Assembly (NCBI GenBank): GCA_040954595.2
Contig: CM082578.2
Coordinates: forward strand, 14,290,304-14,354,303
Source of the DNA: Balanoglossus misakiensis
Lineage: Eukaryota; Animalia; Hemichordata
Reading direction: 5' to 3'
Length of the DNA stretch: 64,000 nt
Shown: one piece after another, positions 1 through 64,000 of the stretch
Numbering within the stretch: position 1 is the first letter of the stretch
Layout of the letters: the number at the start of each line of letters is the position of its first letter
Notes under the pieces: generated by a model
What the model was told of the DNA's origin: nothing
What the model saw: the letters and a program-made list of their open reading frames with translations, nothing else
Databases searched by the model: none
Position numbers and translations under genes: made by a program

Positions 1-2528
1 TACTAGTACAGTAGAAGTTTCTACCATCTTCTCACTCCTCTCCCACCTCTTCCTATCACTGTTTTTCTCTTACAGCTCTCATTTATTCCATTTTCTGTTT
101 CTCCCATTTTCCACCAGTCTGTCCCCTTTCCACCACTCCTTTCACATGTCTCGCACATTTCCCCCGGAACCGATCTGACTGCATGCCGTGGTGTACATGT
201 ACAGTGGAGTTGATCCGTCTTGTCTGTGCTATACAGGTGACATGGAGTCCTTGTGAGCTATTAATGCATGCACAGATGTGTGTCACTGTGATCTTGTAGC
301 GGTTCTTAACTGTGTCTGTTTTCTTCTAGGTGTCGGCTAATGCATGACTCCATTTCTAATGATTATTAACAATGTTATGTTTTTACTCTGTACAATGTAA
401 ACCACATCACACCACACCAGTGCACATAAACACTCAGAACAAACAGGAACACTTGCGTTTAATGTGATGCAGTTTGTAAGTTGTAATCTTGTGACTACTT
501 GAACACATATGAATGTACACTTCATGAAGTACATATGTGATTTTTGTTTTTAGGGCATATCTTTCCTCTCACGTTCTTATAATCCTCATGATCCACATCT
601 AATAATTGGTTCGATAAATGTCTGTCTTACAGGTAGTCATAGTAACACATTTTCCCCAATCACCTGTTTAATGTCACATGACCAACCAACAAGCACTAAT
701 ACTACAATTTGTAACAGAGTAACTGCAACAGCACTTGTGTGTAGTATGTTTATAATTTTTTCACAGTGTTGTGTTGAGATCATTGTTATGTCATCATCGG
801 ATATATTACTACAATGTAGTAACTAGTGATCGAGGTTGGATCAAGTGACTAGAGCTTATTAAATAAATGATTTTTAGCAAAGTTTTCAGAAAATTTCTTG
901 AAAATGTATTTGTATATGATTTCTTGCAACTATTACTCTTTGACATGCAGGATTGGCATAATTAAATATCTGTTCTATTTGGTGTTACGGTACTCTGTAG
1001 AAGCAAAACATCATGTGCCAATACATATTGAAATGATCATTATGAAATAATTGATAACAACCGCAAAGATTTCACAGAGAGATCAGGCTGTCTCATGACT
1101 GTCCAGTTGGTCGAATTTGTTCATTCATTTATGTTTTTTACGTTGTTAGGTATTGCAGATAGTTTAGGTGATGATGGCGAAGATGATGATGATGATTTAC
1201 CATTTCATTTGAAGTGTAAGTCCTTCATATAACCACTGTATTCTCCTAACTGTTGTTGGCTAACCCACCTGTTTGTAAAATCAACCTAACCCTTATCCTA
1301 ACCTCTAACCTCTGACCTTGATGTAGTCTGCCATATATGCAGTGTGCTAGTGGCTAGTATGTTCTTTGCAATGCCAAATAAACTGTTTGGCAGAGGCAAG
1401 ATTGAGAAGCAAGCTGAATACAGTGTCATAGGCTACAATTATTTCTACTAAACTGAACGCTTGATGCTAGAGGGACTAACCACAAGTTAGAGTCTTTGCA
1501 GTTATACTTGATGCTTCTGTTTAATTGTGCCTTGCTTCTTTCTGTACACCCCTGTCTCTGACAAGTGGAACAATCCAATCATTTGCTGTGCTTGGACTGT
1601 TCCATGTTTACAAGGAATAAGGGGTTTGTACACAGATGAAAAAAGACAATACTAGTGTGTTTGTAAATAATGCAGTATGTATTTGTTGTATGTACATGTA
1701 GGTATGATACAGTGTCCGAGTCCTAGCTGTGATATTTGAATGTATACAAATAAGCATGTGTGTTGCCTACGTTTATCATTCATGCTTTTTTCATTTCTCG
1801 TAGCTTATCTTTTTCTGAAACCATTTCTTTTGAAATCCAGCCATATCATTGAGTGATCAGTACAACTTGGAGTGTAATTCATTGCTACAGGTTCCCATGC
1901 ATTGCTGCCATCATGGATTCACAGCTTGTTCAGACTACAAGCAGGCATTCGTCCACATTACCAAATGACACATACAGATTAAAGAACCGCAGATCTCCGT
2001 GAAACGTCCCCTGCAATACTGCCTACACTTTTTAGCTGCTTTGATTCATTGCTTTTTTTTCCTCACTGTTTTTTAACAAGCGCAAGTGTAGCTGAAGGGC
2101 ATGACCCTGACCATTACCCATAAGACATTGCTTTGCAGCGCCAGCCGTCCCTAGCGACTGTAGTGATTCCTCAAAGGTCACTGACCTTCTACAAAAACAG
2201 CACACAGACACTCCATGTTTTGTCATGACGTGGCCTTCGTAGTTTACCAGTAATAATGCACAGTTTATGAATCATCAGTAGTCTGCAGCTGCTATGCAAT
2301 AGGAATGCTTTTTTAGGTGCTTTTTGCAAACATTTTTTCTGCAGCTATAATGATCTCTTTCAGCCATTGCGCTTTAGCAAGTAAGTCATATCTCACGTTG
2401 ATTTAGAGAATGAAATCACACAACTACTAATACACTATTTGTCTCAATGCATGACGTTGCATCCATTTTTGCTAACATATTTTTTTTTATTTGTATGTGC
2501 CACTTTTCATTTGTTTCTATGGCAATAG

Positions 2529-4685
2529 TTGCTCCCCCTGAGGAGGCCCCGCCAACCCCAGACTACGACTTGGACGAACCATATGCAGACACCATACCAT
2601 TCCATCACAAGTGTAAGTTGGCAAATACGGAAATGCTGCCGCAAATCGTGTGCATTCACTGATCCTTTCACTGTTGGGAATTCCCGCCTAAAATTTCAGT
2701 GCAAATTTTTTACAATTGCATGCATTTTTGGTCAATTTTCGTATTTCATTTTGGAGTGGAAAAAACGCTGCGTAAATTTAACCCTTTCACCCCCATTCAT
2801 AGTACACAGGTCCTATTTCAGCTGTGAAGGCTGGACCAAACTCAGGTGGTGAGAGGGTTAGACTGAGAGTGTAAATCAAAATTATGATATATGTCTACAA
2901 AAACGGAGTCCACCAACAAATAAGTGAAAAGGTCAACCCACAGTAATCATTTCAAGTCAAAAACTCACTTGCATGACAGAAACAGCTTGACTCAATAATG
3001 AAAGCAATTTCTACTGTGATTTGCAGCTAACCTGTTAGCTATGAAGACTAAACCCCTCCCTCATCAACACAGAACAATTGGAACTCATTCTAACACTCAG
3101 ATTTATACAATACATGTACATGTACTCACCAAACATTCCATCAGTCCAATTCACTCTGACAACTGGTACCCTGAATAAATTTTTAGTGGGTATACTGCTA
3201 ATTGGACTCTTATCAATACTCTTAATCATATGTATCATTGTCTCTGGTCATATGATAGAGTCTCACCATCTTGAACAATCCCGTATTTATTAAACAATGT
3301 TAAAGTGCACAGTCTCTAGTCAGACACCTGACTCGTTTATATCATCTTTAATCATTTTATTTCAGTTCAGTTTTCGAGAAATCCCTAGCCTTCCTTTTTC
3401 TGTCTTCACTCTTTTTGTTCTTTCCGTAGGTTCATCATCATCATTATTATTATTACAATCCATTACTTTGCTGATCTTCTGTTTTTTTCTTTCTTTCTCT
3501 TTTCCTGTTTCTCCTATTTGTTCCACTCATTGATAAAATCGCACAAACGAAATCTCTGCACACATGAATTGTTGTCCATTGCAATTCACTTACAGTGTAT
3601 ATTCTCTGGTTTCAAGTGACGTCTAACCAAACTTTGCAAGCATTTATGTCGGTGCATCAGCTAACTTTCTGATCGGTCAGCAAAATTAAGGCTTTAAATA
3701 TTCTAATCTCATCTGATATAAAATGTTTTGTTTTGGGAATAGTACAATTTATATGTTTTCATAGTCTGTCTCTGATTCAGCATATCTGATACAAACCATG
3801 AAATTTTATGCATCAGACTTCATCCTGGGAGATAGCTAAACAAATAAGTTGGATGGAGTTAAGTCTTGTGTCATGTGGTGTAGAGCAGTTTTTGCTATAT
3901 TTCTAATGCATATGACAATCACTCTACAGATCACATGCATACAGAGGACAAACCTGGGTCACCACCCCTAGAAGATCCCCATGAGGGGGAACTGTTGAAG
4001 CCCAAACCAGTACCCAACCCAGTATTAGCATCCAAACCTCACAAAGAATTACATAGAGAACTGAAGAGGGTCAATAAAGATGGCAATAAGTATGATTTAT
4101 TGCATTTTGTATACCATTCTGTGGTTCTTGTAGGCTTTGTGGCATTGCTTGTCTGGACTCTAGTTGGCGCTCAATAAACTTTGCCATTGTCTTGGTTTAC
4201 AGGGAAGTGCTCCACCAAAAACCGGAATTGAAGAAAGCATTTGAGGCCCGGAGAAATGCTGAGAAACTGAAGGAAATCGAAGAGGAGAAGAAAAAGAAAC
4301 GGACAAGTCTGGATATAAAATTGATGAAACAACAAGAAAAGTTACTGGAGGTATGTCTGTTGTGTGCACCTGACTCCTGCGTAATGTTCAAAATACAGTA
4401 GAAGTGGGTAAGAAGATACTGTCAAACAACAGTGACTGTTGGTTCTTGTAAAGACCAGGTTTATGTAGATATCAAGAGTGTCAATGACATGTAACATGAG
4501 TTCTACAAAGTTCCTAGATCACACACATTCCATGATTAAAAGATTTTGTAATATTTTTGCTTTTTCATTTGCAGGTGGAAAACAAACAAAAACAGCAAAC
4601 GATTGAGGAAGATGAAAAGCCTGAATTTCTGAAAGTGAAACTGCGACATAGGGCAGATTCTGACCTTGGCAATGGTTCATCGTGA
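2529..4685 (+). CDS. FAM107B: FAM107-family protein (FAM107A/B-like), 5'-partial; exons 2529-2612, 3930-4089, 4203-4350, 4575-4685
   Basis: Spliced translation ...PTPDYDLDEP...ELLKPKPVPNPVLASKPHKELHRELKRVNKDGNK-EVLHQKPELKKAFEARR...KKKRTSLDIKLMKQQEKLLE-VENKQKQQTIEEDEKPEFLKVKLRHR...* matches recalled FAM107 motifs (PDY, NPV..S..H.xLHREL, KPEL, PEFxKV). All junctions are GT-AG with matching phases. The start exon was not found in the window. A versus B cannot be assigned in an invertebrate. Confidence 0.88.
2778..2861 (+). mobile_element. Copy of the TTAA-CCCTTTCACC MITE family
   Basis: TTAACCCTTTCACCCCC...GGTGGTGAGAGGGTTAG; shares termini and internal GGTCC/TGGAC motifs with 19367-19460. Confidence 0.65.
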
Positions 4686-7600
4686 CCCAGGGCATGATTG
4701 ATTTTGTCTCGATTTGTCATGTGGTATACTAGCTGTCTCTTGTTCACCATGGTCGTATTTTATTTTTACATTTCCTTTCATTGTGGCATCTGTCTATGTA
4801 TGTGTATTCATCTGTTAGTAATTTTTAAGAAGAAAACGTTGTTACATTGTAATTCTGTACCCTGCTTTTGTCAAAGATGAAGACAGTATTTTTGATGTTT
4901 AGTTTTTTTTAAATAGTTGTGAAAAACAAGGAAATCTTTTAGCACAATATTGCCATTGCATTTGGGGATCAAGCTGACTCTGTAAATGTTGGATTTGTTT
5001 CTGAGGTTTTTAACAACTACATGCATTATATATCAACAGCATTTTATGAAGTGTTTTACTTTGTTCATTGAGTGTCTGTAATGTATTTTCTGGTCATCAC
5101 TGACGAACTTCCTACCTCCCTAAACACATTCAATACATTTCTTCCGACTTGGAAACCAAGCAAATGGCTTGGGGCCTGATGTGGACGTACTGGTACAGTC
5201 GAACATGCAGTCACCACATGGGGGCGCTCTCACTTTGGGGTTGTAAATTTTGGTTTGAAGAACCCATCACTTTGAACCATACCTATTGTTTCTTGCAATG
5301 TTTTCTCATGCAGTTCTGAAATTCTGCTTTTGGTTTGTGTCTACCATAAAAAGAATTGCTATTTTACATGTGAAAATATTTTAGAAAAAACAGCATAGAA
5401 ATTTGGAACAAATGCTGAAGGTTGTATAATTGTGTTTAGGGAATCTACTGAAATGCCCCATGTATGCAATGAGTTCTGCAATAATACTTCCCATTCCAGT
5501 GCTTCCATAGCAACATGGTATTAGACAGGCTTCTGAGGCTTCCATGTCTGTCTGAAGTCGTAACCTGTTACCGTAGTTTCCGAAGACCTGCATTCGGCAA
5601 ACGGAAAGAAATGGTCGGAATGGTAGAATTTACATTTCAACAAACTTATTTCCATATGTAGATGATCTGACGCTAATACATGTATTTGTATGCAATAGGT
5701 ACATCTTGCATCATTCTTGCATCTGAAAAGACCGAAAACTTCTGTACTTATTCCCTCTTTTACAGGCAGCTCACAGGGATGTCATATTTTAAAAGTTGGA
5801 GAGCCCCTCTTCTCCAATCAGGTGTGATGGAACAGCATTCAGTTGTGGTGCTTGTGGGTCCCGTTTCTCCACAATAAATTTTAACTGACCGACACAAGTC
5901 CCACACATGTGTTTTGTGATCATACCTCAAAAGATCTAATTTACTGATTGCACAAGAAGAAATATCCTTCATTTATTAACCAGCACAATTTTTCTAATCC
6001 CTTCAATCTTTGAAAGAATACATTCCAGTCTATACCTTATAGAATACTGAGGAATACTGTATAAATTTATAATAAAACTTAGCACGGTTGTCACTGGACA
6101 ATCTTTTATTGAAATGTTACCACTGATAGGGAAAGTTTCACTAGAAGGGGGACTTGTATTATTGTGCCTTATGTCTGTATTACATTTTTTTATGTTTAGT
6201 CATGAAATTTAATGTATATCATATATCCATGATACTTTATGGTTTAAAAATTAATGAAATGAGATTTTAAAGGGTTTTTATCTTTGAAAGGTGATATATC
6301 TGTACATTTCTGTAATTTACTAAATTTCTGTCTTTTCCGGACAATGAAATTGATGCTTGCCAAGCTCTGAGACCGATTTTAATTAATGTGTTTGTTACAT
6401 GTGCTGAATGCCAGCAACACTGTTTAAAAATGAACTGAGAAAAGTGTATTTGTAAGATGTGTCATGTAAATTTGACTGTGGATGAGCTCTGCACATCAGT
6501 TTCTTCAATAGTTTTTAAAAGTGATTCTGACACTAGTTTTGTCTTCGCAAACAATGATAAAACAAATGACTCCAAACTAATCTGTTGGATGATACGGTGA
6601 GGAAATAGCAGTTTATTTTTTGTTGTTGTTAACAATCACATTGAAAAAGAATTTCCTTCATTCATTTACTCAATTTTATGATGCTAAGAAACGCGAAAAG
6701 TAGAATTTTCTTTAATTAGGGTTAGATGATATGAAATAATGCAAAGAAATTCAAGATGTAGCAAGCTCAAATGTTGAATATAAACAAATATGTATATGGT
6801 GGAATCTTTAGACTCACTGCACTTGTGCTTATTTGAAATCAATTCTGTGTTGAACATTCAGTGTTTGTTCGGTGGCTGATTTTCATGTCTGTGTAGAAAG
6901 CTTATGTAAAGTTACTGTTATTGTTAATGTCTCTCATGTCCACTAATGTAATATAAAAGTTTTAAACAAATTTAACAACAAATAAATAAAATAAATTCCT
7001 TTCAAATAAGCATTTTGTCTGCCTTGTGTTTACTTTTATGCAAATGAACTTTTTTTAGAAGACTACATGTACACACATGAACTCTCTATCACGGGCCAAA
7101 ATCATTGTTCTGGTGTAATGTATGGACAAAAAGCAACCCTTCACAGAAAGAAAAAAAAACTTGTATACGTACACACTCAATACGAATACGTAAAAATCTG
7201 TGATGTAGACGTGAGAGGGCGTTGTTCACTCCCCCCCCCCCCTTTCTATTATAAGTATTAAAGTGTGTTTGCATCCGCGCAACCTGAGGCAGGGAGGGGG
7301 AGGTGGGGGCAAAGCAAAATTGGAGGAAGCTGCCGAGACCACCGGTCAATATCTGCCAGCCAAACTTGGTGGGATGGAATACTTCACAGCAATATTTTTC
7401 AGCCTCCTTGAAGCACTTTCGTTTTGTTTTGTCGTATTGCAAAGGCAATATTTTTCAACCCTGTTCAGCAACGCTTCGTTCCAAAACATTAATCGAACCC
7501 AGCCATCCCCCGAATGTGAAAATGTCTCGACTTTGATTCTGCTTTTTTCACTATATAAAAATAAAAGTTTTTATTTTTTCAAACTAGTATTAAATAAAGT

Positions 7601-8094
7601 AGTATACATGTAGTAAGTTATCACTTTCGAAATATGTGATGGCAGATTTTTCTGCAAATTTGATTATGGTTAGCTTTCTGCGAAATTCCTCTACTGTCGG
7701 AAACATTACGCGACATCCAGTTGGCTTTTGTTTTGATTTCGCACGGTCCATAGACATTAGAATGACGTTGTGTAGAGAGATACAATGAACAATTCAATTG
7801 TATGACTCATGGGGTAAAGGGGGAGGAAACAATTTAGACGTAGCCCACGCAGGGAAGGCCTAAACTAAATCCCAACTGGCTACTGCGCCACTGCTTCGTC
7901 GATAACAGTGCTAGAAAGTCAAAGACTTCCAGCTAAAAGTTGCTTACAACTTTACGGATTTCACAATTCACTCTTAAAGTTATTTAGACCGTGCCAGCTC
8001 TATCTCAAGGTACTTTCTCCTTTTGTTACGGGTCTTCGGCAAAACTCGGCGTGGCTTCGACGATATCCGGCGTCAGCTCGATTAACATAACATA

Positions 8095-11000
8095 ATGGCG
8101 GAAGGAAGGCTGTCAGTATGAGAAAATGAAGCTGGTAAAATGTCAACGAAAAACTGTCCGTAGGTGCTCCATAGACAACAGAATAGTTAAAAAATCACGG
8201 TAGGTACAAGAGAGATCTCTTATTTTTATTGCTTTTATAGTGTGTGAGTTAATTAACACCTCGAAAAAGCATTTGTTTTGTTTTTGCATATGTGCGTCCT
8301 GTGTGTATTTATATGGAACTATGTAAAGGTCACCGTTTACTACAAGCCGCATAGCTACAACCCAATAGTGCCTTTTGTTGAACAGATGTGGGAATTTACC
8401 AGTGCGAGGGTAAACCTCACCTCTATCAGGAGCACCTGTGTCTGTCCCTCTTCACTTCTACAATTGGTCAAAGCGAAAACGTCTTTTGTTTAGGCATGAG
8501 CGAATTAAAATCATCGACGCAAACCCGGCTGTCGTCGGTATGTCTTGCTGACTATTAATTCAAATTGGCTCGTGTCGTCGTGTGTCACCCATTTATCACC
8601 ACATCGGGTCAAAAACATTCCTACGTGTAGTATCCGAGCATTTGTGCGATATCTTTTCCAACTTGTTTTGTCTGTCCCTTGAACAAAGCCCGGTCTTTAT
8701 TATCAATGAATGCAATATTCAGCCATTTGAAGGTCGATATTATGAATCCGGCTTTTACCGAAGTCCTTGTCACAAGGAGATTTCGCCGAAGCCTGTACTG
8801 TAGTGTTCGGTGAATGCTGTCGTGATGATCTGTCAGTTGAATATGTGATATTTATTAGTCATCATTTGGCCTGATGTGAAATAAAAATACCTTTATACTT
8901 TAGCATGTTTAACCTCGTTGTATATTACAACCCTATGACCGTGTTGTTCTTTGTTGATTTCATTAATCTCATTAACATAAAGGACGTGTTTCCCCCTTTG
9001 TTTTCAGACAGAAATAGCAAAACCCCAGTGTGTGTACCCGCTAATCGATGCGGTTGCAATATGCTTTATAGGGCTTCATTTTATGGCGAAGTATAAAATT
9101 AAGATAAACTTGATTAAATTTGTGTTATGTTACCCAAGTTTCCATAACAACAAACTAGGTAGACATTTTCCCATTATTTGGGGGAAAACATTGATTTGCT
9201 TGATGGATGCATTAAAGTTAAAAGTGTTACATTAATCAATTAATGGCAGTCAACCTGATGCTATTTCGAAATACTGTGCAAGTGTGATTAATTAAATAAT
9301 TAATTAGCGTGCTGGCCGAACATTTTGAATCAGTTTGTTGCATTGTAGGAGTGATCTCTAGTTTCTAGAGTGGTTGAATGGAAAGGTCAAAACTAAAATT
9401 AAAATAGGAGATACAGTGGTGTCCAGTGTGATTTCTAAAACAACAAGGCACGTGCTGATAAAGCTACTGATGTTGTGACATGGCATCGTACTTCCTGAAA
9501 AGAGTTTATGGGAAAATATAAATGAAACAAAGCATGCCAGCAATTTCAGGCTCCCAGTGGTATGAAGACATGAGCCAGGTTATCCCATCATGGCTAGCAG
9601 AGACTTTTATGGACAGGAATATGTTAACCGTGATTGGCTCGTGATTTGCTATCAATGCCAATGATCACTGCTTTGTCGGATGTTACACTGCAGTGACGTG
9701 TGGCACAAATTATAAGTGAGGTCAAAGTTACTTGTGTTAGCAGTTTGAAACAGTTGCTCGTTAGTTCAGATGTCCAGACTAAACCTAGATTCTATGTGAT
9801 ATACATGTAAGCTACTCGCCTGTCCTGTATCTGCCTTTCAAGAATAATTTTGTAAATGTCATAATTTACAAAGGATGTTTATGAGAAGAGGCAGCTTTCG
9901 ACGGTCAAAGCGATATCAGGTAGGAACTTGCTGGACAGATTAATGGCATGGAAGTTAGATGTCATCCTTTGTCAGGATATTTATAAGGATATTTATATCC
10001 TTCTACACTTTGTTAATACATTTATAGGTTAATTCTCGTATAATTTACACTGCCAAAGAATGTATATGGAGGAGAATGGGTGTTTTGTCAGCTAATGTTT
10101 AGTTTTCCACTTGGAAAAATACAACTTTTCATTTCTTTACTCATGCATGAAATTGAACCTCGGATTGTAATGCAAGGTATATCGGAATATAACTTTTAAT
10201 GCAAGGTTGCAAGAAAAAATGGGATCAGTTAAGCATTATGGAAGATACTGCACTGTGCTATCTCGTATAATTAAAACTCAAACTGTGTCTCTAATTAGAT
10301 TAAGCTGATGCTTTTGTGAGTCTAAAATGTATACCATCACCATTCACCCCAGAGTTTTGATGAACAAAGAACCATTTGCACTGGTACTTGATCCTCATTA
10401 AAATTATGAAGTTGCAGACCTCAGCCTTCCATATGTTACAAACCCCCTGTGGTACAGCCAGATGTGTACTCTAATCGGCTGGTTGAAATATTTTCGCTGT
10501 TTGTCTTCAAGATTTCCAGGATGGTGTTAAACCATTAGTAGTATTACTTGGATATAAGCGAAATACAAAAAATGCAGTCAGTATCAAAAGTTTGTGACTT
10601 TGTTCCCTTAATTGTTTCAGCATAAATGTTCATGAATATGTACTGAAATTATAATTGTACTCGTGTGTTGTATTTGAGCAGAACAAAATAAGCAGTAATG
10701 AGCAAGATTCATATTATTGATTTAAAGTTACGCTGACTGTTAATAATAGTCATCAATATGTTCAGTGTCAGAAGTGGATAAAGATATGTGATGTAGTCAT
10801 GAAATGTTCAAATAAATAATTGTTTGATACAAAGGTACGATTGCAGTGTTTCATTCTGTCATCAGGAATGTGGTATTGGTCTGCTAATACTTGTGTGTTT
10901 GTTTTTGAATTTCATTGTAGAGTAATGGATCCAATCTATGATATCAAATTGTGTTTTTATTGAGGGAAAAAAGCAGGATTCATGGCTGTTGCACAGTTGA

Positions 11001-14000
11001 CACGCATATAAAAACATTGTTCAAATTCAATTAGCAAACAGAAGAAGAATGGGTGGCAACCGTCAAAAAAAGCTCTAATGTCATGGTTCACTTCCGTCCC
11101 ATGGTGTGCACGGTCATACCGGTTGTTGTCAGAGGGAAACTGCCAATAATTTTCATTGTGGCAGGAATTTGCCTGTGGTCCAGGTAGAGTACTCTCATAC
11201 TTTCACAGAAGTGTTGGCATGGAAGAAGCCAATCCCTCTGCCGAAGACCAGCGAGACAGAAGAAAAAAGACAATGGAATGAAAATAACTGGTGTAAAAAC
11301 AATAGCTAGCAAAGAACAATTGCATCACAAGTTGGCTTGAACAAAGCCTTCCAATGTAATGTAATCTGTTGACGAACACAACCTTTGATCAGAGTGCCAA
11401 CACTTATCATGAAATCCCTGACAACAACATATTTGTTCTACACTCCTTGGATCCGCTAGGTGTGCATTGACCTTTCTGTTCGGGAAACAGAGTGTACTCA
11501 ATAGTGTTGCCTCCACCACAGACCCTTCTGTACCTCCCAATTTTTGGCCATTTCTGATGTTCACGGTTGTTTGTTTGTGTCTTTTCAGATGACTGACGGG
11601 CGGCGGACCCAGGTAGTACTCTTGGACGACAGGCGTCTGGAGTTCCTGGTCCAGGTGAGCTAACTCTTCATATTCATGCGTAATTTTCAAAAGTTGTGAC
11701 AACCTAGTGTACTTATTCTTTTTATCTGATGTTACCCATTAAAAAAATAACACAAGTTTACCTCAACCCTTGTAACTGAAATTATGAGGGTGCACCAGAT
11801 GAACAGTATTAGCTTACACTGTTTTGCTGTGACATCATCACAATTGTGCCCAAGCTTGGTGAAACGGGGACATTGGAATGTGCCCTTGTTATTTATGCTA
11901 GCCTAGGTGAACACAGTTAATCAAGTTTTACCAACCATTTATTATATAGAGTATACAGCCATGTCCCACAGCATGCTAAATATAACTTCAATGTGGCTCT
12001 CAACCAGTAACACCCCACATTGATGGTTCAAGAAGCACTCTAAGCGTTCACTTCAAGAAGGGAAACAAAAGCTGAAGTGATGTCCTGCTTGACTGTGAAA
12101 AGGTTACTGTTCATCATTGCAGGATGTTGCTTTGTGTGAGTCAGTACAGTCATTAGCCAGCCCATGTAGAAAATGCAGAAGTTGACAGAATGAAATATTG
12201 CTTGAAAGTTGAAGTACCTTTGATAAAGAAAATAAATTGAACCCGGCATGTGTACCTAAGAAGGATAGTAACTCTTGGTTTTCCATTGGCACTGTGTGAC
12301 AGAAAACAATACCGCTGTCAGTGTCAGTCCTCATACAGAGAGATATTGTTCTTTTTGCCATACATTAAATGGAAACTAGGGCATCACTCCACTATAGACA
12401 TGGCAAATACAAAATGTACCTCAGTCCTTGGCAACGGCATGTCCTTTAGAGAATGTGTCAACAACTGAGTGGGTTCCAGGGTAGAATAGAATTAGAATTC
12501 CCGTCTTTATTCTTAACTTTCTGAATTTCATTTTTGTACCCCACAGCCCAAGCTGCTTGCAGGAGATTTGCTGGATCTGGTTGCGTCACACTTCAATTTG
12601 AAAGAAAAAGAGTACTTTGGGTTAGCTTTTATTGATGAAACGTAAGTATCCTGTTATTTTTGGTGGGTGGGAGGCATTTCCTCATGAATTCAAAGTACAG
12701 GGGGGCGTGGTTGATTTTTTTTTGCATGATTATCAAACAATTGACATAATCGGATGTACCGCAAGTGTGACATTTTGATAACACATGTGTTGTAATGTCG
12801 ATAAATTTTATTAATGACTAAGCTGTGCGTAGTTATTTTATCATCTGTGGTGATGTTTTGTCAACTAACAATGTACCAATTTAGGGTCAATCATTGGGAT
12901 GGTATTTTAAAGAGGGTAGGTGGTAGTTTGCTAATTGGGGTTGGGGATTACTGTTTACAGAGTGCTGTTGTTCAATTGTCACTACAGTACTGCTTTGTAA
13001 AATGTGCCCCTCTAGACAATTTGCTTACTTCTACTTTCATGAGTTTCCATCTAACATGTGTGCCAATATATTAACATCATAATGATCCGTCAAAGAATGC
13101 ACGGAAGAATAGAGTTTGATGTACAGCCTGCAGATACGCTCATTTGGAACCACGCTTCTTTGAATTTCAATGATTTCGCGAAACGTGCCTCACGATCCCA
13201 TGTCTCCAGGGCATATGTTGATCATCACAGTAGTGTTTGATGTCATTCTGAAGGAGTGCCGATTTGGCTTAGCCTTTTTTCTGACCCTGTACTTCGGTTT
13301 GACCCCAGTATTGAGGCCTCATCTGTTTACCCAAAAAATTGGAGTGACATAGTTTTAAGTGAAATGTCTCTTTTTGTCTTTTTGAAAGATGATTACACAA
13401 GTCTGTACATGTATCTTCTTGAACATTTCAAATAATGATCCAAAAACTTATTGAAGTCATGTCCACAAAGAAAATCCAAGCTAGTCTTGCGAATGGAAGG
13501 AACTGACCTCAACCTATAGACTGTCAATTTACAGTACATTATCTAACATTTCAAGACTAAAGGGCAGCTGGGTTTTCTAATGGTTTGTCTACCATTCCAG
13601 GTTCTCCAGGGGTTGTAGCTGTCAGTTAATAATATGGATCAACTCTAATCCTCTGTGATATTTCATATGGGGAGATTGCATTCTCAACTGTTGCTTATTA
13701 ACCCCTCTTTATCACAGCTACACCCACTTAATTTAATGATTGGCTGGATATACGAACAGGGACAAGGGGCGAAAGGTGAATGTACACAAGTGTTGAAGTG
13801 AAACTGAAAGAATTAGTCTAGAGATGGACTGTACTGAAAAAAACACTTTGCTAATTTCATTGGGGTATTTTAGTATTCTGTCTGAAGCGTGTTGAGTTTA
13901 ATCTCATGGATAAAAGACTTCCATCCAAGCTCAAAACCCTGCATACAGAATCTGCTTGGCAGTTGTTCTGTCAGAATGGGAAATTATGTCGGCTGTTGAA

Positions 14001-17000
14001 AACAAGCTTGAGTTGCCACAAGGGAGAGGGTACAGTTTACAGTACTACTACAAATCAGAATGGAAAACACATCTTTGCGCGTTGCATACCTGGCATTGCA
14101 GTGTTTGCTTCAGCTTGACAAGGTTTCCCATTACAACTCAGGCAATTGGCTGGTTTGCATTCACCTGAACCCCCATCCCCGTTCAACCGTGGCGTAGTTC
14201 TACCATTTCAAAGCCAATTCTTGCTTTCCATATAAGCATGTCTGAATAACTAACTGGTGCCTGGTATTATCATAGGCACATTAGTGGAGGTAATAGCATT
14301 TTGTAAGTCAAGTGAGACTGCTATTCGCCTTGTGATATTTTTGTTTTGTCAATTGCCAAACCCTAATGAGGTTCTGTTCCTTAGGAATTGAATTACTCAT
14401 GCACTGTCTGCGCATGCAGCCATTAGGTAAATCACTGCCTATCATTTTGAGACTCTGTGCTTTCACCTTGTTGGAGCTCAAACTTCATTTATTAGAAGTT
14501 GGCTGGGGAAGCAAATTAAAAGTAACAGACAGGATTCATTTCCTGGTAGAATGACATGTTGATTAAATACAGGAGCTGTGATGGCAGTTCCTCGATGACA
14601 TATATATTATGTACATGCCTCATATGCAAAGTTGCATTGGGTGGGGTAGGACTTTGCTCGCGTTGACCTGTGGAGAGAAGAAACCATTGTCCAGGTATAA
14701 TTGTGTGTGAACATTGCCCACCTTTGCTTTTGAAAAGCCAGCAAAATTGTACACAGTGAGTGTGCTTATTGCCGAGAACCAGTTCATCTTGTGAATGGAG
14801 GTGTAAGAGGCAGCCTTGGCCAGGTACTGGGTGTGGGTGGGATGGGTCAAAGGGAACTGGTTAATCCTGAAATTATCTTTCCAAGAGACCAAGGCCTCAT
14901 CAATGTCACTGTAATGTTTATGACTAATACTCTTACCTGGAATAACAATTTAAGAATCAGTAGAGTCCTACGACGTCAAATTTCAGTTCAGTTTATAGAG
15001 TATTCTCGCATCAGAGAATATACTCACTTTCCTGTGAAAAAGTTTGGAGAGATTAATGTTGAAGTTTTGCCGGAAACGTTTTCTTGAGATTTGGCTATGA
15101 GCATCAGATCTGAGTAATCTTGGTGGTGCCAAAGCATATTGGGAAGGAAACGTCTTTGGCCAGCTGGCCGGCCTTCCTTCTGTTGACATCCAGGGGGAAA
15201 AGTGTCAAGGCCCCATTCTTGGCCACTTGCCAGCCTTGAACTTTATCTGGGAAAACCATTTTGGGAAGATGTCTATTCATTTGAAAACTGATATGTGTAG
15301 TGAAAAAATGCAGATTTGGAAAACAAGCGCGTCCAGTCGGACCTACCCCTAGGTCATATGATAATGTCATTGCTCTGTAATGTTTACTTGAAAATTCTGC
15401 TGTTTTTGCAAGATGTGAAATGAAGCTTCTCAACCAAGAGGGAAGGAGAGAGACAGAGAACAACTACATGCACTCAGTTGTGAGATACGTACAGTTATGC
15501 AGACTAGTTCTGTCCAATCTGTCTGTTGCAGATTGTCTGCCATGCTGGTATTGCTACACAACCATGGTTTCTAATTGACGGATTGAGATTACAAGCTGGC
15601 CTCAGAGCTACATCACCAGCATACACTATAATGTAATTCACATGTCACATATCAGAAGTATTAACTTAAGGAATTCTAACATATTCCAAACTGACAACAT
15701 GATATGTCTATAAGTCTTTATTTCTCTCCTTTGAAATGTGGATTTGTCTTTGGGAAATAAATTGTGCACATTTTCTCATTATGTTTTCGTGACAGACACC
15801 AATACATTTACAAGGGAGTCTGTCTGAAAAATAAAAGCATTTATTGAAAAAATAATGTTCATCATTGGAATTTGGTTTTAATTATAAAACAAACATATAA
15901 CAATGTAAAGTAACTAAAATATTTATGAGCAAAACATGTGAGATATTTCAGAAATTTAAACATTTCAACTTCTCTCATAATATTTGTATTTTCCTGAAAA
16001 TATTTGTCTAAGTAAGTGTAGAATTTGTTTGATTTCCATGCATCTTAAATTGAGAGATTTTTTTCGGAAATGGAAAGGAAAATATTGTATACTTGTGTGT
16101 TGGTTGTTTGAGGTTCTAGAGCCATTTAGATAAGCAATTATCAAGATGGAATTGATTTCTGGAGTTAAGCTACGCTGCCAGGTACGTGTATGGTTTGGTT
16201 GGCATGCTTTCAGAGTGGTAAAATGTCAGCATTATGAAATGTACATGTACTGGCAAAAATCTATAAAATAATGATTTTAGCAACCGGGTCCTAATGCCGT
16301 TCATGTGGGTCTGCTTTCCGTAAAGGTCATATCTTCGCCAGTCATCTGATAGTCTCGTCTGGGAATATTGAACAAAAAATCAATCAATGTCATCAGACAT
16401 GTCTATTTATTTGGTGTAAATTGAGTCTATCACAGGTTGTCATGGCAGTAAAATATCAATAGGTCAGACAGATTGTCTAATAATACTATTACAAGGGATA
16501 TTGAATCTTGTGAATTGGTATTGCCTTGAAATTCAATACATAATTGTAATAAAGAATATGAACCCCTCATGAACAGAATAATCATATGTATAGTTCAATT
16601 GTCTACCATTATACGGAATACATAATTTATTTACATTTTACTGAATTTACTCACCAGAAAGTCTAAGCTACTGCCACTACCTTGATTGGCGTCACTTAAC
16701 AGAGCAAAGAAATAAGATTTGACAGCATCAAAAGGTCACTAATGTAACATGAGAGTCGTTTAAATGAGTAGTTGGTGATTTGTAATTCACTAACCTTGTC
16801 AAACTCAAAGGAACTCAAGTTGTTGGTGAAGATTTGAAATACTGCCCTCAGTGGTCAAAGAGGCATTGTTAAATGGCCATCATTGCTGTCATTTGCATGG
16901 TCAGATTTATTGTGTTCTTTTCAACTCAAATAAAGGCAGATTGGAAATGTGAGAAAACAGAGTGATAAAAAGGGGTGATCTAAGTGGATCTAAATCTCCC

Positions 17001-20000
17001 TTTTCAAAGCAGAACTGACAAAGTCTCACAGTCTAGAGTGGGAATGGTTAAAAGCGTATCAATCAGTGGGAACTCCACAAGTACACGTACATTGTATGTT
17101 TTGTCCCTGGCTACATGTACTGTAAAACACTTTATTTTCGCGAGCATTAAATTTACGCTAAATATGCGAGAGCCAAAACAACGCGAAAATAAAGACTCGC
17201 GTACATATAGTTGTGAAAGAACAATGTGTGAAAACGCGAAAATTAATACTCGCGTAACAGTGGCCTCTCTCGATATCGCGAAAATTTTGACTCGCGAAAA
17301 AAAAGTGTTTTACAGTATATGTATAAAATTTGGACTTAGCTGCCGCCTTAGTTTTCCCCGTGTCTGCAATAGTCATTCCACAGAAATTTGTTTCAGGGGT
17401 GAATTTTGCACGCTCTTCTGTAGAAGTACATGACATGACCTTGCATCACTCGTAGGCAGACTGTCTAGATTTGTATCACACTGTTATCAAATTAAACCAT
17501 TGGTGCATAGCTGTGGCGTCTGCAACAACCATGTATTTCAATTCATAGTGTCATGCATCTCCAGCTCTGTGAATTATGCATGAGAGAGAAAATTGAAATT
17601 TGATCAGCTAAATCTGGTAGCTTTGTAAATATTTGAGTGGCATTGTCTACATTAGAATTATTGAATTTGTCTTTAATGCAATCTTGGAATATTCCAATAG
17701 TCTGAATGGTCTGTTTTTTCAACAAGAATCCAAGTGTATTTTAGTCTAATGGATGAAATGAAAACCGGAGCCATTTTATTAGTTGCCATAACTAGCAGCA
17801 TTTCTGTCGGCACTCAAGTAAAGTGTCTGGCGCATTTGCACATTAATATCTTTGGCAGAATTTAATTCAGTTTTTGGAACCATAATAAGCATTAAAGCAG
17901 TCAATTAAAATCCCACTGTGAGAATGCATGTACTTTTCCACATCATGTTTGTATGTAAAGCTGGGCTTGTGCCAGTTTTGAGTTTCTCAAGCTTTCATGC
18001 AAAACTGGCACATCTATGAATTTGAGAATGGGAGCTGATCTCTGTGTTCACTCTATTGAGAAAAATTAGAGTAGTGATTTTTATCAAAGCAAGATGATGA
18101 AAATTCTTACTTTGTTTTTAAAAAGAATTCGCACATAAAAATGTACTTTATATACCGTAATTGAAAAGAAAAATAGATTTAGCTTTAAGACTATTCTTTT
18201 TCTAAGAATCTTTGCCGAGGTGTGTACTACCACAAGATGTATTTGGTGTCAAAGCTCTGTTGCACACAACACAATGAGAGGTCTATTTTCAACTTGTGTG
18301 GTAAGGTGTGTCATGGTTTGTTAATTTCCGTCCCTTATACCTTTGCTTCTCGTCTCTCTCAGGGGTCACTACAATTGGCTCCAGCATGACAAGAAAGTTC
18401 TGGAGCATGAATTTCCGAAGAAAAGCGGAACGCTGTCGCTGACTTTCAAAGTGCGGTTCTTTGTGGAAAATATCACAGTGCTTAAAGAGGCAGTCACCAT
18501 AGAGCTGTTCTATCTGCAAGCCAAACAGTCGGTGTTTAAAGTAAGTACATTGTACACAAAGAAAGTCAACTCGAATCCAGGTCATCGGACGGGGAAAGGT
18601 GTGTGTGCCGAGTGGGACAGCTGTAAAATATCTCCCTGTGGGGGTGTGTTCCGACCAGCTTCACATAAAGTCTGAAACAGACAGAAAGAATGATTCAAAT
18701 GTTTATTCTAGAATGTGTGTGTTTTATGTTTGGCAAGTGGTTGGTGTAAAAGGAAGGTTATTTAAGGAGATTTCTGTTTTGAAATACTAATTCTGGGTTG
18801 TTACAGTAGCATATCCTCTGTCACATATTGCAGCCAAATCCTTGCATACTGTCAGTGTCAAACAATGAATTTTCAGCTCCTGGTAGGTTTGTTTGACAGT
18901 AAACAAACCATCATTCTTTTCCTTTTTGAGAATTTGCATGTCTTACTGCATTAGTGATACAAAAATGTGTGTGGGAATAGCCCTAGTCACAGGACGGACG
19001 ACACACGTATTGAAGTATGGATGCATTTTGATGTGGTTTTTGTTGTTGTTTTCCTTTACCAGGGTGATGTGGAAGTAGACAGCGAGACTGCGTATGAATT
19101 AGCCGCTCACGTATTGCAAGCAACTCAAAGCGACTTTATCAGGTGAGTGCATGCTATTTTGTTCCCTTGTTGACGTCCACTCGGTTTCCAAATAGAACTC
19201 ACTGAGCTGTGGTGCCTTTTTGATCCCTCCAACCCTTGCATGTATCAACGCCATTGTGTTCTGCCGTCCACTCGAACACAATGACTTCTCTGTGGAAATC
19301 CTAGCTGTCCCCTGATCTTGCAGCAAGGCCTAAATGGAGTCTTGTTCCTGTGGAATTCAGTGACGTTTAACCCTTTCACCCCCCAGTTCCCTCTTTAGAG
19401 GTCCAACAGTACCGTAGAAAACAATGTGATTGGACTGAACCATGGTGGTGAAAGGGTTAAAGGGGCTTTTCAGGTTATCAGATGGCAAGTGCAGTGGTCT
19501 TCAGTGTATTATGATGTCTAAATTGCCTCAGTGAACAGCAACTCAAGAAACACTAGAAAGGATACAGTGACAACACCAGATGATGTGGAGTTCACAAAGA
19601 AAGTATTGTCATGAGCTCCACTTAAGTTGTATGACTTGTCTGTTTTGAATTAGCAAGGGAACATTTTGGGTCCATGTCGTATCCTGGCGTTCATCAAAGC
19701 GCGGTTAAATGGATGAGGAGTGTGCTACGTGCAGTACAATTCATCACAGCTGTCATAGCCCTACTTCTGTCTTTGCGCTCGTCATAATGCTTACCTTATT
19801 CGGAAACAAAGACTCAACAGAAGAAATGAAACAAAATCCTCTTGAAATGTATTTTTTTCCCCTGAAAGCATAGTACTTATGAGCATTGTATTGATTCATT
19901 GTGACAGTGACTATGCAGCTAAAAAGGAACTCAAGAAACTTCCAGTACTGCCAACAAGTGCTTTAAAAGAGCATCCATCATTAACCTACTGTGAGGACAG

Positions 20001-23000
20001 GGTACTTTATTACTACAAGAGACTGGCTGGTCAGTCTAGGGGACAAGCAATAGTCAAGTAAGTAACAACACTTCATTTATAAGACTCTGTCATCACTATT
20101 ACCCTTGTATGTGGATTCAACCGTGCCACTGCAAACAGTGGAAGCTGAACCAAATGGTGGTTGTGGTGAGGTTAAAAACCAATTTGTGTTCTGTAAATCG
20201 TTCATCTGTAGACATGAAGTTGTCATGTTAGACTTTCTTTCATGTGAAACACACATAAAGAATATCAAACGTAAAACCGCACATCTCTATCCAAGTCGGC
20301 CATTTTAAACTATGGTAGGTCAGAGGCCAGGTACTGTACAAGCTGTTGCACTTTGCGTACTCGTCAAAATAACAGATTGCATAATCAAAACTGAATGTGT
20401 TTTCGTAGATGTTTATTCATCTTTGTGCTTCATAAACTACATGTACTACGAATGGTACTGCACGTACATTTTATCTTTGTCATCGATTTTTTCTGAATAG
20501 TCTCATCGTGTTAGTGATGTCATTTTTCACTCAGATTGTTCATTTGGAGTTTTCGGTATCCTGTTCCCTGCATTATTTTCTTTATCATGAATTCAGTACG
20601 TCTTGTTTAACTTTCAACGATTTGACTCTTTTTTTCCTAAGGATGTTGGGATGCATTGTACATTGCATATTTAAGTGGCATGAGTAACCACTTTCATTTC
20701 CCTTGTTCATTTGGCAGCAAGACAGGACTATGGTTTCCTTTCAGATAGGAACAACACCAGAGTTTCCTTGTGTCTAGACATTAACTTCGAATGAGAAACA
20801 GAACACAGATTTCTCTTTGCCAACTTTGGTAAATGGCTGAGTTCTTCTGTAACACACAGACTGAAGTAATCCATATGGGGTGGATTATAGTTGTTTTGCC
20901 ATTGGACAGACAGTATTTCGTATTTTCAATATCCCTGCTTTGAAAGCCACACAAAAGTAAAGGCGGACTGAAAAGCTCAAGTTAAACTTACAAGGGTAGA
21001 TCAGTATTTCTTGAAATAGGCAGGTGTTCGACTATTCCCATGCCTATTGTTGTCCTCGCTCCTAATCACATCACTTATGTATGGGTGAATTATCCTGTGC
21101 ATTTTTGACCATGTTTGGCCTTGTAGGTTTGCAATTAGTGTACCACTAAAAATTCTGTAAACTTGAAGATTATGTGACTGGGTATCACACTTTCGTGAGT
21201 TGCAAACTTTGTCCATTGTTGCACTTTCCATTGTCCCTACAACAAGCATGACTTGTCCAGTAGTCCAGAGTTAGAAATTCCCAAGAATAGATGCAGATAC
21301 CATATATGTCATAAAGGGCGACGGGCCACAGTAATAGTGGGCTTCTGTTCACTGTCATCTGCCTGTGAGTGTGAGGTAATGGGGTCAGAGCGGTGGTGGG
21401 CATTTCATTGTTGTCTTGGACAAAGGGAGTCCCGATAGATGAGGAAACCACCAAGTTTGGTAACTCAATACTGGATTGTATTAACCCTTGATCTGCTGAG
21501 TGTAATGAGTGCCTGGAATTGGAAATGAACCAATTAAGAAATGTATTCCGTAGATGCAAAATTGACGGCAAACCCTGAGACAGCTAATGATTCTTGTTGG
21601 CCAGTTTGTCGTCCGAGGCCTGTCATTTTCAGGCTTCATGGTATGACTTCTTATTGACAAGGACATGGGTGGACTGAAACATATATTTATGATCAGGAAT
21701 GTAGGAAATAGCCAGCAGTATGTTCAGGTTTGATGGGATGTTGACCATTGGATGTCTGCAGCAAAACGCTTCCATCACCAAGGAAGTGAATAAATGTTCT
21801 GTAATCACAGTAACATTGTAATGTTTATTGCTTATCACGAGAGCTTACAGAGACCATGTCTGTCTTGTGGAATTACAATATTGAATTTCATAGTCACCAA
21901 CCGGAATTTACTGGAATTTAAAATGAAAATTATTTTGAAATCACAAAATGTAAGGCTTTTATAGGGATTGAAATTATCCATGTGTCTGCTCACTAGTGAG
22001 TCATACGTGTGTGACCATTGACAGCAGAAAGGGCAGCCCTCTGCGGCATCCTACACCCCCTTCTCCTGAGTGGTTCAATCTATCGTCGGCATATTTACGT
22101 ATGAGTCAACCTTTGCTTCATAACAACTGTGCGTGTACATCCATTGCATTTCGTTTCCTGTCCTCGTGCTGATTGGTTTACGTGGGTTCTCACCCTTTTA
22201 AAGTTTTCACAATTCACTCATACACTGTCATTTCCTCAAGTACAACTCTGCCTGGCAACTGCCACTAAAAGGGGATACTCGGTACTTCAGAAATAAGCGT
22301 GTCCAGGAGGTAAGGTTCTCACGATCAATGTTTTCCTGTGAAAATCTAATGATCGGGCATCATGAATCGGATGCCAGGGAGGAAAGTCAGGATATGGAAA
22401 ACTTCTCTTAGCATAGACTAGTGTCATGTCATTTCACAGCATCTTGAAGAACTTCCATGTATGATTGATTCTGGTTTTTGTACCTGCAACTTGTTTCTTG
22501 GCAAATTGGTTTTATGGATTTCTGGGCTTTTCGATGAAGTGATGCGTTTGCCAGCAGTGGAGGGGAAGGGGGGGGGGGGGGGGGAGAATGTCTTCATTGT
22601 AATGGAGTTGGATGAGATATTGAGTTACTGACCTGATTGGCAATGACAGGGGGTCAGTTCAGTGTAAGGCAATGGAGTAACTAAATCAACGCTTGATTTA
22701 TTGTGGTGGTGGTGTATGGGGTGATGAATTCCACAAGTTGCTGGTATGGACTGTCGTCATTGCATGGAACCGCTCCAGGTTATGACATTGATGGTACACA
22801 TAACATTGTGCCGATTAGTTTTGCATTTGGATGTCCATGGCGATGAGTATCAGTGCATTATGTGAAAGCAACAGATGTGTATTAAAAATGCTTTTATACA
22901 TAAAGTTCTTCATGGTTTTATGGTGCCATGGAATTTATCCAAGCTTTCTATTTTGGGACAGTACTGTACCATGTACTTGTTGCATCATTGCGTCACAACT

Positions 23001-26000
23001 TCCTGTCAATTTGGGATGTTTTTATGTACCAGCTGAAAGGTGTTATGTTCAAATTATGCAACAAAAATTCCACTTATGTGCAGATAATTTAGTCATCATA
23101 AGTTGCAGTATCGTGAGAATGATAATAATTAATATCACAGAATTACTTTGTGACATTTAATTTATGTTATTTGACATGACTGATGGTAACCAAGAAGGGG
23201 AATTATGCCATTTAAAATTAATTAATTTAGTACTCAACCACTTGAAAGTCTGTGCATGTGGTGTAACCACTGCATGATAGCTAGTCTCAATGACTTCTCT
23301 ATCTGTAGGGACCAATTCATCATTTTCACATGTTTAACACTCCCAGTCCCAACCAAGCAAACAAAACCTGGGCAGTCTCCTTGTCCACTGTGGTTTCCAT
23401 CAGACCGTTTCCCAGTGCCAATGTTTCATGTCCAGAATCTCAGCAAAGGAGTTCATTCAACTATTAAAATCACCAGTGCTCATCCGTACGTCCCCCAGCC
23501 TGGGACTTCCCTATCTTAAGATGTCATCTGTGATTCATCAAATTCTTCAGCTACACCCACTGATCTGTTGACAACTGGAAAATACTGGTGGAGATAAACG
23601 TCTTCCTCTGAGATTACCTATCTGTCAACTCGGACACATTGTGTATCCCTTGGCTGTGCCCATTTTCCCTCTGGCACAAAATCTGAATTCTAATTCTTCA
23701 GCATACCATTGCATATTAGACAAACTTCACAGAAAAATTTCCTGATTCTCCAAGTCTAACAAGAATCTATAGATGCAACTCGCATTAAATCAACACTGAT
23801 CTCAGTAACAGGTGGCAGGGAATCGAATAAACTTTTTACATTGTTCGGGTCGTAAAAAGTAAAATCCTTGGATTTTTGTGTAATCTCACCAAGTATTTGT
23901 GCCAAATATTTTTCATTGTGTTGAGTTCTCTATTGAAGCTTTTCTTTTGATAACATAACACGCAGTAACCTTGCAGTTTGAAACACAACACCCAAGGTTA
24001 CTGAATTCCCAGATTCTGGTGCTTTAGTCGTTATGTTGTGTCCAGTTGTCTTTCATCAATAACGTTTGATCTTTTGTGTTTCTTGTGATTGTCAGTTACA
24101 TGTCCATCATTGAAAGTCTGCCGACCTACGGAGTACACTACTACGAAGTCAAAGACAAGTCAGGAATACCCTGGTGGATTGGATTCAGTTTTTTGGGAGT
24201 TGGCCAGTATGATATAACAGATAAAGTCACACCAAGAAAGGTAAGACAACTTTTTATACTCCTACGACTGCTGTAACCTATGTTCCCATATTTGTACAGA
24301 ACACACAGACCCAATATGGCTGACTTACTGGTCCAGTACAATGCGCGTACAGATCCCTTGTCTATACGTGGCTGGATTTAGTGAATAACTTTACATACAC
24401 ATGTAATCTTACATGTAGATGGTTTTTGAAGTCATGATGCATAGAGGAGAACATTTGGAAGCAGTTATCTGTCACTCTGGATAACTGACTGTTCAAGCCT
24501 TCAATGTGGCAATATGACTTTAACCCTTTCACCCCATATTTCTTTCAGTATGAATGGGTCCAGTGACTTTAGTAGAATACAAGGGGGGATTGCAATTGCA
24601 TCAAATCATGGCAGTGAAACGGTTGTGTCAGTCATCCGTGTCTTTCTGTGTGAGGTGAATTTAAATGTCATACAATTGTGAGATGCGTCAGGGTACTTGT
24701 GTTTGCTTGGTAGCGACTGTGACACCTTTTTGCTATTGCCCCCTGAGGAATGTACGTATTTACTGCCGCATAATTGATATGTCAGCGTGCAGCTGGTAGA
24801 CCGCAATTTATTTGAGGTCATTCAACATACCAAACACTGGGAGGGGCCATTGAGATACACAGTGGTGTTCCCGCTGCTTCAATTAGTAGAAAACTGTGGG
24901 TGCCCAGACTTGTGCCAAAAGCATACACATTGGAGGCCAGACTTCATCAGCTAACAACAACCTCTCACCTGGCAATATCCATGGAAATGTGTTCTTTGGC
25001 ACGTTCGTGCATATTATAATAAAATGAAACATTATTCATCACATTTAATGCAAGGAGTATTGGGTTCATTCTTCAGTTCTTTTGCTTTTACTTTATATAT
25101 TGTATTCTTTATCGTATGGGATTATTTATGAAGGAATCACCAACATCCATGATCCAGGAATACCTATTTTAGTTCCACCAATATTTCATCTTCGTTACAT
25201 GCAACTAATGAATTGTGAGAATGGAATTTATTTGGAACCCTTTTTTCTGACTGTAGTACTTGGAAGAGTGTAGCCGTTTTTGTGTGAAATCATTTTGTAA
25301 GCAATTGTGTTTTCACAACAGTGGATTGTGTGCACATGTGTTGTATGTATAAAGGGTGGTGTGATCTGTTACTATGGCTACAGGAGAATTGACAGCAGTA
25401 AATGCAAAATGGCTTCAAATGAGCATCGTTCTTTTGGGGAATCATTCTATGGTGTGAGAGTCAATGATATTGGTCTCAACGCAAATAATCCCACAGTCCC
25501 TGCTCTCCAGTAGGTGCTTGTTGATGAAGTTGTCAGAAGTCTGATCTCGCAGACATCTTGTACTTCACCAAGGTCAACAGCCAATATCCAGCATAGAGGT
25601 TAGAGGTCAGATTGTGTACGGTATGATGGTCACTATCACAGGCTGGTACAATGCGCTAACAGTCTGTGCTATTTTTCTGTGTCTGCGTAGGCATGTATTG
25701 TTAGGAATTATTGTCAATGCCCACTCGTTTCTCTGCCTCACGGAGATGATATCAAACCGTGTTGGTAGTTCTTTTGAAATCTGACATGAAGTGCCTTATT
25801 TACAACCATTGCTGTCAGAATCACAACATAGAGTTGTCACATAACCAAATCAGACATCTGTGACTTTATTCTGTACTTCAGATCTGCCCTATCTGAAGAA
25901 CCAGGTAGGAAAAGTTTGACCCTAGGTGACAGACTGGTTGGGATTTGTAAGTTTTGTCTAGATGTTTCTGTTTGGTGTGACCCAAATGATAGCGTCACCA

Positions 26001-29000
26001 GTGTATGGGTTACAAAGTTCAAGTGGTATGGTATCAGTTGTGATTTGTAGTCATCCTATCAAAATTTATACCGGATAGGAACCACTTTGTGTATACTCAC
26101 TCCACGTGAGTGATTGAGGATTCTGCCACTTTGGAAGTAAACCGCATTTACTTGGCTGTGGTGAGTTTTGCCTTCTGATGTTTGTATGCTGCACTTTCTC
26201 AGAGGGTCTGGATTTGTTCATGAGTGACACGGTTGACATTGTGGGTCATTTTGGTCTGAGTAATTTTCTGACAGCTTCGGTGAGACTTGACGCATGCTTG
26301 TAAGGGAACCTACTTCACCCTGTCTCACGGAAAGCAACATCTGCTAGGTCCCAGTCTCTGAGTGTGTAGATCACGTCTGAAGTTGCTAATATATCATGGT
26401 ACTTAAGCTGTCAGGAACTCCAAGCTGGTGAATTGCGCACAGATCTGAAGTCAGAGAGTTTAGTTCATTCACTTCAGAATGATCCCGCTTGGCCTGGTAT
26501 GGATCGTACACAGGAAGTGGCCAAGACCTACACTAAGTAGTTTAGCCCGAAGACATGAATCTCTATCAGGGTGTTCACTGTAAAGTGGGCTAAGATGTTG
26601 ACACCCTATGACTATAAACTAAACCATTAATGGATAACATTTATTAGAAAGAAGACTTTCAGATGTACTGAGAGAAGTTTTTTGTTGTAGTTGAAATAAC
26701 ACAGTTTACAGATGTTTTTAACTGATTCCATGACGATCACATCACAACAACAAGTCATCTTTCCGGCTTGTGGAATCACATGCACAACTCTCGACACTGA
26801 CTTCCGCCAATGTGGGGAATGAAAACAATGAGTAATTCAAAACTTCCTTCGATTCCACTTCCCCCTCATCTCTCCCATGACTCTCTGTCAGTAGTTTGGT
26901 CTTAAAATACATCGCTATAAAAATACCACAATTATAATTTATAATTTTAGTTTATGACATGTGACTCCACCAAGCCTGTGTCTCACAGTCATGCCCTTGT
27001 TACTCAAATATGAGATTTACAATTATGCAATTTCTTTCTAATTTGACCCACCTTTAATTGGTTTATCGGCATGTCCACTCATGGTTTCTTATCACACCCA
27101 CATTCACCTTGTAACTCTCTGTTTTTGTTTCCCAGGTCTTTCAGTGGAGACAGCTAGAAAACTTATACTTCAGAGACCGAAAATTTTCCATAGAAGTCCA
27201 TGATCCCAGGAGGTAAGCGTTATGACCTATTCCCACTGACAGACAGATGTCTTCTGTCACATAATTTCTATGTTGCAGTGTTGGTTCAGTGAATCAGCTG
27301 GTCTGAACATCATGACTTTTATTATATTCATTTTGATATTTTTTTAGCGTTTCATGAATTATATTTTTTATTGTTTTTTTCATTCATTTGTGTATTTATT
27401 TATGTTTAGAAGGAGGTGTCTCCAAAACTCGGTATACCCTCTTTCTTGTTTTGGTTTAATTTATTTCCCTTTAATCTGTGAAACATTAAAATCTTAGTAT
27501 AACTGCTTTAGAAAAGAATCTGGCATGGCAAACTGTTTCTCTTCAGTAGGTGATTGGGATCAAGTTGTAGTTTAAACGGAAAATAAAGCTAATTCAAAGG
27601 AGAACCAGCAACTTTCCTGCATGCATTCCGGTAGAAAACCCAAAGCCTAACCTTGCCTATCTATCGTTAAGTATCTATACAATGCAAGAAGTCTTGACAT
27701 TAACTTGAAGTCCAGTTTGATCGTTTTAAAGTGACAGATGTGGTCTATTATGTTTTTGGCATTTCATCATGCATATCTGTAGTTCCTTGTTCTACTGCCC
27801 AACACATGCAAGAATGACGGGTAATTTGGCCTGTCAAGATATCCTCTATGTGACACAGCAAGCACTTTTGTTGGTGACTCGAACCCAGGTGACTTCAATG
27901 AGAGTGTACTTGACTGCACATATAAGGTTGCATTGACTGGCTGATTACTGCACACTTCAACATGCTGTAGGAGGTAGAACAAAATGATGCACAGAATGAA
28001 AAATACTGGGGGGAATATCATCAAAATTTGCCGCTACTACCCGTTAATGCAACTAATACTGAGAAGGAGAAAGAGAATTTGTACAAAGACAAGAATTAAC
28101 ATTAAAATCACACTTATTGCTGAGTTGTGAGCTTGAAAATAGAAGGTATTGAGAGGTCACACATATCTGGTGCGGTACTTCTGTGATGAGGTGTTAGTCC
28201 AAATTCAAGTTATCAAATTTCTCCGTTGTATAGACATTGCAACGATAGATTGGCTTGGAGACCAGTAATCCCATAATATTAACATATCATATCAAGGGTA
28301 TGTGTATAAGTGAATAAAAACCCAATGAAAGATGCAGTGATTAGGGAGCTGGCGTGAGAAAAAAAATAGTGATTGAGACTTGGAGACACTTCTAAGATAC
28401 AAAATTAATTGATCTTGGAACATGAGTGTTGGGTTTCCATCGACTGCAATAACTGAACTGAGTGGAAATCATTTGCAGTGTGATTTTACTTCATCTAGTG
28501 TGTTGTGTGTGAGTGTGTCTCTTTGAATTAATAGCTCTCAACATTAAAAACCTTAACCATGAAACTCGATTATTACTGTGTAGGGCATACTAAACCCTGG
28601 CTGAGACTAACCCTCATCAGACCTCTGAAATAAAAACAAAAAAAATCTCCATGGCCTGTCTTTGGGGGCACCTCCTTCCGTGTTTGTGTAGTGCCTTAAC
28701 TAAATTGTGTAAGATAAAAACCTGTACTATAATTGCGGACTTTTCCTTCTTAGAGTTGTGCATGCTTTGAGCAGCTTCAACCTATATGACGAGGCCATAG
28801 AGGAGCCTTTGGATTGTTTTGATGACCTCTCGGATGCAATTTCCGACCCTACAACTCAGTAAGTTATACCGATGTAGACCTGTGGAAGAAAGGGGAATCC
28901 CTCTGTATATATACCGTACATCTCTTCCTCTGTCCTGCTCCTCCGCCTTTCTACTGTGCCCTTCTAATCTTCTGTCTCACTCCCCCTCTCTCGGTATTAG

Positions 29001-32000
29001 TGCCTCCTCTACTCTCTGTCTCTGTCGCTTAGCCTGCTGGGATTCTCTTGGGCAAATCTTAGCCATGCATGGCCGTAGCAAATAGACCACCATCACGGCA
29101 TGGAAGCTCTGGTTATTTTCTAAATGCTGGCATAAAATTTAAAAAACGAAATCCCTTCAAACCCAGACCTGCTGACCCATATTAACCCCCAATACCTATT
29201 GTAATGGCCTTTTTTCACGTAACAAGATTTAACGAAAAAGACAGAATAAAAAAATAGAAATAAAGAACTCTAAAATAAGTTCAGTTCAAGCAGTTGATTT
29301 GAAGATTCCAAATTCATGATGTAAAATCTTCAAGAAAAAAACAACAAAAGCCATGACAGTGTCAAATAGTGTTAGGGGTTATCTGTACTTGTGTGTGTGT
29401 GTCATGTGTCTAGGCAGCACACTGGCACTCATTGCTTGAAATCAAGCTGGCTCTCAAGCTATTCAGCTCCCATCTCATCATTGTGTTTTTTTATAACATT
29501 TTGGCATGTGGACAGAGTTTTCGGGGGGAATTCATGTACTTGTTGTTTTGCATGGGTGTTGGTTCTGATGGTTGGTATTTGGGATGTGTATTTCATACAC
29601 CTTGCTTGTGTGTCTTTAAACTTGTGTATCTTCGAGTGTGTTTTACACAGAGGGGGACAACACAGTATCTCTCTCTCTCTGTCAGTCGTGGGTACCGTTA
29701 CATTGTTCTGTGATACTGATATGTTTTAACTCTATGCTTATTGGACCTTAGTAATGCAGCACTCTTGTGTTTACTGGCAAGTGTGAATCCAAATGACGAC
29801 AAGCTTGAAAGCACTGCAATAATAATTTCAGTCACTCTTGAAATACTAATTTCTGGTACGGCTGTGTAGCAGATGTGCTGCAAGAGCGTCAGGCGTAATG
29901 ATTTGTCCATGACTCTTTCTTTCAGGGTATCACTAAGTCGACGCACATTTGGACCCAGCCATGTCACGGTGCACGCGTGGTATGCCAACCCCGTTCTTGT
30001 CAAGTCCATGTGGGCTATGGCAATAAGCCAACATCAGTTCCATCTGGATAGGAAACAAAGCAAGGTAACTAAGAGAAAAAAAGTGTAAATATTCCCAACT
30101 CTCTTAACCCAAGGCTCTCTTTGTACAAATGGATGTATATATTAAAGCATTATGCCCACACTGACAGTTTACATGATAAAATACAACATTGGGAGTGAGA
30201 AATCAAGCACTTTTCATTGTCAGAGATATAAGTGTGTTATGAGTTACAGTGTAGAACGAGTACCCGGCATTGCTGGGTTACACGCTGCTCTGTTTCTATG
30301 GAGGCTAAGTCCTGTGGCTGTGGATAGCGAAGGGTTAAAGGTCATGAGAACCAATCTGTTACATCTGTCGTATCCCAGGCAGTTAAAGAGAGCAGACCTA
30401 GTACAAACATTCTCATCATTAGACGGATGGAAAATCAATCAAGTTGAACCCACAGCACACAAATTTATGATTGTAATAATGTCTTCTGATGGCAATCGCT
30501 ATGATATTACACGTTTAATGGGCAGTGTTAATTGGCAGTTTCTTTCTGGGTCAGCCGTTCAAATCCTGTGTTTGTCAGCACCCGAGTGGAGAACTTGTGT
30601 CTAGTCAGCGAATTTTTTATTGATTCTTGGTTTCTGGGTGGATACATGGATCACAGGGTTTTGGGATAGAGAGGGTTGGTTATCAGGTTGGATCTAATCT
30701 GTTTTTTTGCTTGCAGGCAAAATTACCCATATTCCGCAGTCTCAACGACATTGCAGCAGAGCTGTCAACAAGCCGTCAGTCGCTGAGCTCCAAATCTTCA
30801 CAGACATCTGACCTGAGTCTTACCCAAAGTTCTGCAAGTCTCTCAGCAATGTCTACTAATGGAGGTAGGTAGTGTTGGAGTGACTTGTAATCTCAGGTCT
30901 CCTGTGATGCGTTGAAACCCCAAGATCTCTCCTGCTATTCTCTCCAGAGAGTCACTTGGAAGGTTTCCAGGTGGCAACTGACGCCAGGCACTAGATTAGT
31001 CGACCACCTCTGCACGATTTGGTGGTGTGTGATCTGAAAGAAAAGAAAAATAAGAGACCTAATTTGAAGGGAGAAAAAAACACAAGTACTGGTTACATTT
31101 TCATCGACAGTGACTGGGATCTTGTGTAGGGCAGAGAAATGCCACTTTGTCACTATAAACAGATAAAGTTATCACCAGTGAAATAGATGGTAACATGTAA
31201 AAGTAAAATAGCACATGTAGAAATGATGTTTCTGATTTACTTCAATGCTGCAGTGTCTACAGAGACTTTAGAAGCCCAGCAAGCAGCACAGAGAGAAATG
31301 GTTTCAGCGCTGAAAGGCAGGAAGGAAGCCCTGGAGGACAGGCTGAAGATGAAGATAGCAGCGCTGAAAGAACTCTGCATCAAAGAGGCTGAGATAATCG
31401 GGGAACTTCCCCCTGAGTACCCTCTGTTGCCGGGGGAACCGTTGCCACAGGTCAGACGGAGAGTCGGAACAGCATTTCAGCTCTCGGAGAGGGTGGTCAA
31501 CAGGAAAAATAATACAGAGGTAAAATAGAAGAGGGCTTTTATAAGCAATACATTCACTTCCATGGACATACACACCAACTCATTCACACTCAGATGTAAA
31601 CATACATGGTGAAATCTGTTCTGTCTGACACAAACCTTGTCTAATCTGGAAATCTTGACACTGAATGTTTTTCCAACTCTCACACGGGCCTCTGCATGAC
31701 ACTCAAACTTGATTTATTTTTCTTTGCTGGGATTCAGGGAGAAGAAATCCATCGACTGGAAATGGAGATTGACCTGCAAACCAAAATATCAAGCGCTGCT
31801 CTGAGCCTGGCAAACGATCCGAGAATTGACAAGAAGGTTCGCAAAAGTAGGAAAGAAACATACAGAAAAGCTACACAGAAGGTAAGTGAATAGGGAACAG
31901 TGTGTGAAGGGCCAAGGTCAAATGTTGCAGTTTTATGCAAGAACATTTCCTCACTTGCAGCCAGGCTGTTCTCTGTAATATTGGATATCGTCAGAGCCCA

Positions 32001-35000
32001 GATGTCTAGCTGTGTATACATACCTGGGTGACTTTGACATTGGGATTAGTTTTAGCATTTAACCTTGACATCTGATGGGTGTCCATTTGTACTTGACAGC
32101 TTCAAGAGCAGGAAAAGAGACTGCGTAACTTGAGAATGCAGATGGGATACTCTCCAGCCATCCTTCCGCCAAAGGCATACCAAGAGGACATGTCATCATC
32201 AACAGATGATAATGGTAACTGCAGTCAGATTTTCTCATAGAACCCTCATAGAACCTGCACAGATTTACAGCATAGACGTATCACAGACTGCTGTGTACCA
32301 TTACTGTTAAAAAGCACAATTCAAAACAGGAGAATCTTGATGCTTGAGAGCTTAGCTGTGTTCTGTTCCCATCATCAACTACAACAACCTCTCGAATATT
32401 TTCCAAATATATTCATAAAAATGTTTTGAATTCACTGCATACCTGTTAAGGCTTATGTGTTATTAAGGCAATGTGCACACGTTAGAAATTCACAGAATGG
32501 CAGATGAAGAATGCTTCACAAATTTCTGTTTTTAAATCTGAAGACTGAAGAAAATTTCAATATTTTAAAACCAGTCGTAACCCTCTGTTATTTTATTTAG
32601 TTTCAGACAAATCTCAGCCAATTTTCATCGGTCCACCTCCCACGCCCCCGTCAAATCGGAAACAATCAGATGGCCATATAAACTTGTACAGGGCTCCACA
32701 AATGCAGGCAATTGACATTCAAAGGACTTCCAGCAGGAGAAGTTCATCCTCAACTAGATCTCGGTCCCCAGGGCCATTTGGAATCAAACGAAGGCCGAGT
32801 GAACCTGTTAATGTTTACTACGACGCATCATCTCGGCCTGATCCACGGTACGCTGGGAGGCAGTCTCATAGGTCACGAGACAGGACCGCGGCAAAGTGGC
32901 GATCAAAAACCCCAGAACCCCCGAAAATCAGGGCCCCAATTGTGGAGGAAAGAAACGATAGTCGCCAACCTCCAAGACCCACCACTCCTGTGGTGTTATA
33001 CCCTGAAAAGGAGAACTCGCAACAAGAGCAACAGCGACCGCCAACCGCTGTCTTTACGTTTCCAGAAGCAGCACCTAAAAGACCGACTGACTTCAGGAAA
33101 AAGCAGTCGCCGGTGCCATTGAGACACCGCCACGCAGCGTCTACCAGTAATTTGGCAGGGAAAAACGGACATGATTTTCTTCCGTTTGATAATCCGGAAT
33201 ACCACCAGCAGCCGACGTCGCTCAGCCAGCCTGCGTCGCCCAAGAAGCAGGTTTTGTCACTCGGGCAGCTACAGAACAAATCGAACAGTCTGCCAGGGAA
33301 GGACAACAGTCCAGACAGCCACGGTTACACCCCGTATGTAAATAGGACTGGATATCGATCACAGCATTACCCGACTTACAGTACTGCGCCAAAGTTTGCA
33401 GACTTCAGCCCGAAACATTTTGAATTTGATGAAGTCAACATGTTGATCAATCAACCTTATAAACCAGATGATGAGAACTCGTCTGAGTCTTCGTCTCTGA
33501 AACATGGAGGCCTAGACGGCAGGACTTACAGTGCGGAACTGCTTCAGGATGACGATTATGTGCCGCAGGGGATGAGCAGGGCTGCAAAAAGCATGGAAAT
33601 GTTGCGAGACACGAACTTGTCGACGACGAACAGTGGAATTAATCTGGATGCACTCAGCACGGCGTCTGACGACATTGAGGAGCCGTCTCCGATGCAGAAT
33701 GTGGTTCGGGCGACGAAGAGCATGGAGTTGAACCGAGACAGTAATTCACACAGCACTGGGTACATTGCGGGGGTGACACACACACCCAGGACTGGCCGAC
33801 ACCATTATTCCAGTAGCTCGGCTCAAACCAACTTTGAACCGACGCCCATGAGGTCGTACGGTGGTGCGCCCGCTCACAGCAACCAGAGCTACAGGGTGCC
33901 CTTGCAAAGCCCCGGCTACGGCCGACGTGTCACAAACACAGCATATAGGTCAGTTCCCTCTTCGCCTGCACGTCAACACCCGAACACACGGAGTAGTAGT
34001 AGTAGCAATACTACATATCACCCTCCCTCGTTGAAACCGGCCGAGTTCCACACGGCTACCTCCACCACTGTCCGACCCACACCAGTGTTCGCCACAGTGA
34101 AAGTAGCTAGCAAAACACAGTATCAACCAATTCAGCCAATGACTTGTGAGGCTGTTAGACCCATCAACCCCAACAGGTAGGCCAGACACTTCATAGTGTA
34201 GCCATAATGGTTAAAAAATATATGCTAACATAGAAACTTAGCCAATAAAGGAGTGAGGACTTCATGACATATAAACCTGGTAAAAATAAAAATGCAAGAA
34301 GTACTAATAGAATACAGGAGAGTTAAAATATAAAGAAAAGTAGCTTTTCCTGAGTTTGATTTTGAGTTTTGTGTTTGCAGAATCACTGCCTGTAATTTGA
34401 GTGTATCATTATATTTTTGTTCTGCCTTTGGTTTCAATTCCTGTTGTAAGTTTTTTGTTGATATAGTATTATCAGTTATTTTTATCATGTTCCTTCCCCC
34501 ATAAGATAATGTTTCATGCTGATATATTTGATATATTTCCCCACATATCAACACTGCTGAGAACGTTTTTAGTTTGGATGTGTTCCCGATCGTGTGCATT
34601 ATTTTTACATTGCATGACGAGTTTCAACTGTTAACATTGCATGAGGGTGACTAATTTATTTGGACTGTCAATCGTTTAACATATTTCAAAGTTCTGTTAG
34701 CAATTTCAGGTTTCTGTGTTTGATCACATGTTTACACTGTGTTTGTGTCCCAGTGTTTGTTGTGCCCATCTGTTGTTCATCTGTGTATAATATTTATTTG
34801 TTTGTTTCTGTTTCTTTTTGATTCAATATTCAATATCCCTGTGTGTGAGCGAGTGTCGATGTTTCTCTATGTTGTTTACTTCTTTATTTTGTCACTATTT
34901 GTCTTAGTTTCTTCATTTGTTCTGTGTATCATTGTTTCACCACATTGTTTCCGAGCTCCATGTCACAATTTCACTTTCACACTTGCCACCACACAACAAC

Positions 35001-37586
35001 ACAGGTTATTGAAGTGTGAGTGTGTGTGCCACCATTTGTCTCTGTGATCTCTCCCCCCCTCCATTCCACACAGTGTATCCATTCTGTAGTTATAGCAGAC
35101 TGTCCTGTGATGTTGTGTGTGTGTTTTGTGTTTAAGTGTTTCTTTTTTTCTGTTCTATGTTCATTTTTATTGACTGATAGCCTATCTTCATTCACTGATT
35201 TAGAAGATAATGCACAGCTTCAGCATGCCGAAGGTGTCGTAAAAGCCAAGTAAGCAGTAGGCTATATTTTTTTTTTGTTTCGTTATTTTCCTTCATATTT
35301 CAGGGTTACTTTGGTACTCTCTGGACAATGGGTGTATCCATGGTGATAGTGTTTCTCATAGCAAAATTTTCCAACATCACTTATGTGACCACCCCTCACC
35401 ACCCTACAATGTCGTTTGTGTCATTTTTTTGCAATCATCGCAGTGCTCTCTGTTCTTACTTGCTGTCTTCCAAACTTGTTTCTTGTTCTGTCTTTCCCTG
35501 TTTTCTGTTTTTTTCTGGTTAAATTTGAAGACTAAACATCCTAGGAGAACAAATAAATATTAATGGTCTCTATACTAATCATACACTCAGGTCAGATTCA
35601 GTGTCTTTGCTAACCTTCAGTGATATCTTTAGATTCCTAATACTCAGTCGACACCAGAAATAACTGACATCAAACGTTAATAAAATCATTCTACTGAACT
35701 TTCACCTCTTCAGTCATTTCAACTGTTCTTACCTTTTATAACTTACACAATAATAATTTTTTCAGACAATCCTATGCTGGTATAGGTTCTCTCAATTTTG
35801 CATGAAATGATGAAAAAATGTCTATGAATTTAATTGCTATCACTTCTGTACTGGAGGATGTGTGAAAGGATCATTTCTAACCATAGACAGTAGACTATGT
35901 TCTAACAAAGAATTAAATTATAAAAGTGTTATAACAATAACATCATCAATAACTATAACAAAAACAACAATAACGATTATAATAATAGTAATAATAACAA
36001 TAATAATGTCTGTATCTTTTCTAACTTAAAAGTTTCTAAAGCACTGCCTTGATTTAAACATTACATTACGGTCATGATCTGGTCAATCACATGACAAGAT
36101 GACTAGCAAAAGAACCAGTTATATAGCAAGACTTGGGTATTAATTGCAAGCAGATACTCTGAATTAATGTGTTCAGTCATAACATTGTCAAAGAGGTAGA
36201 TATCACAACTTTATAGACTGGCTATAACACAATTTCAACAGCTGATTTGCATGATATGAAAACTCACAACTTTGTAGGAGTTGGTGTTTGTATGAATAAC
36301 CAAACTCAATACAGTGACAGATTGAACTATTAAAAATACTAATATATGTTTCCCCTTTGTCAAAGTCATTTTGAAGACCAAATTTGTTCTGAATTTCTTG
36401 TTTGGGTTATACAGACTTAAGTTTTCACAGTCTATGTATTATAGACTGTTGCCTGTTTCTGTCCCTTGATTATGACAATTCCTGACCAGAGAATTATGAT
36501 ATTACACAAAATACAGAGTACAGTCAGAAAGATGACTAAGTAAATAGTAGATATACCCTGTGAAACCATTCACCATGAAGCTTTAGATATCTTGCCACGT
36601 TATCAAGTCAATAGACCATCTGCTCTCAGTGTTAGACCAACTCCATTGAAGATACTTGCTTTGGGAGGGTGGGAGGTGTACCATTGTGTAATGGGGAAAA
36701 TTACATCATTCAGTACCTGGTTTATTTTGCAGTAATATTTCATGATTTAGATTGGCATTACCATTCTTGTGTATCTACATTAAAGACAGCATCTACATTT
36801 GATCATATAGTAGTCAGTAGCAACAAGGCTTGGAAGTCTAAAAATAGCTGTCATTTGTCATTTCGAATTGTCAAACAAACAAAATCATGTACAAGTATTT
36901 CATTAGTTTCATTGCCATTTAGTATGAAACACTGTGTCACAGATTTCACCTATGATAGATTTATCTTGCAAAATACATTGTTATACACCTTCTGCCTTAA
37001 CCTATGGAATTCAGTTGTACTTTACGTTTCGGTATTTACACAGTACGCAAAGTGATTGCTCACTTTGTTTTCATGGTGATGCAAAATCAACTTTTAAGGC
37101 ATGAAGGTGTATAATGGTAGGATTATACACAAAATATGGCCACATAATGGACTCGAACTTCTCACGTAAGGTATTTGACTTGCAAGGTATTGGAGTTCTT
37201 GTTCACACTGTCCATAATTTGTGAATAACCCTACAGTGTTGGATGGGAATCAATGTAAGATTGCTGGACTCAATTTACCGCTAGCACTACGTAAAATGTT
37301 CAGTTCACTAAAAATCAAGAATGGTGTACTGCAGCATAATTTGCCAGTCTGTAAAGCAAGGTCGACCCTACACTTGATAACTGTTCTTATGGCAACTAAC
37401 CTCCTCTTCTTCCCAACTTTCTCTAGGATGTATTCAGAATCCTATACCATTGATAGTACTGCAGGGAGTTACCAAGGTGACGCAGGGGAGTCACTTGCAG
37501 AGGCCTTCAGTGAAGAGATGCTCGCTTGGTACGAGGAAAATGAACAGTCATTTACCTCCAAGACAAGCAATAGTACATATGTATAG
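8095..37586 (+). CDS. FRMD4A: FERM domain-containing protein 4 (FRMD4A/B-like), ~1177 aa; exons 8095-8115 (tentative), 11589-11654, 12547-12641, 18363-18540, 19063-19142, 19908-20057, 24096-24240, 27136-27212, 28754-28858 (cassette), 29926-30064, 30717-30864, 31254-31519, 31738-31881, 32100-32214, 32601-34176, 35181-35249 (tentative cassette), 37427-37586
   Basis: The exon translations MTDGRRTQVVLLDDRRLEFLVQPKLLAGDLLDLVASHFNLKEKEYFG, LKKLPVLPTSALKEHPSLTYCEDRV, YMSIIESLPTYGVHYYEVKDKSGIPWW, FQWRQLENLYFRDRKFSIEVHDPRR, WAMAISQHQFHLDRKQSK and LCIKEAEIIGELPPEYPLLPGEPLPQVRRRVGTAFQL closely match recalled vertebrate FRMD4A (FERM plus cytohesin-binding coiled coil). Phases are consistent throughout. 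The protein ends STYV*. Confidence 0.93.
17118..17317. mobile_element. 200-bp MITE (non-autonomous DNA transposon) in a FRMD4 intron
   Basis: 27-bp terminal inverted repeats TACTGTAAAACACTTTATTTTCGCGAG / CTCGCGAAAAAAAAGTGTTTTACAGTA with 1 mismatch, TA at both ends, internal repeated CGCGAAAAT motifs, and CpG enrichment relative to the flanks. Confidence 0.85.
19367..19460 (+). mobile_element. ~90-bp TTAA-flanked piggyBac-like MITE (best-preserved copy)
   Basis: TTAACCCTTTCACC ... GGTGAAAGGGTTAA is a perfect 14-bp inverted repeat including TTAA. Related copies occur at 2778, 24520 and 46785. Confidence 0.75.
24520..24625 (+). mobile_element. Degenerate copy of the TTAA-CCCTTTCACC MITE family
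   Basis: TTAACCCTTTCACCCC...CATGGCAGTGAAACGGTTG; the right terminus is diverged. Confidence 0.55.
35930..36007. repeat. Imperfect (AAT/AAC)n low-complexity tract
   Basis: ATAACAATAACATCATCAATAAC...AATAATAGTAATAATAACAATAATAAT. Confidence 0.6.
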
Positions 37587-38123
37587 CAAAGGTTAGTTTC
37601 TCCAGCTATGCTTTCTTCCTGACAAGGGGTTTTCTCCAAATGAATATTGGAAGGTAGAGATACATGTAGATTGTGGTGTAGTGATTGTTGTTATTTGTTT
37701 TTGTGAGGAGTCTGGAAGAAATAATGTGAGGACTGACACGTACATGGACAGACAGACAACAAAAGAGAGAAAGAAAATCTCTCAGAAATGTTTTTTAAGA
37801 GTCTGTTGTAACCATGTGTAACAACCTGCATCATTTTGCTATCTGAATGGGGGGAAATCATATTGTTCTCTCCAAAGCTCATGTTTATCCCATGTTTATA
37901 TTTTCAGGCAAGAAAAACAAGAAGTGGAGAGCAGAAAACAAGTGCAATCCTCATGGACTCAAAGTACTACTTCAAGGACTGTATAGAATTCTGAATACAA
38001 GAAGAGTTTTGAGAGAAATGAGTTTGAACAGGCATTGAATGTTCATTGAAACAATCTGGGTGTCTTTATGAAATTATGATTGCGATTCACATAGGACTCA
38101 CTGATATATATTGATCAGGTCCA

Positions 38124-38200
38124 CACGCACATGGAGACACAAACACACACACACACAGACATGCATGCATGCACACATAGACACACAAACAGACACACAA
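38124..38200. repeat. Imperfect (CA)n microsatellite
   Basis: CACACGCACATGGAGACACAAACACACACACACACAGAC...ACACACAAACAGACACACA. Confidence 0.7.
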
Positions 38201-39170
38201 ATCTCCATGACCCAGGAAAAGTTGTCTCACATGAGAAGATATAGAGCTGATTCAGATTTCTGTGTTGTCTGCTGATAAGCTCAAGATTTTCCAAACATTG
38301 GTGTCCGTAAGAAGGCAGACTGACACATGCTCACCAACAGGAGTTAAGTTCATACAATGCCTGGAGAACTGCAGAAGGAGCAAGTTTTTGTAATATATAA
38401 ATTATTTGGACTCGTAAGCATGCTGACCTTGGGAGCCCAATCCCAAAACAATGTACATTCCTCGTCATGTTATTTTAACTGTTAATATAAACCTATCGCA
38501 TCCACTGTGTCATTTTATTGTACCATATTCACCTTTCCTCCACTTTTCTTTCACATTTTTGTACAAAAAACAGGTGCCATTTTTTGTACCGAGAAGTGTC
38601 TCTGTGAAGTATATAAATACATTGAACTTTTTAAGCTGTATTAGTGAATCGTGATGAGATGTCCTGAATTTTGCTTGGTATCAGAATTATGTGTTGCCTT
38701 TAAACAGTGGCGCCAGTATACTACAGGTCAAGTCTCAAGTGCAATTATTATTACCACTTAAATTTGTTACCCATGCACATATTTCACAGACAGGGGAGCT
38801 AACTTTCCATCTTGGACTGAAACTTCAGAGTAGTTCTTATACACTGCCACAAGATTGTTCACATTACTCAGTTTCTCGAGGGAAAATGGATTATTTTTCC
38901 CCAGACTTTTCATATTTCATTTATTGCCTTTATTATTGTCATCACAGTTGAATATCTCAGATCTTGCATCCAGACATGCACAAAACATACAGGAGCATGC
39001 CTGCCAAAATGTCAGTAACATAGTAGCCAGGCCTCACACTGTGGTGGCCAAATTCTTTCATCTGTGTGCTGTTGGATAGAACCCAGGAATTAAATGGAAA
39101 TGAATATTCTCTGCTACTAGCGTGATTTTCTGAGAATTCTGAAACCTGCAAATTGTGTCTACAACTTGCA

Positions 39171-39317
39171 CATTCTCCACACAGAGATTGTAGTGTCGAT
39201 AATTCTAACCTAGCTAAGGGGTCTGGCCAGCGGCCAGTTAGACCCCCTAGCTGGGGTCTGGCCGTCGACCAGTCAGACCCCCTAGCTAGGTTAGCTACAA
39301 TCTCTGTACGGAGAATG
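39171..39317. repeat. Nested inverted repeat (hairpin element) downstream of the FRMD4 stop, probably in the 3' UTR
   Basis: Outer arms 39171-39193 / 39295-39317 (23 bp, 2 mismatches) and inner arms 39205-39225 / 39274-39294 (21 bp, 1 mismatch). The core is a tandem duplication of a GGGGTCT...AGACCCC unit. Confidence 0.8.
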
Positions 39318-40779
39318 CAGCTTGCACTGTCAAATTACTGGTCAGGTGACCACTGATAGAAAATACACCACATGATATTCTGTGAATAAAATTCATATGA
39401 ACTTTGGCATATACAAAGAAAATCAGGGTTATGGAAACAAACAAATTCAAATTCACAATCAGTGAAATTCCTCAACAGTGCAATCCACTCTTACATATAT
39501 TTGAAATAATGTACATTAAATTGAATTCTGTCATTACTCATGGGAATGTGCCGATACAAATCTGGACATTTTTTTACTATGGGGATAAGCGGTAGAGAAG
39601 ACTGTCTTTGTATGTTGATACCTTCACTTTCAATAAATATAGCAGAGCTGTAGTGCTAGATTTTTACATGGAAGATTTATTTTATTGTATCATATTGTCA
39701 CTCATTCTGATGAGATGTGTAGTCTGTTTTATTTTCAAAAACAGGAGAAGCAACTGTGTTGCTTTTTCAGAAAAGTTTACAATTTCTTGTGAGTGTTCTT
39801 TTAAAGTATTGTCAGCGTGTTCTGGATAAATATAAATATCTTGACTGTATTTTTATTTATGTACAGTGTAAGAAGGTATTCGAGAGCAAAGTAAAAACAA
39901 AAAATCAAAAATTTGTATCGTTTTTTTTGTCAAATTCGGGATGAATGTGGTGTAGTACATGTGTCGTGTTTGATGAGAGACAAGCGAAACCAATCAGTAT
40001 AGCGCCCCCAGCGATGAATATGAACCTCGCCGCCCTAGAACTGTAGAAAGACATTGTGGTTTATCGAACGTGAAGAAAGTTGTCAATTGTACTTGATTTT
40101 AAAACCACACATGTTCACTTGGAATGGGGAGAATAGTAGGCCAAGACCACTATTTACTAATTTGATTCTTATAGAAATATATAAAAAGGCAGGGGCTGTA
40201 CATTGAGAATATCCGCACTTTATGTAGGCTTATTTATGTCAAATTGTTGATTTCATCTTTGTAAATTTGTGTAAAGCAATCATTAAAATGCCCAATTATA
40301 AATAAACGTTCTTTTGACGGCGTTATAGCAATCTCTGCGCCCTTTGTATATTGCTCATTTTTAACGACGGAAGTCGCTGGCCTGTTATAGCTGGAAACTG
40401 TATTTTCTACTCATAAAAATAATTATTTCCAAGTACTGGCATTGCCTTCAGCATTCATCTTTTACTTCAGACAGTCACCAGATTACTGGCCTTTTCCTGA
40501 AGGAAATTTATTATCGCCTCTCATGGTTGGGTCTAGACCCTCTTGTTGTATTAGGCGTTACTGCTCTGTCCTAAGTACGTGCGTCACAGGAAATTGCTCC
40601 AAACACCGGACAGGCCCAGATACTCATCCCCTACACCTGATGTTCGTTACCAAGATACCATAGTGTCGAGTGACCATCACAGACAAAGCGCATCCTTAGT
40701 TCTCGGTTTCCATCACATCATCAGCTTTTGCCTCGAGAGATTTCAAACAAGCGTCTTCAGTTTTGTATGTGCAAGCGAC

Positions 40780-43118
40780 ATGGAGAAATCCTTTGGCAGC
40801 GCAAGTTACTACATCACTGGTGTTTCTATCGCACTGATAGGCGTTGCGGGTCTCTTGGGTAACAGCATGGTGGTGTTGGCCTTCGTCAGAGAGAAGAACT
40901 TACGCACGCCGACAAATATGTTTATCCTCTCGATTGCGGTGAGCGACCTGGCCATGTCGGTTATGGGCAATCCGTTTTCTGCTTCTTCAAGTCTCGCAAA
41001 GCGATGGTTGTATGGAGAAGGTGGTTGCAAGTGGTAGGTTAAGTAGTTTCTCTTTTGTACAGAACAGAATATAAAAAGAATCGGCAAATGTAAGAATTTT
41101 TCTTTAAATTGTAGGACGCTTTATTCCCCTCCCTATTTTCAAGAGAGAATTTCCGTGTGCAGAGATCTACGAATAGGCAATACGAATTTTACAAATAGGT
41201 TTCATTTAGCCAAACCACAGTCCCTCCACACAGTGACTGTGGCCAAAGGTTTGACATGAATATCCGATTTTAAGGGTAACCAAGGTCCCTGAATAAGATG
41301 GCTTCGAACATTGTCCTTTCTTACAGGTATGGTTTTGCCAGTACTTTCCTTGGTCTAGTTTCGATGAACACTCATGCTATGATCGCTGTCGACAGATACA
41401 TCATCATCGTCAAACCGCACATCGGTAAGAGAATGGTGTAAATGTCATCACTTATCAACTATTAAAGAGAGCTTTCAGTTTTTGACTTTTACCCCGTGTT
41501 GGTATTAGTATTTTCATCCGTATCTGTGAACAGTGATCAAATTGAGAACCCCTCCGTTCTATTGCTTCCCTTACAGGCATAACCATTACAAACCAGAAAG
41601 CTGTAAAAGTAGCGGCCGTGGCTTGGTTATGGTCCTTTATTTGGTCTATATTTCCCTTGATCGGCTGGTCAACATATACCTTCGAAGGTGCGGGCATCAT
41701 GTGTAGCGTGCTGTGGCAATCTGACAAAACCAACGTTCTGTCGTACGTCGTTTGTCTCTTTCTCTTTTCATTTGTCCTCCCGATAGCCATCATGGCGTTC
41801 TGCTACGCTGGTGTGTTTTTGAAGATGAAAGCCACGGCCATGATTCAGGAGTCTTGGAATCAAGATTCAAAGCAAAATGCCATAGTGTAAGTTATACAAA
41901 GTCGTTAACTTTTGACATTAATTTTATGTACAATCATGTTATGCATCATTGAGCAAATCTACAAAAACTGGTACAAAATTTCGATATGTGATCAACTAGA
42001 AACACTTTCTCTTTTTGGCCTCATGCGCACTTTCACTTTTGAATGAGTCATTTGACGTGTTTTAAGTGAGAAGACCCTCTTCACAATCTCCACCGGGGAG
42101 ATTGTGAAGGAACCGTCCTCCTGCTGAGGTCCGCGTTTCGAAGGCCGTTCTTTATGTAGCTCTAAACGTTTCCTTGTTTCCCACACAGACAGAAGAAGTT
42201 CCTGAAAGTAGCCCTCATGACTGCCATGACCTTCTTAGTTTCATGGTCACCATACGCGATAATGGCACTTATAGCAACATTTGGTAATCCGAACGCCATC
42301 AGTCCCGTCTCTGCAACAATCCCGGCAGTCTTTGCGAAGACAAGCATTATCTACAATCCAGTTATATACGCCGCAATGAACAAAAACTTCAGAAAGGCGT
42401 TTCTTGAGGTCAGTTTTCGGTCTTTTCCCGAATTTTCTGCATAAATAGACCCTGCGTTTGTGCACAGAACTTTTTATTGGGAAAGGGGGGGGGGTCAGAT
42501 GTTCATAAAAGGTTCCCCTTAAAGTATGTTATTTCTTCTCTCAGATGTTGCCTTGGTGTCGTCAGACGGATGCAGGCGAAGCACCTCAGCCAACGTTAAT
42601 CACTAATGTGCGATATCGAGCTTCTGTTACAAGTAAGTGCGATCAGGACTATTACCTCATAAGCAGGGATATGTGCTGACTTGGAATTCGAGCTTACAAG
42701 CGACTGTGCTTGTGGCGGTTTTCCCGGGAGAATCAATAACACAATAAAATATTTAAAAAAATGGGAAGAAAATAAGTATATTATCCGATGTAGGAACGTT
42801 TCAGAAAAAATGACAGCACTAAAATAACCATAAAAAGTCAGACTGTAAATCATTAATTGGGTGTAATGATTTTGGGTATTGGCAATTATTGAAATTAATG
42901 ATCGACAGTGGAATTTTGGGATATGGTATTTGCTTAATTGAGTGTTGTAGACACGAACTGGCGAATTGTGGGTGAGAGAGATTTTATATGAATAAATTTG
43001 AATTATTTCAGTAGATGCTGCTGGAACGTCAAGAGTGTCTGTAGACAACCGTAGAACAACAGAGGCGGCAGTAGATGACTTCACTCTTCCGGGGGAATCA
43101 TCTCAACCTGCAACTTGA
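40780..43118 (+). CDS. Opsin (rhodopsin-family GPCR with retinal-binding lysine), ~358 aa; exons 40780-41033, 41327-41424, 41577-41886, 42189-42408, 42545-42632, 43012-43118
   Basis: Motifs seen: GN in TM1, LRTPTNMFILSIAVSD, WLYGEGGCKWYGF, DRY, GWSTYTFEGAGIMCSVLW (E181 equivalent at 41684), WSPYA, and FAKTSIIYNPVIYAAMNKNFR (K296 equivalent at 42337-42339). Splice phases are consistent. The last two exons are less certain and the subfamily is unresolved. Confidence 0.92.
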
Positions 43119-43799
43119 TCGATTCATGCCCTGCCAGGAACGATCCAGAAGACAAATAGGATCCTATCCGATATGATTCGTTTCAATTCAATTTCGACCA
43201 ATATAGCTCTATTCAAGTCAGACTGACCAATACAGTTAAATTAAGATAAAAACAGCAGTTTCATTTCTGTGTCCGTGAATTGTTCGATGTGTTCTAGTTA
43301 TGTTTGTGTTGGTCACCTTTGATAGCGTGTTGCTTGTTTGGCATTCAAAGTAGAAATGAATCTGCCCAAAACTTCAAGTTGCTATGTATAATCATGGTAT
43401 AATGTATAGGCTATACCTTTGCGCGAAAATTGTAAAGATTTGAAACTGCAGTTTTTTCACAGACTTTTAACTGACCCATTAATGTTAATTAATATTGTGA
43501 ATAAAATAACCGTTTTAAGACAATAAAGTCTGAATGACTTGTTTTTGAGCCCCGGGCTTTGAGCATGGAGCTTGAAGGGGACTCGCTCCATCCTGTGAGT
43601 GAGTTCAACAAACATTGGCAAAAGTGGGCGTGGAGTGCGCCCCAAGTGGTGTAATTCAACTTTTCCTCCTCAGTGACACTGTATGTCAATGGAAAATCAG
43701 GTCTGCACCCTTTCTACTGCAAGGATGGAGCCCACTCGCGACTGTGGTGTGCGCTGAACCCGGGGGCTGCATGAAACACCAACCGACAGCCACATGGTA

Positions 43800-43998
43800 C
43801 TTGGGGAAACCCCCTTAGTCAAATTCGATGACGTCACGCCCATGCAGTCTCGTTTTCACAATTCGGGGAAATCCCAGTTGTTGTGGTGGAGTCGACTGAC
43901 ATGCAGTCAGTCGCTTGCGTGCTGAATTTTACTCTATTTACAGCGCTGCATGCCACATTATTTGTCTGATAGTAGCTCACACCATGCTGTTTAAAAGG
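43800..43998 (+). promoter_or_regulatory. Putative NF-kB/CRE promoter module upstream of the DED-DD gene
   Basis: GGGGAAACCCC at 43803-43813, TGACGTCA at 43829-43836 and GGGGAAATCCC at 43865-43875. A donor-like AAG|GTATGA at 43997/43998 suggests a non-coding first exon. Confidence 0.6.
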
Positions 43999-45564
43999 TA
44001 TGATTCATAACTTCATTGTTTTTTTTTACGTATTACCGAAAACATGGTAAAAGCAAGCTGCACTGCAGTCGCACGTTCGCCTAGTTTCACTCTGTAGTGT
44101 AGTGACTATTTATAGTATGCAGTGCACGTACAGGTAGAGCAGATTCGGAGCGTTTTCAGACATGTATATCAAACTGTAGTACCATTTTGTGTGTAAGACC
44201 GAAAAGAAGTGGTGGTGGTTTCTCCACTGACACATGAAAATGCAAGCTATCAATTTCAATGGTTTACGTGAGATGCATTAAGACGACAGTACGTGTTTGG
44301 CAACTTGCCTGATGCTCCCGTGTTCAAACACCTTCAGATTTGCTTGGTGGGCGTGGCTTAATGCATGTTGCATATGAATGAAGTTATCAAAGATCGAAAC
44401 TTGTGTGCGTGGAGAGCACCTGTATGGTAGAATCAGCATATCCAGAGAATAAACACATAAAATTTGGCGAAACCTGCTATAACTAACAATGTTACAAGTT
44501 TATGATTGTACAGTATGCTTGTCATACTGATTATCTGGTAATTTAGTATCATGTCTTATGCCCTGATGCCGTTCATTTATTCTATGGCCAATATTTCATG
44601 CAAAGCTACATAATATCAATAATTTACCCTGTTACAGGTTAACAGCTTTTAGATACCAATTCAAACTGTCAAAAAAAAAAAAAAAAAACTTGTGACAGTC
44701 ACAATGACCTGTGATATAATATCAACTTCTGCATTATATGAGTCGGCAGGTTTTATGTCAACATATTTATTTCTTTAATACTGGTATTATATTTGTTTTG
44801 TTTCTCTAAGATATTTTACTAAAATGTATTTCCTTGACGTATCTGCTATGTTGGCATGGTGTCATTTCCTTCTTCACCCAGATAATTCCTGGTATATTTT
44901 GCACTGTTTGTTCTATTTATGTGAAGGAGAACATTTCCATAGAACACTTTCTAATCTACTTCTTTATACTGGGGACCTGCAGTTGAACATTCTACCATCA
45001 AACTGACAACTATATAAAGTTGTGTGAGCCTGCAAGGCATACTCAAGGTTTCACTACGTCATCACAATTTTGCATCCGTCGATCAACAACTGAAAGACGC
45101 TGTGTCATAGTTGTGCACAGCCACTTTCAATATGTATTGTAAGTCCGCCATTGTTACAACTGAAAGTAGTGTATTGTGCATACTCTTCGAAAGACTTGAC
45201 TTCAAAAGAGCAAAATGCGTTTGAAACCTTGGTTTGCATCAGCCCTATACTTATAGTTATATCGAAAGTGAAGAGTACCTTGCATCATAGAAATTCCAAA
45301 TGTATTGTGTCATTGTTGACCTAGACGACGGGATCATACAGCTACTGCATGTGCAAGTACTTTACTGTTAGTTGTTGTTGTGGAAGAGATGTTTCCTTAT
45401 CCAACAAAACATATACAGCTACTGGGTAAGGTACAGGTACTTTTTTCATATACATGTAATTGCATGCATGTATGTATAAACATGCACACACATACGCACG
45501 CACATTGTAATGTGTCAGGACTTCCTTTTTTTCCCTGCCAGGTTGATATGATCCACCAACCACA

Positions 45565-48500
45565 ATGGGAAACATCAGTTCAAAAGAACAACTTTTGAAA
45601 CTACAGCAACGTCTTAAGCAACTTGAAGAACTTCTATCACTGGTAGAACCCTTCTACCTTGCAAATGTGAAAGTAAAACAGTCGGAAACAGAGGGCTTTG
45701 TGGATGTGGAAATTGTCAGAGCAGATCATGTGGAACCACCGCAGGAAATCTGCCAAGATGCTGTTCCCTTTCGTGGAAAACCGAAGGATAATACAGGTCT
45801 GTTGCAACAACACAAAATACAGCCACTGAAGGCAAGTTGGCAGCATCAAATTCCTCCCCAAGAGGGAGGACAACTTGCGGAGCATGTTGAACTACAACAG
45901 CAGCCTCATGCAGGATTGCAGCAACCACAGACGCAGCAAGACCAAGAACAGTATGTGTTGCAGCTGCATGAGCAACTGCAGAGGGACAGATCTCTTGAGA
46001 AACAGGTGCTGCAGGAACAGCAGCAACTTTTCCGTGAAACAGGACAACAGTCCAAGCCAGTCACTGAACATCAACAACACCAGATGAACCAAGACCAGAG
46101 TCGACAGCAGTTTCATCAACAGAATCAACAACCGGTACTTCAGCATCAGATTGAGCATATGAATCTGCAACAGACTGGCAATCCATACTCCAACTACATT
46201 GGTCCAAACGTTGGCTACAATGGGATGCTCAACGATGTCTGTAATGGCATGACGACAAGGGATCTAGCCAGTGTTAAAATGCTGATCAAACCAGGTTAGT
46301 GTTATTCAACTTAGCAGATAGATTGTTTCAGGCATATTCCAAGACTGCAAAAAAATTCCATTTCTATTACTATTGGAGATTTTATAACAACGAATGTTAA
46401 TTGTCTACTTTGTACCAAATGTTCGCATATCATTGGATGCCAATTTCCTCCTTTGCTTTCATCTTTCCTCTTCAGATCCAATCACTGAAAGCCTGCGATC
46501 AATCCCGTCCAGTTTACTGGAACAAATCGTGACATCTCAGGACCTGATGACTCAGCTGGAACATCAACTTCTGTTGTCGCCACTGAACCTGTTCTTCCTG
46601 CAGTTTTTGATGATTCGAATTGACAGAAGAGACCTCCACAAAATCATCTACAGATACGGCAAATCCAGGGGCAACACTCTGCAGTTCTTTGTGAGCGACA
46701 GACCTCGAGGTGAGAGTTTATGAAGGAAGCCTAGAGTTACACTCCATGTACAACCTGTCTATGTGTACAGATCGACACAGCCCATTAACCTTTTCACCAC
46801 ATGATAGTTTGGTCCAAATCCATTGTTTTCAATAAAGTTGGACCTCTATAGTGGAATCTGGGGGGGGGGGGGGGGTGAAAGGTTGTACATATACTTCTGA
46901 TACAGTCTAGAGTGGAGACTAGCCTATATGTTTACATGAGTGCTTGTTCACAGTGTGCCAAAATGGCTTACGTTTGTGATGGTGTTACTACCCTGACCTA
47001 TTGAATGTATGCATGTACTTTATAAAATCCTGTAGCACCATGGTATTTACAAGTGCCACATTTCTCATTACATTAAAATCCACTGTTTGCAAATTACTGC
47101 AGATTCTGGATGGATGTACGTGAATTTCCATTTCCAAGGAAGTTTGGCTCACTTTGATATGGACAACATCGATCAATTTCGGGGATATCTGCAGCAGGAA
47201 TTGGGAATCCCACTGGAATACATCAACGTCTCAGGCATACAGCCCGGAAGTGTAATTGTAACATTCCAGCTGCCGGAAACTTGCGCTGAGAATGTTGAGA
47301 CAATGATCAGAGAACAGAACTTCTGTCAGAGGTACAAGATCAAGGCAGCACAGATTGACGGTCAAGATTTGGTGACATTCAATTACCCAGGTAATTTCAT
47401 ATATTGCGGTCAATATTTTATGTTGATTCTGAGCAATTACTTCACATTTTTTCCATGAAATGACTCTGTGAAAAAATAACACTGTGAAAAACAGACTGTT
47501 GGTGGGAGAATAATCTGAATAAATTGGCCATTTTCTAATTCCTGTTCGAAACTCTTCACCCATTGATCACTTACTATCTGATTTTTAATCTCTGCAGATA
47601 ACATATTGCACCAGACCACAACAGCATCCGTTGAAGATGAAAAGGGGATTCTGGTGGAATCTGAGACCAGACTGACCCACTTGCAAAAGGGAGTGGAAAT
47701 GCTGCTAGATGCAAACTCAAAGCAGCAAGAAGAGCTTGAGCAATACCAGATGGCAATTCAAGATGCCAAGGAGGAGGTGGAAAAATCCAAAGAAGCTGAG
47801 CTAGTGCTGGAGGCACGACTGGTAGAGATGTCAAACTCAGAGGCCAAGTTGAAGGAGAGGATTTTGCAGCTGGAAAAGCAACGGGCAGAGGATGCAGACA
47901 CAGTACAGGTTCTGAGATTTGAGAAAGAAAAGCTGAGAAGAGAGAATCAGAAAACGAAAGAGGTGTATGAAGGAAGGAAGTCGGCATCGCAGAGTGCAAA
48001 CGGAATGAATTCTGGGATAGAGGTGGGTCTGTGGAGTGGAAGCAAAGTTCAGTCAGGGACAACAGGAGGGACAACAAAACCTGAGGCTGACGTTCCCTCC
48101 CAGTCAACAAGGAGGCGATCATGGTTTACAAGCAAGTCAACGCTTGAATTAGAAAAAGTGAAAGCTGAAAATTTGGATTTGAGGAACACTTGTCGCGTAT
48201 ATGAAGAAAAGCTACAGCAAATGGAAGAGCAGTTGAGGGACTACAGTGACCAGGTGATGATGCCAGGAGAATCCAAAGCTGATAGCATTCTGAAGATGTC
48301 AGCCGCCTTGAGGGAGACTCAGGTATTTCAAGTGGATTCCATGACAAAGCAGACGGAGAGACTGATACGGATAATTAAAAAGCAAAATATTGAAATGCAG
48401 TATTGTGATGAAGAGGAGAGCCAAGCCTTTGATTCTGGTTTGAAAAAAAAAGTCTCTTCACTGATCGTCATCTCTGGGACACTGGAAGAGATCAAGAAAC

Positions 48501-51443
48501 GGTTAAAAGCTACAGAAGTTTTGTGTTACACTGGAACAAAACCGAAAGTGAACCGGTCGAAATCTGATTCTGATGTTGATGATGACATGAAGTCTGCATC
48601 AGAACCTGCAGAGTCAATGGAATTGGGACCAGGTAGCATTGAGACGTCAGAAGATGATGACAGTCACACAGGAATTGAGATGAAAATGACGAGAACAAGG
48701 GAAAAGGAAGAAATCCACAGATCTAGTGCAAACTCAGTTCCGGATGAGGCCGACCGAAAAGCGATTCACAACCAATCAGGATCTGCAAATGCAGAGGGTG
48801 CCAAGCAGAAAGGAACAACGACAGTGACCAAACCAAATGATGGACCCGTCTTAGGCAGGTTCAAATTTGGTGCACAGATTGGCAGGTTGAACTCTGACCC
48901 TGATCACGATGAAACGGAGAGAGGCAAGGAAAGAGAGGCTCAGTTCATAGATCCGTTCATCATGGCTCTGTCAAATGTGCTTGCCATGAACGCTGCACCC
49001 TCATCACCTGGGAGAAATCTGGGAATTGGTAGTGGGTTTGCCTTTGGTTTCTCCAGTGGTGCAGGTATGCTTGCTGATGATGATCCACTTGGAATGATCT
49101 GCTCCCCAACAGACCGCCAGTCATTGAAGTACGAGAGCATTGGTGCAGGACCATTTGCCTCACAGCTCTCTCCCACCACGAACTCTCATTGGCATATTGG
49201 CTCCAGCATTGACCTAATAGAACCAAACCACCGAACAGCAGAATCTTGCCCAGAACCAAACACAGACAGTACTGCACAGCAAAACAAAGGTAATGGTCAC
49301 AAAAATATAATGGTGTTTCACATAGTTTAGGCCCTAGTTGCTGTGTCATCTATGGATTTGCCTTAAACACGAAACATGATTGGCATTTGAGGATCCTATT
49401 CTTCCCAAGGTGTCATTCATCAACCTGCCCAACCACATTTTTTCAAAATGGTTACTCTGGTTATTTGCAATGGTTAGGGTTTTATCACGTTCTGTTCATG
49501 TACCTCACACCTGTTTTTCTTGCTTGAACAGAAGTAGAAGTATCCGTGTATCTGAATAATGAACAAGAAAAGGACTCTGAGAAAAAGCCAGAATGGATTC
49601 TGTGTTGTGAAATTGGCATGAGCTATAAACAAGTTGTAAAAATGATCGGAAATATGGTAAGTGTGAACTTCTTATAGTTTTTGAACAGCAAACTTTGACA
49701 CCCACTGTATGGAATCCATAGGATATGTTGTTTGTCCGGGAGAATTGCTTGCTCAGCAATGCACAGGAGTTCACTTTGATCTGTTCATGTTCAGAATCAT
49801 TTCCAAATTCTCCACCAATCACACGGATCTCCAACATCTCCACCAATCACACACTGCAATTTTCCCACTGGACAGGTGTTCAGCAAGACAGAGACAACCC
49901 AGTTTACGGTCACTGATCTGCAGGAGAATCCCCTCGATCTGTTTGCTGTGATTGAAGAAGATGAACCGGCAGTCCAGCTGAGAGTTGTGACAGTACTGGA
50001 CAGTGACAAATGGGTTTGGCAGTTCGATAAAAGTGACGGAATCCGATACAACAGAAGTAAATGTATGTTTTGTCATTATTTCATTTCAGTTCAAGTTATT
50101 TCTGCATAAGTCATGTCTCATGGCAGGAAAACTACTCGCAAAAGATCCTGAAAAAACTTAAATGTTGAATGAGTTTGAGAATATTCCCCCATAGTCTTTG
50201 ACACTTTTGGTCCATACAAAATTACCTAAATCAGTAACCAGATTACACTTGATGACTGAAACGACAAGTCTACATGAGGAAATAGACTTGTGGCTTTTAT
50301 GGCAGAACACTAAGTCTTTCCTTAGTGCTTGTCAATGTGGTATTAACTCTTTGAAATATAACTTTCTTGTGACCTATGTCATGCAGAAAGGATCACCCCA
50401 CAAACAGGATGCTAAAGGTCACATGATAAGGAGGTCAAAGTTGCAGATTAATGAAATTTGGTCAAAAGGGAATGTAGCCTATGAACATAGTCATTTTGGG
50501 GAAATAAGCTTAATCACACGGCAAACTGGGAAGTTACTAAGATGTTAAGTCGTGAAGGTGACCAGCTGTCATTTGCTGATGTTGGATACATCGAACACAA
50601 TTGTTTTCCATGTTTTTTGTCTGGATACTCAAGCATTTAAAATTTTATTACAGGTCCTGAACAAGGAATGTATGCACAAAATCCACGATCAAGGGTATGT
50701 TCAAATCACAGTTACCTCTGTGTTTGACTCATACAGTCAGTGCTGACAAGCTCAACACAAGAGCAATTCATCAAAGAAAGGAAAATTACCAAAAGCTATA
50801 GAGTATAGCTACATGTAGTTCCTCAAATTAGTACATTCCGGAAAAATGCAGGCTTGTGCATCTTCAATGAAATCATGGGTTGCATTGAGGGAAGCCAGCA
50901 GTTGTTTTATTCTGTCATTTCCCCTCACATTTGACAGAGCTTATCGTGGTCCATCGGTGGCAGTAAGAAAATCAAGATAGACGCGGATACCAAGTATAAC
51001 GACTTACCGGTCCATCTGATTAAAACAATGTGCTACAAACTGAAGGACAATCAAGATTGGAAGAGGTTAGCCAGTAAGTATTGTGAGGTAACACCTGCAC
51101 AAAGTAGAATTCTGTGTGAAGGTCCAGGCAGTGTTTGGTGGTGTTCTGTAAATGCATTAAACATAATTTTACTGCTTCCTCTAAAGGGAAGATTGGGTTC
51201 TTGTCTCAAACATGGAACTGTGTGGTAAAAAAGACCTACTGAGATTGTTTTTATTTCCCAACAGGAGTGATCGGCAAGACAGAGAACCAAATCCGTCAGT
51301 ACAGTGAAAAAAGTGATCCCTGTCTGACAATGCTCCAAGAGTGGGGAAAAGGGAAACATGCCACAGTTGGAGCATTGCTTATTGCATTGAGGTCAACTGC
51401 TGTGAATAGACCAGACATTGCCAACGAAATTGACAAGAGTTAG
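45565..51443 (+). CDS. Uncharacterised death-fold multidomain protein (DED + TRADD-N/SEA-like + coiled coil + C-terminal death domain), ~1203 aa; exons 45565-46294, 46476-46709, 47103-47390, 47598-49289, 49532-49656, 49876-50062, 50654-50694, 50938-51073, 51265-51443
   Basis: Nine GT-AG exons join in frame, and an in-frame TGA at 45544 fixes the ATG at 45565. The DED-like segment is YNGMLNDVCNGMTTRDLASVKMLI...DLMTQLEHQLLLSPLNLFFLQFLMIRIDRRDL (RxDL motif). The death domain is DWKRLARVIGKTENQIRQY...PCLTMLQEWGKGKHATVGALLIALRSTAVNRPDIANEI. Confidence 0.8.
46785..46885 (-). mobile_element. Reverse-oriented copy of the TTAA-CCCTTTCACC MITE family in a DED-DD gene intron
   Basis: TTAACCTTTTCACCAC...GTCCAAATCCATTGTTTTC...TTGGACCTCT...GGGGTGAAAGGTTG is the reverse complement of the internal sequence of 19367-19460, with an expanded G run. 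Confidence 0.6.
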
Positions 51444-52795
51444 AGATGTACTGTCAATGTCTTGTGAGTGATCTGTGCTATGCTTTGAGTACAGAATGAT
51501 CTGTATCGGACAGGAACTGAGAAAATTGTTTGATTTCCAGGAGTGTCTGGTTTATAGACGTTCTTGCAACATATATGTATGTGAAGTGTCCCAGGGACTA
51601 GAAAAGGGTGTTCGGTATTGATAGACAGGGGCACAATTCCAGAATTGGTATGTGTCACAATCCAAACACGTATTCATGAACACATGTAGTGTGGAGTTCA
51701 ACCTCATATGGGTAATGGTAACACAACTTCTTATTATGCCTAGTTTAGTGTGTTTGGTGAGGGTACAAATCTATATCTCAAATTATTTTAAATATAAAAA
51801 TATTTATATATGAATAGAAAATAACTGATCTTCCAAAGATAGATATGTGTGGTTTATTTTATCAAGTGTCATGCTGTGTTGTCAGTACGTTTTTAACTTT
51901 GTTAAATTAAACTTAAATCTCCATACTGTTACACCAATGTCATATATCATTGTTAAATACAATGCATTTTGACGAAACTTGAGGTGGAGTTGGAATTAAA
52001 ATTGAACAATGGTGTCAGTATTGTAGTTTATGCAATAAATTTTACATGTATATTACTTACCATACATTGTACTTACTTGATCCTGGTCCGATACATTTGA
52101 CGTGTGGTAAACTTTGAACAACCTTTCTGGACCCACCAGTGCTTACGTCGGCCCCATCTCCTCCAGTGGACATATGATGGTACAGATTTGGCAATAATTA
52201 ACACAGATACTCAGAAAAAAGATTAAAATATTTTATTTAAAAACTTCTCTTCACTAATATGTTACAGTTTAATGCCAAATGATGCAAAGTCTCTGGAAAA
52301 TTTTGTTTGGTTGACACTGATTTTTTGCTGAAAGTATGCCTTGCCTTATTTTAATAGTGATGTATGGAGAAAAGATGTCTTTTTCCTGGTGTATCTTTAA
52401 GTTATGTCTGTGAGATTGAAGGGGCAGAGTGGCTGCTATTTATGTAGCACTGTGTCAAAAAACAGTCACACAGCTATGACACAATGTCAATTACAAGATC
52501 CTTTGAAAAAAAGTTCATCATTTGAAGAAAAGTCTATATGATATTATTTACTGAAGTATCTAAAACTGCCCTTGTCTGTAAGTAAAAAAATACCCCTGAT
52601 ATGAAAACACTTAAACAAGTCAAATTTAAAATACAAATGTGAAATAATTCATCGCTTGGTTTAAAGTTATTTGACATGGAATAAACCCATGGAGATTACA
52701 TGTATATATATCTGAAAAAAAGTCCTAAGAATTGTTCAGCTATGTACACTTATAAAAGGCCCAAAAAACATTGCAATTTGCACGTCACTGTTAAA

Positions 52796-55493
52796 TTATC
52801 GCTTGTCGGTGGTATTTTTCTTCCTTCTTGGCGTTGGAATTGTCAAGAAAGTGACTTCATCACCTGATGAATAAAGAAAGTCGTCCAAGATACCACCAGA
52901 GCTAATAGTGGAATATGTCTCAGTCTTGTTCTTTGCCCGAAAGTTTCTCTTGTATGATGGCGAGGGCGCAACATCATTTCTATTCCTTAGGTTTGGTTTT
53001 GCGCTGAATACAGACGATCCCTTACACCTGGTGTTTTCTTTCTCACTGCTACTATTTTGATTTCTTTGGTGCTTTTGTTTATGCCTCCTCTCCCTGACAG
53101 TGTCTGGTCTCTCTGTCTCCTGGTCTGTGTCGTCACTACTGCTTGAGTAACTGTATTTCCTGTTTGGGGTCGCCGCACGTTTCTTCACATCGGAATCTCC
53201 ACTGCTAACGCTGTCAGAATCACTCAAGGGAACGACGCCATCCGAACTGTCAGAGGAAGTCCCATTTCTTGGGAGAATCGTTTTCCGTGCACTTCTCTCT
53301 TCTTTTTTCACTGACTGTGTATAAAGTGACAAATGACTTTGCAAAGACTTGTCTGATGAAAGCAATTTCAGTAGTAGTGGAGTCTTCAGCTGTGCGGCTT
53401 CGTCTGTACGAGAGGGCTCTCGCTGCTTTGCTGTAGACGCATGCCTGCCATCAATGCTTTGTGTTGGCGTATTGATGCTCACTCTTTTGAATGGAGACAA
53501 CAACTTGGACGGCGTCTGTGCATTTTCTGGGTTCTTCCGTTTTTTCGGTGTTATGGATTTGTGATCGATGGATTTCTTTGCGCTCGATGGGAATTTTTCC
53601 GAGGCTGTGTTCCTGACTGGCTTGTTTTTCTCTGATTTGAAGATGTGCATCTTGAGAGTTTCCTGAGAATGTCTGTGTTTATGATTGTCTGTCCAGTAAT
53701 CATCCTTTGTCCTTACCACAGTCATTTCACCGGGTGTGTTACAATCACCCTTCGTCCTTATCGCTGTTGTTTTATCGTGACCGGGGTCACTTTTGGTTTT
53801 CATACTGCAGCTACTCTGTGAGAAAGTCAAGACTTTTTCTTTCTGCCCATCTGATCTGGTGCATGCTGCAACATTCAGAACCCACTTCCTGCACCTTTCC
53901 AAGCGGTCCTTTTCCAGGGTTCGATTCACCACGCGTGGCCGGGGTGTCCTTTTGACTGGACCGCTCTTATTCGAGGCATTGTCACTGTCACCGTCATCAT
54001 CACAGCCTTTATTCTGTCGAGAGCTCACACCCACACTTTGAATGCTTGGTCTGATTTCACCAGATTTGACTGCGATGACAGGTTTTACGGGAACCTTCGG
54101 TGCTGTGAACTCACCCCATCCGTACAATGAGCTTCCCATTGACATTCGACGATCTGCATCCTGCTTGGGTGATGCTGTCCTCATTTTCGCTCTGTCCCGC
54201 CTCTGGTCGCTAGAGTCATGCCTGTGACTGTGTCGATGACCGGATTTCAAATGAAGCCCCTTTATGCCATCATGCTCAGCAACACTGAAATTTCTGTGCA
54301 GCGAAGCCCTGGAGACATCATTCCCCTCAGTCAGACAATCACTTTCCAACGTAGAGTTGAAACTTTTCCTTTCTAGTCTACCGCCTTGTCTTACATGTTT
54401 CATACGTGGCGAGTCATAGTTCAAATCATGACAGAGGTCAGAGTTCACTTGGTCATAAAGGTCAGAGTTCACACTTTCACAGGCACTAGAAGTCTGCTCG
54501 TCCTCGCCGCTGGAGAAGACGTCATCGTCAAAGGCATAACCATCATCTTCATAACCATACTTCCAGTGTGCAACAACTTCTTGGTGCATGTTGCAGGCAT
54601 CCACCAGTCTGCTCGTCTTCTTCAGCTTATTAAAATCCATACACAGTATGTCATCAGGTAGATCTATCGAGGTACAAAAGTTTGACACGTTCATGATTAA
54701 GGACAAGTGAAAGATCAGTTCCGCATCAAGTGGAAGTATTGCCTCTTGACGAGTCAAACCATTGTCAAAGACAAGAACATTGACTGAATACAAAAAAGCA
54801 TCAATGTCACTGTACATGTACTCCCATATGATCTATTTCATATAACATGTAGTTTGTAGTTTATATGGCATCTCCCCTGTCCATAGTAGTGACTTGCGTC
54901 TTACCTTGTAATCTTGATAGATCAGATGCTTGGCTGTCCAATTGCTTTGTGTGCTTTTCATATCTTGGTGATGTCACAGTCAAATCAATTTCAATATCCT
55001 CCTCCTCCTCCTCATCATCATCATCCTCCAAAGATTCATCATCTTCACTGAATGACCCTTCATCTTCACCTAAGCCTTCCCCCTGCAAGTTGTCACCTCC
55101 AAATTTTACAGTTTCCATGGTACTCAGCAGAATTTCATCATCATCAAAATCCCTGCCATACTAGAGAGGAAAACAAAAAATATTAGTCAACAAAATGAAC
55201 AAGTCAACCTTAAAGTTTGCTGCAGTTCAGTAGCTCGAACCCCCCCCCCCCCCCTCTACTGTCTATGGTTTGTGTTGCTCGCCATCATCTGTCTGTTGAC
55301 ACTATGACAGTTCCCGAGCGAGTATCAGTTGACACAAAAACGCCCACATCAGACATAATTTTCTCATTCGTCCTACCCTAGTTAATATGCTGTTCCACTT
55401 GTGCATAAAACTGGACTTCGATTTCCGTAGACGAGTCTCTAGCATGGAGTCGATCGTCGAACTCCTCACTGTGTTCGTACTCACGCCCGCCAT
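52796..55493 (-). CDS. Putative Scm3/HJURP-like CENP-A chaperone, ~746-786 aa; exons 55493-55377, 55160-54905, 54663 (or 54783)-52796
   Basis: The spliced N-terminus MAGVSTNTVRSSTIDSMLETRLRKSKSSFMHKWNSILTR|YGRDFDDDEILLSTMETVKFGG resembles the Scm3 domain. It is followed by an acidic tract and a long basic/Ser-rich region (673-codon ORF 52796-54817). The gene itself is well supported; the HJURP identity is inference. The exon 3 acceptor is ambiguous. Confidence 0.7.
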
Positions 55494-55571
55494 TTTGTTT
55501 TCAAATGTTAGCGGTAAACCGCACAGTGCGCCCTCTGGTACGCCCACTAGTTCGTGACGTCACTTTTAAAG
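55494..55571. promoter_or_regulatory. Compact bidirectional promoter (78 bp between divergent ATGs) with CRE palindrome, CHR-like element and CTCF-like motif
   Basis: The minus-strand ATG is at 55493 and the plus-strand ATG at 55572. GTGACGTCAC lies at 55554-55563, TTTGAA (minus) at 55500-55505 and ACCAGAGGGCGC (minus) at ~55527-55539. Both ATGs sit in a YY1-like AA(A/G)ATGGCG context. Confidence 0.75.
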
Positions 55572-58500
55572 ATGGCGCAGTCCTTGTCGGATGAAGAATT
55601 CCAGCGGCTGCAGGTAAATACATCACAAATATGATGAAAAAATACTGGGAAGTGATATTTTTCAAAGCAGACCACCACTTAGTGTTTTTAAGATCCTACA
55701 TAAATCGAAAGAAATGGATGACTTGGAAAATATCACGTAAATTAGCCGACTTACTGGGACTGTTTTGGTTTTGAAAATGACTGTGCTATGACTCGACTAT
55801 GTATTCTTACACGCTTGGCTTGGTTCCGTAGCTCGAGGTGTTGCCTGGTATTGGACCTCGAGTTACGGTACTGCTGCTAACGCAATTCAATGACACGATT
55901 CACACCTGACCTTTCTTGAGGTCATTTCAGGGTAAAAGTGGGCGTGGCACTTTATTGGACCAAGCAGCAGCTTCACCTTTTGGTGTTGACAATGTGTTGA
56001 CCTTTGACCTCGCAATAAGGTGACCATCCTCCTGCAATGGAAAGTGATGCTTTCAGAGCTAACCACCACCATTTAGCGTTAGGGCATTTTTGATTATCAT
56101 TGCCGTTTAACTTTATCAATCGTGTTTGCTTGAATTAACTTACAGTCTCTGCTTTGTAGACTGTGTATTTTCCTCTCCTAATTTTTTTCATCACATTGCC
56201 CGCAGAATCAACTGCTGGAACTCCGCACAGCAAATTATCAATTTGCTGATCAAAACAGACTACAGTCATCAGGTCAGTAATGGCTGGAATTACAGAGAAT
56301 TCAGTTAATATACATTTAAGTGTTTCCAACATATACCCTGCACGAGAACCAAAAAAGTTTTATGGCAGATATAGGAATCAGGAAATATTTTGTATTTGTT
56401 TGCACACATGTTCTTATACTATCTTCAAATTCTGAGTAAAGGCTGTGGTATTGAATGCCAGTCTTGAAGTTAGGTCAATCCATTGTGGAAAAATAACTCT
56501 ATATGCATAAGATATAGAATCTCTATCAGGAAACTTTTCCTGTGAATGACAAGATGATGTATGCATAATTTTACAAAGCAAATGTTATGACTTTTACAAT
56601 AGAGTTAACCAGTCTTCGGAATACAGTAGCTGCTCTTGAGAAAGACCTACAAAAAGCCACCAAGGTGAGTGTCAATATGGTACATGGAAAAGTAGGTGTA
56701 CTTCTTAGTTAGTGCTCAGAGAATGTGCACATGTGATGTGAGTCTTTGTGTCAAATGAAAGATAAGCTTGTGATATGACTTTGTGTATTTTGTATTTGTC
56801 ATTGTGATTTTGTTTCAGGTTTTGAGGTATAATGTAATTGGATTGATTAAAAAGTTTTAATCAACATTTTTTATTTATTCATTTTGATTTTCTTTTTGTA
56901 GGCAATCTCAAAGAGCAAGAAAGCACAGGAGTTTGAACTGTTATTGACTGAAAATGATCAACTTCAAATGAAGATGGTGGGTCAGGAGGATGACTTCAAA
57001 CTGCAGAACAGTACCATGATGCAGGAGCTTTCCATGGTGAGCTGTTATTCTCCCAACATTCTGACAAGACTTCCGTTTATACCAGTGGGAATCTTGACTG
57101 TTTCAACACACTTGCATTTTTTCCTGGCAAAACAAATAATAAGTATTTCTCAAAAATGATACATGAGAATTCTATCAATGAAGGTAGGATAGAATTTTAT
57201 ACATGACTGTAATGTCTCTTTTTCGCATATGTAAATACAGTTGTATGACAAGAATGAGAAACTGGAAAGGGAAAAGAAAGCATTGGAGGAAAGTCAAGGT
57301 CAAGATCATCAGGCAGAGATTCGCCGACTGCAAGCTACGAATACTGCTTTACAGAAAAACTTTGATGATTCGCAACAGAAATATCAAGACAAAGTGAACT
57401 CGCTCAAACATCAATTAAGGTTGGATGAAACAATGGAAGAGTCAAGAGGTAAATATTGAACATAAACTTTCAATTTGCTTTGTTGCAGTGTCCAATGTCT
57501 GAAACGTTGTACAGCTGGAAAATTATAAAATTGACATACATGTATATATTACCAAGCATGCAAGAATTAAAACCACAGCATACAAAAGTTCTACATTCAT
57601 ATGTTAAGCCATGAATTTGTTATTTTATTTCATCCTCAGACACCAGTAACTCAAGTGCCAGTGTCTCCCAGGTAAGAAATGTCATGTATACGTGTATAGA
57701 ATCCTACTGCAGATAATTGTTACATTCTTACTAACGAGATGAAAATGAAACTTCTCAAATACTTCATAATTTTTTTCTTCAGAATGAAGAACAGAGCAAT
57801 AAAATTGACCAAATGCTAAAAGAATTGAGCGGTAAGTTGGTGTTGGCTAAAATTTTATTGCATAATGCAACTCAGTGTGTTGAGTGCTTTACAAAGAAAG
57901 TTTGTGAATGTGATATGATGTGAGATGACAGAACAATGCTGTTTTCACAGTCGCTCCATACTTTATGTGTTGTGCTCAACATAACTAGTCTGTCCCACTG
58001 AAATCAGTGAAGTTAGTTTTAACGAGAATCAATGTCCTTGGTATGTCTGCATATATAATGTGTCTTTTCTTTGTAGAGTTGACATTGCGAGCTGATACTG
58101 AAAGAGAAGAAAATAAAATGTTAAAGGATCAGCTGGCTACACTTGAAGTAAGAACTCTAGTATTGATATTAGCATTATTGTAGACATTTTGAGGTGGAGT
58201 TCAACTGCATCTATTGGGTTGATCATATTGTACACAATTAGGACGTGATTGAGATCATAATCATGTTGATAACAGCTTGTATCCTGTTTTTCCCCTTAAC
58301 CTTGGATAGAAGCAATACCAGACAGAACATTCAAGTTCAACAACAGAACTCAGTAAGGTAGGTCTGCTTTGGAGGTACTGTCAGTGACAGGAAAGACATT
58401 TGGAAATCATGTCATTTTTAATTTGCAAGAGCCACACCATGATTTCAAAGTTGATATGTACACAGTTACACAAAATATGCAGAGGATTCCATTCATTGAT

Positions 58501-61500
58501 ATATTTCATTATTTTTTGTGGATGTTTCCAGTTACAAGAAAAACTCAAGAAGAAACAAGAAAGTTTTCTTCAGCTACAAAATGAGAAAGATGGATTGTAT
58601 GTAGATAACCAGTAAGTGTATTTTGTGTATTGATATACAGATCTTGTAGTGTTCAAGCATCTCAAATCAACAATCTAATTGAAGTTGTGATTATACCTTC
58701 TGATGCACTAAGTGTCACCCCAAGTAGTTTGATGTTGACACTGTCCCCAATTGTACATAGTTGAGGGGACAAGAAAGTGAGTTGAAAGTAACAACAGTGT
58801 CTCCTTGGTTTGCTTTGCTGTAAGAATTATGCAAGTGTACTGTGGGGGACATTTTGTTTAGCCTTTGTGGAAATGGAACATATCGTTGCAGTACATAACA
58901 CAGTCACATATCCCGATCAGGATGATAATTGATGTGAACTTGTCTTCCAGAAAACAATTAGAGGAACTGACAGCTGCAAAAGACAGAGAATTGAAGGTCA
59001 GTTCTTGAATGTATTTTGATTCAGCAATTGGTGTTCATCTGTATAATTTGAAAATATACTCAATATAGAATAGACCATGAAGGTTTTGTGTTATAGTTGC
59101 ATATCGTTTGTTTTGTGATCTTCATAGGTTTTAATTGAACAGAATGATAGGATTCAAGCAGAACTTACCAAGACCAGTCAAGTGAGTATTGTAGATACAT
59201 GAAAGTGGTGTTTTCTTTGAATGATCCAACAATCACAGTTCTTGTAGTTTATCCTATACATTGTTCCCATGGTTTACATCAATGCATATGATGTTTTTTT
59301 GTTCTTCCATTGACAGAGTTTTGATGTTTACCAAGACCAGCAGCAACAGAAAATACAAGATTTAGAAGCAACTATCCAAACATTGCAAACACAGGTACAG
59401 TATTGATGAACTGATATCACCACTGTCATAGTGTCCTGTATACCTTCAGAGAGACAGTACCGTAATTTACTAAAATCCTACCCTAATAAATTACATCCAT
59501 GTATAGAAGCAACGGTGAATCAGAAAAGAAAATTGGTGATATAGTTGTGGTGTTTATCTTCATTTGTGTTAAAGCCTTTCATGTAATATGCAGAGCTTTG
59601 TGCATACATGCAACATGTCAGTGCTGTAACTTTTCATGTACATCAAAGAAACAATTTATGATTTTTGAGTTTTTACCCATCCCAATTATCTTTTTTTTTA
59701 TCTTCCTCTCCTCTGCTTTTTCATTTCTTGTTTTGTCTCTAACTCTGTTTCTGCCATCTGCACGTGTTGTACCTCACTGTGTTCGATGTGCTGTCTGTCA
59801 TGGTATCTGTCTGGGTGTGTGTACCCACTGATAGGTGGATAGCAGTAGAACTGCCAGTAATGAGCAGCTCCAACAGTACTCGGCCGAAAACGCTTCACTT
59901 AAAACTGAATTAGACAACTTGAAAAAGGTAGGGAGTGCTGTGAGGGTCAGTACATTTTAGCACAGCACTCATTTTGTTTACTTTATGCTTTGGTGGTTTT
60001 TTTTGTTCAACTTTTGATTTCTGATTTTCACATAGGGAATAAAGATTGGTTCAGACACATTAGGCATGGTATAAAAAGCCTGCATGTGTAGAATAATGGG
60101 TCTGCATGCATGGTGCATGATTTATTTCTGCATTTACAATCACACACTCATCATTTCTATTTAATTTGTTCAAATTCAATTTGTTTTTTATATTTTTCTT
60201 TCTTTCTGCATGATAGCTTCATAATGCACAAACAGAAGAGTTAGATAGGTTTCAGGTCAGTATATACACTCGTTGCTGCTTTTGTTTATTTGTGTAGACA
60301 ATGAACATTGCTGATATTGGAGGCTGTACTGTCTTGGGTAGTTGGTTTTCCAGAGGCTAGCATTTCTGAACTTGTACCATTATGTTTGTGAGTCATAACC
60401 ATGCCTAGTCACATAATCATAATTTTAATTCTCGTGTTGAATGTCATTGATGGTTAGCAATTCACTATTCACACAGAATATCAACTCAGCATTGTCAGGT
60501 GAACTGCAGGCTCTGCAAGCTGCATACAACAGCCTTGTAGCGGAGAAGGAAGACCTGCAGTTTCAGCTAACCGAAGGAATCAACTCAAACAGCCAAGTCA
60601 TTGAACAGCTGCAACAAGTACAAGCGGAGAAAGAGACAGTTCTACAGGACCTGGCTGAGGCCAACAAGGTGAGCACTATTGCAATGCAATGAGCAATAGT
60701 CCAATATCTTCCATGTATTTTAAAATGAGTGTATACTATCACTAAGGTGAGCATTATGACAAGATTACTAGATATAAAAATCACACAAAATGGCAAACAC
60801 TGCCACATGGCTATGTTACAATCATTCAAAAGGATACCGCTCATGATGCAATTGACAGCACGTACTGCAGCCATGTTTGTCGTGCATGTAGCTGTGTTCA
60901 AGTTATAGCTTCCATGACATTGACATTATGTGAACTATTATTCATACATGTGGTTTTATTCATGTTTAGGTTGCCGAAAAGAGGAAATCCATGCTGGATG
61001 AAATGGCCATACAGATACAAACAACCAAACAACAACACACAGAACAAATCAACAGTATTCAAGACAATAACAAGGTTAACTGAAGTGTTTTTATCTTCCT
61101 TAAATCTGAACTTTTGTCACAAGATAGGTGTCCCCCTGAGATATGAATTGACCACTAGAGGGCAGTAAAGAAAGCTCAGTCACGTTTTGTGCCACAAGAG
61201 GGCAGTGTTGCCTACTACAAGTACAGATTTCAGTAAAAAATAGAAGTCCTTTTAACTCTCATTAATATCACATATTCAAGCTTTACATGAATGTGTAATT
61301 TTTGTGCGAAGGACAGGATAAACGGTGTTTTGGCATTATCCATTATGTACAGCATAAAGGACACATGTAAAGCAGTATAGCCTTTGCCACTGTAATAGAT
61401 CAATGTAATTTTACATGGACCAGTATGTGATTATTCAGGCTGATGGCATGTTGGACCCTGTACATGTACCATCTTGACCCTGTACATGTACAATCAACAT

Positions 61501-63346
61501 AGAGGTAGCATTATGATGCAGGTTGGCCAACTGAACTATAAAATGTGTGGCAGCCTCGGTGCTAATTTGTTTAAACTTGATTTGGTTGACCTTTGTAATC
61601 ACTATCAATGTCTGAGAATAGAGAGTAGAACTCGAGCTCTTTCCAGTGTCTGTGGCATGAGTAAGGAATGAATGGGGATTTTGGTTTTCTGGTTTATGGG
61701 TCAGGTGTCAGTGGTAAATGGTCTATTTTCTTGATGATTTCTTCTGTAGAAAGAACAGGACAGTTTGCGAGAACAGCTGCAACAAGAAGTGGTAGGTTCA
61801 TTCGAAACTCAAATCTTCTTACTTGCATCATCATTTCCAGAAAATAATGTAAACCTGAATTCTATAAATTGAAATAGATATTCCCTCCCAAGCTTAACTT
61901 GGTAGAACAATTCTCAGAGTTATAGAGCAACACAGGGGTTCAGTAACTAATGATTCTTGCTGCTTCTTTTTTATTAGAAAGAAAAAAAGGCCTTGGAAGA
62001 GTTCCGTGATAAGGTGCCTGAGTTGGAGAGCCGATTGGCATCCACAGAAAACGCAAAGGGATGGTTTGAAAGAAGTTTGGCAGAGTCAGAGGTTGGTGGT
62101 GTTCATTTTTTTTTTATCAGGCTTTATAATTTGTGTTCTGTAATGTTATGTTTTATCTCATATTTAATGTTAGATGTAATTAAGATTTTCCTAGTCTATA
62201 CTTTAAACATCAATAAAATGTGATCTCTCCCAGACGTAAGTTTTGATAAAGAAATGAAAATCATGTATGCACAGCATGAGAGAAAGAGAGAGTAAAAAAC
62301 AGGCAAATAGTTTGCAAGTGTATTAAATTTGATGGGAATAGAAAAAAGATGTGAGTAATCGCTTTTCTGTGAATTGAATTTCTGAACAGCTATCAATAAA
62401 CAGCGTTTCCAGAAGTGATAGACTCATTCATCACTGTCATCTCTGACAAAGTAATCTGTACATTTGAATAAATGAATAAAAGAAAACATAAAAACCAATT
62501 GTGTTTCCAAATCAATCATTTCTTGATGTTTCTGTGCGCCATAAAAACCATGTTTGGATGACCCAGCCACAAGAATATGCAGGAGAGGGCGTGTCAGAGT
62601 TCATAATGTCACATCTTGTGGAGGGCATTGTTGTATAATCACTGCAAATAAAGTCAATGGAAAGGTGTTATACCATAACCTGTCTGTATTTTTAGAAGTT
62701 TATATCAGGAGATATTTGTGAAGGCCATCTGTGTAAAACTCTAGCACTGGGCTATTAAATCAAATGTATCCAGATGTTACTTTATTATGATGTTTGTCCC
62801 AGCGATATGCATCCCCAGTCACTGAGACACAGATACCTATCCATAAATCCAAATGTTATTTTTAGAAGTACATGTATTTTCTAATTACCATCATGATAAA
62901 ACATGCTAATTGGAACTGGAAACTGGAAAACATGCACGCTTGGTTAAAACTTTCTTCTATAATATCTTGCTGCAGGAAAATTTGAAACAGAAGGAAGAGG
63001 AACACAAAGCAGCAATAGAAGAAATGAAGATTGAGCATGCCAAGGATATCGAGGTAACTTTTAATTAATACTCAAAAAGAGAGGTCAATAATTGGGATAA
63101 AAAAGACGCTAAGTTGGGATAAGTGTTTGAACAATGAGAGTGGGTTTGTGTCTTGCTCTCTCAAAAGTGAGCCATTCTCTTCAGCAAGTCAAACAGACAG
63201 ACTTATATGTTTATAGGTGTAATTTTTGAAGTTTGGTTTTCTTTTGTCAGGAAAAGGATGCCAAAATAGAAGAAAAAGATGTCGAAATTCAAAGTTTTTT
63301 GAACCAGTTAGATGAGAAAGAGAAGGAAATTGAGCAAGCGAAACAG
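55572..63346 (+). CDS. GRIPAP1: GRIP1-associated protein 1 (GRASP-1), 3'-partial; exons 55572-55613, 56206-56272, 56603-56664, 56902-57036, 57241-57448, 57640-57671, 57783-57831, 58077-58147, 58310-58357, 58532-58611, 58951-58996, 59128-59181, 59317-59394, 59835-59927, 60217-60255, 60477-60668, 60970-61074, 61750-61791, 61978-62091, 62976-63053, 63251-63346
   Basis: [26 protein letters not shown]...ELTSLR...[74 protein letters not shown] and [12 protein letters not shown] match recalled human GRIPAP1. The 21 exons are phase-consistent and the gene continues beyond the last exon found. Confidence 0.92.
61149..61208 (+). promoter_or_regulatory. Tandem pair of CTCF-like motifs in a GRIPAP1 intron
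   Basis: TGACCACTAGAGGGCAGTA (61149-61167) and TGCCACAAGAGGGCAGTGT (61190-61208) match the CCASYAGRKGGCRS consensus in the same orientation, ~40 bp apart. Confidence 0.55.
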
Positions 63347-64000
63347 GTAAGACAAAATAAAGGTAGGAACAGTCCGGGGGTGCAATCAATATGAGAGTGA
63401 CAAGAAAACAGGCTGTATGTACATTATCATTTGTTAACATTCTGTTTTAACTCCTGAATATGTTGTTTCATTTCTGGCCTAAAATATTTATGTAAAAATA
63501 AAAACAATAATTAAAAATGTGAAAAATAAATTTCAAGTATTCTACAGTCTTGTTTTTCTGCATCAGTGATGTGATAGTTCTCTGGCATATTATATATGCT
63601 GGTTAGTGCCCCTACCCAAGTACTGCATCCGTAGATCAGGGTGTAATCATAAATTATTGGATTGCACTAAAAACATACATAATAGTATATTGAAATAAAT
63701 CAGAATTCAGTATCACATATTTTTTCAGAACAAAGATGATATGGTTTGATTGAGCACACGAAAAGTTGTCCATTATATTTCGGCTTAACTTTAAAAATTA
63801 CTATAAAATCTTTATAAATTGCACATTTTCTATGCAATTGCATTGCACTAATTGTTTCTTGAGCTGGTTAATTTGACCCTGAGGAAAATGAAAACTCTGG
63901 AGCTAATTGTTCTTGGTGAAATCTGTGAATTTGAAAAAAAAAGAACCGGTGAATTATAGCACTTGCATCAATTTGATGGAATTAAATTCCAGTGAATATT

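What the first reader, a model, noticed from the sequence alone, without database searches (positions are those of the whole stretch)
52796..55493. Hidden Scm3/HJURP-like CENP-A chaperone gene, recognisable only across a splice junction
Seen: exon 1 (39 codons) joins exon 2 to give LETRLRKSKSSFMHKWNSILTR|YGRDFDDDEILLSTMETVKFGG. An acidic tract and ~600 aa of basic/Ser-rich sequence follow, with five full CDK consensus sites (TPKK, TPSK, SPFK, TPNR, TPRR), a KEN motif (EKENT) and an NLS-like PKKRK. Recalled: the Scm3 domain of human HJURP (LQKLRASRRRFQRRMQRLIEKYNQPFED, Tyr40) and fungal Scm3 (W..I..KY...DE.DL.T.E) has the same amphipathic helix, KY/RY and acidic strand. The conserved Tyr here is also residue 40, and the total length is close to HJURP's ~750 aa. 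HJURP orthologues are hard to detect in invertebrates, so this gene is probably annotated as uncharacterised. Inference: it is the CENP-A deposition factor of this animal.
Basis: partly seen in the sequence, partly recalled or inferred. Interest (0 to 1): 0.85.

Follow-up and report, generated by a model that had tools for sequence, protein, structure and literature searches.

The report
Acorn worm centromere histone chaperone gene
This three-exon acorn-worm gene likely encodes HJURP, the helper protein predicted to load the centromere histone CENP-A onto chromosomes; the family was recently shown to exist across most animals, so this is an expected new member rather than a new system.

Summary
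A three-exon minus-strand gene model (55493-55377, 55160-54905, 54783-52796) gives one open frame of 786 aa with canonical splice sites, and starts 78 nt from the start codon of a head-to-head GRIPAP1 gene whose closest database relative is from the acorn worm Glandiceps. The scm3-like segment is split by a phase-0 intron before Tyr40. The best evidence comes from Hollis et al. 2026 (PMC13322267), who showed Scm3/HJURP in most animals. One unlabelled row of their alignment, XP_070557938 (probably Ptychodera flava, from the accession block), matches the spliced segment at 20 of 37 residues by eye; the other 12 animal rows match at 5-13. So this is very likely the acorn-worm HJURP orthologue, and a probable acorn-worm member is already in a published alignment. 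CDK sites are enriched (5 against 1.0 expected); the KEN and NLS motifs are at chance level, and the matches in Tyr number and length are weak evidence. Not done: a profile search or complex model of the spliced domain, RNA confirmation of the junction, copy number. The scan noted HJURP-like genes twice before, in other genomes. New member of a known kind.

The parts
55377..55493 (-). Exon 1 (coding part, 39 codons): start codon and the scm3 helix (Leu22-Arg39 at 55430-55377), ends at a GT donor
   Evidence: single-sequence AlphaFold2 gives a helix over residues 5-38, mean pLDDT 83
55161..55376 (-). Intron 1, 216 nt, phase 0, splits the scm3 domain between Arg39 and Tyr40; GT..AG with a strong pyrimidine tract and branch-point-like sites at -30 and -47
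   Evidence: predicted, no RNA confirmation
54905..55160 (-). Exon 2 (256 nt): Tyr40 and the acidic/hydrophobic strand of scm3 (55160-55104), then the acidic tract (res 62-100, 55094-54978)
54784..54904 (-). Intron 2, 121 nt, phase 1, GTAAGA donor
   Evidence: predicted
52796..54783 (-). Exon 3: about 660 codons of mostly polar, Ser/Thr- and Lys/Arg-rich sequence, likely disordered; CDK-site cluster at res 536-557 (53551-53486), further sites at 663 and 775; stop codon ends at 52796
   Evidence: no homologue found
55494..55571 (.). 78-nt spacer between the two start codons, likely a shared promoter and 5' UTRs; CpG-rich, holds TTTGAA (55505-55500, minus), TTTAAA (55565-55570) and TGACGTCA (55555-55562)
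   Evidence: function inferred
55572..62091 (+). Head-to-head neighbour GRIPAP1 (first coding exon 55572-55613; matched blocks to 62091); context, not part of the chaperone

Best explanation
The window holds a three-exon open reading frame of 786 codons that is likely the acorn-worm orthologue of Scm3/HJURP, whose N-terminal scm3 domain is predicted to bind a CENP-A/H4 dimer and deliver it to centromeres. By analogy with human, zebrafish and yeast members, the helix (res ~18-39) would pack antiparallel to CENP-A helix 2, the Arg39-Tyr40 pair would contact the conserved glutamate of that helix, and the acidic/hydrophobic strand (res 44-58) would cap loop 1, giving preference for CENP-A over H3. 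The acidic tract may shield the histones' DNA-binding surface (inference). The long polar tail would carry centromere-targeting contacts (Mis18 or CENP-C type) held off by CDK phosphorylation until mitotic exit. Shown: frame, splice signals, motif positions, CDK enrichment, neighbour. By-eye comparison: membership. Inferred: splicing, binding, localisation, regulation.
For: (1) 20 of 37 residues (Leu22-Lys58, one gap) identical by eye to XP_070557938 in the Fig6C_Metazoa alignment of PMC13322267, against 5-13 for the other 12 rows. A binomial bound corrected for 110,088 junction frames x 24 offsets x 37 gap sites x 13 rows gives 3e-6 to 6e-4. (2) The shared residues fall in two blocks, each found once in the unspliced six frames; one ends two codons before the GT donor and the other starts exactly at the first base after the AG acceptor, 55160. 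(3) That row sits between the rows CAH1263383 (lancelet, recalled) and Patiria, and XP_070576791.1 of the same accession block is Ptychodera flava (PMC12690538); the window's neighbour gene is closest to an acorn worm (84% to Glandiceps talaboti GRIPAP1). (4) Family architecture fits: N-terminal scm3, rest polar and unalignable. (5) CDK sites enriched, P=0.003, as in the HJURP C-terminus (PMC12296988). (6) Start codon in a CpG-rich head-to-head spacer with two CHR-type hexamers; HJURP is listed among CHR genes (PMC4176359).
Against: No profile or sequence search hit: separate exons gave no Pfam, NCBIfam or relevant PDB match, exon 1 gave no usable Atlas hit and no homologue, exon 3 had none among 1.84 billion representatives. 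These were run on half-domains, so they have little power. The general scm3 pattern alone is not above chance: the loose pattern hit 3 junctions in the window against a mean of 2.6 in 91 null windows. The strict pattern that picks only this junction was written after seeing the candidate and by eye matches only 2 of the 13 published animal rows, not including XP_070557938. The paper calls KY nearly universal in deuterostomes; this protein has RY. XP_070557938 is itself a computational candidate, unlabelled in the files read. Donor 1 matches only 4 of 7 consensus positions.
Confidence: 0.88

Rival explanations
1. It is a true scm3-domain gene but a duplicate with a narrower or changed role (for example germline-specific or binding another H3 variant), and another copy is the main CENP-A chaperone.
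For: Copy number could not be checked: no genome is held. The domain departs from the echinoderm/lancelet pattern by Trp33, RY and the lack of the DxGxL motif after the strand (by eye).
Against: PMC13322267 found a single strong hit in most deuterostome genomes. Trp at that position and the missing DxGxL are shared with XP_070557938, so they look lineage-wide; RY occurs in 8 of the 13 fungal rows (by eye). The housekeeping-type head-to-head promoter fits an essential gene.
Confidence: 0.06
2. The scm3 exons are real but the model is wrong downstream: exon 3 belongs to another transcript, or intron 2 is retained and gives a short protein of about 139 aa.
For: No RNA evidence for either junction; exon 3 has no homologue; exon 2 reads on through intron 2 to a stop at 54861; short Scm3 proteins exist (124-358 aa rows in Table S1).
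Against: Donor 2 (AAG/GTAAGA) is near consensus and the only pyrimidine-rich acceptor is in the frame that opens 661 codons; exon 3 has no other promoter space, lying 121 nt from exon 2.
Confidence: 0.04
3. The resemblance is chance: an unrelated disordered nuclear protein whose first two exons happen to give a helix followed by an acidic stretch.
For: No direct database hit; the loose pattern is at chance level; hydrophobic moment P=0.14.
Against: 20 of 37 identities to an independently chosen scm3 candidate from what is probably the same class of animal, collinear across a canonical intron.
Confidence: 0.02

Closest known systems
XP_070557938, HJURP candidate in data S1/S2 of Hollis et al. 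2026 (PMC13322267); probably Ptychodera flava by accession block (inferred)
   Same: 20 of 37 scm3 residues identical by eye, including the WNSIL helix end, the Tyr, Phe+4, the acidic run and the short ending without DxGxL
   Different: RY in place of KY; acidic loop one residue shorter; full-length sequence not seen, so the rest could not be compared
Human HJURP (748 aa, scm3 16-68, PDB 3R45)
   Same: Leu22, Ser25, Phe29, Tyr40, Phe44 in register (8 of 37 identical by eye); N-terminal domain plus long polar CDK-site-rich tail
   Different: Trp33 for Met33; no match expected or found for the vertebrate HMD, R1/R2 regions, which the paper reports as absent in echinoderms
Fungal Scm3 (Pfam PF10384; PDB 2YFV, 2L5A)
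   Same: Trp in the helix, [K/R]Y, acidic-Ile-x-Leu-x-Thr-x-Glu strand; up to 17 of 37 identical by eye to row KAJ3188836 (two fungal rows counted of 13)
   Different: Lacks the DxGxL motif of fungal and choanoflagellate rows; much longer
Zebrafish HJURP (si:dkeyp-117h8.4), C. elegans NEFR-1, Drosophila CAL1
   Same: Divergent scm3 proteins with little similarity outside the domain; the first two were validated by localisation, pull-down and loss of function in PMC13322267
   Different: No experimental data for any acorn-worm member in what was read

Membership tests
Scm3/HJURP | scm3 domain near the N-terminus: ~25-aa helix with hydrophobic residues spaced 2-4 apart | tested here: met
   Leu22, Phe29, Trp33, Ile36, Leu37 in register with the published rows (by eye); helix predicted over res 5-38 for exon 1 alone, which is a weak test
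Scm3/HJURP | KY dipeptide, with conservative change at Lys tolerated | tested here: met
   Arg39-Tyr40 across the junction; RY in 8 of 13 fungal rows
Scm3/HJURP | Acidic/short-hydrophobic strand after the Tyr | tested here: met
   Phe44, acidic 45-48, Ile49, Leu51, Met54
Scm3/HJURP | Sequence homology to an accepted member | tested here: met
   20 of 37 by eye to XP_070557938, corrected chance 3e-6 to 6e-4; count not made by a program
Scm3/HJURP | Profile hit (Pfam PF10384, HHpred to 3R45/2YFV) for the whole domain | tested here: inconclusive
   Only the separate exons were scanned; no hit. The spliced domain was not scanned
Scm3/HJURP | Rest of protein polar, disordered, not conserved | tested here: met
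   Composition; single-sequence model mean pLDDT 38.5 (not proof of disorder); no homologue
Scm3/HJURP | Predicted scm3-like complex with the species' CENP-A/H4 | not testable with these tools
   No CENP-A or H4 of this species was available (no genome held)
Scm3/HJURP | Prefers CENP-A/H4 over H3/H4, localises to centromeres, needed for CENP-A loading | not testable with these tools
   Needs experiments
Scm3/HJURP | Usually single-copy, reciprocal best match | not testable with these tools
   No genome held
Fungal/choanoflagellate-type scm3 | DxGxL motif after the strand (relaxed in animals) | tested here: not met
   Absent by eye here and in XP_070557938, as also in the human row; the paper does not treat it as required in animals

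The most novel reading that the evidence does not exclude
Acorn worms carry a derived form of the scm3 domain (Trp in the helix as in Dikarya and fly CAL1, no DxGxL hairpin) that grips CENP-A differently from echinoderm and lancelet HJURP, and the gene is driven from a 78-nt head-to-head spacer with CHR-type hexamers and a CRE palindrome, which would place DREAM/MuvB control of HJURP before the origin of vertebrates.
Probability: 0.25. Interest if true: 0.35.

Novelty: new member of a known kind. Interest (0 to 1): 0.2.

Why it matters
It names a gene that ordinary searches miss entirely (no hit in Pfam or among 1.84 billion representatives for the separate exons) and gives a second probable acorn-worm HJURP next to XP_070557938, enough to begin separating lineage-wide features of the domain from species noise and to study HJURP/CENP-A co-evolution at the base of the deuterostomes. 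It does not change the picture: broad animal conservation of Scm3/HJURP was established and tested in 2026 (PMC13322267).

Tried and rejected
No genome held for the window. No RNA holder listed for 52700-55600; no evidence either way. Pfam on separate exons and read-through: 0 families for all 5 candidate-gene queries; NCBIfam 0 of 3. PDB sequence search: exon 1 gave 4 unrelated lectin hits at E 0.1-0.8, exon 2 start 0, first 100 aa of exon 3 gave 8 unrelated hits at E 0.35-1.3. Word-index homologue search: exon 3, 0 of 6,914 candidates at E<=0.01; exon 1, 0 of 1. Full HMMER search with exon 3: 0 at E<=0.001. ESM Atlas: nothing usable for exon 1, best 0.80 for the start of exon 3, rejected as chance level. 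Single-sequence fold of exon 3 is low-confidence throughout; no fold search run. The hydrophobic stretch at res 126-205 (44% hydrophobic) was probed as a second domain without result. A second KY at res ~198 in exon 3 was considered as an scm3 repeat and rejected by eye: no helix hydrophobics in register. Synteny by accession adjacency failed, because the GRIPAP1 hit was from Glandiceps (XP_077980738.1), another accession block. KEN, NLS, D-box, RxL, PLK1-docking motifs: not above shuffles. No repeats of note in 52000-56500. The position of the first intron in human HJURP was not found.

Full report
Gene model. On the minus strand an ATG at 55493 opens 39 codons that end at a GT donor (55376). 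A 216-nt phase-0 intron ends in a pyrimidine tract stronger than 99.6% of the 1,816 minus-strand YAG sites of the window. Exon 2 (55160-54905, 256 nt) ends at AAG/GTAAGA; a 121-nt phase-1 intron leads to exon 3 (54783-52796). The joined frame is open for 786 aa. Of 10 AG sites tried after donor 2, two kept the frame open and only 54783 has a pyrimidine tract. Three phase-0 donors exist in exon 1 (after codons 3, 8 and 39), each matching 4 of 7 consensus positions, so donor 1 is not singled out by strength alone. Exon 3's 661 codons exceed the longest frame in all 300 resamples (mean 139, max 266). No RNA run was listed, so splicing is predicted, not shown.

Context. A second ATG at 55572 on the plus strand, 78 nt away, starts GRIPAP1. 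One of its exons found 1 protein among 2 candidates: GRIP1-associated protein 1-like of Glandiceps talaboti, 84% identical (XP_077980738.1), which aligns back to the window in blocks from 55572 to 62091. The window is therefore very likely from an acorn worm, in line with earlier notes on this genome. CpG observed/expected is 0.9-1.1 around the spacer against 0.47 for the window, which supports a real shared promoter and the chosen start codon.

Motifs. In 5,000 shuffles of the protein only CDK sites are enriched (full consensus 5 against 1.01, P=0.003; minimal 13 against 6.4, P=0.005). KEN (P=0.19) and the NLS pattern (P=0.82) are not. Human Tyr40 is confirmed from the paper's row and Table S1, but domain start positions of 2-92 and lengths of 124-1823 aa in that table make equal numbering and length weak evidence.

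Searches. The separate exons hit nothing relevant in Pfam, NCBIfam, PDB sequences, the ESM Atlas or two large protein collections. The intron cuts the domain into halves of about 20 residues, so these blanks say little; the spliced domain was not scanned against any profile library. Lack of relatives for exon 3 is what the family shows: 9.91% mean whole-protein identity among deuterostomes (PMC13322267).

Comparison with the published family. Hollis et al., Sci Adv 2026 (PMC13322267; read: parts 1-7 of 12 of the text, parts 1, 2 and 4 of 26 of data S1-S3, part 1 of 77 of the tables; the supplementary figure PDF could not be read and may label the species) define the scm3 domain as a ~25-aa helix with spaced hydrophobics, a KY pair, and an acidic/hydrophobic strand, trace it through most animals, and validate zebrafish and C. 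elegans members. I compared Leu22-Lys58 (37 residues, one gap in the acidic loop) by eye with all 13 rows of their Fig6C_Metazoa alignment. Identities were 8, 7, 5, 20, 9, 10, 13, 9, 10, 7, 9, 7, 10 in row order; the 20 is XP_070557938. Taking that count, a binomial tail corrected for all 110,088 junction frames, 24 offsets, 37 gap sites and 13 rows gives 3e-6 to 6e-4 for background identities of 6-8%. The shared residues form two blocks, each found once in the unspliced six frames: one at 55412 in exon 1, the other starting exactly at 55160 (these motifs were chosen after the comparison, so their own expectation values are not tests). This collinear match on both sides of a GT-AG intron is also the best support for the junction. 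The row is unlabelled: the text has no 'hemichord', 'acorn' or 'Saccoglossus' and the three supplementary files searched have none of six taxon names. It stands between CAH1263383 (lancelet, recalled) and Patiria, and XP_070576791.1 is given as Ptychodera flava in PMC12690538 (one passage), so an acorn-worm origin is inferred.

Pattern tests, for and against. A strict scm3 pattern hit 1 of 110,088 junction frames, exactly 55376/55160, and 0 of 10.2 million in 91 null windows. It was written after seeing the candidate and by eye recovers only 2 of the 13 published rows, so it carries little weight. A loose pattern recovers 10 of 13 rows by eye but hit 3 junctions here against a null mean of 2.6. 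The general pattern alone therefore does not prove membership; the close relative does.

Mechanism. By analogy with the human, yeast and zebrafish complexes described in PMC13322267, the helix would run antiparallel to CENP-A helix 2, Arg39-Tyr40 would contact its conserved glutamate, and the strand would pair with loop 1 of the CENP-A targeting domain. Exon 1 alone is predicted helical over residues 5-38 (pLDDT 83); exon 3 gives no confident structure (38.5). In human cells CDK phosphorylation of the HJURP C-terminus blocks centromere recruitment until mitotic exit (PMC12296988, passages); the cluster at 536-557 may do the same here (inference). No complex could be modelled: this species' CENP-A was not available.

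Promoter. The spacer holds TTTGAA, TTTAAA and TGACGTCA, with 0.13, 0.05 and 0.002 expected per 78 nt from window counts. The first two are the commonest CHR elements and HJURP is in the CHR gene table of PMC4176359 (passages); mouse Hjurp has a functional CDE/CHR (PMC5393061, passages). Six-base matches in one species are only a lead.

Novelty. Full-text searches for HJURP with Saccoglossus or with hemichordate returned 0 papers, so no acorn-worm HJURP is discussed by name in this library, but the family is established across animals and a probable acorn-worm member is in a published alignment. The scan has noted HJURP-like genes twice in other genomes and nothing like this DNA. Verdict: real gene model, very likely HJURP (0.88), new member of a known kind, interest 0.2.

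Noticed in passing
window 55494-55571: Only 78 nt separate the start codons of the HJURP-like gene and GRIPAP1, so both 5' UTRs and the promoter must fit or overlap here; holds a CRE palindrome (2 in the whole window) and two CHR-type hexamers.
   Followed up: partly
window 54542-54781 (-), res 126-205: A hydrophobic stretch (44%) with three Cys at the start of exon 3, unlike the rest of the tail; no match in PDB sequences or the Atlas. Could be a lineage-specific folded or binding element.
   Followed up: partly
window 45547-51443 (+): Multi-exon gene with a Gln-rich exon, a TRADD-like N-terminal domain (PF20694, E 1.8e-6), a long coiled-coil-like exon and a Death domain (PF00531, E 3.3e-7); converges on the 3' end of the HJURP-like gene.
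   Followed up: partly
window 40555-41037 (+): First exon of a rhodopsin-family receptor (7tm_1, E 5e-14); looks opsin-like by recall, type not determined.
   Followed up: no
window 32549-34180 (+): 543-codon Ser/Pro/Arg-rich open frame, probably a large exon of another gene.
   Followed up: no
window 55241-55255 (-): Run of about 15 G in intron 1 of the candidate gene.
   Followed up: no
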